64,000 nucleotides of DNA, taken from Candidatus Oxydemutator sp. Its GTDB lineage: Bacteria; Pseudomonadota; Gammaproteobacteria; Poriferisulfidales; Oxydemutatoraceae. Positions 1 to 64,000 of the stretch are shown here, one piece after another; positions within the stretch are counted from its first letter, which is position 1, and every line of letters begins with the position of its first letter. The DNA lies in the NCBI GenBank assembly GCA_965203445.1, contig OZ241883.1, positions 640,001 to 704,000 of the forward strand, given 5' to 3'. A program made the position numbers and the translations under genes. Under the pieces are notes generated by a model, which was not told the origin of the DNA, ran no database searches, and saw nothing but the letters and a program-made list of their open reading frames with translations.

Positions 1-3000
1 CATACTGCGCCTCCACGGGCGACGACAAACCGCGCGTGTCCGTCGCCACCAACACGAACGTCAGGGTCTCGCTGCTCGCCAACTGCACCGGCGCCACAAA
101 CGTCGTGCTGCGCGCTGCGGCGTCGTGCAACGACACCTGACTCCCGCTGATCTGACGCCAGCCATACACCAGCATCTCGTTCTCCGGATCGCTGCTGCCT
201 GCGCCGTCCAGCGTCACCACCGCGCCCTCGTCCACCATCTGATCGGCGCCCGCGTTCGCCGTCGGCGCGTCGTTCTCGCCCGGGCGCACCTCGACCACCA
301 CCGTGTCCGTGCCCACCGCGTCGCGCTCGTCCGTTACCGTCAACTCGAACACCAGCGTCGCCGTCTCCGCCAACTGCATCGGCGCCGTGAACGTCGCGGT
401 GGCCGTGGCGGTGGTCATGGCGCCTACCGTCTCTCCCGTCAGCGTCACTCGACCGCCGCCGATCTGACGCCAGCCATACGTCAGAACCTCTCTCTCCGGA
501 TCACTGCTGCCGTCGCCGTCCAGCGTTACCACATCGCCCTCGTCCACCACCTGATCATCGCCCGCGTCCGCCAACGGCGCGTCGTTCTCGCCCGCGCGCA
601 CCGTGATCACCACCGTGTTCGTCGTCTGACCGCTCAACTGACGATCCCTCGGCGACGACAACCCGCGCGTGTCCGTCGCCACCAGCACGAACGTCAGGGT
701 CTCGCTGCTCACCAACTGCACCGGCGCCACAAACGTCGTGCTGCGCGCCCCGGCGTCGTGCAACGACACCTGACTGCCGCTGATCTGACGCCAGCCATAC
801 ACCAGCATCTCGTCCTCCGGATCGCTGCCCGCGCCGGCCAGCGTCACCACGTCGCCCTCGTCCACCACCTGATCATCGCCCGCGTCCGCCGTCGGTGCGT
901 CGTTCTCGCCCGGAACCACCTCGACCACCACCGTGGCCGTGCCCGTCGCGTCGCGCGCGTCCGTTACCGTCAACTCGAACACCAGCGTCGCCGTCGCCGC
1001 CAACTGCTCCGGCGCCGTGAACGTCGCGGTTACCGACATCGCGTTCGTCAGCGTGACTCCCCTGCCGCCGACCTGACGCCAGCCATACGTCAACTCCTCT
1101 CTCTCCGGATCCCTGCTGGCTACGCCGTCCAGCGTCACCATCTCGCCCTCGTCCACCACCTGATTGGCGCCCGCGTCCGCCACCGGCGCATCGTTCGCGC
1201 CCGGACGCACCGTGATCACCACCGTGTTCGTCGTCCGATCGCTCAACTGCCGCTCCGCAGGCGACGACAGTCCGCGCGTGTCCGTCGCCACCAACACGAA
1301 CGTCAGGGTCTCGCTGCTCGCCAACTGCACCGGCGCCACAAACGTCGTGCTGCGCGCTGCGGCGTCGTGCAACGACACCTGACTGCCGCTGATCTGACGC
1401 CAGCCATACACCAGCATCTCGTCCTCCGGATCGCTGCCATCGCCGGCCAGCGTCACCACGTCGCCCTCGTCCGCCATCTGGTCGGCGCCCGCGTCCGCCG
1501 TCGGCGCGTCGTTCGGCCCCGCTCGCACCGTGATCACCACCGTGTTCGTCGTCTGACCGCTCAACTGCCGCTCCCTCGGCGACGACAGTCCCCGCGTGTC
1601 CGTCGCCACCAGCACGAACGTCAGGGTCTCGTTGCTCACCAACTGCTCCGGCGCCACAAACGTCGTGCTGCGCGCCCCGGCGTCGTGCAACGACACCTGA
1701 CTTCCGCTGATCTGACGCCAGCCATACACCAGCATCTCGTTCTCCGGATCGCTGCCATCGCCGGCCAGCGTTACCACGTCGCCCTCGTCCACCATCTGGT
1801 CGGCGCCCGCGTCCGCCGTCGGCGCGTCGTTCTCGCCCGGTCGCACCGTGATCACTACCGTGTTCGTCGTCTGACCGCTCAACTGCCGTTCCGCAGGCGA
1901 CGACAGTCCCCGCGTGTCCGTCGCCACCAGCACGAACGTCAGGGTCTCGCTGCTCGCCAACTGCACTGGCGCCACAAACGTCGTGCGACGCGCTGCGGCG
2001 TCGTGCAACGACACCTGACTTCCGCTGATCTGACGCCAGCCATACACCAGCATCTCGTTCTCCGGATCCCTGCCTACGCCGTCCAGCGTCACCACGTCGC
2101 CCTCGTCCACTACCTGGTCGGCGCCCGCATCCGCTACCGGCGCGTCGTTCTCGCCCGGCAACACCTCGACCGACACCTCGGCAGACGAACTCGCATCGCG
2201 CCTGTCCGTCACCGTCAGACGGAACACCAGCGTCGCCGTCTCCGCCAACTGCTCCGGCGCCGTGAACGTCGCCACCGACGACGTCGGATTGCCCAAACCC
2301 ACGTCGCCACCACCGATCTGTTCCCATCTGTACGACAATACGCCGCCCTCGGCGTCCGTCGCACTGCCGCGCAGCGTGACCTCCGCCCCTTCGTCCACCA
2401 CTTGATCGGAACCGGCATCCACCACCGGCGGCGTGTTCGTCTCCAACTCCACCCGAACCACCACCAGCGCGGTCGTCGCCAGACCGCGCTCGTCCGTCGC
2501 TCTCAACGCAAATCCCAGCACCGCCGCCTCCGCCAGACCCGACGGCGACGTGAACGTCGCCACCGACGACGTCGCACCGGACAACACCACCGTCGGCTGA
2601 CCGCTGGTCTGGCTCCATTGATACCTCAACATCTCGTTCTCCGGATCGAACGCCACCCCGCGCAGCACCACTTCCTCGCCTTCGCCCACTATCTGGTTCC
2701 GCCCCGCGCTCACCACCGGCGCGTCGTTCGGCCCCGGCAACACCTCGACCGACACCTCGGCCGACGAACTCGCATTGCGCCCGTCCGTCACCGTCAGACG
2801 GAACACCAGCGTCGCCGTCTCCGCCAACTGCATCGGCGCCGTGAACGTCGCGGTTACCGACTGCGCGTTCGTCAGCGTGACTCCCCTGCCGCTGACCTGA
2901 CGCCAGTCATATCCCAACTCCTCTCTCTCCGGATCGCTGCTGCCGGTGCCGTCCAGCGTTACCACCTCGCCCTCGCCCACCACCTGATCGGCGCCCGCGT

Positions 3001-4880
3001 CCGCCGTCGGCGCGTCGTTCTCGCCCGGCACCACCTCGACCACCACCGTGTCCGTGCCCACCGCGTCGCGCGCGTCCGTTACCGTCAACTCGAACACCAG
3101 CGTCGCCGTCTCCGCCAACTGCATCGGCGCCGTGAACGTCGCGGTGGTCCTGGAACCTATCGTCGCTCCCGTCAGCGTTACTCGACCGCCGCCGATCTGA
3201 CGCCAGCCATACCGCAACTCCTCTCTCTCCGGATCCCTGCTGCCGTCGCCGTCCAGCGTTACCATCTCGCCCTCGTCCACCACCTGATCATCGCCCGCGT
3301 CCGCTATCGGCGCGTCGTTCTCGCCCGCGCGCACCGTGATCACCACCGTGTTCGTCGTCTGACCGCTCAACTGCCGCTCTCTCGGCGACGACAAGCCGCG
3401 CGTGTCCGTCGCCACCAGCACGAACGTCAGGGTCTCGCTGCTCACCAACTGCACCGGCGCCAGGAACGTCGTGCTGCGCGCTGCGACGTCGTGCAACGAC
3501 ACCTGACTGCCGCTGATCTGACGCCAGCCATACACCAGCATCTCGTCCTCCGGATCGCTGCCATCGCCGGCCAGCGTCACCAACTGGCCCTCGTCCACCA
3601 CCTGGTCGGCGCCCGCGTCCGCTACCGGCGCGTCATTCTCGCCCGGGCGCACCGTGATCACCACCGTGTTCGTTGTCCGATCGCTCAACTGACGTTCCAC
3701 GGGCGACGACAGACCCCGCGTGTCCGTCGCCACCAGCACGAACGTCAGGGTCTCGCTGCTCGCCAACTGCACCGGCGCCAGGAACGTCGTGCTGCGCGCT
3801 GCGGCGTCGTGCAACGACACCTGACTGCCGCTGATCTGACGCCAGCCATACACCAGCATCTCGTCCTCCGGATCGCTGCCATCGCCGGCCAGCGTCACCA
3901 ACTGGCCCTCGTCCACCACCTGGTCGGCGCCCGCGTCCGCGACCGGCGCGCCGTTCTCGCCCGCGCGCACCGTGATCACCACCGTGTTCGTCGTCTGACC
4001 GCTCAACTGCCGCTCCCTCGGCGACGACAGTCCCCGCGTGTCCGTCGCCACCAGCACGAACGTCAGGGTCTCGCTGCTCGCCAACTGCACCGGCGCCAGG
4101 AACGTCGTGCTGCGCGCTGCGGCGTCGTGCAACGACACCTGACTGCCGCTGATCTGACGCCAGCCATACACCAGCATCTCGTTCTCCGGATCGCTGCCAT
4201 CGCCGGCCAGCGTCACCAACTGGCCCTCGTCCACCACCTGGTCGGCGCCCGCGTCCGCCGTCGGCGCGTCGTTCACGCCCGGTCGCACCGTGATCACCAC
4301 CGTGTTCGTTGTCCGATCGCTCAACTGACGTTCCACGGGCGACGACAGACCCCGCGTGTCCGTCGCCACCAGCACGAACGTCAGGGTCTCGCTGCTCGCC
4401 AACTGCACCGGCGCCAGGAACGTCGTGCTGCGCGCTGCGGCGTCGTGCAACGACACCTGACTGCCGCTGATCTGACGCCAGCCATACACCAGCATCTCGT
4501 TCTCCGGATCGCTGCCATCGCCGGCCAGCGTCACCAACTGGCCCTCGTCCACCACCTGGTCGGCGCCCGCGTCCGCCGTCGGCGCGTCGTTCTCGCCCGG
4601 TCGCACCGCGACCACTACCGTAGCCGTGCCCGTCGCGTCGCGCGCGTCCGTTACCGTCAACTCGAACACCAGCGTCGCCGTCGCCGCCAACTGCACCGGC
4701 GCCGTGAACGTCGCCACCGACGACGTCGGATTCCCCAAAACCACGTCGCCACCGCCGATCTGGCGCCAGCCGTACCTCAGCGGCTCGTTGTGCGAACTGC
4801 TGCTCGCGGCGCCGTCCAAAGTCACCACGGCGCCCTCGGACACGGTCTGATCAGGCCCGGCGTGCGCCGTCGGCGCGACC
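1..4880 (-). repeat. Intragenic tandem array of ~16 PKD-like domains (290-318 bp units)
   Basis: NDA/NT boundary markers lie near 4584, 4266, 3948, 3630, 3312, 3012, 2721, 2432, 2142, 1824, 1506, 1188, 897, 579 and 267. The main unit type has an exact 318 bp period. Confidence 0.88.
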
Positions 4881-4972
4881 GCTTCCTGGGCGGACACGGT
4901 AGCGACAACGGACAACCCTAATAGCAATAACAGACTACGCACGCACCCCCCCCCCCCCCCCCCCCCCCCCAT
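1..4972 (-). CDS. Giant secreted PKD/K319L-like repeat protein (gene D), running off the window start; >=1,657 aa
   Basis: Manual translation from ATG at 4972 gives MGGGGGGGGCVRSLLLLLGLSVVATVSAQEAVAPTAHAGPDQTVSEGAVVTLDG... The same frame reads ...FVLVATDTRGLSSPVEAQY at positions 4-2. It is probably missing from the ORF track because it has no stop inside the window. An in-frame upstream ATG at 5116 is an alternative start. About 16 Ig-like repeats follow the pattern NDAPxAxAGxDQxVxEG..VTLxG..SDPE..LxYxWRQ. Confidence 0.9.
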   Translation of the reverse strand, partial: MGGGGGGGGCVRSLLLLLGLSVVATVSAQEAVAPTAHAGPDQTVSEGAVVTLDGAASSSSHNEPLRYGWRQIGGGDVVLGNPTSSVATFTAPVQLAATATLVFELTVTDARDATGTATVVVAVRPGENDAPTADAGADQVVDEGQLVTLAGDGSDPENEMLVYGWRQISGSQVSLHDAAARSTTFLAPVQLASSETLTFVLVATDTRGLSSPVERQLSDRTTNTVVITVRPGVNDAPTADAGADQVVDEGQLVTLAGDGSDPENEMLVYGWRQISGSQVSLHDAAARSTTFLAPVQLASSETLTFVLVATDTRGLSSPRERQLSGQTTNTVVITVRAGENGAPVADAGADQVVDEGQLVTLAGDGSDPEDEMLVYGWRQISGSQVSLHDAAARSTTFLAPVQLASSETLTFVLVATDTRGLSSPVERQLSDRTTNTVVITVRPGENDAPVADAGADQVVDEGQLVTLAGDGSDPEDEMLVYGWRQISGSQVSLHDVAARSTTFLAPVQLVSSETLTFVLVATDTRGLSSPRERQLSGQTTNTVVITVRAGENDAPIADAGDDQVVDEGEMVTLDGDGSRDPEREELRYGWRQIGGGRVTLTGATIGSRTTATFTAPMQLAETATLVFELTVTDARDAVGTDTVVVEVVPGENDAPTADAGADQVVGEGEVVTLDGTGSSDPEREELGYDWRQVSGRGVTLTNAQSVTATFTAPMQLAETATLVFRLTVTDGRNASSSAEVSVEVLPGPNDAPVVSAGRNQIVGEGEEVVLRGVAFDPENEMLRYQWSQTSGQPTVVLSGATSSVATFTSPSGLAEAAVLGFALRATDERGLATTALVVVRVELETNTPPVVDAGSDQVVDEGAEVTLRGSATDAEGGVLSYRWEQIGGGDVGLGNPTSSVATFTAPEQLAETATLVFRLTVTDRRDASSSAEVSVEVLPGENDAPVADAGADQVVDEGDVVTLDGVGRDPENEMLVYGWRQISGSQVSLHDAAARRTTFVAPVQLASSETLTFVLVATDTRGLSSPAERQLSGQTTNTVVITVRPGENDAPTADAGADQMVDEGDVVTLAGDGSDPENEMLVYGWRQISGSQVSLHDAGARSTTFVAPEQLVSNETLTFVLVATDTRGLSSPRERQLSGQTTNTVVITVRAGPNDAPTADAGADQMADEGDVVTLAGDGSDPEDEMLVYGWRQISGSQVSLHDAAARSTTFVAPVQLASSETLTFVLVATDTRGLSSPAERQLSDRTTNTVVITVRPGANDAPVADAGANQVVDEGEMVTLDGVASRDPEREELTYGWRQVGGRGVTLTNAMSVTATFTAPEQLAATATLVFELTVTDARDATGTATVVVEVVPGENDAPTADAGDDQVVDEGDVVTLAGAGSDPEDEMLVYGWRQISGSQVSLHDAGARSTTFVAPVQLVSSETLTFVLVATDTRGLSSPRDRQLSGQTTNTVVITVRAGENDAPLADAGDDQVVDEGDVVTLDGDGSSDPEREVLTYGWRQIGGGRVTLTGETVGAMTTATATATFTAPMQLAETATLVFELTVTDERDAVGTDTVVVEVRPGENDAPTANAGADQMVDEGAVVTLDGAGSSDPENEMLVYGWRQISGSQVSLHDAAARSTTFVAPVQLASSETLTFVLVATDTRGLSSPVEAQY
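4946..4970 (-). repeat. G25 homopolymer (C25 on + strand) at the start of gene D; candidate slipped-strand phase-variation tract
   Basis: 25 consecutive C at 4946-4970. On the minus strand this reads ATG + 24 G (8 Gly) + TGC GTG CGT, which is in frame (ON). Confidence 0.85.
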
Positions 4973-5172
4973 CACAAACCGCCGAGCGTTCACGCTTTCG
5001 CGCACTTTCTCGTGACCGGCGGCAACGCGTCGGGAGCAGTCGCTTGCGACAAGATAGATGCAGGTGCGCCCGATACGGACGGCACGCGCCCTAAGGCCAG
5101 GGAAAGGAAATACCATGCTAGTAGGGAACTGTAGGCTATACGCCCTGATCCATGAGAATGGGCGATTGAGGA

Positions 5173-5201
5173 ATTATATCAAGCAATTAGATCAATTCCA
5201 T
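5173..5201 (-). promoter_or_regulatory. Sigma70-type extended -10 promoter for gene D
   Basis: Minus-strand TGATATAAT at 5181-5173 matches the TGnTATAAT consensus perfectly and lies in the only AT-rich intergenic stretch. The -35 at 17 bp spacing (ATGGAA) is weak. Confidence 0.65.
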
Positions 5202-5227
5202 TCCGACTCCTGACAGATGAATACAAG

Positions 5228-5281
5228 TTATTGTTCTCTCTTACTTTTATAATCATTACAGGAAACGACCAAGCCGGCCAT
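5228..5281 (-). other. 17-codon mini-ORF MAGLVVSCNDYKSKREQ, positional equivalent of the MAGF... starts of genes B and C
   Basis: TAG-GCA-ATGGCCGG follows gene C, compared with TAG-ACA-ATGGCCGG after genes A and B. Here the frame stops at TAA 5230-5228. Translation is unproven. Confidence 0.3.
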
Positions 5282-5284
5282 TGC

Positions 5285-6075
5285 CTAATGCACCGAAAAC
5301 ATCCTGCGCCGACCCTCGTTCTCTATCACGAAATACCGATCGGCGGACAACACCTCGCCGTCAAAGTCCACGTCCGCGTCCACCGCGTAATGGCCGGCCG
5401 CGGCCGCGGCGCGGTAGTCGCCCGCACCCAACGACGACAAGTTGTACACGCGTATCAATACTTCGTCCCGTTCATCAATCACGCCGTTTCGATCCACGTC
5501 GCCCGCGACCATCGCATACACGCCCGCCCCCACTGCAATCTGCCCGCCCCCGTGCGACTGCCCGACGCGGAAGTCCACGCAGTAGTCCGCCTCGCAACCG
5601 GCGCCCGTGGTCGCGGCCGCCGGTATCGCCGACATCACCGACAGATGGTTGCGGTGGTGGATCAGCACGTACAGGTCCTCCCCTTCGGACAGCTCCGCCT
5701 CAAAGCGCACGCCGCCCAATGACAGCGCGTCCGCCACCGACGACGCCGCCTCGTTTATCCCCACGATGCGACCGTCGCTCAACAGCAGACCCGCGGCGCG
5801 ACCGCCCGTCGGCGGCCGCGACGACGCGGCCGCGGTCGTGTTCTGGCCGGTGCGCAACTCCACCAGCACCCAGTCCACTATCGTCGAGGTGACACTGGCC
5901 AGGCCGACCGCCGCGCCCGCGTGCGGCACCGTCGTCGTCACCGGGTGCTCCCACGGCAACGCGCCGTACGGCTGGCGCCTCGGCAACAGACCCGCCAAGT
6001 CGCTCCTCATCCGACCGGCCCCGGCAAGCAACGCCCCCTGCAAAACCACTCGCGCGTCCACCACTACGACCCTCT
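5285..6075 (-). other. Conserved C-terminal domain of gene C (HRNH motif plus paired dockerin/EF-hand-like loops)
   Basis: RVVLQGAL...IVDWVLVELR...YVLIHHRNHLSVMS...GDVDRNGVIDERD...DVDFDGEVLSAD. Homologues end genes B (~36908-37690) and A (~47474-48265). Confidence 0.75.
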
Positions 6076-9000
6076 CGCTGAAAATGCCAACGTCCGCAAA
6101 CGACGGCGTCCCCAGCTCCGCCAGATGGGTGACGCAATTCGGGCAGCCCGTCAGCCTCAAACGAAACCGCTCGCGGCCCTCATCCCCGATACCGTCGCTC
6201 GGCACGCCCACCTCTATCCTCGCCACACCCGCCTCATTCAGCACCACGCTCCCGGTAAACGGCAGCGAAACCACCGAGCGCACGCCGGCGGCGCCGCGCC
6301 CCGCTACGTGCACCGCGGCCAGGTCCTCGTGCGTCAAACCCTCGGACGCGGCGGCAATCTCATAGTCCACGACCACCGCACGATCACCGCCGCCACTCAA
6401 CGCGATCGTGAACGTCGCGGTAGTGCTTTCGCTCACCGTCGCGGACGTCGCCGCCACCGTCACCTGACTCAGCTCATTGGCCTCTATCGTCGTGCGCGCA
6501 ACGGTGCTCGGCACGCCTAAAACCACGCGCGCGGGCGCCCCCGTGAGCCTCGCGCCCGTCAACGTCACCGCCAGCACCTCGGACAGCTCGGGCTCGCCGT
6601 CCACGCGCACCCTCAACGAAAACGACGCACTGACGGCGCCCGATTCGATGACCACGCTGCTCGCGGTCACGCCGATAAAGTCGTCGGCGTCGGCTTCGCC
6701 GCCGCCCACCGACCAATCCCAACGCACGCTCACCCCCGGCGGCAAGGCCTGCGGCAAGCGCACCACGTAACTCGCGGTGCCGCCTTCCGACACCGTCTCG
6801 CTGCCGGCGAGCGTCGGTGCAAGACTCACCGCCGGCTGCGCCTCCCGCTGCGACGTGCGACGCGCCTGCATCGTTTCGGTAGAACCGCCGAACACCAGCA
6901 CCGGGTAATCGAACACGCTGCCGAAGTCCCACGGCGCGTCGTCGTTCAAGTCGCCGTCGCGTCCCCGATCCAAGCCGTCCACGTTCAACTGATCCCAACC
7001 CGCGTAGATCGTGCCCGCGGTCGTCGTCGGGACGCGCAACTCGCTCGACGTCTTCGAGGTGTCGTCCGAACTCGGCGCATTCGTTCCGCAGCAACGGCTC
7101 AAGCCGCTGCGCTCGGCGTCAAAATAACTCGACTCCACCACGGCGCCGACTACCCGGTTGCCTATCAGACCGCCGGCCGTGGCCGTCCCCGTCGTTACCC
7201 CGACCGAGTAGCTGGCGCTGACCACCGACGCGCCGCCGGCTTCGCCCACCAGACCGCCCGCGTTGCTTTCCTCTGCATGCACTCCCACGTCGGCGTAACT
7301 CGCCACCAGCCCGCCGTAATGACCCCCTATCAAACCGCCCACCCCCGAGGCGCCGGATATGCGACCGCCGATCACGTAACTCGCCGCCACCTTGCCCTCG
7401 TTGCGGCCCACCAGCGCACCGGTATAGGTGCTGCTGCGGCCCAAGTCCACCCGCGCGTTGCGCAAGCCCACGTTGCGGATCACGCCGGCGGCGCCGACGG
7501 CGCCGAACAAACCCACGTGATACCGCTGCCCGTTTCCGGTCATCGTCAGATTGTTGATGACGCGGCCGTTGCCTTCAAAAACAGCGGTGTAAGAATCCAC
7601 CGGATATTCCACCCCCGAGCCCCCGCCTATCGGCGTCCAGTCCGCTACGTCGGACAAGTCCAGGTCGCCCGACAACTCGTAGCCGGTGCACGTGCTCGGA
7701 CAGGTCCGTTTCTCGTCGAAAAAGGGAAACGCCGCATAATAAGCGGATTTGTTAGTCTTGCCCACGCCCGCCAACCCGACACCGCCCAGGTCGTAGCGGA
7801 TCGCTGCCAACTGCGACGTCGTCTCCACGTCTATCAAGGTATCGCCGTCGCCGTTGTAGATTGTTTCGTCGCTCGCCTCGATGATGGTCCTGACGGAAAC
7901 CGGCATGCCCAGATCCACGCCGCGCGCGGGCGCCCCCGTGAGCCTCGCGCCCGTCAACGTCACCACCAGCACTTCGGAAAACTCGGGCTCGTCGTCGTCG
8001 CGCACCCCCACCGAAAACGACGCGCTGACGGCGCCCGAGACGATGGCCACGCTGCTCGCAGTCACGCCGACAAAGTCGTCGGCGTCGACTTCGCCGCCGC
8101 CCACCGACCAATCCCAACGCACGCTCACCCCCGGCGGCAAGGCCTGCGGCAAGCGCACCACGTAACTCGCGGTGCCGCCTTCCGACACCGTCTCGCTGCC
8201 GGTGAGCGTCGGTGCAAGACTCACCGCCGGCTGCGCCTCCCGCTGCGACGTGCGACGCGCCGCCTCCGTGTCGGTAGCGCCGCCGAACACCAGCACCGGG
8301 TAATCAAACACGCTGCCGAAGTCCCACGGACTGTCGTCGTTCAAATCGCCGTCGCCTCTCCGATCCAAGCCGTCCACGTCCAACTGGTCCCAACCGGCGT
8401 AGATCGTGCCCGCGGCCGTCGTCGGGACACGCAACTCGCTCGACGTCTTCGAGGTGTCGTCCGAACTCGGCGCATTCGTTCCGCAGCAACGGCTCAGACC
8501 GCTGCGCTCGGCGTCAAAATAACTCGACTCCACCACGGCGCTGACTACCCGGTTGCCTATCAGACCGCCGACCGTGGCCGTCCCCGTCGTTACCCCGACC
8601 GAGTAGCTGGCGCTGACCACCGACGCGCCGCCGGCTTCGCCCACCAGACCGCCCGCGTTGCTTTCCTCCGCATGCACCTCCACGTCTGCGTAACTCGCGA
8701 CCAAACTGCCGTAATGACCCCCTATCAAACCGCCCACCCCGGATGCGCCGGATATGCGACCGCCACTGACGTAACTCGCCGCCACCTTGCCCTCGTTGCG
8801 ACCCACCAGCGCACCGGTATAGGTGCTGCTGCGACCCAAGACCACCCGCGCGTTGCGCAAACCCACGTTGCGGATCGCGCCGTCGGCGCCGACGGCGCCG
8901 AACAAACCCACGTGATACCGCTGCCCGTTTCCGGTCATCGTCAGATTGCTGATGACGCGGCCGTTGCCTTCAAAAACGGCGGTGTAATAATCTACTGGAG

Positions 9001-12000
9001 CTTCCACCCCCGAACCCCCGCCTAGCGGCGTCCAATCCGCTACGTCGGACAAGTCCAGATCGTTCGACAACTCGTAGCCGGTGCACGTGCTGGGACAGGT
9101 CCGTTTCTCGTCGAAAAAGGGAAACGCCGCATAATAAGCGGCCCTGTTCGCACTGCTCACGCCCGCCGGCCCGACACCGCCCAGGTCATAGCGTATCGCC
9201 GCCAACTGCGACGTCGTCTCCACGTCTATCAAGGTATCGCCGTCGCCGTTGTAGATTGTTTCGTCGCTCGCCTCGATGATGGTCCTGACGGAAACCGGCA
9301 TGCCCAGATCCACGCCGCGCGCGGGCGCCCCCGTGAGCCTCGCGCCCGTCAACGTCACCACCAGCACCTCGGACAACTCGGGCGCGTCGTCATCAAACAC
9401 CGTCACCGAAAACGATGCGCTGACGGCGCCCGATTCGATGGCCACGCTGCTCGCGGTCACGCCGACAAAGTCGTCGGCGTCGACTTCGCCGCCGCCCACC
9501 GACCAATCCCAACGCACGCGCACCCCCGGCGGCAAGGCCTGCGGCAAGCGCACCACGTAACTCGCGGTGCCGCCTTCCGACACCGTCTCGCTGCCGGCGA
9601 GCGTCGGGGCAAGACTCACCGCCGGCTGCGCCTCCCGCTGCAACGTGCGACGCGCCTGCATCGTTTCGGTAGAACCGCCGAACACCAGCACCGGATACTC
9701 GAACACGCTGCCGAAGTCCCACGGACTGTCGTCGTTCAAATCGCCGTCGCGTCCCCGAGCCACGCCGTCCACGTTCAACTGGTCCCAACCCTCATAGATG
9801 GTTCCCGCGGTCGTCGTCGGGACGCGCAACTCGCTCGATGTCTTCGAGGTGTCGTCCGAACTCGGCGCATTCGTTCCGCAGCAACGGCTCAGACCGCTGC
9901 GCTCGGCGTCAAAATAACTCGACTCCACCACGGCGCCGACTACCCGGTTGCCTATCAGACCGCCGACCGTGGCCGTCCCCGTCGTTACCCCGACCGAGTA
10001 GCTGGCGCTGACCACCGACGCGCCGCCGGCTTCGCCCACCAGACCGCCCGCGTCGCTTTCCTCTGCATGCACCTCCACGTCGGCGTAACTCGCCACCAGA
10101 CTGCCGTAATGACCCCCTATCAAACCACCCACTCTCGAGGCGCCGGATACGCGACCGCCACTCACGTAACTCGCCGCCACCTTGCCCTCGTTGCGGCCCA
10201 CCAGCGCACCGGTATAGGTGCTGCTGTGGCCCAAGACCACCCGCGCGTTGCGCAAGCCCACGTTGCGGATGGTGCCGACGGCGCCGACGGCGCCGAACAA
10301 ACCCACGTGATACCGCTGCCCGTCCCCGGTCACCCGCAGATTGCTGATGACGCGGCCGTTGCCTTCAAAAACGGCGGTGTAATAATCCACCGGATATTCC
10401 ACCCCCGAGCCCCCGCCTATCGGCGTCCAGTCCGCTACGTCGGACAAGTCCAGGTCGTTCGACAACTCGTAGCCGGTGCACGTGCTCGGACAGGTCCGTT
10501 TCTCGTCGAAAAAGGGAAACGCCGCATAATAAGCGGCCTTGTTCGCACTGCTCACGCCCGCCGGCCCGACACCGCCCAGGTCGTAGCGTATCGCCGCCAA
10601 CTGCGACGTCGTCTCCACGTCTATCAAGGTGTCGCCGTCGCCGTTGTAGATTGTTTCGTCGCTCGCCTCGATGATGGTCCTGACGGAAACCGGCATGCCC
10701 AGATCCACGCCGCGCGCGGGCGCCCCCGTGAGCCTCGCGCCCGTCAACGTCACCACCAGCACCTCGGAAAACTCGGGCGCGTCGTCGTCGCGCACCCCCA
10801 CCGAAAACGACGCGCTGACGGCGCCCGAGACGATGACCACGTTGCCTGCGGTCGTGCCGACAAAGTCAGCGGCGTCGACTTCACCGCCGCCCACCGACCA
10901 ATCCCAACTCGCACGCACCCCCGGCGGCAAGGCCTGCGGCAAGCGCACCACGTAACTCGCGGTGCCGCCTTCCGACACCGTCTCGCTGCCGGCGAGCGTC
11001 GGGGCAAGACTCACCGCCGGCTGCGCCTCCCGCTGCGACGTGCGACGCGCCTGCACCGTTTCGGTGGAGCCGCCGAACACCAGCACCGGATACTCGAACA
11101 CGCTGCCGAAGTCCCACGGCGCGTCGTCGTTCAAGTTGCCGTCGCGTCCCCGATCCAAGCCGTCCACGTCCAACTGATCCCAACCGGCGTAGATCGTGCC
11201 CGCGGTCGTCGTCGGAACGCGCAACTCGCTCGATGTCTTCGAGGTGTCGTCCGAACTCGGCGCATTCGTTCCGCAGCAACGGCTCAAGCCGCTGCGCTCG
11301 GCGTCAAAATAACTCGACTCCACCACGGCGCCGACTACCCGGTTGCCTATCAGACCGCCGACCGTGGCCGTCCCCGTCGTTACCCCGACCGAGTAGCTGG
11401 CGCTGACCACCGACGCGCCACCGGCTTCGCCCACCAGACCGCCCGCGTTGCTTCCCTCCGCATGCACCTCCACGTCGGCGTAACTCGCAACCAACCGGCC
11501 GTAATGACCCCCTATCAAACCGCCCACCCCCGAGGCGCCGGATATGCGACCGCCGATCACGTAACTCGCCGCCACCTTGCCCTCGTTGCGGCCCACCAGC
11601 GCACCGGTATAGGTGCTGCTGCGACCCAAGACCACCCGCGCGTTGCGCAAGCCCACGTTGCGGATCGCGCCGCCGGCGCCGACGGCGCCGAACAAACCCA
11701 CGTGATACCGCTGCCCGTTTCCGGTCATCGTCAGATTGCTGATGACGCGGCCGTTGCCTTCAAAAACGGCGGTGTAATAATCCACCGGATATTCCACCCC
11801 CGAGCCCCCGCCTATCGGCGTCCAGTCCGCTATGCTGTCCAAGTCCAGGTCGGCAGACAACTCGTAGCCGGTGCACGTGCTCGGACAGGTCCGTTTCTCG
11901 TCGAAAAAGGGAAACGCCGCATAATAAGCGGCCCTGTTCGCACTGCTCACGCCCGCCAACCCGACACCGCCCAGGTCGTAGCGGATCGCCGCCAACTGCG

Positions 12001-15000
12001 ACGTCGTCTCCACGTCTATCAAGGTATCGCCGTCGCCGTTGTAGATTGTTTCGTCGCTCGCCTCGATGATGGTCCTGACGGAAAGCGGCATGCCCAGATC
12101 CACGCCGCGCGCGGGCGCCCCCGTGAGCCTCGCGCCCGTCAACGTCACCACCAGCACCTCGGAAAACTCGGGCTCGTCGTCATCAAACACCCCCACCGAA
12201 AACGACGCGCTGACGGCGCCCGAGACGATGGCCACGTTGCCCGTGGTCGCGCCGATAAAGTCGTCGGCGTCGACTTCGCCGCCGCCCACCGACCAATCCC
12301 AACGCGCACGCACCCCCGGCGGCAAGGCCTGCGGCAAGCGCACCACGTAACTCGCGGTGCCGCCTTCCGACACCGTCTCGCTGCCGGTGAGCGTCGGGGC
12401 AAGACTCACCGCCGGCTGCGCCTCCCGCTGCGACGTGCGACGCGCCGCCTCCGTGTCGGTAGCGCCGCCGAACACCAGCACCGGGTAATCAAACACGCTG
12501 CCGAAGTCCCACGGACTGTCGTCGTTCAAGTTGCCGTCGCCTATCCGATCCAAGCCGTCCACGTTCAACTGATCCCAACCCGCATAGATCGTGCCCGCGG
12601 TCGTCGTCGGGACGCGCAATTCGCTCGACGTCTTCGAGGTGTCGTCCGGACTCGGCGCATTCGTTCCGCAGCAACGGCTCAAGCCGCTGCGCTCGGCGTC
12701 AAAATAACTCGACTCCACCACGGCGCCGACTACCCGGTTGCCTATCAGACCGCCGGCCGTGGCCGTCCCCGTCGTTACCCCGACCGAGTAGCTGGCGCTG
12801 ACCACCGACGCGCCACCGGCTTCGCCCACCAGACCGCCCGCGTTGCTTTCCTCCGCATGCACCTCCACGTCGGCGTAACTCGCCACCAGACTGCCGTAAT
12901 GACCCCCTATCAAACCACCCACTCTCGAGGCGCCGGATATGCGACCGCCACTGACGTAACTTGCCGCCACCTTGCCCTCGTTGCGGCCCACCAGCGCACC
13001 GGTATAGGTGCTGCTGCGACCCAAGTCCACCCGCGCGTTGCGCAAACCCACGTTGCGGATCGCGCCGTCGGCACCGACGGCGCCGAACAGACCCACGTGA
13101 TACCGCTGCCCGTCCGTGGCCATCGTCAGATTGCTGATGACGTGGCCGTTGCCTTCAAAAACGGCGGTGTAATAATCTACTGGAGCTTCCACCCCCGAAC
13201 CCCCGCCTATCGGCGTCCAATCCGCTACGTCGGACAAGTCCAGGTCGCCCGACAACTCGTAGCCAGTGCACGTGCTCGGACAGGTCCGTTTCTCGTCGAA
13301 AAAGGGAAACGCCGCATAATAAGCGGATTTGTTAGTCTTGCCCACGCCCGCCGGCCCGACACCGCCCAGGTCGTAGCGGATCGCCGCCAACTGCGACGTC
13401 GTCTCCACGTCTATCAAGGTATCGCCGTCGCCGTTGTAGATTGTTTCGTCGCTCGCCTCGATCGTGGTCCTGACGGAAAGCGGCACGCCTAAACTCACGC
13501 GCGCGGGCGCCCCCGTGAGCCTCGCGCCCGTCAACGTCACCACCAGCACCTCGGACAACTCGGGCTCGTCGTCATCAAACACCCCCACCGAAAACGACGC
13601 GCTGACGGCGCCCGATTCGATGGCCACGCTGCTCGCAGTCACGCCGATAAAGTCGGCGATGTCGACTTCGCCGCCGCCCACCGACCAATCCCAGCTCGCA
13701 CGCACCCCCGGCGGCAAGGCCTGCGGCAAGCGCACCACGTAACTCGCGGTGCCGCCTTCCGACACCGTCTCGCTGCCAGCGAGCGTCGGGGCAAGACTCA
13801 CCGCCGGCTGCGCCTCCCGCTGCAACGTGCGACGCGCCTGCATCGTTTCGGTAGAACCGCCGAACACCAGCACCGGATACTCGAACACGCTGCCGAAGTC
13901 CCACGGCGCGTCGTCGTTCAAGTCGCCGTCGCCTATCCGATCCAAGCCGTCCACGTTCAACTGGTCCCAACCCGCATAGATCGTGCCCGCGGTCGTCGTC
14001 GGGACGCGCAACTCGCTCGACGTCTTCGGGGCGGTGTCCGAACTCGGCGCATTCGTTCCGCAGCAACGGCTCAAGCCGCTGCGCTCGGCGTCAAAATAAC
14101 TCGACTCCACCACGGCGCCGACTACCCGGTTGCCTATCAGACCGCCGGCCGTGGCCGTCCCCGTCGTTACCCCGACCGAGTAGCTGGCGCTGACCACCGA
14201 CGCGCCGCCGGCTTCGCCCACCAGACCGCCCGCGTTGCTTTCCTCTGCTTGCACCTCCACGTCGGCGTAACTCGCCACCAGACTGCCGTAATGACCTCCT
14301 ATCAAACCGCCCACCCCAAAGGCGCCGGATACGCGACCGCCGATCACGTAACTCGCCGCCACCTTGCCCTCGTTGCGGCCCACCAGCGCACCGCTATAGG
14401 TGCTGCTGCGACCCAAGTCCACCCGCGCGTTGCGCAAGCCCACGTTGCGGATCGCGCCGTCGGCGCCGACGGCGCCGAACAAACCCACGTGATACCGCTG
14501 CCCGTTTCCGGTCATCGTCAGATTGCTGATGACGCGGCCGTTGCCTTCAAAAACGGCGGTGTAATAATCCACCGGATATTCCACCCCCGAGCCCCCGCCT
14601 ATCGGCGTCCAGTCCGCTATGCTGTCCAAGTCCAGGTCGGCAGACAACTCGTAGCCGGTGCACGTGCTCGGACAGGTCCGTTTCTCGTCGAAAAAGGGAA
14701 ACGCCGCATAATAAGCGGCCCTGTTCGCACTGCTCACGCCCGCCGGCCCGACACCGCCCAGGTCATAGCGTATCGCCGCCAACTGCGACGTCGTCTCCAC
14801 GTCTATCAAGGTATCGCCGTCGCCGTTGTAGATTGTTTCGTCGCTCGCCTCGATGATGGTCCTGACGGAAACCGGCATGCCCAGATCCACGCCGCGCGCG
14901 GGCGCCCCCGTGAGCCTCGCGCCCGTCAACGTCACCACCAGCACCTCGGACAACTCGGGCGCGTCGTCATCAAACACCGCCACCGAAAACGATGCGCTGA

Positions 15001-18000
15001 CGGCGCCCGATTCGATGGCCACGCTGCTCGCGGTCACGCCGACAAAGTCGTCGGCGTCGACTTCGCCGCCGCCCACCGACCAATCCCAACGCACGCGCAC
15101 CCCCGGCGGCAAGGCCTGCGGCAAGCGCACCACGTAACTCGCGGTGCCGCCTTCCGACACCGTCTCGCTGCCGGCGAGCGTCGGGGCAAGACTCACCGCC
15201 GGCTGCGCCTCCCGCTGCAACGTGCGACGCGCCTGCATCGTTTCGGTAGAACCGCCGAACACCAGCACCGGATACTCGAACACGCTGCCGAAGTCCCACG
15301 GACTGTCGTCGTTCAAATCGCCGTCGCGTCCCCGAGCCACGCCGTCCACGTTCAACTGGTCCCAACCCTCATAGATGGTTCCCGCGGTCGTCGTCGGGAC
15401 GCGCAACTCGCTCGATGTCTTCGAGGTGTCGTCCGAACTCGGCGCATTCGTTCCGCAGCAACGGCTCAGACCGCTGCGCTCGGCGTCAAAATAACTCGAC
15501 TCCACCACGGCGCCGACTACCCGGTTGCCTATCAGACCGCCGACCGTGGCCGTCCCCGTCGTTACCCCGACCGAGTAGCTGGCGCTGACCACCGACGCGC
15601 CGCCGGCTTCGCCCACCAGACCGCCCGCGTCGCTTTCCTCTGCATGCACCTCCACGTCGGCGTAACTCGCCACCAGACTGCCGTAATGACCCCCTATCAA
15701 ACCACCCACTCTCGAGGCGCCGGATACGCGACCGCCACTCACGTAACTCGCCGCCACCTTGCCCTCGTTGCGGCCCACCAGCGCACCGGTATAGGTGCTG
15801 CTGTGGCCCAAGACCACCCGCGCGTTGCGCAAGCCCACGTTGCGGATGGTGCCGACGGCGCCGACGGCGCCGAACAAACCCACGTGATACCGCTGCCCGT
15901 CCCCGGTCACCCGCAGATTGCTGATGACGCGGCCGTTGCCTTCAAAAACGGCGGTGTAATAATCCACCGGATATTCCACCCCCGAGCCCCCGCCTATCGG
16001 CGTCCAGTCCGCTACGTCGGACAAGTCCAGGTCGTTCGACAACTCGTAGCCGGTGCACGTGCTCGGACAGGTCCGTTTCTCGTCGAAAAAGGGAAACGCC
16101 GCATAATAAGCGGCCCTGTTCGCATCGCTAACGCCCGCCGGCCCGACACCGCCCAGGTCGTAGCGGATCGCCGCCAACTGCGACGTCGTCTCCACGTCTA
16201 TCAAGGTATCGCCGTCGCCGTTGTAGATTGTTTCGTCGCTCGCCTCGATGATGGTCCTGACGGAAAGCGGCACGCCTAAACTCACGCGCGCGGGCGCCCC
16301 CGTGAGCCTCGCGCCCGTCAACGTCACCACCAGCACCTCAGACAACTCGGGCTCGCCGTCCACGCGCACCCTCAACGAAAACGACGCGCTGACGGCGCCC
16401 GATTCGATGGCCACGCTGCTCGCAGTCACGCCGACAAAGTCGTCGGCGTCGACTTCGCCGCCGCCCACCGACCAATCCCAACGCGCACGCACCCCCGGCG
16501 GCAAGGCCTGCGGCAAGCGCACCACGTAACTCGCGGTGCCGCCTTCCGACACCGTCTCGCTGCCGGTGAGCGTCGGGGCAAGACTCACCGCCGGCTGCGC
16601 CTCCCGCTGCAACGTGCGACGCGCCGCCTCCGTGTCAGTAGCACCGCCGAACACCAGCACCGGGTAATCGAACACGCTGCCGAAGTCCCACGGCGCGTCG
16701 TCGTTCAAGTCGCCGTCGCGTCCCCGATCCAAGCCGTCCACGTTCAACTGGTCCCAACCCGCATAGATCGTGCCCGCGGTCGTCGTCGGAACGCGCAACT
16801 GAGAGGAAGTCCTGGGCGCGGTATCCGTAGTCGGCACGTTCGTTCCGCAGCAACGGCTCAAGCCGCTGCGCTCGGCGTCAAAATAACTCGACTCCACCAC
16901 GGCGCCGACTACCCGGTTGCCTATCAGACCGCCGGCCGTGGCCGTCCCCGTCGTTACCCCGACCGAGTAGCTGGCGCTGACCACCGACGCGCCGCCGGCT
17001 TCGCCCACCAGACCGCCCGCGTTGCTTCCCTCTGCATGCACCTCCACGTCGGCGTAACTCGCCACCAGACTGCCGTAATGACCCCCTATCAAACCGCCCA
17101 CTCTCGAGGCGCCGGATACGCGACCGCCGATCACGTAACTCGCCGCCACCTTGCCCTCGTTGCGACCCACCAGCGCACCGGTATAGGTGCTGCTGTGGCC
17201 CAAGTCCACCCGCGCGTTGCGCAAGCCGACGTTGCGGATCGCGCCGTCGGCGCCGACGGCGCCAAACAAACCCACGTGATACCGCTGCCCGTCCCCGGTC
17301 ATCGTCAGATTGCTGATGACGCGACCGTTGCCTTCAAAAACGGCGGTGTAATAATCCACCGGATATTCCACCCCCAAGCCCCCGCCTATCGGCGTCCAGT
17401 CCGCTACGTCGGACAAGTCCAGGTCGCCCGACAACTCGTAGCCGGTGCACGTGCTGGGACAGGTCCGTTTCTCGTCGAAAAAGGGAAACGCCGCATAATA
17501 AGCGGCCCTGTTGGCACTGCCCACGCCCGCCGGCCCGACACCGCCCAGGTCGTGGCGGATCATCGCCAACTGCGACGTCGTCTCCACGTCTATCAAACCG
17601 TCGGCGTCGGCGTCGTAGTCGGTGCCCGCGCTCGCCTCGATGGTGGTCACTGACGGAAGCGCGCCTCTCAATGCCAGCTCCGCTCCCGCATCCGCGACTA
17701 TGCTCGCATCCACCTGGAAGCGCTCCGGATCCTCCGCGCCCTGGTCGTCGAAAACGTGAACCGAAAACGTCGTCCTGCTGCTGCCCGTCATGATGATCGC
17801 GGTGCCGGCCGGAAAATCGGCCAGCGCCGTCGTCGCCGTGGCGCCAGCGCGAAAATCCCCGGGCATCGCGCCGTCGCTCCCGGCCACCGCGGCAACGACC
17901 CAACTTACCGTAACCGGACGGGGCACCTCGATGGGCACGCCCACCGTGTACTCCGCCGTTTCTCCCTCGGCCACCGTCGCGCTCCCGCGCAACGTCACCG

Positions 18001-21000
18001 TCTGCTGCGCCCCGAGCTGCGACGCCCGACGCGCCACCATAGTGGCGGTAGCACCGCCGAACACCAGCACCGGGTAATCGAACACGGTGCCGAAATGCCA
18101 CGGCGCGTCGTCGTTGTAGTCGCCGTCGCGTCCCTGATCCACGCGATCCACGTCCAACTGATCCCAACCTTCATAGATGGTGCCCGCGGCCGCGATCGGG
18201 ACACGCAACTCGCTCGACGTCTTCGGGGCGTTGTCCGTACTCGGCACTCTCTCTCCGCAGCATCTGCTCTGGCCGCTGCGCTCGCTGTCAAAGTAACTTG
18301 CGCTCAATACGCTTCTCCTCGAGCGTCCGCCCACCAGACCGCCTACCGAACGTGAGTCTTCGCCTGGCAGCACCCTACTCACCGAGTAACTCGCGCGCAC
18401 CACCCCGGAACCACTCATACCGCCCGCCAATCCGCCCAATGACCGATCGGTCCCAGCCACCGACACGTCCGCGTAACTCGCTACCAACGTGCCCAAGTTG
18501 ACTCCCATCAAGCCCCCTACCCACGAACCGCCGCGCACCGATCCACCCGACACGTAACTCGCCGCCACTTGCCCATAGCTAAAACTCACCAAGGCCCCCG
18601 TTCCTAAGCTACCCTCGCGACCCCCCTGCACGTCCACGACCACGTCCCGCAGGCCCACGTTGCGCACCCGGCCGTCCCCACCCAATGTGCTGAACAAGCC
18701 GACATAATGCCAAGGCCGCGACGGGCTGCGGATACGCATATTCCTTATCACGTGGCCGTTGCCCTCGAAAACCCCCTGGTAGCGGATGCCCGCGGGCGGA
18801 ACGTTGTTCCGCGTTCTAACGCGAGTACCGCCGCCTATCGGCGTCCAGTCCATGCCGGAAAGGTCCAGGTCGTTTGACAACTCGTAGCCGGCGCACGTGT
18901 TCACACAGGTGCGCCTCTCATCGAAAAAGGGAAACGCTGCCAGATAAGCACTCCTGTTCGCATCGCCGCTCACGCCCGCCAGCCCGGCGCCGCCCAGGTC
19001 GTGGCGGATCGCATCCAACTGCGACCTCGTCGTCACCTCTATCAAGGCGTCGCCGTCGGTGTCGTAGTCGGTGCCGTCGCTGAACTCGATGGTGGTCATC
19101 ATGGAAACCACGCCTGAAGTCACACGCGCGGGCGCCCCCGTGAGCCTCGCGCCCGTCAACGTTACCACCAGTACCTCGGAAAACTCAGGGATAGCGTCAT
19201 CGAACACCCTGACCGAAAACGACGCGCTGACGACGTCCGAGGTGATGACCACGCTGCCCGCGGTCGTGCCGACAAAGTCGGCGCTGCCGACTTCGCCGCC
19301 GCCCACCACCCAACTCCAACTCGTGGCCACCCCCGCCGGCAAGGCCATCGGAAAACTCACCACGTAACTCGCCACCTCGCCTTCCGACACCGTCTCGCTG
19401 CCGGCGAGCGTCGGCGTAAGAATTATCCTCTGCGCCTGCCGCTGCGACGTGCGACGCGCCTGCACCGTCTCGGTAGAGCCGCCGAACACCAGCACCGGGT
19501 AATCAAACGCGCCGCCGAAATCCCACGGCGCGTCGTCGTTGTAGTCGCCGTCGTCTCCCTGATCCACGGCGTCCACGTTCAACTGGTTCCAACCCTCGTA
19601 GATGGTGCCTGCCGCGGTGGTCGGAAAAAACAACTCGACTGACGCCTTCGAGGCGTCGTCCGGAGTCGGCGGATTCGTTCCGCAGCAACGGCTCCGGCCG
19701 CTGCGCTCCCGGTCAAAATAACTGGACTCCACGACGGCGCCGACTCTCCTGTTCCCTATCAAGCCGCCGACCGTTCCCCCCGTCGGCCTGCCGACGGAGT
19801 AGCTGGCGCTTACCACCGACGCGCCACCGGCTTCGCCCACCAGACCGCCCACGTTACTTTCCTCTGCATGCACTTCCACGTCGGCGTAACTCGCCACCAA
19901 CCTGCCGCGATGATCCCCTATCAAGCCGCCCACCGCGGAGGCGCCGGATATGCGACCGCCACTGACGTAACTCGCCGCCACTTGGCCATCGTTGCGGCCC
20001 ACCAGCGCTCCTATATAAGTACTATGAGCACCCAGGGACACCCGCGCGTTGCGCAAACCCACGTTGCGGATCACGCCGACGGCGCTCACGGCGCCGAACA
20101 AGCCCGCGTGAGAAAACTGTCCATCCCTGGCCACCCGCAAATTGCTGATGACGCGGCCGTTGCCTTCAAAAACGGCGGTGTAATAATCCTCCTCCAGAAG
20201 GGTTTCGACCCCCCCGCCCAGCGGCGTCCAGTCCGGGATGCTGGACAAGTCCAGATCGGCCGACAACTCGTAGCCGGTACACGTGCTGGGGCAGGTTCGC
20301 GCCTCGTCGAAAAAGGGAAACGCCGCATAATAATCTTCCTCGTTCGCAGCGCTCACGCCCGCCGGCCCGACACCGCCCAGGTCGTAGCGGATCGCCGCCA
20401 ACTGCGACGTCGTCTCCACCTCTATCAAGGTGTCGTCGTCGACGTCGTAGTCGGTGCCCGCGCTCACCTCGATGGTGGTCACCAACGGAAGCGCGCTTCT
20501 CAATGCCACCTCCGCTCCCGCATCCGCGACCAGGTTCACGCTCACCTGGAAACGCTCCGGGTTCTCCGCGTTCTGGTCGTCGAAAACGTGAACCGAAAAC
20601 GTCGTCCTGCTGCTGCCCGTCATGATGATCGCGGTGCCGGTCGGAAAATCGGCCAGCGCCGTCGTCGCCGTGGCGCCAGCGCGAAAATCCCCGGGCATCG
20701 CGCCGTCGCTCCCGGCCACCGCGGCAACGACCCAACTTACCGTAACCGGACGGGGCACCTCGATGGGCACGCCCACCGTGTACTCCGCCGTTTCTCCCTC
20801 GGCCACCGTCGCGCTCCCGCGCAACGTCACCGTCTGCTGCGCCTCGATCTGCGACGCCCGACGCGCCACCGTAGTGGCGGTAGCACCGGCGAACACCAGC
20901 ACCGGGTAATCGAACACGGTGCCGAAATGCCACGGCGCGTCGTCGTTGTAGTCGCCGTCGCGTCCCTGATCCACTCCGTCCACGTCCAACTGGTCCCAAC

Positions 21001-24000
21001 CCTCATAGATGGTGCCCGTCGCGGTGGTCGGGGTTCGCAACTCGCTCGACGTCTTCGGGGCGTCGTCCGTACCCGGCACCCTCTCGCCGCAGCATCTGCT
21101 CTGGCCGCTGCGCTCGCTGTCGAAGTAACTTGCGCTCAATACGCTGCTTCCCGAGCGCCCGCCCACCAGACCGCCTACCGAACGTGGGCCTGCGCTTGTC
21201 AGCACCCTACCCACCGAGTAACTCGCGCTCACCACCCCGGAACCAAGCATACGGCCCACCAATCCACCCAATGATCGCTCCGTCGCAGCCACCGACACGT
21301 CCGCGTAACTCGCTATCAACGTGCCGCCGTTGGCTCCCACCAGGCCCCCTACCTCCCAACCACCGCGCACTGAACCGCCCGACACGTAACTCGCCGCCAC
21401 TCGCCCGTAGCTATAACCTACCAAGGCCGCCGTTCCGGTGCTGCCGCCGTAGCCTCCCTGCACCTCCACCTCCACGTCCCGCAGACCCACGTTGCGCACC
21501 CAGCCGGCCTCGCCCAGCGCGCCGAACAAGCCGACAAAATGCCAATTCCGCGACGGGCTGCGGATACGCACGTTCCTTATCACGTGGCCGTTGCCGTCGA
21601 AAATCGCCCGGTAGCGGATACCCACGGGCGGAACGTTGCCCGGCTGCACGGCACGGGCACCGCCGCCTAGCGGCGTCCAGTCCACGCCGGAAAGGTCCAG
21701 GTCGTTTGACAACTCGTAGCCGGTGCACGTGCTGGGACAGGTCTGCAGCGCGCCGAAAACGGGAAACGCCGCAAAATAATCGGATTTGTTAGTCTTGCCC
21801 ACGCCCGCTATCCCGGCACCGCCCAGGTCGTGGCGTATCGCCGCCAACTGCGACGTCGTCGCCACCTCTATCAAGGAGTCGTTGTCGTCGTCGTAGTCTA
21901 TTCCGTCGCTGAACTCGATGGTGGTCATCACGGCAGCCGGCACGCCTACACTCACGCGCGCGGGCGCCCCCGTGAGCCGCGCGCCCGTCAACGCGATCAT
22001 CAGGACCTCGGACAACTCGGGGGCGTCGTCATCGCGCACCTTCACTGAAAACGACGCGCTGACGGTGCCGGACTCGATGACCACGCTGCCCGTGGTCGCG
22101 CCGACAAAGTCGTCGCCGTCGACTTCGTCGCCACCCACCGACCAATTCCAACTCGCGCTCACCCCCGCCGGCAAGACCAGCGGCAAACTCACCACGTAAC
22201 TTGCGGTGCCACCTTCCGGCACCGTCGCGCTGCCGGTGAGCGTCGGCGCAAGACTCACCTGCGGTTGCGCCTGCCGCTGCGACGTGCGGCGCATCGCCAT
22301 AGTCTCGGTAGCACCGCCGAACACCAGCACCGGGTAATCGAACACGCTGCCGAAATCCCACGGCGCGTCGTCGTTGTAGTCGCCGTCGTCTCCCTGATCC
22401 ACGTCGTCCACGTTCAGCTTGTCCCAACCCGCGTAGATGGTGCCCGTCGCCGTGATCGGGACGCGCAACTCGTTCGACGTCTTCGAGGTGTTGTCCGGAC
22501 TCGGCGGATACGTTCCGCAGCATCTGCTCTGGCCGCTGCGTTCTCTGTCAAAATAACTGGACTCCACCACCGCGGTGTTATCGCTATGCTGCCCTATCAA
22601 GCCGGCGACCGTGCGCCACCCCGCCGTTCTCCCGACGGAGTAGCTGGCGCTCACCACCGACGCGGCACCGCCCAGGCCCACCAGGCCGCCCCCTGCACTT
22701 CGAGGTGCAAACACTTCCACGTCGGCGTAACTCGCTACCACCCTACCGAAATTACCCCCTATCAAGCCGCCTATCTCATGTACGCCGTCTATGAGACCGC
22801 CAATGACGTAACTCGCCGCCACTTTGCCCTCGTTGCGGCCCACCAGCGCACCGGTATAAACGCTTTCCAAGCCTAAGAATATCCGCGCGTCCCGCAAGCC
22901 CACGTTGCGGATCCTGCCACCGGCGCCGACGGCGCCGAACAAACCCACGTTATACCACCGCTGCCCAGGCCTGTTCACCCGCAGATTGCTGACGACGTGA
23001 CCGTTGCCTTCAAAAACAGCGGTATAAAAATTCCCCGGAAGGGATCCACGCCTGATGCCGCCGCCTATCGGCGTCCAGTCCGGTATGCCGGACAGGTCCA
23101 GGTCGGCCGATAACTCGTAGCCGGTGCACGTGCTAGGACAGGTCTGCTTCTCGTCGAAAAAGGAAAACGCCTCAAAATAATTGGCTCTGTTCGTATCGCT
23201 CACGCCCGCTATCCCGGCACCGCCCAGGTCGTGGCGGATTGCCGCCAACTGCAACGTCGTCCTTACCTCTATCAAGGTATCGCCGTCGGTGTCGTAGTTG
23301 GTGCCGTCGCTTAACTCGATGGCGGTCCTGACGGAAACCGGCACGCCTACGCCCACGCGCGCGGGCGCCCCCGTGAGCCTCGCGCCCGTCAACGATACCA
23401 CCAGAACCTCGGACAACTCGGGCACGGCGTCATCGAACACCCGCACCGAAAACGACGCGCTGACGGCACCGGACTCGATGACCACGCTGCCCGCGGTCGT
23501 GCCGACAAAGTCGGCGGCGTCGACGTCGACGCCGCCCACCGCCCAATTCCAACTCGCGCTCACCCCGGCCGGCAAGACCTCCGGCAAACTCACCACGTAA
23601 CTCGCGGTGCCGCCTTCCGGCACCGTAGCGCTGCCGACGAGCGTCGGCGCAAGAATTACCCCCTGCGCCTGCTGCTGCAACGTGCGACGCGCCTGCCTGG
23701 TGTCGGTAGCGCCGCCGAACACCAGCACCGGGTAATCGAACACGGTGCCGAAATCCCACGGCGCGTCGTCGTTCAAGTCGCCGTCGCGTCCCTGATCCAC
23801 GCGGTCCACGTTCAATTTGTCCCAACCCTCGTAGATGGTGCCCGCGGCCGTGGTCGGGACGCGCAACTTGCTCGAGGTCTTCGGGGCGACGTTGTTCAAA
23901 TCACCCGGGTTCGTTCCGCAGCAACCAGCCCGTAGGCTGCGCTCCACGTCAAAATAACTGGACTCCACCACGGCGCCGACTGCCCTTTGCCCTAGCAAGC

Positions 24001-27000
24001 CGCCGACGGTATTCCCCGTCGGTTTTCCGACCGAGTAACTGGCGCTCACCACCGACGGAACAAAGGCCTGGCCTACCAGACCGCCCACGGTACCTCCATC
24101 GGCATGCACTTCCACGTCGGCATAACTCGCCACCAAGCGGCCGTAATGACCCCCTATCAAACCACCCACCCCCCATACGCCGGATATGCGACCGCCACTG
24201 ACGTAACTCGCCGCCACTTCGCCGTCGTTGCGGCCCACCAGCGCTCCTATAAAAGTACTATGATCGCCCACGGACACCCGCGCGTTGCGCAAGCCCACGT
24301 TGCGGATCACGCCGCCGGCGCCGACGGCGCCAAACAAGCCCGCGTGAGACAACCGCCCACCCCTGGCCACCCGCAGATTGCTGACGACGTGGCCGTTGCC
24401 TTCAAAAACAGCGGTGTAATAATTATCCAGAAGGCTGTCCCCTCCCCCGCCCAGCGGCGTCCAGCCCGCGCCCGGGGCCGGGTTCACGCTGGACACATCC
24501 AGGTCGGCCGACAACTCGTAGCCGGTGCACGTGCTCGGACAGGTCTGCTTCGCGTCGAAAAAGGGAAACGCCGCAAAATAAGCGGATTTGTTAGTCTTGC
24601 CCACGCCCGTTATCCCGGCACCGCCCAGGTCATAGCGGATTGCCGCCAACTGCGACGTCGTCTCCACGTCTATCAAGGTGTCGTTGTCGTCGTCGTAGTC
24701 GGTGCCGTCGCTTAACTCGATGGTGGTCCTGACGGAAACCGGCACGCCGAAACTCACGCCACGCGCAGGCGCCCCCGTGAGCCTCGCGCCCGTCAACGTC
24801 ACCATCAGTACCTCGGACAACTCGGGCACGGCATCATCAAGCACCGTCACCGAAAACGACGCGCTGACGGCGCCCGAACCGATGACCACGCTGCCTGCGG
24901 TCGTGCCGACAAAGTCGGCGGCGCCGACGTCGCCGCCCACCGTCCAACTCCAACTCACGGTCACCCCCGTCGGCAGGACCTCCGGCAAGCGCACCACGTA
25001 ACTCGCGACCTCGCCTTCCGACACCGTCGCGCTGCCGGCGAGCGTCGGCGCAAGACTTACCCGCGGCTGCGTCCGCTGCTGCGACGTGCGACGCGCCACC
25101 TGCGTGTCGGTAGCGCCGCCGAACACCAGCACCGGGTAATCAAACACGCTGCCGAAATCCCATGGCGCGTCGTCGTTGTAGTCGCCGTCACGTCCCTGAT
25201 CCACGCGGTCCACGTTCAATTTGTCCCAGCCCTCGTAGATGGTGCCCGCGGCCGTGGTCGGGGCGCGCAACTGGCTCGACGTCTTCGGGGCGAAGTTGTT
25301 CAAATCACCCGGGTTCGTTCCGCAGCAACTGGCCCGTAGGCTGCGCTCCACGTCAAAATAACTGGACTCCACCACGCCGCCGACTCTCCTGTTCCCTATC
25401 AAGCCGCCGACTTTGTCATTCCCCGTCGCTGCCCCGACCGCGTAACTGGCGCTCACCACCGACGCACCACCGGCCTCGCCCACCAGACCGCCCGCGTTGG
25501 CTCCCCCTGCATGCACTTCCACGTCGGCGTAACTCGCCACCAACCTGCCGTAATTACCCCCTATCAAGCCACCCACCGCCCATACGCCGGATATGCGACC
25601 GCCACTGACGTAACTCGCCACCACTTTGCCCTCGTTGCGGCCCACCAGCGCTCCTATATAAGTACTGTGATCACCCAGGGACACCCGCGCGTCGCGCAAG
25701 CCCACGTTGCGGACCGTGCCGACGGCGCTCACGGCGCCGAACAAGCCCGTATGAGACAACCGCCCACCCCTGGCCACCCGCAGATTGCTGATGACGTGGC
25801 CGTTGCCTTCAAAAACAGCGGTGTAATAATTATCCAGAAGGCTGTCCCCTCCCCCGCCTAGCGGCGTCCAGCCCGCGCCCGGGGCCGGTTCCACGCTGGA
25901 CAAATCCAGGTCGGCCGATAACTCGTAGCCGGTGCACGTGCTCGGACAGGTCTGCTTCTCGTCGAAAACGGGAAACGCCGCAAAGTAAGCGAGTCTGTTC
26001 GCCTTGCCCACCACGCCCGTTATCCCGGCACCGCCCAGGTCGTAGCGGATTGCCGCCAACTGCGACGTCGTCGCCACCTCTATCAAGGTATCGTCGTCGT
26101 CGTCGTAGTCGGTGCCGTCGCTTAACTCGATCGTGGTCCTGACGGAAACCGGCACGCCTATACTCACGTGCGCGGGCGCCCCCGTGAGCCTCGCGTCCGT
26201 CAACGTTACCACCAGAACCTCGGACAGCTCGGGCTCGCCGTCAGCGCGCACTATCAACAAAAACGACGCACTGCTCGCGCCGGCTTCGATGACCACGTTG
26301 CCTGCGGTCGTGCCGACAAAGTCGGCGATGTCGACTTCGCCGCCCACCGCCCAGCTCCAACTCGCGCTCACCCCCGTCGGCAAGACCTCCGGCAAGCGCA
26401 CCACGTAACTCGCGGTGCCACCTTCCGACACGGTCGCGCTGCCGGCGAGCGTCGGCGCAAGAATTACCTGCGGCTGCGCCTGCTGCTGCGACGTGCGACG
26501 CGCCGCCTGCGTGTCGGTAGCGCCGCCGAACACCAGCACCGGGTAATCAAACGTGGTGCCGAAATCCCACGGCGCGTCGTCGTTGTAGTCGCCGTCGCGT
26601 CCCTGATCCACGCCGTCCACGTTCAACCGGTCCCAACCCTCGTAGATGGTGCCCGCGGCCGCGGTCGGGGCGCGCAACTGAGCGGAAGTCCTGGGCGCGG
26701 TGTCCGTGGTTGGCCTATTGTTGCCGCAACAATCGGACTGACCGCTGCGCCCTTCGTCAAAGTAGCTTGCCTGTATCGTACCGGAACCATAGCCCCCCAC
26801 CAGACCGCCGGACGGAGACCCTTGCAGGCCGTCGCCGTCCCTGGTCAGCCTCGAGAGCGCGTAGCTGGCGCTGACTATGCCCCCGTTCACAACGACGCCT
26901 ATCAACCCCCCCACGTTTTGCCCCCGCGACCGCTGATGCACCGGCACGTCCGCATAACTGGCAACTACGACACCCCCGTCCAATCTCCCTACCAGACCGC

Positions 27001-30000
27001 CCAAGTCCCAACCACCGCGCACTTGTCTGCCGTCGCCCACCACGTAACACGCCGCCACTTTGCCCGCGTTGTACCCCGCCAACGCGCCCGCCCCTACGCT
27101 TCTGCTGGCCACGTCCGTATGCACGTTGTTCAAACCCACGTTGCGGATCCTGCCTGTGACGCCCACGGCACCAAAAAAGCCCACGCTATCGAAGCGGGCG
27201 GTCGCATTGTTCGTGCTGCGGATCGTTACGTTGCTGATGACGTGGCCGTTGCCTTCAAAAACGGCCTGGTAACGCCGCTCCGGGGGAACGTAGTTCCAGG
27301 GGGCGCGTGTAATCCCCCCGCCTATCGGCGTCCAGTTCGGTACGTCGGACAGATCCAGGTCGGTCGACAACTCGTAGCCGGTGCACGTGCTGGGACAGGT
27401 CTGCCCGTCGCCGAAAAAGGGAAACGCCGCCAGATAAGCGGCCTCGTCGGCACTGCTCACGCCCGCTATCCCGGCACCGCCCAGGTCGTGGCGTATCGCC
27501 GCCAACTGCGACGTCGTCGCCACGTCTATCAAGGTGTCGTTGTCGTCGTCGTAGTCTATCTGGTCGCTCGCCTCGATCGTGGTCCTGACGGAAATCGGCA
27601 CGCCTACACGCGCACGCGCGGGCGCCCCCGTCGGCATCGCGCTGCTCAACGTTACCACCAGGACCTCGGACGGCTCGGGCACGGCGTCATCGAGCACCGT
27701 CACCGAAAACGACGCGCTGACGGCGCCCGACGCGATGACCACGCTGCCCGAGGTCGCGCCGACAAAGTCGTCGTCGCCGACTTCGCCGCCACCCACCTCC
27801 CAATGCCAACGCACGCTCGCCCCCGTCGGCAACGCCTCCGGCAAGCGCACCACGTAACTCGCGACCTCGCCTTCCGACACCGTAACGCTCCCGGTGAGCG
27901 CCGCCGCAAGACTTACCTGCGGTTGCGCCTCTCGCTGCGACGTGCGACGCGCCATCTCCGTCTCGGTAGCACCGCCGAACACCAGCACCGGGTAGTCAAA
28001 AGCGCTGCCGAAATCCCACGGCGCGTCGTCGTTGTAGTCGTCGTCGCCCCCCTGATCCACGCGGTCCACGTTCAACTGGTCCCAACCCTCGTAAATGGTG
28101 CCCGCCGCGGTGGTCGGGACGCGCAACTGGCTCGACGTCTTCGAGGTCTTGTCCGGACTCGGCGGATTCGATCCGCAGCAACCGCTCAGGCCGCTGCGCT
28201 CGGCGTCAAAATAACTGGACTCCACCACGGCGCCGGCAACCCTGTTCCCTATCAAACCGCCGACCGTGCCGCTCCCCGTCGTTGCCCCGACGGAGTAGCT
28301 GGCGCTCACCACCGACGCGGCACGGCCTTCACCGACCAGGCCGCCCACGCTACTTCCATCGGCATGCACTTCCACGTCGGCGTAACTCGCCACCAACCTG
28401 CCGCGATGATCCCCTATCAAGCCGCCGACCCCGGAGGCACCGGATATATGACCGCCAATCACGTAACTCGCCGCCACTGTGCCCTCGTTGCGACCCACCA
28501 GCGCACCTGCATAAGTACTGTCACTACCCAGGGGCCCCACCCGCGCGTTACGCAAACCCACGTTGCGGACGGTACCGTCGGCGCCGACGGCGCCGAACAG
28601 ACCCACGTGATACCGCCGCCCGCCCCCGATCACCCGCAAATTGCTGATGACGTGGCCGTTGCCTTCAAAAACGGCGGTGTAAAAATCCCCCGGAAAGTCT
28701 TCCAGCCTGACCCCCCCGCCTAACGGAGTCCAGTCCGGGATGGCGGACAGATCCAGGTCGGCCGATAACTCGTAGCCGGTGCACGTGCTGGGACAGGTCT
28801 CGTTCTCGCCGAAAAAGGGAAACGCCGCCAGATAAGCCCGATAAGCGGCCTCGTTCGCGCTGCTCACGCCCGCCAACCCGGCACCACCCAGGTCATAGCG
28901 GATCGCCGCCAACTGCGACGTCGTCGCCACCTCTATCAAGGTGTCGTCATCGCGGTCGTAGTCCATCTGGTCGCTCGCCTCGACGGCGGTCCTGACGGAA
29001 ACCGGCACGCCTAAACGCGCACGCGCGGGCGCCCCCGTCGGCATCGCGCTGCTCAACGTTACCACCATGACCTCGGACAACTCAGGGATAGCGTCATCGA
29101 ACACCTCCACCGAAAACGACGCGCTGCTCGCGCCGGAACCGATGACTACGACGCCGGTCGTACCGACAAAGTCGGCGATGCCGGCTTCGCCGCCGCCCAC
29201 GACCCAATCCCAACGCACGCTCGCTCCCGTCGGCAAGGCCTCCGGCAAACTCACCACGTAACTCGCCGCCTCGCCTTCCGACACGGTAACGCTCCCGGTG
29301 AGCGTCGCCGCAAGAATTACCGCCGGCTGCGCCTCCTGCTGCGACGTGCGGCGCATCGCCATAGTCTCGGTAGCGCCGCCGAACACCAGCACCGGATAAT
29401 CAAACACGGTGCCGAAATCCCACGGCGCGTCGTCGTTCAGATCATCGTCGCCCGTCTGATCCACGTCGTCCACGTTCAACTGGTCCCAACCCGCGTAGAT
29501 CGTGCCCGCCGCGGTGGTGGGCGCGCGCAACTGGTTCGACGTCTGCGGGGTGTTGTCCGGACTCGGCACGCTATTTCCGCAGCATCGGCTCTGGCCGCTG
29601 CGCCCCGTGTCAAAATAACTGGACTCCACCACCGCGGCGATGGCCTTGATCCCTATCAAGCCGCTGGGCATGCCCCTCGCTATGTTGTCTGAGGGATCGA
29701 TTCTCCCCGTCGTCGCCCCGACCGAGTAACTGGCGCTCACCACCGACCCGACGATGCTTCCGCCTACCAGACCGCCCCCGGTTGGACCTGATTCTATATA
29801 CACTTCCGCGTCGGCGTAACTCGCCACCACCACACCGAAATTACCCCCCACCAAACCGCCCACCACCTCTTCGCCGGATACGCGACCGCCAATCACGTAA
29901 CTCGCCGCCACCTTGCCCTCGTTGCGGCCCACCAATGCGCCTACCTGATTGCCACCATCACCACCACCACCCAGTACACCCGCGGCCAGCTCCACCCGCG

Positions 30001-33000
30001 CGTTGTGCAAGCCCACGTTGCGGATCACGCCGACGGCGCTCACGGCGCCGAACAGACCCATGTGATACGACGCCCCGTCCCTGGTCATCGTCAGATTGCT
30101 GATGACGTGGCCGTTGCCTTCAAAAACGGCGCTGTAATAATCCGCATCCCTCAGCGCATCCCTCAGCCTCAGCCCCGTACGGGAGTAATCGGTGTCCCCA
30201 CCCAGCGGCGTCCAGTTCAAGCCGGACAAGTCCAGATCGCTCGACAACTCGTAGCCGGTGCACGTGCTCGGACAGGTCTGCAACGCGCCGAAAACGGGAA
30301 ACGCCGCAAAATAAGCGGATTTGTTAGTCTTGCCCACGCCCGCTATCCCGGCACCGCCCAGGTCATAGCGTATCGCCGCCAACTGCGACGTCGTCGCCAC
30401 CTCTATCAGGGTGTCGTCGTCCTCGTCGTAGTCTATCCCGTCGCTGAACTCGATCGTGGTGCTGACGGGAAGCGGCACGCCCAAAGCCACGCCCTCCGGC
30501 GCCCCCGCGAACCTCGCGTCGCTCAACACAATCGCGATGACCTCGGACGGCTCGGGAACGCCGTCAGCACGCACCCTCAACGAAAACGACGCGCTGGCGG
30601 CGCCGGCTGCGATGACCACGCTGCCCGCGGTCGTGCCGACAAAGTCGTCGGCGTCGACTTCGCCGCCACCCACCGACCAATTCCAACTCGCGCTCACCCC
30701 CGCCGGCAAGGCCCCCGGCAAGCGCACCACGTAACTCGCGGTCCCGCCTTCCGGCACCACCGCACTGCCGGCGAGCGCCGGCGTAAGAATTACCTCCGGC
30801 CGCGCCTCCTGCTGCGACGTACGACGCGCCACCTCCGTCTCGGTAGCGCCGCCGAACACCAATACCGGGTAATCAAACTCGGTGCCGAAATCCCACGGCG
30901 CGTCGTCGTTCAAGTCGCCGTCGCGTCCCTGATCCACGTCGTCCACGTTCAACTGGTCCCAACCCGCGTAGATGGTGTCCGTCACCGTGGTGGGAAAAAG
31001 CAACTCGGCCGACAACCTCGGGGTGTGGTCCGGATCCGGCGAATTCCTTCCGCAGCAGCTGCTCTGGCTGCTGCGCTCTTTGTCAAAATAACTGGACTCC
31101 ACCACGGAACCGGTAACCCTGCTCCCTATCAAACCATTGGCCGATGCCCCCGTCGGTCTGCCGACGGAGTAACTGGCTGTCACCGTCCCCTCGGATCGGT
31201 CTGAACCCACGAGGCCGCCCGCGTTCGCCCCACCTGCATGCACTTCCACGTCGGCGTAACTCGCCACCACCTCACCGCCATTGATTCCTATCAAGCCGCC
31301 CACCGAGGTTCCGCCGGATATGCGACCGCCACTGACGTAACTCGCCGCCACTTTGCCGCCGTTGGTTCCCACCAGCGCACCGGCACTCTCGCTATCACGA
31401 CCCAGGCTCATCCGCGCGTTACGCAAGCCCACGTTGCGGATCCTGCCGCCGGCGCCCACGTTGCCGAACAGACCCACGTGAAACCATCGCCCACTCCTGG
31501 CCACCCGCAGATTGCTGATGACGTGGCCGTTGCCTTCAAAAACCGCGGTGTAAACATCCCCCGGAAGGTCTTCCAGCCTGACGCCCCCGCCTAGCGGCGT
31601 CCAGCCCGCGCCCGGCGCCGGTTCCACGTCGGACAGGTCCAGATCATTCGACAGCTCGTAGCCGGTACACGTGCTGGGACAGGTCTGCCCGTCGCCGAAA
31701 AAGGGAAACGCCGCCAGATAAGCGGCCCTGTTCGCGTCGCCGCTCACGCCCGCTATCCCGACACCGCCCAGGTCGTAGCGGATCGCCGCCAACTGCGACG
31801 TCGTCGCCACCTCTATCAAGGTGTCGTCGTCAACGTCGTAGTCTTTCGCGTCGCTCGCCTCGATGGTGGTGCTGACGGAAAGCGGCACGCCCAAACCCAC
31901 GTGCGCGGGCGCCCCCGCGAGCCTCGCGCCCGTCAACGTTACCACCAGGGCCTCGGACAACTCGGACACGCCGTCTGCGCGCACTGCCACCGAAAACGAC
32001 GCGCTGACGGCGCCGGACGGGATGACCACGCTGCCGGTCGTGCCGACAAAGTCGGCGGCGTCGACTTCGCCGCCGCCCACCGACCAATTCCAACTCGCGC
32101 TCACCCCCGCCGGCAAGACCTTCGCCAAGCTCACCACGTAACTCGCGGTGCCACCTTCCGACACCGTCTCGCTGCCGGCGAGCGTCGGCACAAGAATTAC
32201 CCCCTGCGCCTGCTGCTGCGACGTGCGACGCATCGCCATAGTCTCGGTAGCGCCGGCGAACACCAACACCGGGTAATCAAACACGGTACCGAAATCCCAC
32301 GGCGCGTCGTCGTTCAAGTCGCCGTCGTCTTCCTGATCCACGTCGTCCACGTTCAACTGGTCCCAGCCCTCGTAGATGGTGAGCGCGGCCGTGGTCGGGC
32401 TGAACAACTCGGCCGACGTCCTCGAGGTGTTGTCCGGACTCGGCGGATTCCTTCCGCAGCAACTGCTCTGGCCGCTGCGCTGGCCGTCAAAATAACTCGA
32501 CTGCAACACGTCGGCGTAATTCAGCAGCAACGGTCGTATGTCGTAACCCCCTATCAAGCCGCCGACTCTGCTTCCCCCCGCCGTTTCCCCGATGGAGTAG
32601 CTGGCGCTCACCACCGACGCGGCGGCGACTTCGCCTACCAGACCGCCCACGTTCCTTCCATCTGCCTGCACTTCCACGTCGGCGTAACTCGCCACCAAGC
32701 TGCCGTAATGACCCCCGATCAAACCGCCCACCCCAAATACGCCGGATATGCGACCGCCACTGACGTAACTCGCCGCCACTTTGCCCTCGTTGCGACCCAC
32801 CAGCGCTCCTATATAACTGCTACCACCGTCCTCCAGACTCACCCGCGCGTTACGCAAGCCCACGTTGCGGATGATGCCGTTGGCATTCACGGCCCCGAAC
32901 AAACCCATGTGCCACCACCGCCTATCCCTGTTCATCCTCAGGTTGCTGATGACGTGGCCGTTGCCTTCAAAAACCGCGGTGTAATAATAATCCGCCGGAG

Positions 33001-36000
33001 CTCCGTCCCAGCATACACGCGTGCCCCTCGACTGCCGGGTAACGCAAGAGCGATAATCCTGCGGAAAGGCACCATCATTAGGAATCTCATCACTGCCGCC
33101 CCCGCCTATCGGCGTCCAGTCCGGGATGCTAGACAGATCCAGGTCGGCCGACAACTCGTAGCCGGTGCACGACGCCCCCGGACAGGTCTGCGTCTGCTCG
33201 AAAAACGGAAACGCCGCCAGATAAACGGCCCTGTTCGCGTCGCCGCTCACGCCCGCCAGCCCGGCACCGCCCAGGTCGTGGCGGATCGCCGCCAACTGCG
33301 ACGTCGTCGCCACCTCTATCAGGGTGTCGTCGTCGAGGTCGTAGTCTCTGCCGGCTCCGTCGCTGGGACTGATCACGGTGCTGACGGAAGCCGGCACACC
33401 CAGACTCACGCGCGCGGGCGCCCCCGCGAGCATCGCGTCGCTCAACGCGACCACCATGACCTCGGACAACTCGGTAATGACGTCATCGCGCACCCCCACC
33501 GAAAACGACGCGCTGCTCGCGCCGGATGCGATGACCACGCTGCCGCTGGTCCTGCCGTCAAAGTCGTCGGTGCTGACTTGGTTGCCGCCCACCGCCCAAT
33601 TCCAACTCGCAGTCACCCCCGCCGGCAAGGACTCCGGCAAGCTCACCACGTAACTCGCGGTGCCGCCTTCCGACACCCCCGCGCTTCCGGCGAACGTCGG
33701 CGTAAGACTTACCTCCGGCTGCGCCTGCTGCTGCGACGTGCGACGCGCCGACTCCGTGTCGGTAGCGCCGCCGAACACCAGCACCGGGTAATCAAACGCG
33801 CTGCCGAAATCCCATGGAGCGTCGTCGTTGTAGTCGCCGTCGCCCCCCTGATCCACGTCGTCCACGTTCAACTTGTCCCAACCGGCGTAGATGGTGCCCG
33901 CCGCCGTGATCGGGAGAATCAAGTCGCTCGACGTCTTCGCAACAACGTCGTCCAGACCGAACTCATTCGTTCCGCAGCAACTGCTCCGGAAGCTGCGCTC
34001 TTTGTCAAAATAACTCGACTCCACCGCGGCGATGACGGTCACCCCGAACTGTCCGCCACCCGCGGTGGCAACCCGCCGCCCTATCAAGCCGCCGACTCTG
34101 CTACCCCCCGTCGTTTCCCCGACGGAGTAGCTGGCGCTGACCACCGACGCGGCGCCGGCTTCGCCTACCAGACCGCCCGCGTTGCTTGCCTTTGCATGCA
34201 CCTCCACGTCGGCGTAACTCGCCACCAACCGGCCGTAATGACCCCCTATCAAACCGCCCACCCCGGATGCGCCGGATATGCGACCGCCACTGACGTAACT
34301 CGCCGCCACTTTGCCCTCGTTGCGGCCCACCAGCGCACCGGTATAGGTGCTGCTGCGACCCAAGTCCACCTGCGCGTTGCGCAAGCCCACGTTGCGGATT
34401 CTGCCGTCGGCGCCGACGATGCCGAACAAACCCGTGCCATACACCCCGCCGCCGCTCATCCGCAGGTTGCTGATGACGTGGCCGTTGCCTTCGAAAACAG
34501 CGGTGTAAGCATCCGGCGTACCGCCCCCGCCTAGCGGCGTCCAGTCCGCTACGTCGGACAGATCCAGGTCGGCCGATAACTCGTAGCCGGTGCACGCGCG
34601 CGGACAGCTCGCCTCGTCGAAAAAGGGAAACGCCTTCCGATAAGCGACGTTGTTCGTATCGCTCACGCCCGTCACCCCGGCACCGTCCAGGTCGTGGCGG
34701 ATCGCCGCCAACTGCGACGTCGTCGCCACCTCTATCAAGGTGTCGCCGTCGACGTCGTAGTCCTTTTCGACTCCGTCGCTGGGATCGATCACGGTCCTCA
34801 CCGGAGCGGGCACGCCTAAGCGCACGCCACGCGCGGGCACCCCCGCGCCCGTGAGCCTCGCGTTGCTCAACGCAACCACCATGGTCTCGAACGACTCGGC
34901 ATCGGCGTCGTCGCGCACCGTCAACGAAAACGCTATTCGGTTCTGGCCGGACTCGATGGTCACGCTGCCGGTGGTCGCGCCGACAATGTCGTCGGCGTTG
35001 ACTTCGCCGCCACCCACCGACCAATCCCAAGTCGCGTTCACCCCCACCGGCAAGGCTTCCGGCAAACGCACCGCGTAAAGCGCGACGCCACCTTCCGACA
35101 CGGTCTCGCTTCCGATGAGCGTCGGTGCAAGACTTACCTCCGGCTGCGCCTCCTGCTGCGACCTGCTACGCGCCTGCCTCGTCTCGGTAGCACCGCCGAA
35201 CACCAGCACCGGGTAATCAAACGCGGTGCCGAAATCCCATGGAGCGTCGTCGTTGTAGTCGCCGTCGCCTCCCTGATCCACGCGGTCCACGTGCAACTTG
35301 TCCCAACCCTCGTAGATGGTGCCCGCGGCGGTGGTCGGTGTGCGCAACTGGTGTGACGCCCTCGATCCGCAGCAACCACCCTGGCGACTGCGCTCCCGGT
35401 CAAAATAACTGGACTCCACCACGGCGCCGGCCACCCGGTTCCCTATCAAACCGCCAATCGGGTAAATCCCCGTCACTCTCCCGACCGAGTAGCTGGCGCT
35501 CACCACCGACGCGCCACCGGCTTCGCCTATCAGACCGCCCACGTTAGCTCCATCTGCATGCACTTCCACGTCGGCGTAACTCGCCACCAGCCTGCCGGCG
35601 TAATGACCCCCTATCAAACCGCCCACCCCCGCATTGCCGGATACGCGACCGCCAATGACGTAACTCGCCAACACTTCGCCCTCGTTGTCTCCCACCAGCG
35701 CACCTATAAACAAGCTATCACCACCCATTTCCACCTGCGCGTTGTGCAAGCCCACGTTGCGGATCACGCCGCCGGCGCCCACCCTGCCGAACAAACCTAT
35801 CTGCCACTCCCCGTCCCTGGCCACCCGCAAATTGCGGATGACGTGGCCGTTGCCTTCAAAAACGGCGGTGTAGGCATCCCCCGGCACGGCACGCGGAACC
35901 CCCCCGCCCAGCGGCTTCCAGCCTGGGCCCGGGGCCGGGTTCACACTGGACAGATCCAGGTCGGCCGACAACTCGTAGCCGGCGCACGTGCCCGGACAGG

Positions 36001-36904
36001 TCTCCATCTCGTCGTAATGGGGAAACGCCGCCCGATAAGCCCGATAAGCGGCCTCGTTGGCACTGCTCACGCCCGCCAGCCCGGCACCGCCCAGGTCGTA
36101 ACGGATCGCCGCCAACTGCGACGTCGTCGCCACCTCTATCAAGTTGTCGTCGTCAAAGTCGTAGTCCACGCGATCACGCACCTCGACCGTCACCACGTCC
36201 ACGCCCGTCGCACCGCGCGCGTCCGCAACCGTCAACTCGAACACCAGCGTCTCCGCCACCGCCACCCGCGGCACCGCGAACGTCGCCGTCTCCGACGTGG
36301 CGCCCGTCACCCCGACGACCGTGCCGCTGAGCTGACGCCACCGATACGTCAACTCCTCGCCTTCCGGATCATCCGCGACGCCGCGCAGCGTAACCACGTC
36401 GCCCTCGCTCACGATCACGTCGGAACCCGCGTCCACCATCGGCGCGTCGTTCGCGCCCGCGCGCACCGTGATCACCACCGTGTTCGTCGTATTGCCGACC
36501 AGCTGCCGTTCCACGGGCGACGACAAACCCCGCACGTCGGTTACCACCAGCGCGAACTCAAGCGTCTCGTCGTCCACCAACTGCGTCGGTGCCAGGAACG
36601 TCGTGCTGCGCGCCGCGGCGTCGCGCAACGCCACCGTGGCGCCGCCGGTCTGACGCCATGCGTACCTCAGCGGCTCGTTGTGCGAACTGCTGCTCGCGGC
36701 GCCGTCCAAAGTCACCACGGCACCCTCGGACACGGTCTGATCGGGCCCGGCGTGCGCCGTCGGCGCGACCGCTTCCTGGGCGGACACGGTAGCGACAACG
36801 GACAACCCTAATAGCAATAACAGACTACGCACCCCCCCCATCACTGGACCGCCGAGCGTTGGAGCAAGGGAGCGTCGGAGCGTTGAAGCGAGGAATCCGG
36901 CCAT
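5285..36904 (-). CDS. Giant modular surface protein/adhesin (gene C), 10,539 aa: signal peptide, 2 PKD-like domains, 21 x [Asp-rich cap + GLUG-type beta-helix + Calx-beta-like], terminal Calx-beta-like, HRNH/dockerin-like C-terminal domain
   Basis: Uninterrupted 31.6 kb ORF with 21 DYDxDxDxLI(E/D)VxTTSQL markers. Recurring motifs include FEGNGHVISNL/GLFG/VGGLVG (GLUG-type) and VSEG..DF..SASFSVxVxDDxxPExxE (Calx-beta-like). The true start may be Met22 (36841). Confidence 0.95.
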   Translation of the reverse strand: MAGFLASTLRRSLAPTLGGPVMGGVRSLLLLLGLSVVATVSAQEAVAPTAHAGPDQTVSEGAVVTLDGAASSSSHNEPLRYAWRQTGGATVALRDAAARSTTFLAPTQLVDDETLEFALVVTDVRGLSSPVERQLVGNTTNTVVITVRAGANDAPMVDAGSDVIVSEGDVVTLRGVADDPEGEELTYRWRQLSGTVVGVTGATSETATFAVPRVAVAETLVFELTVADARGATGVDVVTVEVRDRVDYDFDDDNLIEVATTSQLAAIRYDLGGAGLAGVSSANEAAYRAYRAAFPHYDEMETCPGTCAGYELSADLDLSSVNPAPGPGWKPLGGGVPRAVPGDAYTAVFEGNGHVIRNLRVARDGEWQIGLFGRVGAGGVIRNVGLHNAQVEMGGDSLFIGALVGDNEGEVLASYVIGGRVSGNAGVGGLIGGHYAGRLVASYADVEVHADGANVGGLIGEAGGASVVSASYSVGRVTGIYPIGGLIGNRVAGAVVESSYFDRERSRQGGCCGSRASHQLRTPTTAAGTIYEGWDKLHVDRVDQGGDGDYNDDAPWDFGTAFDYPVLVFGGATETRQARSRSQQEAQPEVSLAPTLIGSETVSEGGVALYAVRLPEALPVGVNATWDWSVGGGEVNADDIVGATTGSVTIESGQNRIAFSLTVRDDADAESFETMVVALSNARLTGAGVPARGVRLGVPAPVRTVIDPSDGVEKDYDVDGDTLIEVATTSQLAAIRHDLDGAGVTGVSDTNNVAYRKAFPFFDEASCPRACTGYELSADLDLSDVADWTPLGGGGTPDAYTAVFEGNGHVISNLRMSGGGVYGTGLFGIVGADGRIRNVGLRNAQVDLGRSSTYTGALVGRNEGKVAASYVSGGRISGASGVGGLIGGHYGRLVASYADVEVHAKASNAGGLVGEAGAASVVSASYSVGETTGGSRVGGLIGRRVATAGGGQFGVTVIAAVESSYFDKERSFRSSCCGTNEFGLDDVVAKTSSDLILPITAAGTIYAGWDKLNVDDVDQGGDGDYNDDAPWDFGSAFDYPVLVFGGATDTESARRTSQQQAQPEVSLTPTFAGSAGVSEGGTASYVVSLPESLPAGVTASWNWAVGGNQVSTDDFDGRTSGSVVIASGASSASFSVGVRDDVITELSEVMVVALSDAMLAGAPARVSLGVPASVSTVISPSDGAGRDYDLDDDTLIEVATTSQLAAIRHDLGGAGLAGVSGDANRAVYLAAFPFFEQTQTCPGASCTGYELSADLDLSSIPDWTPIGGGGSDEIPNDGAFPQDYRSCVTRQSRGTRVCWDGAPADYYYTAVFEGNGHVISNLRMNRDRRWWHMGLFGAVNANGIIRNVGLRNARVSLEDGGSSYIGALVGRNEGKVAASYVSGGRISGVFGVGGLIGGHYGSLVASYADVEVQADGRNVGGLVGEVAAASVVSASYSIGETAGGSRVGGLIGGYDIRPLLLNYADVLQSSYFDGQRSGQSSCCGRNPPSPDNTSRTSAELFSPTTAALTIYEGWDQLNVDDVDQEDDGDLNDDAPWDFGTVFDYPVLVFAGATETMAMRRTSQQQAQGVILVPTLAGSETVSEGGTASYVVSLAKVLPAGVSASWNWSVGGGEVDAADFVGTTGSVVIPSGAVSASFSVAVRADGVSELSEALVVTLTGARLAGAPAHVGLGVPLSVSTTIEASDAKDYDVDDDTLIEVATTSQLAAIRYDLGGVGIAGVSGDANRAAYLAAFPFFGDGQTCPSTCTGYELSNDLDLSDVEPAPGAGWTPLGGGVRLEDLPGDVYTAVFEGNGHVISNLRVARSGRWFHVGLFGNVGAGGRIRNVGLRNARMSLGRDSESAGALVGTNGGKVAASYVSGGRISGGTSVGGLIGINGGEVVASYADVEVHAGGANAGGLVGSDRSEGTVTASYSVGRPTGASANGLIGSRVTGSVVESSYFDKERSSQSSCCGRNSPDPDHTPRLSAELLFPTTVTDTIYAGWDQLNVDDVDQGRDGDLNDDAPWDFGTEFDYPVLVFGGATETEVARRTSQQEARPEVILTPALAGSAVVPEGGTASYVVRLPGALPAGVSASWNWSVGGGEVDADDFVGTTAGSVVIAAGAASASFSLRVRADGVPEPSEVIAIVLSDARFAGAPEGVALGVPLPVSTTIEFSDGIDYDEDDDTLIEVATTSQLAAIRYDLGGAGIAGVGKTNKSAYFAAFPVFGALQTCPSTCTGYELSSDLDLSGLNWTPLGGDTDYSRTGLRLRDALRDADYYSAVFEGNGHVISNLTMTRDGASYHMGLFGAVSAVGVIRNVGLHNARVELAAGVLGGGGDGGNQVGALVGRNEGKVAASYVIGGRVSGEEVVGGLVGGNFGVVVASYADAEVYIESGPTGGGLVGGSIVGSVVSASYSVGATTGRIDPSDNIARGMPSGLIGIKAIAAVVESSYFDTGRSGQSRCCGNSVPSPDNTPQTSNQLRAPTTAAGTIYAGWDQLNVDDVDQTGDDDLNDDAPWDFGTVFDYPVLVFGGATETMAMRRTSQQEAQPAVILAATLTGSVTVSEGEAASYVVSLPEALPTGASVRWDWVVGGGEAGIADFVGTTGVVVIGSGASSASFSVEVFDDAIPELSEVMVVTLSSAMPTGAPARARLGVPVSVRTAVEASDQMDYDRDDDTLIEVATTSQLAAIRYDLGGAGLAGVSSANEAAYRAYLAAFPFFGENETCPSTCTGYELSADLDLSAIPDWTPLGGGVRLEDFPGDFYTAVFEGNGHVISNLRVIGGGRRYHVGLFGAVGADGTVRNVGLRNARVGPLGSDSTYAGALVGRNEGTVAASYVIGGHISGASGVGGLIGDHRGRLVASYADVEVHADGSSVGGLVGEGRAASVVSASYSVGATTGSGTVGGLIGNRVAGAVVESSYFDAERSGLSGCCGSNPPSPDKTSKTSSQLRVPTTAAGTIYEGWDQLNVDRVDQGGDDDYNDDAPWDFGSAFDYPVLVFGGATETEMARRTSQREAQPQVSLAAALTGSVTVSEGEVASYVVRLPEALPTGASVRWHWEVGGGEVGDDDFVGATSGSVVIASGAVSASFSVTVLDDAVPEPSEVLVVTLSSAMPTGAPARARVGVPISVRTTIEASDQIDYDDDNDTLIDVATTSQLAAIRHDLGGAGIAGVSSADEAAYLAAFPFFGDGQTCPSTCTGYELSTDLDLSDVPNWTPIGGGITRAPWNYVPPERRYQAVFEGNGHVISNVTIRSTNNATARFDSVGFFGAVGVTGRIRNVGLNNVHTDVASRSVGAGALAGYNAGKVAACYVVGDGRQVRGGWDLGGLVGRLDGGVVVASYADVPVHQRSRGQNVGGLIGVVVNGGIVSASYALSRLTRDGDGLQGSPSGGLVGGYGSGTIQASYFDEGRSGQSDCCGNNRPTTDTAPRTSAQLRAPTAAAGTIYEGWDRLNVDGVDQGRDGDYNDDAPWDFGTTFDYPVLVFGGATDTQAARRTSQQQAQPQVILAPTLAGSATVSEGGTASYVVRLPEVLPTGVSASWSWAVGGEVDIADFVGTTAGNVVIEAGASSASFLLIVRADGEPELSEVLVVTLTDARLTGAPAHVSIGVPVSVRTTIELSDGTDYDDDDDTLIEVATTSQLAAIRYDLGGAGITGVVGKANRLAYFAAFPVFDEKQTCPSTCTGYELSADLDLSSVEPAPGAGWTPLGGGGDSLLDNYYTAVFEGNGHVISNLRVARGGRLSHTGLFGAVSAVGTVRNVGLRDARVSLGDHSTYIGALVGRNEGKVVASYVSGGRISGVWAVGGLIGGNYGRLVASYADVEVHAGGANAGGLVGEAGGASVVSASYAVGAATGNDKVGGLIGNRRVGGVVESSYFDVERSLRASCCGTNPGDLNNFAPKTSSQLRAPTTAAGTIYEGWDKLNVDRVDQGRDGDYNDDAPWDFGSVFDYPVLVFGGATDTQVARRTSQQRTQPRVSLAPTLAGSATVSEGEVASYVVRLPEVLPTGVTVSWSWTVGGDVGAADFVGTTAGSVVIGSGAVSASFSVTVLDDAVPELSEVLMVTLTGARLTGAPARGVSFGVPVSVRTTIELSDGTDYDDDNDTLIDVETTSQLAAIRYDLGGAGITGVGKTNKSAYFAAFPFFDAKQTCPSTCTGYELSADLDVSSVNPAPGAGWTPLGGGGDSLLDNYYTAVFEGNGHVVSNLRVARGGRLSHAGLFGAVGAGGVIRNVGLRNARVSVGDHSTFIGALVGRNDGEVAASYVSGGRISGVWGVGGLIGGHYGRLVASYADVEVHADGGTVGGLVGQAFVPSVVSASYSVGKPTGNTVGGLLGQRAVGAVVESSYFDVERSLRAGCCGTNPGDLNNVAPKTSSKLRVPTTAAGTIYEGWDKLNVDRVDQGRDGDLNDDAPWDFGTVFDYPVLVFGGATDTRQARRTLQQQAQGVILAPTLVGSATVPEGGTASYVVSLPEVLPAGVSASWNWAVGGVDVDAADFVGTTAGSVVIESGAVSASFSVRVFDDAVPELSEVLVVSLTGARLTGAPARVGVGVPVSVRTAIELSDGTNYDTDGDTLIEVRTTLQLAAIRHDLGGAGIAGVSDTNRANYFEAFSFFDEKQTCPSTCTGYELSADLDLSGIPDWTPIGGGIRRGSLPGNFYTAVFEGNGHVVSNLRVNRPGQRWYNVGLFGAVGAGGRIRNVGLRDARIFLGLESVYTGALVGRNEGKVAASYVIGGLIDGVHEIGGLIGGNFGRVVASYADVEVFAPRSAGGGLVGLGGAASVVSASYSVGRTAGWRTVAGLIGQHSDNTAVVESSYFDRERSGQSRCCGTYPPSPDNTSKTSNELRVPITATGTIYAGWDKLNVDDVDQGDDGDYNDDAPWDFGSVFDYPVLVFGGATETMAMRRTSQRQAQPQVSLAPTLTGSATVPEGGTASYVVSLPLVLPAGVSASWNWSVGGDEVDGDDFVGATTGSVVIESGTVSASFSVKVRDDDAPELSEVLMIALTGARLTGAPARVSVGVPAAVMTTIEFSDGIDYDDDNDSLIEVATTSQLAAIRHDLGGAGIAGVGKTNKSDYFAAFPVFGALQTCPSTCTGYELSNDLDLSGVDWTPLGGGARAVQPGNVPPVGIRYRAIFDGNGHVIRNVRIRSPSRNWHFVGLFGALGEAGWVRNVGLRDVEVEVQGGYGGSTGTAALVGYSYGRVAASYVSGGSVRGGWEVGGLVGANGGTLIASYADVSVAATERSLGGLVGRMLGSGVVSASYSVGRVLTSAGPRSVGGLVGGRSGSSVLSASYFDSERSGQSRCCGERVPGTDDAPKTSSELRTPTTATGTIYEGWDQLDVDGVDQGRDGDYNDDAPWHFGTVFDYPVLVFAGATATTVARRASQIEAQQTVTLRGSATVAEGETAEYTVGVPIEVPRPVTVSWVVAAVAGSDGAMPGDFRAGATATTALADFPTGTAIIMTGSSRTTFSVHVFDDQNAENPERFQVSVNLVADAGAEVALRSALPLVTTIEVSAGTDYDVDDDTLIEVETTSQLAAIRYDLGGVGPAGVSAANEEDYYAAFPFFDEARTCPSTCTGYELSADLDLSSIPDWTPLGGGVETLLEEDYYTAVFEGNGRVISNLRVARDGQFSHAGLFGAVSAVGVIRNVGLRNARVSLGAHSTYIGALVGRNDGQVAASYVSGGRISGASAVGGLIGDHRGRLVASYADVEVHAEESNVGGLVGEAGGASVVSASYSVGRPTGGTVGGLIGNRRVGAVVESSYFDRERSGRSRCCGTNPPTPDDASKASVELFFPTTAAGTIYEGWNQLNVDAVDQGDDGDYNDDAPWDFGGAFDYPVLVFGGSTETVQARRTSQRQAQRIILTPTLAGSETVSEGEVASYVVSFPMALPAGVATSWSWVVGGGEVGSADFVGTTAGSVVITSDVVSASFSVRVFDDAIPEFSEVLVVTLTGARLTGAPARVTSGVVSMMTTIEFSDGTDYDTDGDALIEVTTRSQLDAIRHDLGGAGLAGVSGDANRSAYLAAFPFFDERRTCVNTCAGYELSNDLDLSGMDWTPIGGGTRVRTRNNVPPAGIRYQGVFEGNGHVIRNMRIRSPSRPWHYVGLFSTLGGDGRVRNVGLRDVVVDVQGGREGSLGTGALVSFSYGQVAASYVSGGSVRGGSWVGGLMGVNLGTLVASYADVSVAGTDRSLGGLAGGMSGSGVVRASYSVSRVLPGEDSRSVGGLVGGRSRRSVLSASYFDSERSGQSRCCGERVPSTDNAPKTSSELRVPIAAAGTIYEGWDQLDVDRVDQGRDGDYNDDAPWHFGTVFDYPVLVFGGATATMVARRASQLGAQQTVTLRGSATVAEGETAEYTVGVPIEVPRPVTVSWVVAAVAGSDGAMPGDFRAGATATTALADFPAGTAIIMTGSSRTTFSVHVFDDQGAEDPERFQVDASIVADAGAELALRGALPSVTTIEASAGTDYDADADGLIDVETTSQLAMIRHDLGGVGPAGVGSANRAAYYAAFPFFDEKRTCPSTCTGYELSGDLDLSDVADWTPIGGGLGVEYPVDYYTAVFEGNGRVISNLTMTGDGQRYHVGLFGAVGADGAIRNVGLRNARVDLGHSSTYTGALVGRNEGKVAASYVIGGRVSGASRVGGLIGGHYGSLVASYADVEVHAEGSNAGGLVGEAGGASVVSASYSVGVTTGTATAGGLIGNRVVGAVVESSYFDAERSGLSRCCGTNVPTTDTAPRTSSQLRVPTTTAGTIYAGWDQLNVDGLDRGRDGDLNDDAPWDFGSVFDYPVLVFGGATDTEAARRTLQREAQPAVSLAPTLTGSETVSEGGTASYVVRLPQALPPGVRARWDWSVGGGEVDADDFVGVTASSVAIESGAVSASFSLRVRVDGEPELSEVLVVTLTGARLTGAPARVSLGVPLSVRTIIEASDETIYNGDGDTLIDVETTSQLAAIRYDLGGVGPAGVSDANRAAYYAAFPFFDEKRTCPSTCTGYELSNDLDLSDVADWTPIGGGSGVEYPVDYYTAVFEGNGRVISNLRVTGDGQRYHVGLFGAVGAVGTIRNVGLRNARVVLGHSSTYTGALVGRNEGKVAASYVSGGRVSGASRVGGLIGGHYGSLVASYADVEVHAEESDAGGLVGEAGGASVVSASYSVGVTTGTATVGGLIGNRVVGAVVESSYFDAERSGLSRCCGTNAPSSDDTSKTSSELRVPTTTAGTIYEGWDQLNVDGVARGRDGDLNDDSPWDFGSVFEYPVLVFGGSTETMQARRTLQREAQPAVSLAPTLAGSETVSEGGTASYVVRLPQALPPGVRVRWDWSVGGGEVDADDFVGVTASSVAIESGAVSASFSVAVFDDDAPELSEVLVVTLTGARLTGAPARGVDLGMPVSVRTIIEASDETIYNGDGDTLIDVETTSQLAAIRYDLGGVGPAGVSSANRAAYYAAFPFFDEKRTCPSTCTGYELSADLDLDSIADWTPIGGGSGVEYPVDYYTAVFEGNGRVISNLTMTGNGQRYHVGLFGAVGADGAIRNVGLRNARVDLGRSSTYSGALVGRNEGKVAASYVIGGRVSGAFGVGGLIGGHYGSLVASYADVEVQAEESNAGGLVGEAGGASVVSASYSVGVTTGTATAGGLIGNRVVGAVVESSYFDAERSGLSRCCGTNAPSSDTAPKTSSELRVPTTTAGTIYAGWDQLNVDGLDRIGDGDLNDDAPWDFGSVFEYPVLVFGGSTETMQARRTLQREAQPAVSLAPTLAGSETVSEGGTASYVVRLPQALPPGVRASWDWSVGGGEVDIADFIGVTASSVAIESGAVSASFSVGVFDDDEPELSEVLVVTLTGARLTGAPARVSLGVPLSVRTTIEASDETIYNGDGDTLIDVETTSQLAAIRYDLGGVGPAGVGKTNKSAYYAAFPFFDEKRTCPSTCTGYELSGDLDLSDVADWTPIGGGSGVEAPVDYYTAVFEGNGHVISNLTMATDGQRYHVGLFGAVGADGAIRNVGLRNARVDLGRSSTYTGALVGRNEGKVAASYVSGGRISGASRVGGLIGGHYGSLVASYADVEVHAEESNAGGLVGEAGGASVVSASYSVGVTTGTATAGGLIGNRVVGAVVESSYFDAERSGLSRCCGTNAPSPDDTSKTSSELRVPTTTAGTIYAGWDQLNVDGLDRIGDGNLNDDSPWDFGSVFDYPVLVFGGATDTEAARRTSQREAQPAVSLAPTLTGSETVSEGGTASYVVRLPQALPPGVRARWDWSVGGGEVDADDFIGATTGNVAIVSGAVSASFSVGVFDDDEPEFSEVLVVTLTGARLTGAPARGVDLGMPLSVRTIIEASDETIYNGDGDTLIDVETTSQLAAIRYDLGGVGLAGVSSANRAAYYAAFPFFDEKRTCPSTCTGYELSADLDLDSIADWTPIGGGSGVEYPVDYYTAVFEGNGRVISNLTMTGNGQRYHVGLFGAVGAGGAIRNVGLRNARVVLGRSSTYTGALVGRNEGKVAASYVIGGRISGASGVGGLIGGHYGRLVASYADVEVHAEGSNAGGLVGEAGGASVVSASYSVGVTTGTATVGGLIGNRVVGAVVESSYFDAERSGLSRCCGTNAPSSDDTSKTSSELRVPTTTAGTIYAGWDQLDVDGLDRGRDGNLNDDAPWDFGSVFEYPVLVFGGSTETVQARRTSQREAQPAVSLAPTLAGSETVSEGGTASYVVRLPQALPPGVRASWDWSVGGGEVDAADFVGTTAGNVVIVSGAVSASFSVGVRDDDAPEFSEVLVVTLTGARLTGAPARGVDLGMPVSVRTIIEASDETIYNGDGDTLIDVETTSQLAAIRYDLGGVGPAGVSSANKAAYYAAFPFFDEKRTCPSTCTGYELSNDLDLSDVADWTPIGGGSGVEYPVDYYTAVFEGNGRVISNLRVTGDGQRYHVGLFGAVGAVGTIRNVGLRNARVVLGHSSTYTGALVGRNEGKVAASYVSGGRVSGASRVGGLIGGHYGSLVASYADVEVHAEESDAGGLVGEAGGASVVSASYSVGVTTGTATVGGLIGNRVVGAVVESSYFDAERSGLSRCCGTNAPSSDDTSKTSSELRVPTTTAGTIYEGWDQLNVDGVARGRDGDLNDDSPWDFGSVFEYPVLVFGGSTETMQARRTLQREAQPAVSLAPTLAGSETVSEGGTASYVVRLPQALPPGVRVRWDWSVGGGEVDADDFVGVTASSVAIESGAVSASFSVTVFDDDAPELSEVLVVTLTGARLTGAPARGVDLGMPVSVRTIIEASDETIYNGDGDTLIDVETTSQLAAIRYDLGGVGPAGVSSANRAAYYAAFPFFDEKRTCPSTCTGYELSNDLDLSDVADWTPLGGGSGVEAPVDYYTAVFEGNGRVISNLTMTGNGQRYHVGLFGAVGADGAIRNVGLRNARVVLGRSSTYTGALVGRNEGKVAASYVSGGRISGASGVGGLIGGHYGSLVASYADVEVHAEESNAGGLVGEAGGASVVSASYSVGVTTGTATVGGLIGNRVVSAVVESSYFDAERSGLSRCCGTNAPSSDDTSKTSSELRVPTTAAGTIYAGWDQLDVDGLDRRGDGDLNDDSPWDFGSVFDYPVLVFGGATDTEAARRTSQREAQPAVSLAPTLTGSETVSEGGTASYVVRLPQALPPGVSVRWDWSVGGGEVDADDFVGVTASSVAIVSGAVSASFSVGVRDDDEPEFSEVLVVTLTGARLTGAPARGVDLGMPVSVRTIIEASDETIYNGDGDTLIDVETTSQLAAIRYDLGGVGLAGVGKTNKSAYYAAFPFFDEKRTCPSTCTGYELSGDLDLSDVADWTPIGGGSGVEYPVDSYTAVFEGNGRVINNLTMTGNGQRYHVGLFGAVGAAGVIRNVGLRNARVDLGRSSTYTGALVGRNEGKVAASYVIGGRISGASGVGGLIGGHYGGLVASYADVGVHAEESNAGGLVGEAGGASVVSASYSVGVTTGTATAGGLIGNRVVGAVVESSYFDAERSGLSRCCGTNAPSSDDTSKTSSELRVPTTTAGTIYAGWDQLNVDGLDRGRDGDLNDDAPWDFGSVFDYPVLVFGGSTETMQARRTSQREAQPAVSLAPTLAGSETVSEGGTASYVVRLPQALPPGVSVRWDWSVGGGEADADDFIGVTASSVVIESGAVSASFSLRVRVDGEPELSEVLAVTLTGARLTGAPARVVLGVPSTVARTTIEANELSQVTVAATSATVSESTTATFTIALSGGGDRAVVVDYEIAAASEGLTHEDLAAVHVAGRGAAGVRSVVSLPFTGSVVLNEAGVARIEVGVPSDGIGDEGRERFRLRLTGCPNCVTHLAELGTPSFADVGIFSERVVVVDARVVLQGALLAGAGRMRSDLAGLLPRRQPYGALPWEHPVTTTVPHAGAAVGLASVTSTIVDWVLVELRTGQNTTAAASSRPPTGGRAAGLLLSDGRIVGINEAASSVADALSLGGVRFEAELSEGEDLYVLIHHRNHLSVMSAIPAAATTGAGCEADYCVDFRVGQSHGGGQIAVGAGVYAMVAGDVDRNGVIDERDEVLIRVYNLSSLGAGDYRAAAAAGHYAVDADVDFDGEVLSADRYFVIENEGRRRMFSVH
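6480..17630 (-). repeat. Block of 8 highly similar modules (1392/1395 bp period)
   Basis: All eight share the GVE(Y/A)PVD(Y/S)Y loop and GQRYHVGLFG. Shadow ORFs recur at 7881, 9276, 10671 and 12066 (1395 bp spacing). Confidence 0.92.
6480..36170 (-). repeat. Tandem array of 21 modules of ~1.4 kb in gene C
   Basis: The TTSQLA marker lies near 36110, 34707, 33290, 31787, 30378, 28907, 27500, 26054, 24644, 23244, 21842, 20396, 19013, 17565, 16172, 14777, 13385, 11990, 10595, 9200 and 7805. Confidence 0.92.
36779..36841 (-). other. Predicted Sec signal peptide of gene C (MGGVRSLLLLLGLSVVATVSA|QEA) with a G8 tract at 36832-36839
   Basis: Basic residue, Leu-rich hydrophobic core and a VSA cleavage motif. 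Identical in gene B and nearly identical in gene D. Confidence 0.75.
36853..36892. repeat. Five degenerate 8-bp tandem repeats (consensus GGAGCGTT on +) at the B/C junction
   Basis: cgagcgtt ggagcaag ggagcgtc ggagcgtt gaagcgag. An identical copy lies at 47419-47458. Confidence 0.6.
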
Positions 36905-36907
36905 TGT

Positions 36908-39900
36908 CTAACGCACCGAAAACGGCCTGTGCCGACCCTTGTTCTCTATCACGAAATACCGATCGGCGGACAGCACCTCGCCGTCAAAGTCCACGTCCGC
37001 GTCCACCGCGTAACGGCCGACCGCGGCCGCGGCGCGGTAGCCGACCGCGCCCAACGACGTCAGGTTGTACACGCGTATCAATGCCTCGTCTCGCTCATCA
37101 ATCACGCCGTTTCGATCCAGGTCGCCCGCGACCATCGCATGCAGGCCCGCCCCCATTTCAACCTGCCCGTCGCCGTGCGACTGCCCGACGCGGAAGTCCA
37201 CGCAGTAGTCCGCCTCGCAATCGGTGCCCGTGGCCGCGACGACCGGAGCAGACGACATCACCGGCAGATGGTTGCGGTGGTGGATCAGCACGTACAGATC
37301 CTCGCCTTCGGGCGGCTTCAGCTCGAAGCGCACGCCGTCCAATAACGACGCATCCGCCACCGACGCCGCCTCGTTTATCCCCGCGATGCGACCGTCGCTC
37401 AGCAGCAGACCCGTCGCGCGACCGCCCGCCAGCGGCCGCGACGACGCGGCCGCGGCCGCGCTCTGGCCGGTGCGCAACTCCACCAGCACCCAGTCCACTA
37501 TCGCCGAGGTTACCCCGGCCAGGCCGGCCGCCGTGCCCACGTGCGGCACCGTCGTCGTAGCCGGGTAGTTCCATGGGGACGCGCCGTACGGCTGGCGCCT
37601 CGGCAACAGACCCGCCAAGTCGCTCCTCATGCGGCGGGTTTCGGGAAGCAACGCCCCCTGCAAAACCACTCGCGCGTCCACCAGTATGCTCCTCGGGTCG
37701 CGCACGTTGACGTCCGCAAACGACGGGGTTCCCAGCTCCGCTACATGGGTGAGGCAATTCGGGCAGCCCGTCAACCTCAAACGGAAGCGCTCGCGCTCCT
37801 CATTCTCCAACTGGTCGCTCGCCACGCGCACCGCTATCGTCGCCGTGCCCATCTCATTCAACGTCACGCTCCCGGTGAACGGCAGCGAACCCACCGAGCG
37901 CGCGCTGGCGGCGCGCCCCTCTACGTTCACGGTAGCCAGGTCCTCGTGCGTCAAACCCTCGGATACGGCGGTAATCTCATATTCCACTACCACCGCCCGA
38001 TCACCGCCGCCACGCAGCGTGATCGTGAACGTCGCGGTAGTGCCTTCGCTCACCGTCGCGGACCTCGCCGCCACCGTTATCGGATCATTGATCGCTATCG
38101 TCGTACGCGCGACGGTGCTCGGCACGCCCAAACGTACGTCAGCCGGCGCCCCCGTGAGCCTCGCGCTGCTCAACGTAACCGCCAGCACCTCGGGCGGTTC
38201 GATAACGCCGTCGGCGCGCACCCTCAACACAAACGACGCGCTGGCGGCACCGGGCGCAATGACCACGCTGCCCGCGGTGGTGCCGACAAAGTCGTCGGCG
38301 TCGACTTCGCCGCCCACCGCCCAGCTCCAACGCGCGCTCGCCCCCGCCGGCAAGGCCCCCGGCAAGCGCACCACGTAACTCGCGGTGCCGCCTTCCGCCA
38401 CCACCGTGCTCCCGGTGAGCGTCGGCGCAAAATCTACCTCCGGCTGCGTCTGCTGCTGCGACGTGCGACGCGCCGCCTGCGTGTCGGTAGCGCCGCCGAA
38501 CACCAACACCGGGTAATCGAACACGCTGCCGAAATCCCACGGCGCGTCGTCGTTAAAATCGCCGTCGCGTCCCTGATCCAGGCCGTCCACGTTCAACCTG
38601 CTCCAACCGGCGTAGATGGTGCCCGTCGCCGTCGTCGGGGCGCGCAACTGGTTCGACGTCTTCGAGGTGTTGTCCGGACTCGGCACGTTCGATCCGCAGC
38701 AGTCACTTTGGCCGCTGCGCTCTCGGTCAAAATAACTGGACTCCACCACGGCGCCGACCATCCTGTTCCCTATCAAGCCGCCGGCCGTAGCCCCCGTCGG
38801 TTTCCCGACCGAGTAACTGGCGCTCACCACCGACGCGCCACCGGCTTCGCCCACCAGACCGCCCGCGTTGGCTCCCTCTGCTGTATGCACTTCCACGTCG
38901 GCGTAACTTGCTACCAGCCTGCCGTAATTACCCCCTATCAAGCCACCCACCGCCCATACGCCGGATATGCGACCGCCACTGACGTAACTCGCCACCACTT
39001 TGCCCTCGTTGCGCCCGACCAGCGCTCCTGTATTAGTACTGTGATCACCCAGGGATATCCACGCGTTGCGCAAGCCCACGTTGCGGACCGTGCCGACGGC
39101 GCTCACGGCGCCGAACAAGCCCGTATGAGACAACCGCCCACCCCTGGCCACCCGCAGATTGCTGATGACGTGGCCGTTGCCTTCAAAAACAGCGGTGTAA
39201 TAATTATCCAGAAGGCTGTCCCCTCCCCCGCCTATCGGCGTCCAACCCGGGCCCGGGGCCGGCTCCACGCTGGACAAATCCAGGTCGGCCGACAACTCGT
39301 AGCCGGTGCACGTGCTCGGACAGGTCTGCTTCTCGTCGAAAACGGGAAACGCCGCGAAATAAGCGAGTCTGTTCGCCTTGCCCACCACGCCCGCTATCCC
39401 GGCACCGCCCAGGTCATAGCGGATTGCCGCCAACTGCGACGTCGTCGCCACGTCTATCAAACCGTCGTTGTCGTCGTCGTAGTCTATCTCGTCGCTCGCC
39501 TCGATCGTGGTCCTGACGGAAACCGGCACGCCTAAACGCGCACGCGCGGGCGCCCCCGTCGGCATCGCGCTGCTCAACGTTACCACCATGACCTCGGACA
39601 ACTCAGGGATAGTGTCATCGAACACCTCCACCGAAAACGACGCGCTGCTCGCGCCGGAACCGATGACTACGACGCCGGTCGTACCGACAAAGTCGGCGAT
39701 GCTAACCTCGTCGCCGCCCACGACCCAATCCCAACGCACGCTCGCCCCCGTCGGCAAGGCCTCCGGCAAACTCACCACGTAACTCGCCGCCTCGCCTTCC
39801 GACACGGTAACGCTCCCGGTGAGCGTCGCCGCAAGAATTATCGCCGGCTGCGCCTCCTGCTGCGACGTGCGGCGCATCGCCATAGTCTCGGTAGCGCCGC

Positions 39901-42900
39901 CGAACACCAGCACCGGATAATCAAACACGGTGCCGAAATCCCACGGCGCGTCGTCGTTCAGATCATCGTCGCCCGTCTGATCCACGTCGTCCACGTTCAA
40001 CTGGTCCCAACCCGCGTAGATCGTGCCCGCCGCGGTGGTGGGCGCGCGCAACTGGTTCGACGTCTGCGGGGTGTTGTCCGGACTCGGCACGCTATTTCCG
40101 CAGCATCGGCTCTGGCCGCTGCGCCCGGTGTCAAAATAACTCGACTCCACCACCGCGGCGATGGCCTTGCTCCCTATCAAGCCGCTGGGTATGCCCCTCG
40201 CTATGTTTGAGGGATCGATGTACCCCGTCGTCGCCCCGACCGAGTAACTGGCGCTCACCACCGACCCGACGGCGCTTCCGCCTATCAGACCGCCTCCGGT
40301 TGGACCTGATTCTACATACATTTCCACGTCGGCGTAACTCGCCACCACCACACCGTAATTACCCCCCACCAAACCGCCCACCGTCTCTACGCCGAATACG
40401 CGACCGCCAATCACGTAACTCGCCGCCACCTTGCCCTCGTTGCGGCCCACCAGCGCACCTACATGATCGCCACCATCGCCACCACCACCCAGTGCAAACG
40501 GAGCCAGCTCCACCCGCGCGTTGTGCAAGCCCACGTTGCGGATCACGCCGCCGGCGCTCACGGCGCCGAACAAACCCATGTAATACGAGTCCCCTTTCCT
40601 GGTCATCGTCAGATTGCTGATGACGTGGCCGTTGCCTTCAAAAACGGCGCTGTAATAATCCGCATCCCTCAGCCCCTGCCCCCTACGGGGGTTACCGCTG
40701 TCCCCGCCCAGCGGCGTCCAGTTCAAGCCGGACAAGTCCAGATCGCTCGACAACTCGTAGCCGGTGCACGTGCTCGGACAGGTCTGCGGCGCGCCGAAAA
40801 GGGGAAACGCCGCAAAATAAGCGGATTTGTTCGCACTGCTCACGCCCGCTATCCCGGCACCGCCCAGGTCGTAGCGGATCGCCGCCAACTGCGACGTCGT
40901 CGCCACCTCTATCAAACCGTCGTCGTCCTCGTCGTAGTCGGTGCCGTCGTTGAACTCGATCGTGGTCCTGAAGGGAAGCGGCACGCCCAAAGCCACGCCC
41001 TGCGGCGCCCCCGCGAGCCTCGCGTTGCTCAACGCAACCACCATGACCTCGGGCATCTCGATCTCGCCGTCGGCGCGCACCCTCAACACAAACGACGCGC
41101 TGGCGGCGCCGGCTGCGATGACCACGCTGCCTACGGTGGTGCCGACAAAGTCGTCGGCGTCGACTTCGCCGCCGCCCACCGACCAATTCCAACTCGCGCT
41201 CACCCCCGCCGGCAAGGCCCCCGAAAAGCGCACCACGTAACTCGCGATCCCACCTTCCTGCCCCGTCGCACTCCCGGCGAGCGTCGGCGTAAGAATTACC
41301 TCCGGCCGCGCCTGCCGCTGCGACGTGCGACGCACCGCCTCGGTCTCGGTAGCGCCGCCGAACACCAGCACCGGGTAATCAAACACGCCGCCGAAATCCC
41401 ACGGCGCGTCGTCGTTCAAGTCGCCGTCGCGTCCCTGATCCACGTCGTCCACGTTCAACTGGTCCCAACCCGCGTAGATCGTGCCCGTCGCCGTAGTCGG
41501 AAAAAGCAACTCGGCCGACAACCTCGGGGTGTGGTCCGGATCCGGCGAATTCCTTCCGCAGCAGCTGCTCAGGCCGCTGCGCTCTTTGTCAAAATAACTG
41601 GACTCCACCACGGAGCCGGTAACCCTGCTCCCTATCAAACCATTGGCCGATACCCCCGTCGGTCTGCCGATGGAGTAACTGGCTCTCACGGCCCCCTCGG
41701 ATGGGTCTGAACCCACGAGGCCGCCCGCGTTCGCCCCACCTGCATGCACTTCCACGTCGGCGTAACTCGCCACTACCTCACCGATATTAATCCCTACCAG
41801 GCCGCCCACCGAGGTTCCGCCGGATATGCGACCGCCACTGACGTAACTCGCCGCCACTTTGCCACGGTTGGTTCCCACCAGCGCACCGGCACTCACGCTA
41901 TCACGACCCAGGTCTATCTGCGCGTTGCGCAAGCCCACGTTGCGGACTCTGCCGTCGGCGCCCACCCTGCCGAACAAACCCACGAGAAACCATCGTCCAC
42001 TCCTCACCACCCGCAGATTGCTGATGACGTGGCCGTTGCCTTCAAAAACCGCGGTGTAAGTATCCCCCGGAAGGCCTTCCAGCCTGACGCCCCCGCCTAG
42101 CGGCGTCCAGCCCGCGCCCGGCGCCGGGTTCACGCTGGACACATCCAGGTCGGCCGATAACTCGTAGCCGGTGCACGCGCCAGAACAGGTCTGCTCCGCG
42201 TCGAAAAAGGGAAACGCCGCCAGATAAGCGGCCCTGTTCTCGTCGCCGCTCACGCCCGCCAGCCCGGCACCGCCCAGGTCGTAGCGGATCGCCGCCAACT
42301 GCGACGTCGTCGCCACCTCTATCAAGGTGTCGCCGTCGAAGTCGTAGTCTATCTGGTCGCTCGCCTCGATCGTGGTCCTGACGGAAAACGGCACGCCCAG
42401 ACCCACGTGCGCGGGCACCCCCGTGAGCCTTGCGTTGCTCAACGTTACCACCATGACCTCGGACAACTCGGTCTCGCCGTCTGCGCGCACCCTCACCGAA
42501 AACGACGCGCTGACGGCGCCGGATGCGATGACCACGTCGCCGGTGGTCGCGCCGACAAAGTCGTCGGTGCTGACTTCGCCACCCACCGACCAATCCCAAG
42601 TCGCGCTCACCCCCGCCGGCAAGGCCTCCGGCAGGCGCACCTGGTAACTCGCCATCTCGCCTTCCGACACGGTCTCGCTTCCGGTGAGCGTCGGTGCAAG
42701 ACTTACCTGCGGCTGCGCCTCCTGCTGCAACGTGCGACGCGCCGCATCCGTCTCGGTAGCGCCGGCGAACACCAACACAGGGTAATCAAACACGGTGCCG
42801 AAATCCCACGGCGCGTCGTCGTTCAAATCGCCGTCGTCTTCCTGATCCACGTCGTCCACGTTCAACTGCTCCCAGCCCTCGTAGATGGTGAACGCGGCCG

Positions 42901-45900
42901 TGGTCGGACTGAACAACTCGGCTGACGTCTTCGAGGTGTTGTCCGGACTCGGCGGATTCCTTCCGCAGCAGCTGCTCTGGCCGCTGCGCTGGCCGTCAAA
43001 ATAACTGGACTGCACCACGTCGGCGTAATTCAGCAGCAACGGTTGTATGTCGTAACCCCCTATCAAGCCGCCGACCCTGTTCCCCCCCGTCGTCTCCCCG
43101 ATGGAGTAGCTGGCGCTCACCACCGACGCGGCGGCGACTTCGCCTACCAGACCGCCCACGTTGCTTCCATCTGCATGCACTTCCACGTCGGCGTAACTCG
43201 CCACCAAGCTGCCGAAATTGCCCCCGATCAAACCACCCACCCCAAATACGCCGGATATGCGACCGCCACTGACGTAACTCGCCGCCACTTTGCCCTCGTT
43301 GCGGCCCACCAGCGCTCCTATATAACTGCTACCACCGTCCTCCAGACTCACACGCGCGTTACGCAAGCCCACGTTGCGGATGATGCCGTTGGCGTTCACG
43401 GCCCCGAACAGACCCATGTGCCACCACCGCCCATCCCTGTCCATCCTCAAATTGCTGATGACGTGGCCGTTGCCTTCAAAAACCGCGGTGTAATAATAAT
43501 CCACCGGAGGGGTTTCCTCGCTGACCCAGCATACACGTGTATGCCCCGTCTGGTCGACAACGTCCCCCGTCTGGGCAATGCAATCGGAATAATCCTGCGG
43601 AAAGGCATCAGCATTAGGAATCTCATCACTGCCGCCCCCGCCTATCGGCGTCCAGTCCGGGATGCTCGACAGATCCAGGTCGGCCGACAACTCGTAGCCG
43701 GTGCACGACGCCCCCGGACAGGTCTGCGTCTGCTCGAAAAACGGAAACGCCGCCAGATAAACGGCCCTGTTCGCGTCGCCGCTCACGCCCGCCAGCCCGA
43801 CACCGCCCAGGTCGTGGCGGATCGCCGCCAACTGCGACGTCGTCGCCACCTCTATCAGGGTGTCGTCGTCGAGGTCGTAGTCTCTGCCGACCCCGTCGCT
43901 GGGATTGATCGCGGTGCTGACGGGAAGCGGCACGCCCAGACCCACGCGCGCGGGCGCCCCCGTGAGCATCGCGTCGCTCAACGCGACCACCATGACCTCG
44001 GACAACTCGGTAATGATGTCATCGCGCACCCTCACCGAAAACGACGCGCTGCTCGCGCCGGATGCGATGACCACGCTGCCGGTCGTGCCGTCAAAGTCGT
44101 CGGCGCCGACCTGGTTGCCGCCCACCGCCCAATTCCAACTCGCAGTCACCCCCGCCGGCAAGGCCCCCGGAAAGCGCACCACGTAACTCGCGGTGCCACC
44201 TTCCGACACCGCCTCGCTCCCGGCGAGCGTCGGCGTAAGACTTACCTCCGGCTGCGCCTGCTGCTGCGACGTGCGACGCGCCACCTCCGTCTCGGTAGCA
44301 CCGCCGAACACCAGCACCGGGTAATCAAACGCGCTGCCGAAATCCCACGGAGCGTCGTCGTTGTAGTCGCCGTCGCCCCCCTGATCCACGTCGTCCACGT
44401 TCAACTTGTCCCAACCGGCGTAGATGGTGCCCGTCGCCGTGATCGGGAGAATCATGTCGCTCGACGTCTTCGCAACAACGTCGTCCAGACCATGCGCGTT
44501 CGTTCCGCAGCAACTGCTCCGGAGGCTGCGCTCTTTGTCAAAATAACTCGACTCCACCGCGGCGATGGTGGTCACCCCGAACTGTCCGCCACCCGCCGAG
44601 GCAACGCGCCGCCCTATCAAGCCGCCGACGCTGCTTGTCCCCGTCGTTTTCCCGACGGAGTAGCTGGCGCTTACCACCGACGCGACACTGGCTTCGCCTA
44701 CCAGACCGCCCACCTCACCTATACTTGCATGCACTTCCACGTCGGCGTAACTCGCCACCAACCTGCCGTCATTGCCCCCTATCAAGCCGCCCACCCTGAA
44801 TGAACCGGATATGCGACCGCCACTGACGTAACTCGCCGCCACTTTGCCCCGGTTGCGCCCCACCAGCGCTCCCACGTAGATGTGTCCTACGGCCACCTGC
44901 GCGTTGCGCAAGCCCACGTTGCGGATTCTGCCGTCGGCGCCCACACTGCCGAACAAACCCGTGCCATACACCCCGCCGCCGCTCATCCGCAGGTCGCTGA
45001 TGACGTGGCCGTTGCCTTCGAAAACAGCGGTGTAAGAATCCGGCGTATCCCCCCCGCCTAGCGGCGTCCAGTCCGCTATGCCGGACAGGTCCAGGTCGGC
45101 CGACAGCTCATAGCCGGTGCACGCGCGCGGACAGCTCGCCTCATCAAAAAAGGGAAACGCCTTCCGATAAGCCCGATAAGCGGCCTCGTTGGCACTGCTC
45201 ACGCCCGCCAACCCGGCACCGTCCAGGTCGTGGCGGATCGCCGCCAACTGCGACGTCGTCGCCACCTCTATCAAGGTGTCGCCGTCGACGTCGTAGTCCT
45301 TTTCGACTCCGTCGCTGGGATCGATCACGGTCCTCACCGGAGCGGGCACGCCTAAGCGCACGCCACGCGCGGGCACCCCCGCGCCCGCGAGCCTTGCATT
45401 GCTCAACGCAACCACCATGGTCTCGAACGACTCGGCATCGGCGTCGTCGCGCACCGTCAACAAAAACGCTATTCGGTCCTGGCCGGACTCGATGGTCACG
45501 CTGCCGATGGTCGCGCCGACAAAGTCGTCGCCGTTGACTTCGCCGCCCACCGACCAATCCCAACTCGCGTTCACCCCCGCCGGCAAGGCCTCCGGCAAAC
45601 GCACCACGTAAAGCGCGACGCCACCTTCCGACACGGTCTCGTTTCCGATGAGCGTCGGTGCAAGACTTACCTCCGGCTGCGCCTCCTGCTGCAACGTGCG
45701 ACGCGCCGCCTGCGTCTCGGTAGCGCCGCCGAACACCAGCACCGGGTAATCAAACGCGGTGCCAAAATCCCATGGACTGTCGTCGTTGAAATCGCCGTCG
45801 CCTCCCTGATCGACGCGGTCCACGTTCAACTTGTCCCAACCCTCGTAGAGGGTGCCCGCGGCGGTGGTCGGGGCGCGCAACTGGCGCGACGTCCTCGAAG

Positions 45901-47470
45901 TGTCGTCCGGACTCAGCGGATTCCTTCCGCAGCAACTGCTCAGGCCGTTGCGCTGGCCGTCAAAATAACTCGATTCCACCACGGCAGCGGCGTGCCTTCT
46001 CCCTATCAAACCGCCAACCGCGCTCCCCGTCGGGGTGCCGACGAAGTAACTGGCGCTCGTCACCGACGCGCGACCGGCTCGGCCTACCAGACCGCCCACG
46101 TCACCTGTATCGGAATGCACGTCCACGGCGGCGTAACTCGCCACCAGCCTGCCGCGATGATCCCCTATCAAGCCGCCCAAGAAGTTCGCCGAGGTTCCGC
46201 CTATGCGACCGCCAATGACGTAACTCGCCGCCACTTCGCCCAGATTGAACCCCACCAGCGCACCTATACCTCGGCCATCACTACTCAGACTCACCTGCGC
46301 GTTGCGCAAGCCCACGTTGCGAATCCTGCCGTCGGCACCCACGGCGCCGAACAAACCCATGCTATGCCACTGCCTGTCCCTGACCATCCGCAGATTGCTG
46401 ATGACGTGGCCGTTGCCCTCGAAAACAGCGGTATAGCGCTCCTGTCCCAGAAGATCCCCGATACTGCTGACCTCGCCGCCCAGCGGCGTCCAGCCCGCGC
46501 CCGGCGCCGGGTTCACGCTGGACAAATCCAGGTCGGCCGACAATTCGTAGCCGGCGCACGTGCCCGGACAGGTCTCCATCTCGTCGTACAGGGGAAACGC
46601 CGCCCGATAAGCCCGATAAGCGGCCTCGTTGGTACTGCTCACGCCCGCCAGCCCGGCGCCGCCCAGGTCGTAGCGGATCGCCGCCAACTGCGACGTCGTC
46701 GCCACCTCTATCAAGGTGTCGTCGTCGACGTCGTAGTCCATGCGATCACGCACCTCGACCGTCATCGTGTCCACGCCCGTCGCGCCGCGCGCGTCCGCAA
46801 CCGTCAACTCGAACCCCAGCGTCTCCACCACCTGCGGCGCCAGGAACGTCGCCGTCTCCGAGGTGGCGCCCGTCACCCCGACGACCGTGCCGCTGGTCTG
46901 ACGCCACCGATACGTCAACTCCTCGCCTTCCGGATCATCCGCGACGCCGCGCAGCGTAACCACGTCGCCCTCGCCCGCGATCACGTCGGAACCCGCGTCC
47001 ACCATCGGCGCGTCGTTCGCACCCGCGCGCACCGTGATCACCACCGTGTTCGTCGTATTGCCGACCAGCTGCCGTTCCACGGGCGACGACAAACCCCGCA
47101 CGTCGGTTACCACCAGCGCGAACTCAAGCGTCTCGTCGTCCACCAACTGCGTCGGTGCCAGGAACGTCGTGCTGCGCGCCGCGGCGTCGCGCAACGCCAC
47201 CGTGGCGCCGCCGGTCTGACGCCATGCGTACCTCAGCGGCTCGTTGTGCGAACTGCTGCTCGCGGCGCCGTCCAAAGTCACCACGGCGCCCTCGGACACG
47301 GTCTGATCGGGCCCGGCGTGCGCCGTCGGCGCGACCGCTTCCTGGGCGGACACGGTAGCGACAACGGACAACCCTAATAGCAATAACAGACTACGCACCC
47401 CCCCCATCACTGGACCGCCGAGCGTTGGAGCAAGGGAGCGTCGGAGCGTTGAAGCGAGGAATCCGGCCAT
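36908..47470 (-). CDS. Large modular surface protein/adhesin (gene B), 3,520 aa; same architecture as gene C with 6 modules
   Basis: The first ~165 aa are identical to gene C. Six module markers lie near 46682, 45242, 43825, 42293, 40883 and 39428. Same C-terminal domain. The true start may be Met22 (47407), with a G8 tract at 47398-47405. Confidence 0.95.
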   Translation of the reverse strand: MAGFLASTLRRSLAPTLGGPVMGGVRSLLLLLGLSVVATVSAQEAVAPTAHAGPDQTVSEGAVVTLDGAASSSSHNEPLRYAWRQTGGATVALRDAAARSTTFLAPTQLVDDETLEFALVVTDVRGLSSPVERQLVGNTTNTVVITVRAGANDAPMVDAGSDVIAGEGDVVTLRGVADDPEGEELTYRWRQTSGTVVGVTGATSETATFLAPQVVETLGFELTVADARGATGVDTMTVEVRDRMDYDVDDDTLIEVATTSQLAAIRYDLGGAGLAGVSSTNEAAYRAYRAAFPLYDEMETCPGTCAGYELSADLDLSSVNPAPGAGWTPLGGEVSSIGDLLGQERYTAVFEGNGHVISNLRMVRDRQWHSMGLFGAVGADGRIRNVGLRNAQVSLSSDGRGIGALVGFNLGEVAASYVIGGRIGGTSANFLGGLIGDHRGRLVASYAAVDVHSDTGDVGGLVGRAGRASVTSASYFVGTPTGSAVGGLIGRRHAAAVVESSYFDGQRNGLSSCCGRNPLSPDDTSRTSRQLRAPTTAAGTLYEGWDKLNVDRVDQGGDGDFNDDSPWDFGTAFDYPVLVFGGATETQAARRTLQQEAQPEVSLAPTLIGNETVSEGGVALYVVRLPEALPAGVNASWDWSVGGEVNGDDFVGATIGSVTIESGQDRIAFLLTVRDDADAESFETMVVALSNARLAGAGVPARGVRLGVPAPVRTVIDPSDGVEKDYDVDGDTLIEVATTSQLAAIRHDLDGAGLAGVSSANEAAYRAYRKAFPFFDEASCPRACTGYELSADLDLSGIADWTPLGGGDTPDSYTAVFEGNGHVISDLRMSGGGVYGTGLFGSVGADGRIRNVGLRNAQVAVGHIYVGALVGRNRGKVAASYVSGGRISGSFRVGGLIGGNDGRLVASYADVEVHASIGEVGGLVGEASVASVVSASYSVGKTTGTSSVGGLIGRRVASAGGGQFGVTTIAAVESSYFDKERSLRSSCCGTNAHGLDDVVAKTSSDMILPITATGTIYAGWDKLNVDDVDQGGDGDYNDDAPWDFGSAFDYPVLVFGGATETEVARRTSQQQAQPEVSLTPTLAGSEAVSEGGTASYVVRFPGALPAGVTASWNWAVGGNQVGADDFDGTTGSVVIASGASSASFSVRVRDDIITELSEVMVVALSDAMLTGAPARVGLGVPLPVSTAINPSDGVGRDYDLDDDTLIEVATTSQLAAIRHDLGGVGLAGVSGDANRAVYLAAFPFFEQTQTCPGASCTGYELSADLDLSSIPDWTPIGGGGSDEIPNADAFPQDYSDCIAQTGDVVDQTGHTRVCWVSEETPPVDYYYTAVFEGNGHVISNLRMDRDGRWWHMGLFGAVNANGIIRNVGLRNARVSLEDGGSSYIGALVGRNEGKVAASYVSGGRISGVFGVGGLIGGNFGSLVASYADVEVHADGSNVGGLVGEVAAASVVSASYSIGETTGGNRVGGLIGGYDIQPLLLNYADVVQSSYFDGQRSGQSSCCGRNPPSPDNTSKTSAELFSPTTAAFTIYEGWEQLNVDDVDQEDDGDLNDDAPWDFGTVFDYPVLVFAGATETDAARRTLQQEAQPQVSLAPTLTGSETVSEGEMASYQVRLPEALPAGVSATWDWSVGGEVSTDDFVGATTGDVVIASGAVSASFSVRVRADGETELSEVMVVTLSNARLTGVPAHVGLGVPFSVRTTIEASDQIDYDFDGDTLIEVATTSQLAAIRYDLGGAGLAGVSGDENRAAYLAAFPFFDAEQTCSGACTGYELSADLDVSSVNPAPGAGWTPLGGGVRLEGLPGDTYTAVFEGNGHVISNLRVVRSGRWFLVGLFGRVGADGRVRNVGLRNAQIDLGRDSVSAGALVGTNRGKVAASYVSGGRISGGTSVGGLVGINIGEVVASYADVEVHAGGANAGGLVGSDPSEGAVRASYSIGRPTGVSANGLIGSRVTGSVVESSYFDKERSGLSSCCGRNSPDPDHTPRLSAELLFPTTATGTIYAGWDQLNVDDVDQGRDGDLNDDAPWDFGGVFDYPVLVFGGATETEAVRRTSQRQARPEVILTPTLAGSATGQEGGIASYVVRFSGALPAGVSASWNWSVGGGEVDADDFVGTTVGSVVIAAGAASASFVLRVRADGEIEMPEVMVVALSNARLAGAPQGVALGVPLPFRTTIEFNDGTDYDEDDDGLIEVATTSQLAAIRYDLGGAGIAGVSSANKSAYFAAFPLFGAPQTCPSTCTGYELSSDLDLSGLNWTPLGGDSGNPRRGQGLRDADYYSAVFEGNGHVISNLTMTRKGDSYYMGLFGAVSAGGVIRNVGLHNARVELAPFALGGGGDGGDHVGALVGRNEGKVAASYVIGGRVFGVETVGGLVGGNYGVVVASYADVEMYVESGPTGGGLIGGSAVGSVVSASYSVGATTGYIDPSNIARGIPSGLIGSKAIAAVVESSYFDTGRSGQSRCCGNSVPSPDNTPQTSNQLRAPTTAAGTIYAGWDQLNVDDVDQTGDDDLNDDAPWDFGTVFDYPVLVFGGATETMAMRRTSQQEAQPAIILAATLTGSVTVSEGEAASYVVSLPEALPTGASVRWDWVVGGDEVSIADFVGTTGVVVIGSGASSASFSVEVFDDTIPELSEVMVVTLSSAMPTGAPARARLGVPVSVRTTIEASDEIDYDDDNDGLIDVATTSQLAAIRYDLGGAGIAGVVGKANRLAYFAAFPVFDEKQTCPSTCTGYELSADLDLSSVEPAPGPGWTPIGGGGDSLLDNYYTAVFEGNGHVISNLRVARGGRLSHTGLFGAVSAVGTVRNVGLRNAWISLGDHSTNTGALVGRNEGKVVASYVSGGRISGVWAVGGLIGGNYGRLVASYADVEVHTAEGANAGGLVGEAGGASVVSASYSVGKPTGATAGGLIGNRMVGAVVESSYFDRERSGQSDCCGSNVPSPDNTSKTSNQLRAPTTATGTIYAGWSRLNVDGLDQGRDGDFNDDAPWDFGSVFDYPVLVFGGATDTQAARRTSQQQTQPEVDFAPTLTGSTVVAEGGTASYVVRLPGALPAGASARWSWAVGGEVDADDFVGTTAGSVVIAPGAASASFVLRVRADGVIEPPEVLAVTLSSARLTGAPADVRLGVPSTVARTTIAINDPITVAARSATVSEGTTATFTITLRGGGDRAVVVEYEITAVSEGLTHEDLATVNVEGRAASARSVGSLPFTGSVTLNEMGTATIAVRVASDQLENEERERFRLRLTGCPNCLTHVAELGTPSFADVNVRDPRSILVDARVVLQGALLPETRRMRSDLAGLLPRRQPYGASPWNYPATTTVPHVGTAAGLAGVTSAIVDWVLVELRTGQSAAAAASSRPLAGGRATGLLLSDGRIAGINEAASVADASLLDGVRFELKPPEGEDLYVLIHHRNHLPVMSSAPVVAATGTDCEADYCVDFRVGQSHGDGQVEMGAGLHAMVAGDLDRNGVIDERDEALIRVYNLTSLGAVGYRAAAAVGRYAVDADVDFDGEVLSADRYFVIENKGRHRPFSVR

Positions 47471-47473
47471 TGT

Positions 47474-50400
47474 CTAACGCACCGAAAACGGCCTGTGCCG
47501 ACCCTTGTTCTCTATCACGAAATACCGATCGGCGGACAACACCTCGCCGTCAAAGTCCACGTCCGCGTCCACCGCGTAATGGCCGGCCGCGGCCGCGGCG
47601 CGGTAGTCGCCCACGCCCAACGACGTCAGGTTGTACACGCGTATCAATACTTCGTCTCGCTCATCAATCACGCCGTTTCGATCCACGTCGCCCGCGACCA
47701 TCGCATACACGCCTGCCCCCACTGCGATCTGTCCATCCCCGTGCGACTGCCCGACGCGAAAGTCCACGCAGTAGTCCGCCTCGCAATCGGCGCCCGTGGT
47801 CGCGGCCGCCGGCACCGCCGACATCACCGACAGATGGTTGCGGTGGTGGATCAGCACGTACAGGTGCTCGCCTTCGAACGGCTCCGCCTCAAAGCGCACG
47901 CCGTCCAATGACAGCGCGTCCGCCACCGACGACGCCGCCTCGTTTATCCCGGCGATGCGACCGTCGCTCAACAGCAGACCCGCGGCGCGACCGCCCGTCG
48001 GCGGCCGCGACGACGCGGCCGCGGTCGTGCTCTGGCCGGTGCGCAACTCCACCAGCACCCAGTCCACTATCGTCGAGGTGACACCGGCCAGGCCGGCCGC
48101 CGCGCCCGCGTGCGGCACCGTCGTCGTCACCGGGTGCTCCCACGGCAACGCGTCGTACGGCTGGCGGCTCGGCAACAAGTTTACCAAGTCGCTCCTCATG
48201 CGGCGAGATCCGGGAAGCAACGCCCCCTGCAAAACCACTCGCGCGCCCACCTCCACTACGCTCCTCTCTCTGCGAATAGCGACGTCCGCGAACGACGGGG
48301 TTCCCAGCTCCGCTATATGGGTGACGCAATTCGGGCAGCCCGTCAGCCTCAAACGAAACCGCTCGCGACCCTCATTCTCCAACCGGTCGCTCGCCACGCG
48401 CACCGCTATCGTCGCCGTGCCCATCTCATTCAACGTTACGCTCCCGGTGAACGGCAGCGAACCCACCGAACGGGCGTCGGCGCCGCCGCGCCCCGCTATG
48501 TCCACGGTAGCCAGGTCCTCGTGCGTCAAACCTCCGGAGGCGGCGGTAATCTCATATTCTACGACCACCGCCCGATCACCGCCGCCACGCAGCGTGATCG
48601 TGAACGTCGCGGTAGTGTTTTCGCTCACCGTCGCGGACCTCGCCGCCACCGTTATCGGATCATTGACCGCTATCGTCGTACGCGCGACGGTGCTCGGCAC
48701 GCCCAAACGTACGTCAGCCGGCGCCCCCGTAAGCCTCGCGCTGCTCAACGTAACCGCCAGCACCTCGGGCGGTTCGATAACGCCGTCGGCGCGCACCCTC
48801 AACACAAACGACGCGCTGGCGGCGCCGGCTGCGATGACCACGCTGCCTGCGGTGGTGCCGATAAAGTCGGCGATGTCGACTTCGCCGCCCACCGCCCAGC
48901 TCCAACGCGCGCTCGCCCCCGCCGGCAAGGCCCCCGGCAAGCGCACCACGTAACTCGCGGTGCCACCTTCCGCCACCACCGTGCTCCCGGCGAGCGTCGG
49001 CGTAAAATCTACCTCCGGCTGCGCTTCCTGCTGCGACGTGCGACGCGCCGCCTGCGTCTCGGTAGCGCCGCCGAACACCAGCACCGGGTAATCAAACACG
49101 CTGCCGAAATCCCACGGCGCGTCGTCGTTCAAGTCGCCGTCGTCTCCCCGATCCAGGCCGTCCACGTTCAATTTGTCCCAGCCCTCGTAGATGGTGCCCG
49201 CGGCCGTGGTCGGGGCGCGCAACTCGCTCGATGTCTTCGGGGTGTTGTCCGGACTCGGCACGCTCGTTCCGCAGCATCGGCTCTGGCCGCTGCGCCCGGT
49301 GTCAAAATAACTGGACTCCACCACCGCGGCGATGGCCTTGCTCCCTATCAAGCCGCTGGGCACGCCCCTCGCTACGTTGTCTGAGGGATCGATTCTCCCC
49401 GTCGTCGCCCCGACCGAGTAACTGGCGCTCACCACCGACCCGACGACGCTTCCGCCTACCAGACCGCCTCCGGTTAGACCTGATTCTATATACACTTCCG
49501 CGTCGGCGTAACTCGCCACCATCACACCGAAATTACCCCCCACCAAACCGCCCACCACCTCTTCGCCGGATACGCGACCGCCAATCACGTAACTCGCCGC
49601 CACCTTGCCCTCGTTGCGGCCCACCAATGCGCCTACCTGATTGCCACCATCACCACCACCACCCGGTACACCCGCGGCCAGCTCCACCCGCGCGTTGTGC
49701 AAGCCCACGTTGCGGATCACGCCGCCGGCGCTCACCGCGCCGAACAGACCCATGTGATACGACGCCCCGTCCCTGGTCATCGTCAGATTGCTGATGACGT
49801 GGCCGTTGCCTTCAAAAACGGCGCTGTAGTAATCCGCATCCCTCAGCGCATCCCTCAGCCTCAGCCCCATACGGGAGTAATCGGTGTCCCCGCCCAGCGG
49901 CGTCCAGTTCAAGCCGGACAAGTCCAGATCGCTCGACAACTCGTAGCCGGTGCACGTGCTCGGACAGGTCTGCACCGCACCGAAAAAGGGAAACGCCGCA
50001 AAATAAGCGGCCCTGTTGGCGCTGCTCACACCCGCTATCCCGGCACCGCCCAGGTCGTGGCCGATCGCCGCCAACTGCGACGTCGTCGCCACGTCTATCA
50101 AGGTGTCATTGTCAAGGTCGTAGTCTATCTCGTCGCTCGCCTCGACGGTGGTCCTGAGCGGAGCCGGCACGCCCAGACCCACGTGCGCGGGCGCCCCCGT
50201 GAGCCTCGCGCCCGTCAACGTTACCACCAGCACCTCGGAAAACTCGGGCACGTCGTCATCGAGCACTACCAACGAAAACGACGCGCTGCTAGCGCCAGAC
50301 CTGATGACTACGGCACCGGTCGCGGCGACAAAATCGGCGATGTCGGCTTCGCCGCCGCCCACCGTCCAATCCCAACGCGCGCGCACCCCCGTCGGCAAGA

Positions 50401-53400
50401 CCAGCGGCAAACTCACCTCGTAACTCGCGGTGCCGCCTTCCGACACCGTCTCGCTGCCGGCGAGCGCCGCCGCAAGAATTACCCCCTGCGCCTGCTGCTG
50501 CGACGTGCGACGCATCGCCATAGTCTCGGTAGCGCCGCCGAACACCAGCACCGGGTAATCAAACACGCTGCCGAAATCCCACGGCGCGTCGTCGTTGAAA
50601 TCGCCGTCGCCTCCCTGATCCACGTCGTCCACGTTCAACTTGTCCCAACCCTCGTAGATGGTGCCCGCCGCGGTGGTCGGAACGCGCAACTCGTTCGACG
50701 TCTTCGAGGTGTTGTCCGGACTCGGCGGATTCGTTCCGCAGCAACTGCTCTGACCACTAAGCTCGCCGTCAAAATAACTTGACTCTATCGCGGCGGTGCC
50801 GGCCCTGGCCCCGATCAAGCCACCGATCTTAATCCCGGTCTTTTCCCCGATGGAGTAACTGGCGCTCACCACCGACCCGGCATTGCCCGCGCCTATCAGG
50901 CCGCCTCCCGTATTTATACCTGCAATCACTTCCACGTCGGCGTAACTCGCCACCACCTGACCGGAATTACTTCCCACCAGGCCGCCCACCGCCTGGTCGC
51001 CGGATACACTACCGCCACTGACGTAACTCGCCGCCACCTTGCCCTCGTTGCGTCCCACCAGCGCGCCTATATAAAGGCTATTATTACCCACGCTCACCTG
51101 CACGTCGCGCAAACCCACGTTGCGGATCACGCCGACGTTGCTGACGACGCCGAACAAACCCATGCTGTACAACTGGCGATCATTCCTGGTTATCGTCAGA
51201 TTGCTGATGACGTGGCCGTTGCCTTCAAAAACGGCGCTGTAAGGATTCCTCAAACGCTCCCCGAACGTGGTGGCCGCTCCGCCTATCGGCGTCCAATTCA
51301 AGCCGGACAGATTCAGGCCGGCCGATAACTCGTAGCCGGTGCACGTACTGGGGCAGGTCTGCACCTCACCGAAAAGGGGAAACGCCGCAAAATAAGCGGC
51401 CCTGTTGGCACTGCTCACGCCCGCTATCCCGGCACCGCCCAGGTCGTAGCGTATCGCCGCCAACTGCGACGTCGTCGCCACCTCTATCAAATCGTCGTCG
51501 TCGGTGTCGTAGTCCATCTCGTAGCTTGCCTCGACGGTGGTCCTGACCGGAGCCGGCACGCCCAGACCCACGTGCTTTAACGTCCCCGTGAGCCTTGCGC
51601 CCGTCAACGAGACCACCAGAACCTCGGAAAACTCGGGCACGTCGTCATCGAGCACTGTCACCGAAAACGACGCGCTGACGGCGCCGGGGCCGATGACCAC
51701 GGTGCCGCCTCTCGGGTCCACAAAGCCGCCGCGCACGGCCCAATCCCAACGCGCGCTCGCCCCCGCCGGCAAAACTATCGGCAAGCGCACCACGTAACGC
51801 GCCATCTCGCCTTCCGACACTATCACGCTGCCGGTGAGCGTCGCCGCAAGACTTGCCTGCGGCTGCGCCTCCAGCTGCAACGCGCGACGCGCCTGCCTGG
51901 TCTCGGTGGCGCCACCGAACACCAACACCGGGTAATCAAACACGCTGCCGAAATCCCACGGCGCGTCGTCGTTGTAGTCGCCGTCGCCGCCCTGATCCAC
52001 GCCGTCCACGTTCAATCTGTCCCAACCCGCATAGATGGTGCCCGCGGCGGTGGTCGGGACGCGCAACTGGCTCGACGTCTTCGAGGTGTCGTCCGGACTC
52101 GGTGGATTCGACCCGCAGCAACGGCTCTGGCCGCTGCGCCCGCCGTCAAAATAACTCGACTCCAGCGCGGCGCCGACTATCCTGTCCCCTATCAAGCCGC
52201 CGACCAAGTCGCTCCCCGTCGTTGCCCCGATGGAGTAACTGGCTCTCACTACCGACGCGCCACCGCTTGCGCCCACCAGACCGCCCCCGGTATTCACGTC
52301 TACGTGCACCTCCACGTCGGCGTAACTCGCCACCAGACTGCCGAAATTCGCACCGATCAAGCCGCCCACCGAAAACGCACCGGATATGCTGCCGCCACTG
52401 ACGTAACTCGCCGCCACCTTGCCCTCGTTGCGCCCCACCAGCGCGCCTATATAAGTGCCATTATTACCCACGCTCACCCGCGCGTTGCGCAAACCCACGT
52501 TGCGGATCACGCCGACGTCGCTGACGACGCCGAACAAACCCATGCCATACCACTGGCGATCATTCCTGGTCATCGTCAGATTGCTGATAACGTGGCCGTT
52601 GCCTTCAAAAACGGCGCTGTAAGGATTCCTCAAACGGTGCGCGAACGTGGTGGCCTCTCCGCCTATCGGCTTCCAGTTCAAGCCGGACAGATCCAGATCG
52701 CTCGACAACTCGTAGCCGGTGCACGTGCTGGGACAGGTGCGCCTCTCGTCGAAAAGGGGAAACGCCGCATAATAAGCGGTCCTGTTGGCACTGCTCACGC
52801 CCGCCAGCCCGACACCGCCCAGGTCATGGCCGATCGCCGCCAACTGCGACGTCGTCGCCACGTCTATCAAACCGTCGTCGTCGCCGTCGTAATCTATCTC
52901 GTCGCTCACCTCGACGACGGTCCTGACGGAAAACGGCACACCCAAACTCACGCGCGCGGGCGCCCCCGTGAGCCTCGCGCTGCTCAACGAGACCACCAGA
53001 ACTTCGGGAAACTCGGGCACGTCGTCGTCGCGCACCGTCACCGAAAACGACGCGCTGCTCGCGCCGGACGCGATAACCACGCTGCCCGTGGTCGTGCCGG
53101 CAAAATCGGCGATGCCGACGGTGCCGCCGCCCACCGCCCAATCCCAACTTGCACGCACCCCCGCCGGCAAGACCACCGGCAAACTCACCATGTAACTCGC
53201 GGTGTCACCTTCCGACACGGTCTCACTCCCGGTGAGCGTCGCCGCAAGAGTTGCCTGCGGCTGCGCCTCCAGCTGCGACGCGCGACGCGCCTGCCTGGTC
53301 TCGGTAGCACCGGCGAACACCAACACCGGGTAATCAAACACGCTGCCGAAATCCCACGGACTATCGTCGTTCAGATCATCGTCGCCTCCCTGATCCACGT

Positions 53401-56400
53401 CGTCCACGTGCAACTTGTTCCAACCCTCGTAGATGGTGCCCACCGCGGTGGTTGGAAAAAACAACTCGACCGACGCCTTCGACGCGTCGTCCGGACTCGG
53501 CGGATTCGTTCCGCAGCAACGGCTGCGGCCGCTGCGCTCTGCGTCAAAATAACTCGACTCCACCACGGCGCCGGCAGCCCTGTCCCCTATCAAACCGCCG
53601 ACCACCGCCCCGGTCGGTTTGCCGATGGAGTAACTGGCGCTCACCACCGACCCGGCACGGACTTCGCCTACCAGGCCGCCCACGTTACTTATATCAGCAT
53701 GCACTTCCGCGTCGGCGTAACTCGCGACCAACCTGCCGTGATGATCCCCTATCAAGCCGCCCACCCCCTGTTCGCCGGATACACTGCCATTACTCACGTA
53801 ACTCGCCGCCACTCTGCCATCGTTGCGTCCCACCAGCGCACCTGCAAAAACGCCACCGCCGCTACCGCGTACAACCAAGTCCAGCCGCGCGTTGCGCAAG
53901 CCCACGTTGCGGATCACGCCGTCGGCGCCGACGACGCCGAACAGACCCAGGTAATACCACTTCCCGCGCCTGGTCATCCGCAAATTGCTGATGACGTGGC
54001 CGTTGCCTTCAAAAACGGCGGTGTACGTATCTCCCGGAAGGTCTTCAAACCTGACCCCCCCGCCTAGCGGCGTCCAGTCCGGGATGCCGGACAAGTCCAG
54101 GTCGGCCGACAATTCGTAGCCGGTGCACGTGCCCGGACAGGTCCGCGTCTCGTCGTACAGGGGAAACGCCGCCCGATAAGCGGCCTCGTTGGCACTGCTC
54201 ACGCCCGCTATCCCGGCACCGCCCAGGTCGTGGCGAATCGCCGCCAACTGCGACGTCGTCGCCACCTCTATCAAGGCGTCGTCGTCGACGTCGTAATCTA
54301 TCTCGTCGCTCACCTCGATGGTGGTCATCACGGCGGAAACCGGCACGCCCAAACTCACGCGCTCCGGTGCCCCCGTGAGCCTCGCGCTGCTCAACGAGAC
54401 CACCAGGAACTCGGAAAACTCGGGCACGTCGTCGTCGCGCACCCTCAGCGAAAACGACGCGCTGCTCGCGCCGGACGCGATGACCACGCTGCCTGCGGTC
54501 GTGCCGACGAAGTCGGCGATGCCGACGGTGCCGCCGCCCGCCGCCCAATCCCAACTCGCACGCACCCCCGCCGGCAAGACCAGCGGCAAACTCACCACGT
54601 AACTCGCGGTGCCGCCTTCCGACACGGTCTCGCTCCCGACGAGCGTCACCGTAGGAGTTACCCCCTGCGCCTGCTGCTGCGACGTGCGACGCATCGCCCT
54701 GGTCTCGGTGGCGCCGCCGAACACCAGCACCGGGTAATCAAACACGCCGCCGAAGTCCCACGGCGCGTCGTCGTTGTAGTCGCCGTCGCGTCCCTGATCC
54801 ACGTCGTCCACGTTCAACTTATCCCAACCCTCGTAGATGGTGCCCGCCGCCGCGGTCGGGGCGTGCAACTGCAAGGAAGTCCTGGGCGCGGTGTCCGTAG
54901 TCGGTACGTTACCGGCGCCGCAACACGCGGACTGCCCGCTGCGCCCCTTGGCAAAGTAACTGCTCTCTATCGCGGTGGATGCAGCTACGTTGTAGCCCAC
55001 CAAACCGCCTCTGGTCAGATCCAGCAACCAAAAGGCGGGCGCAAGCCCCACCGCTCCCAATGAATAACTCGCCGTGATCTTCCCGCCGGAACCGTTACCA
55101 CCCACCAGACCGCCGGCACCGTCGGAACCCACCCCCACGATCACGTCGGTGTAACCGGCAATGATCGTTCCCCTATTGTCAGCCACCAGACCACCCACGC
55201 CCCAACCGCCGTACACCGTACCGCCCACCACGTAACTCGCCGCCACCTTGCCGCCGTAATTGGCACCCGCCAACGCGCCCGTCTGTACGCTGTTCCTATG
55301 CACGCCCACGTCCACGTTCGTCAAACCCACGTTGCGGATGACACCGTCGTCGCTCAACGCGCGGAACAAGCCCACAAAGTGCCAAATTTCATTCAGGGCA
55401 CCCACTTTCATATTGCTGATAACGTGGCCGTTGCCCTCGAACACCGCGTTGTAACGGTGCTCCTCAGGCAGCACGTTGCCACTGGCGATGGACCTGCGCT
55501 CGCCACCCCCTATCGGCTTCCAGTCCTCCCCCGACAGGTCTATATCGTTCGACAATTCGTAACCGGTGCACGTGCTGGGACAGGTGCGCCTCTCATCGAA
55601 AAAGGGAAACGCCCGGTCATACTCAATCAGGTCGTCTGCCTCACCTACGCTGATCCTGCCCCCACCTCTCAAGTCATAGCGTATCGCCGCCAGCTGCGAC
55701 GTCGTCGCCACCTCTATCAAGGTGTCGTCGTCGACGTCGTAATCTCTTCCGACCCCGTCGCTTAACTCGACGACGGTCCTGACGGAAACCGGCGCGCCTA
55801 AATCCACATCACGCGCAGGCACCCCCGTGAGCCTCGCGCCCGTCAACGTTACCACCAGAACCTCGGACGGCTCGGGCACGTCGTCATCAAGCACTGTCAC
55901 CGAAAACGACGCGCTGACGGCGCCCGCGGCGATGACCACGCTGCCCGCGGTCGTGCCGACAAAGTCGGCGATGTCGACTTCGCCGCCCACCGTCCAACTC
56001 CAACTCACCGTCACCCCCGCCGGCAAGACCTCCGGCAGGCGCACCACGTAACTCGCGGTGCCACCTTCCGGCACCGTCGCGCTGCCGGTGAGCGTCGGCG
56101 CAAGAATTACCCGCGGCTGCGCCTCCTGCTGCGACGTGCGACGCATCGCCCTGGTCTCGGTAGCGCCGCCGAACACCAGCACCGGATAATCGAACACGCC
56201 GCCGAAATCCCACGGCGCGTCGTCGTTGTAGTCGCCGTCGCGTCCCTGATCCAGGCGGTCCACGTTCAACTGGTCCCAGCCCTCGTAGATGGTGCCCGCG
56301 GCCGTGGTCGGGACGCGCAACTCGCCCGACGTCTTCGGGGCGACGTTGTTCAAAGCACCCGGGTTCGTTCCACAGCAACCGGCCCGTAGGCTGCGCTTCG

Positions 56401-59400
56401 TATCAAAATAACTGGACTCCACCACGGCGCCGACTGCCCTTTGCCCTATCAAGCCGCCGACGGTATTCCCCGTCGGTTTTCCGACCGAGTAACTGGCGCT
56501 CACCACCGATGGAACAAAGGCTTGGCCTACCAGACCGCCCACGGTACCTCCACCGGCATGCACTTCCACGTCGGCATAACTCGCCACCAAGCGGCCGTAA
56601 TGACCCCCTATCAAACCACCCACCCCCCATACGCCGGATATGCGACCGCCACTGACGTAACTCGCCGCCACTTCGCCGTCGTTGCGGCCCACCAGCGCTC
56701 CTATAAAAGTACTATGATCGCCCAGGGACACCCGCGCGTTGCGCAAGCCCACGTTGTGGATCACGCCGCCGGCGCCGACGGCGCCAAACAAACCCGCGTG
56801 AGACAACCGTCCACCCCTGGCCACCCGCAGATTGCTGACGACGTGGCCGTTGCCTTCAAAAACAGCGGTGTAATAATTATCCAGAAGGCTGTCCCCTCCC
56901 CCGCCCAGCGGCGTCCAGCCCGCGCCCGGGGCCGGGTTCACGCTGGACAAATCCAGGTCGGCCGACAACTCGTAGCCGGTGCACGTGCTGAGACAGGTGC
57001 GCATCTCATCGAAAAAGGGAAACGCCGCCCGATAAGCACTCCTGTTGGCACCGCCGCTGACGCCCGCTAATCCGGCACCGCCCAGGTCGTAGCGGATCGC
57101 CGCCAACTGCGACGTCGTCGCCACCTCTATCAAGGTGTCGTCGTCGGCGTCGTAGTCGGTGCCTTCGCTCATCTCGATGGTGGTCACCTGGGGAGTCGTG
57201 CCCCTCGATGCCACCTCCGCTCCCACGTCCGCGACCAGGTTCACGCTCACCTGGAAGCGCTCCGGGTATTCCGCGTCCTGGTCATCGAAAACGTGAACCG
57301 AAAACGTCGTCCTGCTGCCGCCCGTCATGATGATCGCGGTGCCGGTCGGAAAATCGGCCAGCGCCGTCGTTGCCGTGGCGTCGGCGCGAAAATCCCCGGG
57401 CGCCGCGCCGTCGCTCCCGGCCGCCGCGGAAACGACCCAACTCACGGTAACCGGACGGGGCACCTCGATGGGCACGCCCACGGTGTACTCCGCCGTTGCT
57501 CCCTCGGCCACCGTCGCGCTCCCCCTCAAGGTCACCACCTGCTGCACCCCGATCTGCGATGCCCGACGTGCCGACCTCGTGCCGGTAGCACCGCCGAACA
57601 CCAACACCGGGTAATCAAACTCGGTGCCAAAATCCCACGGCGCGTCGTCGTTGTAGTCGCCGTCGCGTCCCTGATCGACGCGATCCACGTTCAACTGGTC
57701 CCAGCCCTCGTAGAGGGTGCCCGTCGCCGTGGTCGGGATGCGCAAATCGTTCGACGTCCTCGGGGCGTCGTCCGGACTCGGCCATCTCTCTCCGCAGCAT
57801 CGGTGCTCGCCGCTGCGCACGCCGTCGAAGTAACTTGCGCTCAATACGCTGCTTCCCGAGCGCCCGCCCACCAGACCGCCTACCGAACGTGAATTGTCGC
57901 TTCTCACCACCCTGCTCACAGAGTAACTCGCGCTCACCACCCCGGAACCAGACAAACTGCCCACCAATCCGCCCAATGACCGATCCGTCGCAGCCACCGA
58001 TACGTCCGCGTAACTCGCTATCAACGTGCCGCCGTTGGCCCCCGTCAGACCCCCCACCTCCCAACCGCCGCTCACCGATCCACCCGACACGTAACTCGCC
58101 GCCACCCGCCCATAACTATGACCCACCAAGGCGCCCGCTCCTATGCTACCGCTGAAGCCTCCCCGCACGTCCACGACCACGTCCCGCAGACCCACGCCCC
58201 GCACCCAGCCGGCCTCGCCCAACGCGCCGAACAAGCCGACATAATGCCAATTCTGCGACGGGCTGCGGATACGCATGTTCCTGATCACGTGACCGTTGCC
58301 CTCGAAGCCCCCCTGGTAGCGGCCATCCAGGGGCGGGGTGTTGCTGTTGCCCGGCCCCACCCGGCTGCGCCGAGTAGCGCCGCCTATCGGCGTCCAGTCC
58401 ACGCCGGACAGGTCCAGGTCGGCCGATAACTCGTAACCGGTGCACGTTCCGGGGCAGGTCTGCTCCACGTCGAAAAAGGGAAACGCCGCCAGATAAGCGG
58501 CCCTGTTCGCATCGCCGCCCACGCCCGCCAGCCCGGCGCCGCCCAAGTCGTGGCGGATCGCCGCCAACTGCGACGTCGTCGCCACCTCTATCAAGCCGTC
58601 GTTGTCTACGTCGTAGCCTATCCCGTCGCTCGCCTCGATCGTGGTCCTGACGGAAACCGGCACGCCCAAACTCACACTGCGCGCGGGCGCTCCCACGAGC
58701 CTCGCGCTGCTCAACGTTACCACCAGTACCTCGAACGACTCGGGCACGGCGTCGTCGCGCACCCTCAGCGAAAACGACGCGCTGACGGCGCCCGAGGCGA
58801 TGACCACGCTGCCTGCGGTCGTGCCGACGAAGTCGGCGGCGCTGACGTCGCCGCCCACCGTCCAACTCCAACTCACGGTCACCCCCGTCGGCAAGACCAC
58901 CGGCAAGCGCACCACGTAACTCGCGGTGCCGCCTTCCGCCACGGTCTCGCTCCCGGCGAGCGTCGCCGCAAGACTTACCCGCGGCCGCGCCTGCTGCTGC
59001 GACGTGCGACGCATCGCCCTGGTCTCGGTGGCGCCGCCGAACACCAACACCGGGTAATCAAACACGCCGCCGAAGTCCCACGGCGCGTCGTCGTTGTAGT
59101 CGCCGTCGCCGCCCTGATCCACGTCGTCCACGTTCAACCGGTCCCAACCCTCATAGATGGTGCCCGCGGCCGCGGTCGGGGCGCGCAACTGAAAGGAAGT
59201 CCTGGGCGCGGTGTCCGTAGTCGGTACGTTACCGGCGCCGCAACACGCGGACCGTCTGCTGAGCCCTTTGGCAAAGTAACTGCTCTCTATCGCGGTGGAT
59301 GCAGCCGTGTTGTAGCCCACCAAACCGCCTCTGGTCAGATCCAGCAGCCAAAAGGCGGGCGCAAGCCCCACCACTCCCAATGAATAACTTGCCGTGATCT

Positions 59401-62400
59401 TCCCGCCGGAACCGTTACCACCCACCAGACCGCCGGCACCGTCGGAACCCACCCCCACGGCTACGTCGGTGTAACCGGCAATGATCGTTCCTCTATTGTC
59501 GGCTACCAGACCGCCCACGCCCCAACCGCCGTACACCGTACCGCCCACCACGTAACTCGCCGCCACCTTGCCGCCGTAATTGGCACCCGCCAACGCGCCC
59601 GTCTGTACGCTGTTCCGATGCACGCCCACGTCCACGTTCGTCAAACCCACGTTGCGGATGACACCGTCGTCGCTCAACGCGCGGAACAAGCCCACAAAGT
59701 GCCAAATTTCATTCAGGGCACCCACTTTCATATTGCTGATAACGTGGCCGTTGCCCTCGAACACCGCGTTGTAACGGTGCTCCTCAGGCAGCACGTTGCC
59801 AGCGGCGACGGAGATGGACCTGCGCTCGCCGCCCCCTATCGGCTCCCAGTCCTCTCCTGACAGGTCTATATCGTTCGACAATTCGTAACCGGTGCACGTG
59901 CCCGGGCAGCTGCGCCTCTCATCGAAAAAGGGAAACGCCGCAAAATAATGGGCCTTGTCGTTGCCATCGTCGCTCACGCCCGCTGGCCCGACACCGCCCA
60001 GGTCATAGCGTATCGCCGCCAACTGCGACGTCGTCGCCACCTCTATCAAACCGTCGTCGTCGACGTCGTAGTCTCTTCCGGCCCCGTCGCTTAACTCGAT
60101 GATGGTCCTGACGGAAACCGAAACCGGCCCGCTTACACTCACGCTACGCGCGGGCGCCCCCGTGAGCCTCGCGCTCGTCAGCGTTACCACCAGTACCTCG
60201 CGCGACTCGGGCACGCCGTCAGCGCGCACTATCAACGAAAACGACGCGCTGACGGCGCCCGAGGCGATGACCACGCTGCCTGCGGTCGTGCCGACAAAAT
60301 CGGCGACGTCGACTTCGCCGCCCACCGCCCAACTCCAACTCATGGTCACCCCCATCGGCAAGGCCTCCGACAAGCGCACCACGTAACTCGCGACCTCGCC
60401 TTCCGACACCGTCGCGCTGCCGGCGAGCGTCGGCGCAAGAATTACCCGCGGCTGCGCCTCCTGCTGCGACGTGCGACGCATCGCCCTGGTCTCGGTAGCG
60501 CCGCCGAACACCAACACCGGATAATCAAACGCGCTGCCGAAATCCCACGGCGCGTCGTCGTTGTAGTCGCCGTCGCGTCCCTGATCCACGTCGTCCACGT
60601 TCAACTGGTCCCAACCCTCGTAGATGGTGCCCGCCGCCGCGGTCGGCGCGCGCAACTGAGAGAACGTCTTGGGCGCGTTGTCCGTAGTCGGTTTATTGTT
60701 GCCGCAACACGCGGACTGACCGCTGCGCCCTTTGTCAAAATAGCTTATCTGTATCGTACCGGAACTATGATCCCCGACCAGACCGCCGGATGCAGAACCT
60801 GACAGGCCGCTGCCGTTCCTTGTCAGCCTCGAAACCGCGTAGCTGGCGCTGACTATGCCGCCGTTCACAACGCCGCCTATCAACCCCCCCACGCTTTGCC
60901 CTGGAAACCACTGATGCACCGGCACGTCCGCATAACTGGCAATCACGACGCCCCCGTCCAATCTGCCTACCAGACCGCCCAAGGCCCATCCACCGCGCAC
61001 TACTGTGCCACCGTTCACCACGTAACACGCCGCCACCTTGCCCGCGTTGTACCCCGCCAACGCGCCCGCCCCTACGCTGCTGCCGGCCATGTTCGTATGC
61101 ACGTTGTTCAAGCCCAAGTTGCGGATGGTGCCGCCTGCACCCACGGCGCCAAAAAAGCCCACGCTATCGAAGCGGCCGGCTGCATTGTTTGGGCCGATTA
61201 TCGTTACATTGCTGATGACGTGGCCGTTGCCTTCAAAAACGGCCTGGTAACGCCGCTCCGGGGGAATATCCCAAGGGGCGCGCGTAATCCCCCCGCCTAT
61301 CGGCGTCCAGTTCGGTATGCCGGACAAGTCCAGGTCGTTCGACAGCTCGTAGCCGGTGCACGTGCTGGGACAGGTGCGCTCCGCGTCGAAAAAGGGAAAC
61401 GCCGCCAGATAAGCGGCCCTGTTGGCACTGCTCACGCCCGCTGACCCGACACCGCCCAGGTCGTAGCGAATCGCCGCCAACTGCGACGTCGTCGCCACCT
61501 CTATCAAGTTGTCGCCGTCGTCGTCGTAGTCTATCTCGTCGCTCGCCTCGACGGTGGTCCTGAGCGGAGCCGGCACGCCCAAACCCACGTGCGCAGGCGC
61601 CCCCGTGAGCCTCGCGCCCGTCAACGAGATCACCAGGACCTCGGACAACTCGGGGGCGTCGTCGTCTAACACTACCAACGAAAACGACGCGCTGACGGCG
61701 CCGGAACCGATGACCACGCTGCCGCCGCTCGGATCCACGAAGCCGCCGCGCACGGCCCAATCCCAACGCGCGCTCACCCCCGCCGGCAAGGCCTCCGGCA
61801 AACTCACCACGTAGCTCGCGCCCTCGCCTTCCGACACCGTCGCGCTGCCGGTGAGCGCCGCCGCAAGAATTATCCCCTGCGCCTCCAGCTGCAACGTGCG
61901 ACGCGCCTGCCTCGTCTCGGTAGCACCGCCGAACACCAGCACCGGGTAATCAAACACGCTGCCGAAATCCCACGGCGCGTCGTCGTTCAGATCATCGTCG
62001 CCACCCTGATCGACGTCGTCCACGTTCAACTGGTCCCAACCCTCGTAGATGGTGCCCGCCGCGGTGGTCGGGACGCGCAACTCGCTCGATGTCTTCGGGG
62101 TGTCGTCCGGACTCGGCGGATTCGTTCCGCAGCAACTGCTCTGGCCGCTGCGCTCGGTGTCAAAATAACTCGACTCCAGCGCGGCGCCGACTATCCTGTC
62201 CCCTATCAAGCCGCCGACCAAGCCGCTCCCCGTCGTTGCCCCGAGGGAGTAACTGGCGCTCACTACCGACGCGCCACCGCTTGCGCCCACCAGACCGCCC
62301 CCGGTATTCACGTCTACGTGCACCTCCACGTCGGCGTAACTCGCCACCACCACACCGTAATTACCCCCCACCAAACCGCCCACCGTCTCTTCGCCGGATA

Positions 62401-64000
62401 CGCGACCGCCAATCACGTAACTCGCCGCCACCTTGCCCTCGTTGCGGCCCACCAGCGCACCTACCTGATTGCCACCATCACTGCCCGGTACACCCGCGGC
62501 CAGCTCCACCCGCGCGTTGCGCAAGCCCACGTTGCGGATCACGCCGACGGCGCTCACGGCGCCGAACAAGCCCATGTGATACGACTCCCCGTCCCTGGTC
62601 ATCTGCAAATTGCTGATGACGTGGCCGTTGCCTTCAAAAACGGCGCTGTAATAATCCGCATCCCTCAGCCGGGAGTCAAAATCGCCGCCGCCGCCCAGCG
62701 GTGTCCAGTCCGGGATGCCGGACAAGTCCAGATCGCCCGACAACTCATAGCCGGTGCACGTGCTGGGACAGGTCTGCACCGCACCGAAAACGGGAAACGC
62801 CGCAAAATAAGCGGCCCTGTTGGCACTGCTCACGCCCGCCAGCCCGACACCGCCCAGGTCGTGGCCGATCGCCGCCAACTGCGACGTCGTCGCCACCTCT
62901 ATCAAACCGTCGTTGTCGTCGTCGTAGTCTATCTCGTCGCTCGCCTCGATCGTGGTCCTGACGGAAACCGGCACGCCCAGATCCACACCACGCGCGGGCG
63001 CCCCCGTGAGCCTCGCGCCCGTCAACGTTACCACCAGAACCTCGGAAAACTCGGGCACGTCGTCATCGAGCACCGTCACCGAAAACGACGCGCTGACGGC
63101 GCCGGAACCGATGACTACGACGCCGGTCGTGCCGACAAAGTCGGCAATGCTGACCTCGCCGCCGCCCACGACCCAATCCCAACGCACGGTTGCCTCCGCC
63201 GGCAAGACCTCCGGCAAACTCACCACGTAACTCGCCGCTTCGCCTTCCGACACGGTAACGCTGCCGGTGAGCGTCGCCGCAAGAATTACCTGCGGCTGCG
63301 CCTGCTGCTGCGACGTGCGGCGCATCGCCATAGTCTCGGTAGCGCCGCCGAACACCAGCACCGGATAATCAAACACGCTGCCGAAATCCCACGGCGCGTC
63401 GTCGTTCAGATCATCGTCGCCCCCCTGATCCACGTCGTCCACGTTCAACTGGTCCCAACCCGCGTAGATGGTGCCCGCGGTCGTCGTCGGGGTGCGCAAC
63501 TCGCTCGACGTCTTCGAGGTGTTGTCCGGACTCGGCACACTCCTTCCGCAGCATCTGCTCTGGCCGCTGCGCCCTACGTCAAAATAACTCGACTCCAGCG
63601 CGGCGCCGACTATCCTGTCCCCTATCAAGCCGCCGACCAAGTCGCTCCCCGTCGTTGCCCCGAGGGAGTAACTGGCGCTCACCACCGACGCGCCACCGCT
63701 TGCGCCCACCAGACCGCCCCCGGTATTCACGTCTACGTGCACCTCCACGTCGGCGTAACTCGCCACCACCACACCGTAATTACCCCCCACCAAACCGCCC
63801 ACCACCTCTACGCCGGATACGCGACCGCCAATCACGTAACTCGCCGCCACCTTGCCCTCGTTGCGGCCCACCAGCGCACCTACCTGATTGCCGCCATCAC
63901 CACCCGGTACAACCGCGGCCAGCTCCACCCGCGCGTTGCGCAAGCCCACGTTGCGGATCACGCCGCCGGCGCTCACCGCGCCGAACAAACCCATGTGATG
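47474..64000 (-). CDS. Giant modular surface protein/adhesin (gene A), 5'-truncated by the window, >5,506 aa; >=11 modules plus the same C-terminal domain
   Basis: The frame is open to the window edge (CAT CAC ATG), so the Met at 63994 is the internal xHMGLFG motif. Ten complete module markers lie near 62873, 61477, 60018, 58562, 57101, 55687, 54242, 52838, 51458 and 50069. Confidence 0.95.
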   Translation of the reverse strand, partial: HHMGLFGAVSAGGVIRNVGLRNARVELAAVVPGGDGGNQVGALVGRNEGKVAASYVIGGRVSGVEVVGGLVGGNYGVVVASYADVEVHVDVNTGGGLVGASGGASVVSASYSLGATTGSDLVGGLIGDRIVGAALESSYFDVGRSGQSRCCGRSVPSPDNTSKTSSELRTPTTTAGTIYAGWDQLNVDDVDQGGDDDLNDDAPWDFGSVFDYPVLVFGGATETMAMRRTSQQQAQPQVILAATLTGSVTVSEGEAASYVVSLPEVLPAEATVRWDWVVGGGEVSIADFVGTTGVVVIGSGAVSASFSVTVLDDDVPEFSEVLVVTLTGARLTGAPARGVDLGVPVSVRTTIEASDEIDYDDDNDGLIEVATTSQLAAIGHDLGGVGLAGVSSANRAAYFAAFPVFGAVQTCPSTCTGYELSGDLDLSGIPDWTPLGGGGDFDSRLRDADYYSAVFEGNGHVISNLQMTRDGESYHMGLFGAVSAVGVIRNVGLRNARVELAAGVPGSDGGNQVGALVGRNEGKVAASYVIGGRVSGEETVGGLVGGNYGVVVASYADVEVHVDVNTGGGLVGASGGASVVSASYSLGATTGSGLVGGLIGDRIVGAALESSYFDTERSGQSSCCGTNPPSPDDTPKTSSELRVPTTAAGTIYEGWDQLNVDDVDQGGDDDLNDDAPWDFGSVFDYPVLVFGGATETRQARRTLQLEAQGIILAAALTGSATVSEGEGASYVVSLPEALPAGVSARWDWAVRGGFVDPSGGSVVIGSGAVSASFSLVVLDDDAPELSEVLVISLTGARLTGAPAHVGLGVPAPLRTTVEASDEIDYDDDGDNLIEVATTSQLAAIRYDLGGVGSAGVSSANRAAYLAAFPFFDAERTCPSTCTGYELSNDLDLSGIPNWTPIGGGITRAPWDIPPERRYQAVFEGNGHVISNVTIIGPNNAAGRFDSVGFFGAVGAGGTIRNLGLNNVHTNMAGSSVGAGALAGYNAGKVAACYVVNGGTVVRGGWALGGLVGRLDGGVVIASYADVPVHQWFPGQSVGGLIGGVVNGGIVSASYAVSRLTRNGSGLSGSASGGLVGDHSSGTIQISYFDKGRSGQSACCGNNKPTTDNAPKTFSQLRAPTAAAGTIYEGWDQLNVDDVDQGRDGDYNDDAPWDFGSAFDYPVLVFGGATETRAMRRTSQQEAQPRVILAPTLAGSATVSEGEVASYVVRLSEALPMGVTMSWSWAVGGEVDVADFVGTTAGSVVIASGAVSASFSLIVRADGVPESREVLVVTLTSARLTGAPARSVSVSGPVSVSVRTIIELSDGAGRDYDVDDDGLIEVATTSQLAAIRYDLGGVGPAGVSDDGNDKAHYFAAFPFFDERRSCPGTCTGYELSNDIDLSGEDWEPIGGGERRSISVAAGNVLPEEHRYNAVFEGNGHVISNMKVGALNEIWHFVGLFRALSDDGVIRNVGLTNVDVGVHRNSVQTGALAGANYGGKVAASYVVGGTVYGGWGVGGLVADNRGTIIAGYTDVAVGVGSDGAGGLVGGNGSGGKITASYSLGVVGLAPAFWLLDLTRGGLVGYNTAASTAIESSYFAKGLSRRSACCGAGNVPTTDTAPRTSFQLRAPTAAAGTIYEGWDRLNVDDVDQGGDGDYNDDAPWDFGGVFDYPVLVFGGATETRAMRRTSQQQARPRVSLAATLAGSETVAEGGTASYVVRLPVVLPTGVTVSWSWTVGGDVSAADFVGTTAGSVVIASGAVSASFSLRVRDDAVPESFEVLVVTLSSARLVGAPARSVSLGVPVSVRTTIEASDGIGYDVDNDGLIEVATTSQLAAIRHDLGGAGLAGVGGDANRAAYLAAFPFFDVEQTCPGTCTGYELSADLDLSGVDWTPIGGATRRSRVGPGNSNTPPLDGRYQGGFEGNGHVIRNMRIRSPSQNWHYVGLFGALGEAGWVRGVGLRDVVVDVRGGFSGSIGAGALVGHSYGRVAASYVSGGSVSGGWEVGGLTGANGGTLIASYADVSVAATDRSLGGLVGSLSGSGVVSASYSVSRVVRSDNSRSVGGLVGGRSGSSVLSASYFDGVRSGEHRCCGERWPSPDDAPRTSNDLRIPTTATGTLYEGWDQLNVDRVDQGRDGDYNDDAPWDFGTEFDYPVLVFGGATGTRSARRASQIGVQQVVTLRGSATVAEGATAEYTVGVPIEVPRPVTVSWVVSAAAGSDGAAPGDFRADATATTALADFPTGTAIIMTGGSRTTFSVHVFDDQDAEYPERFQVSVNLVADVGAEVASRGTTPQVTTIEMSEGTDYDADDDTLIEVATTSQLAAIRYDLGGAGLAGVSGGANRSAYRAAFPFFDEMRTCLSTCTGYELSADLDLSSVNPAPGAGWTPLGGGGDSLLDNYYTAVFEGNGHVVSNLRVARGGRLSHAGLFGAVGAGGVIHNVGLRNARVSLGDHSTFIGALVGRNDGEVAASYVSGGRISGVWGVGGLIGGHYGRLVASYADVEVHAGGGTVGGLVGQAFVPSVVSASYSVGKPTGNTVGGLIGQRAVGAVVESSYFDTKRSLRAGCCGTNPGALNNVAPKTSGELRVPTTAAGTIYEGWDQLNVDRLDQGRDGDYNDDAPWDFGGVFDYPVLVFGGATETRAMRRTSQQEAQPRVILAPTLTGSATVPEGGTASYVVRLPEVLPAGVTVSWSWTVGGEVDIADFVGTTAGSVVIAAGAVSASFSVTVLDDDVPEPSEVLVVTLTGARLTGVPARDVDLGAPVSVRTVVELSDGVGRDYDVDDDTLIEVATTSQLAAIRYDLRGGGRISVGEADDLIEYDRAFPFFDERRTCPSTCTGYELSNDIDLSGEDWKPIGGGERRSIASGNVLPEEHRYNAVFEGNGHVISNMKVGALNEIWHFVGLFRALSDDGVIRNVGLTNVDVGVHRNSVQTGALAGANYGGKVAASYVVGGTVYGGWGVGGLVADNRGTIIAGYTDVIVGVGSDGAGGLVGGNGSGGKITASYSLGAVGLAPAFWLLDLTRGGLVGYNVAASTAIESSYFAKGRSGQSACCGAGNVPTTDTAPRTSLQLHAPTAAAGTIYEGWDKLNVDDVDQGRDGDYNDDAPWDFGGVFDYPVLVFGGATETRAMRRTSQQQAQGVTPTVTLVGSETVSEGGTASYVVSLPLVLPAGVRASWDWAAGGGTVGIADFVGTTAGSVVIASGASSASFSLRVRDDDVPEFSEFLVVSLSSARLTGAPERVSLGVPVSAVMTTIEVSDEIDYDVDDDALIEVATTSQLAAIRHDLGGAGIAGVSSANEAAYRAAFPLYDETRTCPGTCTGYELSADLDLSGIPDWTPLGGGVRFEDLPGDTYTAVFEGNGHVISNLRMTRRGKWYYLGLFGVVGADGVIRNVGLRNARLDLVVRGSGGGVFAGALVGRNDGRVAASYVSNGSVSGEQGVGGLIGDHHGRLVASYADAEVHADISNVGGLVGEVRAGSVVSASYSIGKPTGAVVGGLIGDRAAGAVVESSYFDAERSGRSRCCGTNPPSPDDASKASVELFFPTTAVGTIYEGWNKLHVDDVDQGGDDDLNDDSPWDFGSVFDYPVLVFAGATETRQARRASQLEAQPQATLAATLTGSETVSEGDTASYMVSLPVVLPAGVRASWDWAVGGGTVGIADFAGTTTGSVVIASGASSASFSVTVRDDDVPEFPEVLVVSLSSARLTGAPARVSLGVPFSVRTVVEVSDEIDYDGDDDGLIDVATTSQLAAIGHDLGGVGLAGVSSANRTAYYAAFPLFDERRTCPSTCTGYELSSDLDLSGLNWKPIGGEATTFAHRLRNPYSAVFEGNGHVISNLTMTRNDRQWYGMGLFGVVSDVGVIRNVGLRNARVSVGNNGTYIGALVGRNEGKVAASYVSGGSISGAFSVGGLIGANFGSLVASYADVEVHVDVNTGGGLVGASGGASVVRASYSIGATTGSDLVGGLIGDRIVGAALESSYFDGGRSGQSRCCGSNPPSPDDTSKTSSQLRVPTTAAGTIYAGWDRLNVDGVDQGGDGDYNDDAPWDFGSVFDYPVLVFGGATETRQARRALQLEAQPQASLAATLTGSVIVSEGEMARYVVRLPIVLPAGASARWDWAVRGGFVDPRGGTVVIGPGAVSASFSVTVLDDDVPEFSEVLVVSLTGARLTGTLKHVGLGVPAPVRTTVEASYEMDYDTDDDDLIEVATTSQLAAIRYDLGGAGIAGVSSANRAAYFAAFPLFGEVQTCPSTCTGYELSAGLNLSGLNWTPIGGAATTFGERLRNPYSAVFEGNGHVISNLTITRNDRQLYSMGLFGVVSNVGVIRNVGLRDVQVSVGNNSLYIGALVGRNEGKVAASYVSGGSVSGDQAVGGLVGSNSGQVVASYADVEVIAGINTGGGLIGAGNAGSVVSASYSIGEKTGIKIGGLIGARAGTAAIESSYFDGELSGQSSCCGTNPPSPDNTSKTSNELRVPTTAAGTIYEGWDKLNVDDVDQGGDGDFNDDAPWDFGSVFDYPVLVFGGATETMAMRRTSQQQAQGVILAAALAGSETVSEGGTASYEVSLPLVLPTGVRARWDWTVGGGEADIADFVAATGAVVIRSGASSASFSLVVLDDDVPEFSEVLVVTLTGARLTGAPAHVGLGVPAPLRTTVEASDEIDYDLDNDTLIDVATTSQLAAIGHDLGGAGIAGVSSANRAAYFAAFPFFGAVQTCPSTCTGYELSSDLDLSGLNWTPLGGDTDYSRMGLRLRDALRDADYYSAVFEGNGHVISNLTMTRDGASYHMGLFGAVSAGGVIRNVGLHNARVELAAGVPGGGGDGGNQVGALVGRNEGKVAASYVIGGRVSGEEVVGGLVGGNFGVMVASYADAEVYIESGLTGGGLVGGSVVGSVVSASYSVGATTGRIDPSDNVARGVPSGLIGSKAIAAVVESSYFDTGRSGQSRCCGTSVPSPDNTPKTSSELRAPTTAAGTIYEGWDKLNVDGLDRGDDGDLNDDAPWDFGSVFDYPVLVFGGATETQAARRTSQQEAQPEVDFTPTLAGSTVVAEGGTASYVVRLPGALPAGASARWSWAVGGEVDIADFIGTTAGSVVIAAGAASASFVLRVRADGVIEPPEVLAVTLSSARLTGAPADVRLGVPSTVARTTIAVNDPITVAARSATVSENTTATFTITLRGGGDRAVVVEYEITAASGGLTHEDLATVDIAGRGGADARSVGSLPFTGSVTLNEMGTATIAVRVASDRLENEGRERFRLRLTGCPNCVTHIAELGTPSFADVAIRRERSVVEVGARVVLQGALLPGSRRMRSDLVNLLPSRQPYDALPWEHPVTTTVPHAGAAAGLAGVTSTIVDWVLVELRTGQSTTAAASSRPPTGGRAAGLLLSDGRIAGINEAASSVADALSLDGVRFEAEPFEGEHLYVLIHHRNHLSVMSAVPAAATTGADCEADYCVDFRVGQSHGDGQIAVGAGVYAMVAGDVDRNGVIDERDEVLIRVYNLTSLGVGDYRAAAAAGHYAVDADVDFDGEVLSADRYFVIENKGRHRPFSVR

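Follow-up and report, generated by a model that had tools for sequence, protein, structure and literature searches.

The window, a 64,000-nt stretch of DNA, is part of a closed genome (2,378,814 bp; G+C content, 63.6%). The RpoB fragment of this genome was 84% identical to that of a metagenome-assembled genome named "uncultured candidatus Porisulfidus sp." and approximately 70% identical to those of Thioalkalivibrio and other gammaproteobacteria. Six giant genes on the minus strand (Z, A, B, C, D, and E) follow one another head to tail (Table 1). The N terminus of gene D consists of K319L-like PKD repeats or domains (domain search), which genes C and E share; the C terminus of gene C gave a weak dockerin-type match. 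Junctions Z/A, A/B, and B/C have a spacing of 3 nt (TAG-nnn-start), and B and C look, from this arrangement, co-transcribed with A, because each starts only 3 nt past the preceding stop codon.

Table 1. Features of the giant-gene array, the start region of gene D, and the long G/C runs of the genome. Positions refer to the window unless marked as genome positions.
Feature	Position	Strand	Basis or remark
Gene Z, 4,326 codons		-	ORF
Gene A, 9,139 codons		-	ORF
Gene B, 3,521 codons		-	ORF
Gene C, 10,540 codons		-	ORF
Gene D, 9,014 codons		-	ORF
Gene E, about 16,100 codons (~48 kb)		-	ORF
5' part of gene D (9,014 codons in total; end at genome position 617928, beyond the window)	1..4972	-	ORF and domain search
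Putative signal-peptide coding region, M G8 CVR SLLLLLGLSVVATV SA/QE (slash, cleavage site)	4889..4972	-	Translation; cleavage site placed by eye
TGCG TGCG, 4-nt (TGCG/GCGT) duplication found in D alone	4938..4945	-	Alignment of paralogues
In-frame GTG 3 nt 3' of the tract, rival start that would make the tract a 5' leader	4940..4942	-	Homologous to the ATG of paralogue Z
Candidate hypermutable tract, G25 homopolymer (plus strand, C25)	4946..4970	-	Direct reading and genome run census
ATG, putative start of gene D, sharing its G with the first position of the 25-G run	4970..4972	-	Frame analysis; ATG kept in B, C, and E
GGCGG, Shine-Dalgarno-like, 6 nt 5' of the ATG	4979..4983	-	Kept in B, C, D, and E (spacing, 6-7 nt)
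In-frame GTG, alternative start 21 nt 5' of the ATG, before the tract (GTG AAC GCT CGG CGG)	4991..4993	-	Homologous to the start of paralogue A (ATG AAT GCT CGG CGG)
C/D intergenic region, 312 nt, with AT-rich core	4973..5284	-	95% identical to the D/E intergenic region; missing at the A/B and B/C junctions
TGATATAAT, extended -10 promoter-like motif (TGnTATAAT), ~200 nt 5' of the ATG	5173..5181	-	Identical in the upstream region of E
Paralogue C, G8 at the site homologous to the D run (ATG + G7)	36832..36839	-	Identical flanks
G8 at the homologous site of paralogue B	47398..47405	-	Identical flanks
23-nt run, in frame, inside an ORF	genome 81736		
20-nt run (G20), splitting an ORF into 145 + 149 codons	genome 359212		
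Poly-C, 21 nt, 18-30 nt 5' of the start of a secreted protein of 4,095 codons	genome 793242		On the coding strand
Pair of runs (G25 and C28) separated by 41 nt, with a Schlafen-AlbA_2 gene on one side and a CRISPR array on the other	genome 1381142 and 1381208		
18-nt run, intergenic	genome 1459668		
Poly-C, 24 nt, about 46 nt 5' of a 2OG-Fe(II) oxygenase gene	genome 1480509		PF13640
26-nt run in an FkbH-domain gene, in frame, 13 nt past its ATG	genome 1824504		TIGR01686, 294.6 bits
28-nt run, at about codon 12 of a GT4-like gene	genome 1918062		Out of frame for ATG, in frame for TTG
Poly-C, 13 nt, 18-30 nt 5' of the start of a secreted protein of about 1,395 codons	genome 2324554		On the coding strand
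Poly-C, 19 nt, 18-30 nt 5' of the start of a secreted protein of 1,262 codons	genome 2328499		On the coding strand

Read on the plus strand, window positions 4946 to 4970 are an uninterrupted C25, which is G25 on the coding (minus) strand of gene D; the exact length of 25 is that of the assembly. The run lies above the hypermutability threshold of approximately 7 to 8 nt for G/C homopolymers. Past it, the minus strand continues TGCG TGCG T AGT CTG, and translation from the fused ATG gives M-G8-C-V-R-S-LLLLLGLSVVATVSAQE. The original prediction had an ATG-fused G25 that keeps the signal peptide in frame, and this was borne out, with 9,005 codons open after the run in the ATG frame. A change in length by anything other than a multiple of 3 would shift the protein out of frame, as was also predicted: past the run, the +1 register stops after 2 codons and the -1 register after 8. 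The GGCGG element before the ATG was predicted to pair with the 16S 3' end, whose tail is the canonical CCUCC, at -6.2 kcal/mol. An ATG at position 5116 was considered as the start of gene D and rejected, as it has no Shine-Dalgarno (SD) element and the equivalent frame in gene E is closed (6 open codons; 1-nt indel). The suggestion that the RNA could form a G-quadruplex over the start codon is consistent with folding-program energies in silico, where G25 permits a multi-tetrad quadruplex with 1-nt loops (ViennaRNA minimum free energy, -105 kcal/mol with G-quadruplex energies versus -52 kcal/mol without).

The homologous start sites of B, C, D, and E carry G8, G8, G25, and G27, respectively (alignment). 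The G8 runs predicted in B and C were found at exactly the coordinates given for them, and the extra 4-nt GCGT duplication predicted in D was confirmed. With this duplication, the run lengths that keep D in frame become n = 1 mod 3; the G25 and the 4 extra nt lengthen the site by 21 nt relative to the G8 form, which puts D in frame. The TTTGTG before the ATG also sets D apart from B, C, and E. Gene E has the start region of D with G27, so that its ATG is out of frame and reads M-G8-G-A-stop (10 codons), and the 16,121 codons downstream are nonetheless intact, which argues that gene E is in use. A second paralogous pair with the same flanks differs in the same way (G8 at genome position 807221 versus G21 at 793242). 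These differences between paralogues are the one indirect sign that tract length may vary. The idea that B and C each have a switch of their own fared poorly: their G8 runs fall within the ordinary run-length range, in which the genome has 13 runs of exactly 8 nt, and both genes look co-transcribed.

Upstream of gene D, the extended -10 motif was the single match in the 64-kb window (0.19 expected; 17 of 100 shuffles reached one), and it predicts a transcription start about 7 nt 3' of position 5173. A consensus promoter and terminator scan of positions 4850 to 5450 found nothing, and an Rfam search of positions 4800 to 5400 returned no credible RNA family (best E value, 0.6). With the intergenic cassette repeated 5' of each gene, a separate promoter seems to serve each of D and E, along with a separate long run.

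Across the 2.38-Mb genome, 13 G/C runs of 13 to 28 nt were counted, against 0.05 expected under a first-order Markov model (8 G runs versus 0.016 expected and 5 C runs versus 0.035 expected, all at least 13 nt). Their lengths were 13, 18, 19, 20, 21, 23, 24, 25, 25, 26, 27, 28, and 28 nt. G/C run lengths decay normally up to 10 nt (10-nt runs lie, for example, at genome positions 243483 and 2232333), no run of 11 or 12 nt exists, and a separate class begins at 13 nt; the longest A/T run in the genome is at most 9 nt. Of the 13 tracts, 10 are intragenic or lie no more than about 50 nt 5' of a start codon; 8 of these are at or near a 5' end, and by our estimate such 5' positions make up a small share of the genome. 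Two tracts (those of D and E) sit on the start codon, and three are intergenic. As in a "phasome," several fall on surface or glycan genes (giant secreted proteins and the FkbH-domain, GT4-like, and 2OG oxygenase genes). Two loci are in the OFF register with otherwise intact open reading frames, namely, E (G27) and the split gene at genome position 359212 (G20). The GT4 homologues in two related genomes (G002 and G003) read N-P-P at the run site and have no run there; the N-P-P reading shows that the site at 1918062 is coding. Pfam and NCBIfam gave no match for the genes at 81736 and 359212; any resemblance of the latter to a family-25 glycosyltransferase is an impression that we do not claim. 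Orthologues of the FkbH-domain gene and of the downstream half of the split gene were found in 0 of 5 genomes searched.

Counting this genome, 19 of the order's 41 genomes had runs of at least 15 nt (9 of 18 genomes in family f1, 9 of 11 in f2, 0 of 10 in f3, and 0 of 1 in f4). At genus level within the family, g1, g2, and g4 are tract rich and g3, g5, and g6 tract free. The tracts turned up both in genomes closed as a single contig and in fragmented drafts, a spread that speaks against a one-time error of assembly. In a class-wide sample, such runs occurred in 31 of 201 genomes, many of them with a single run and some with runs at contig ends; outside the order, heavy loads were found only in G050, G102, G143, and G164, which belong to unrelated families (199 other genomes). 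Tracts in relatives reach 48 and 70 nt. In an unselected sample from one relative (G010), 3 of 5 tracts were at or just 5' of the 5' end of a long open reading frame. The relative with the heaviest load (G004) also has open reading frames of 13,000 to 15,000 codons, and in 1 of 8 of its guessed start regions, a set of guesses that may miss true starts, a C21 run is fused in frame to an ATG. Poly-G in the relatives seemed to be preceded unusually often by "GAT" or "AT", which was set aside as ascertainment bias, the loci having been picked with a BLAST query that itself reads GAT-G25. A MutS_V domain was found in the present genome (G000) and in 29 of 29 relatives of f1 and f2, with and without tracts, and a MutL_C domain was found in the present genome; loss of mismatch repair as the cause of the tracts is ruled out by the presence of MutS and MutL.

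Three sequencing runs matched the genome, two from one sample with 0.71 to 0.78 of the sampled words and one metagenome with 0.08. The contigs of both same-sample runs stop at position 4932 and resume at 4981, and positions 4933 to 4980 were bridged by no contig of the three runs. Two variants of positions 4981 to 5296 were present in the contigs, one being D's own upstream sequence and the other a copy with 20 differences, which fits the upstream region of E (95% identical). An exact 25-nt pattern (G7 plus the conserved start of the signal peptide) had 0 matches in the metagenome contigs. Querying the 40 related genomes with the DNA of the 5' region of D returned the homopolymer by itself and two short PKD-repeat matches in G010, both in the part of the query 3' of the signal peptide, and no orthologue. 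Searching with the first 200 residues of D as a protein query gave 19 matches, and the 4 that were inspected were internal PKD fragments lacking the N terminus. The assembled lengths of G25 and G27 may be off by 1 to 2 nt, which makes the ON and OFF calls for D and E provisional.

Our best explanation, to which we give about an even chance, is that G25 is a slipped-strand translational ON/OFF (phase-variation) contingency switch, with D "on" and E "off" in the assembly. Gene D would encode a secreted PKD-repeat surface protein of 9,014 residues, and a promoter of its own within the 312-nt intergenic region would drive its transcription. Translation would start at the run-fused ATG (4972) or at the in-frame GTG 21 nt farther 5' (4993), and the run would contribute eight glycines to the n-region of the signal peptide. 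A replication slip that adds or removes 1 or 2 G would send the frame into stop codons 2 to 8 codons on and turn the 27-kb gene off; a further slip would turn it back on. D would be ON only at n = 1 mod 3, as it is in the assembly (n = 25), and E would be ON from its ATG at n = 2 mod 3 and is OFF at G27. A G27 run followed by 16,121 intact codons is as expected of a reversible "off" state. D and E could switch independently, because each has its own promoter cassette, and we infer that switching has been under selection. The phase-variation claim of the original prediction has gained in three respects (the SD-like GGCGG before the ATG, the tract repertoire of the genome and its lineage, and the "off" register of E with an intact open reading frame), and the interpretation is partly supported; we place the run as a candidate that would work like a homopolymer contingency locus.

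Transcriptional slippage is established for long homopolymers. A run of 25 G:C exceeds the RNA-DNA hybrid, and such slippage should make the proposed switch leaky. Poly-G tracts of Campylobacter jejuni, mostly 9 to 10 nt, slip at 1e-4 to 1.6e-3 per division (PMC8355987). Longer tracts frameshift more often, and tracts at the 5' end inactivate genes reversibly (PMC2831843). MutS and MutL are present here, unlike in Campylobacter, and slippage may be partly repaired.

The phase-variation claim is qualified by the in-frame GTG at 4942 to 4940, which aligns with the ATG of Z and could start translation independently of run length; a start 3' of the run is among the outcomes that the original prediction itself named as refuting it. 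Under a rival account built on this codon, which we consider rather unlikely though a serious contender, the protein begins M-R-S-LLLLLGLS and the run lies in the 5' leader as an expanded SD element. Reading frame would then not matter; the run would influence initiation, its length tuning SD strength or position, a G-quadruplex, or interference from the short ATG-initiated frame, with D and E both expressed. Paralogue Z gives this account its homology: its start (GAGGGGC-ATG-CGT-AGC-CTG-TTA) lines up position by position with the G(n)-TG-CGT-AGT-CTG-TTA of B to E, so that the post-run GTG is the homologue of the ATG of Z and the run that of its SD-like GAGGGG. The poly-G/anti-SD duplex for this GTG was predicted at -14.0 kcal/mol, versus -6.2 kcal/mol for the element before the ATG; M-R-S-L5-G-L-S-V-V-A-T-V-S-A by itself is a canonical short signal peptide; and the 16,121-codon frame of E is intact though its ATG is out of frame. 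However, B, C, D, and E all keep the run-fused ATG with GGCGG 6 to 7 nt 5' of it, and the spacing from SD to GTG would be just 2 to 3 nt in B and C. Other tracts are unambiguously coding (in the GT4-like gene and two mid-ORF cases), and another six tracts read poly-C on their coding strand and are unable to serve as an SD element. Ribosomes that start at the ATG in an "off" frame would also cross the GTG and probably hinder initiation there.

It is improbable, in our assessment, that the run is real yet serves no selected switch, being the by-product of a lineage-specific bias that expands G:C runs once they pass about 10 to 12 nt. Runs would then be tolerated at N-terminal glycine or proline stretches, in leaders, and in intergenic DNA, and transcriptional slippage would keep expression partial. 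Such a bias agrees with the bimodal lengths, the gap at 11 to 12 nt and most tracts at 18 to 28 nt, with the 48- and 70-nt tracts of the relatives, with the 3 of 13 tracts that are intergenic without an obvious target, and with the sporadic heavy loads in unrelated families of the class. It sits poorly with the concentration of tracts in or just 5' of genes (10 of 13) and near 5' ends (8), and with their occurrence on typical contingency-locus classes (surface proteins, a glycosyltransferase, and an FkbH-domain enzyme); neutral expansion also leaves the fusion to the ATG unexplained. That the run or its length is an artefact of assembly or base calling we regard as very unlikely. Long homopolymers are error prone on every platform, two-colour chemistry can produce poly-G artefacts at contig ends, some runs of at least 15 nt in other drafts are indeed at contig ends (for example, in G016, G138, and G165), and no contig of the three sequencing runs crosses positions 4933 to 4980. 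Against this, the 13 tracts are internal and at nonrandom positions in a closed single-contig genome, two of them where paralogues have G8; the same class occurs in at least 10 independent assemblies of the order and in 0 of 11 f3 and f4 genomes; and contigs that break at 4932 and 4981, on either side, fit a real low-complexity block. A count error of 1 to 2 nt is quite possible and would alter the ON/OFF call alone.

Taken as a slipped-strand switch, the locus is of a known kind and differs in run length, in the bimodal length distribution, in the intact mismatch-repair genes, and in the size of the gated gene. Neisseria pilC, a gene of about 3 kb, has a poly-G tract of about 10 to 13 nt that lies in the part coding for the signal peptide and is separate from the start codon. 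Gene D, likewise of adhesin type, resembles it in the poly-G of its leader-peptide region, which codes for glycines in the open frame; unlike the pilC run, that of D is 25 nt long, starts with the ATG's own G, and would gate a gene of 27 kb. Fimbrial gene promoters of Bordetella pertussis carry poly-C tracts, and the poly-C runs tens of nucleotides 5' of the starts at 793242, 1480509, 2324554, and 2328499 recall this layout. Unlike those of B. pertussis, the D tract is on the start codon, and the upstream tracts, at 21 to 24 nt, are too long for a -35/-10 spacer. Homopolymeric tracts in B. pertussis have been described (PMC1891110). The genome also resembles C. jejuni, whose contingency genes have multiple G/C homopolymers in or just 5' of surface and glycan-modification genes (PMC8355987). 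Slippage would give ON and OFF frames here as there, the variation being measured in C. jejuni and putative here. The C. jejuni tracts are held mainly at G9 to G10, with a deletion bias from G11 on, in an organism without functional mismatch repair (PMC8355987); here, in contrast, tracts are 13 to 28 nt (up to 70 nt in a relative), none is 11 to 12 nt, and MutS and MutL are present. Homopolymers in prokaryotes are generally biased toward 5' ends, and the poly(A) of Listeria monocytogenes inlA likewise sits at the very 5' end of a gene for a surface protein, where it causes reversible truncation after a few codons (PMC2831843); that tract is a short poly(A), and the poly-G of gene D is three times longer and one of a genome-wide set. 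Among the literature records retrieved, none linked Porisulfidus, sponge symbionts, or sulfur-oxidising symbionts with homopolymer phase variation.

A bolder extension of the switch reading, which we offer as speculation and think unlikely as a whole, is a regime of hyper-long G:C tracts in a mismatch-repair-proficient lineage. Runs longer than about 12 nt would be driven to an equilibrium of roughly 18 to 28 nt (up to 70 nt), where replication slippage, transcriptional slippage, and G-quadruplex formation would jointly make very fast or graded switches. These would gate the 27- to 48-kb adhesin genes, the glycan genes, and possibly the CRISPR array, and would yield a combinatorial surface in a host-associated population.

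In a few mucosal pathogens, poly-G slippage as a source of phase variation is textbook knowledge. If the slipped-strand reading is true, the logic of the poly-G switch extends to an uncultured marine gammaproteobacterium, the nearest named relative of which is a "Candidatus Porisulfidus" metagenome-assembled genome, with tracts two to three times longer than the range thought stable and with the mismatch-repair genes intact. The switches would act on single genes of 27 and 48 kb, together approximately 3% of the genome, and the case bears on how the maximum length of homopolymers in bacteria is determined. Run length would become a marker of population heterogeneity in such bacteria that can be counted in reads. 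The reading would also explain how a 2.4-Mb genome can afford giant surface proteins that take up approximately a fifth of its coding capacity, as each cell would need to make just a subset of them.

Stop-to-stop open reading frames of more than 1,500 codons (approximately 26 across the whole genome, excluding antisense shadow frames) total approximately 170,000 codons, or about a fifth of the 2.38-Mb genome. The longest are 17,496 and 16,130 codons. A second paralogous contrast between a short and a long run was found upstream of two adjacent giant secreted-protein genes, one preceded by G8 and the other by G21, with identical flanks (see table).

Positions of G/C runs and gene junctions (genome coordinates refer to the 2.38-Mb contig)
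Feature	Position	Context
G8	genome 807221-807228	upstream of giant gene
G21	genome 793242-793262	upstream of giant gene
G10	genome 2232333	in frame; common repeated flank
G10	genome 2237640	in frame; common repeated flank
G10	genome 2350365	in frame; W-T-P-[IL]-G-G-G
G8-G9	genome 707804	in frame
G8-G9	genome 720676	in frame
G8-G9	genome 723103	in frame; W-T-P-[IL]-G-G-G
G8-G9	genome 2234224	in frame; W-T-P-[IL]-G-G-G
G25, 41 nt, C28	genome 1381142-1384200 region (locus L098:3001-6094)	inverted pair with adjacent CRISPR array, outside window
Z/A, A/B, B/C junctions	window 36905-36907, 47471-47473; genome 714894	stop-3 nt-start
C70	L010:1456-1525 (G010)	fused to ATG
C26	L002 (G010)	fused to ATG
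G28	L003 (G022)	fused to ATG
C21	L131 (G004)	fused to ATG; in frame with long ORF

Runs fused directly to an ATG were also present in relatives (G004, G010, and G022). Three of these loci (L010, L002, and L003) were chosen by similarity to our query, which biases their flanks; L131 was chosen otherwise. Two PKD-repeat fragments from a different public assembly (P0002 and P0004), matched by the first 200 residues of gene D, had arginine/glycine-rich, out-of-frame-looking tails, suggesting that a related giant gene contains frameshifts, whether errors or real. Among the small-genome relatives (0.9 to 1.2 Mb) of families f3 and f4 (within G020 to G039), neither a MutS_V match nor a G/C run of ≥15 nt was found in any of 11 genomes; within the order, long runs are therefore associated with having MutS rather than with lacking it.

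A Schlafen AlbA_2/HATPase_c_4 gene contains, in its final codons, the start of the inverted G25/C28 pair, which stops 31 nt short of a CRISPR array. The array has 42 or more repeats (36 to 38 nt each, period of ~71), and the repeat adjoining the pair is the degenerate one (92%). A similar arrangement (G48 ... C14 ... C21) in the same-genus relative G003 (L005) adjoins an assembly gap.

The giant genes Z, A, B, and C are separated by 3 nt from stop to start, and in B and C the ATG fused to G8 is preceded, 63 nt further upstream, by another ATG in the same frame, which suggests translational coupling within one very long operon. Shorter G runs also lie in frame within giant genes; three are located at a recurring W-T-P-[IL]-G-G-G motif, and two G10 runs share a different repeated flank. 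These G8 to G10 runs could serve as additional, slower frameshift sites.
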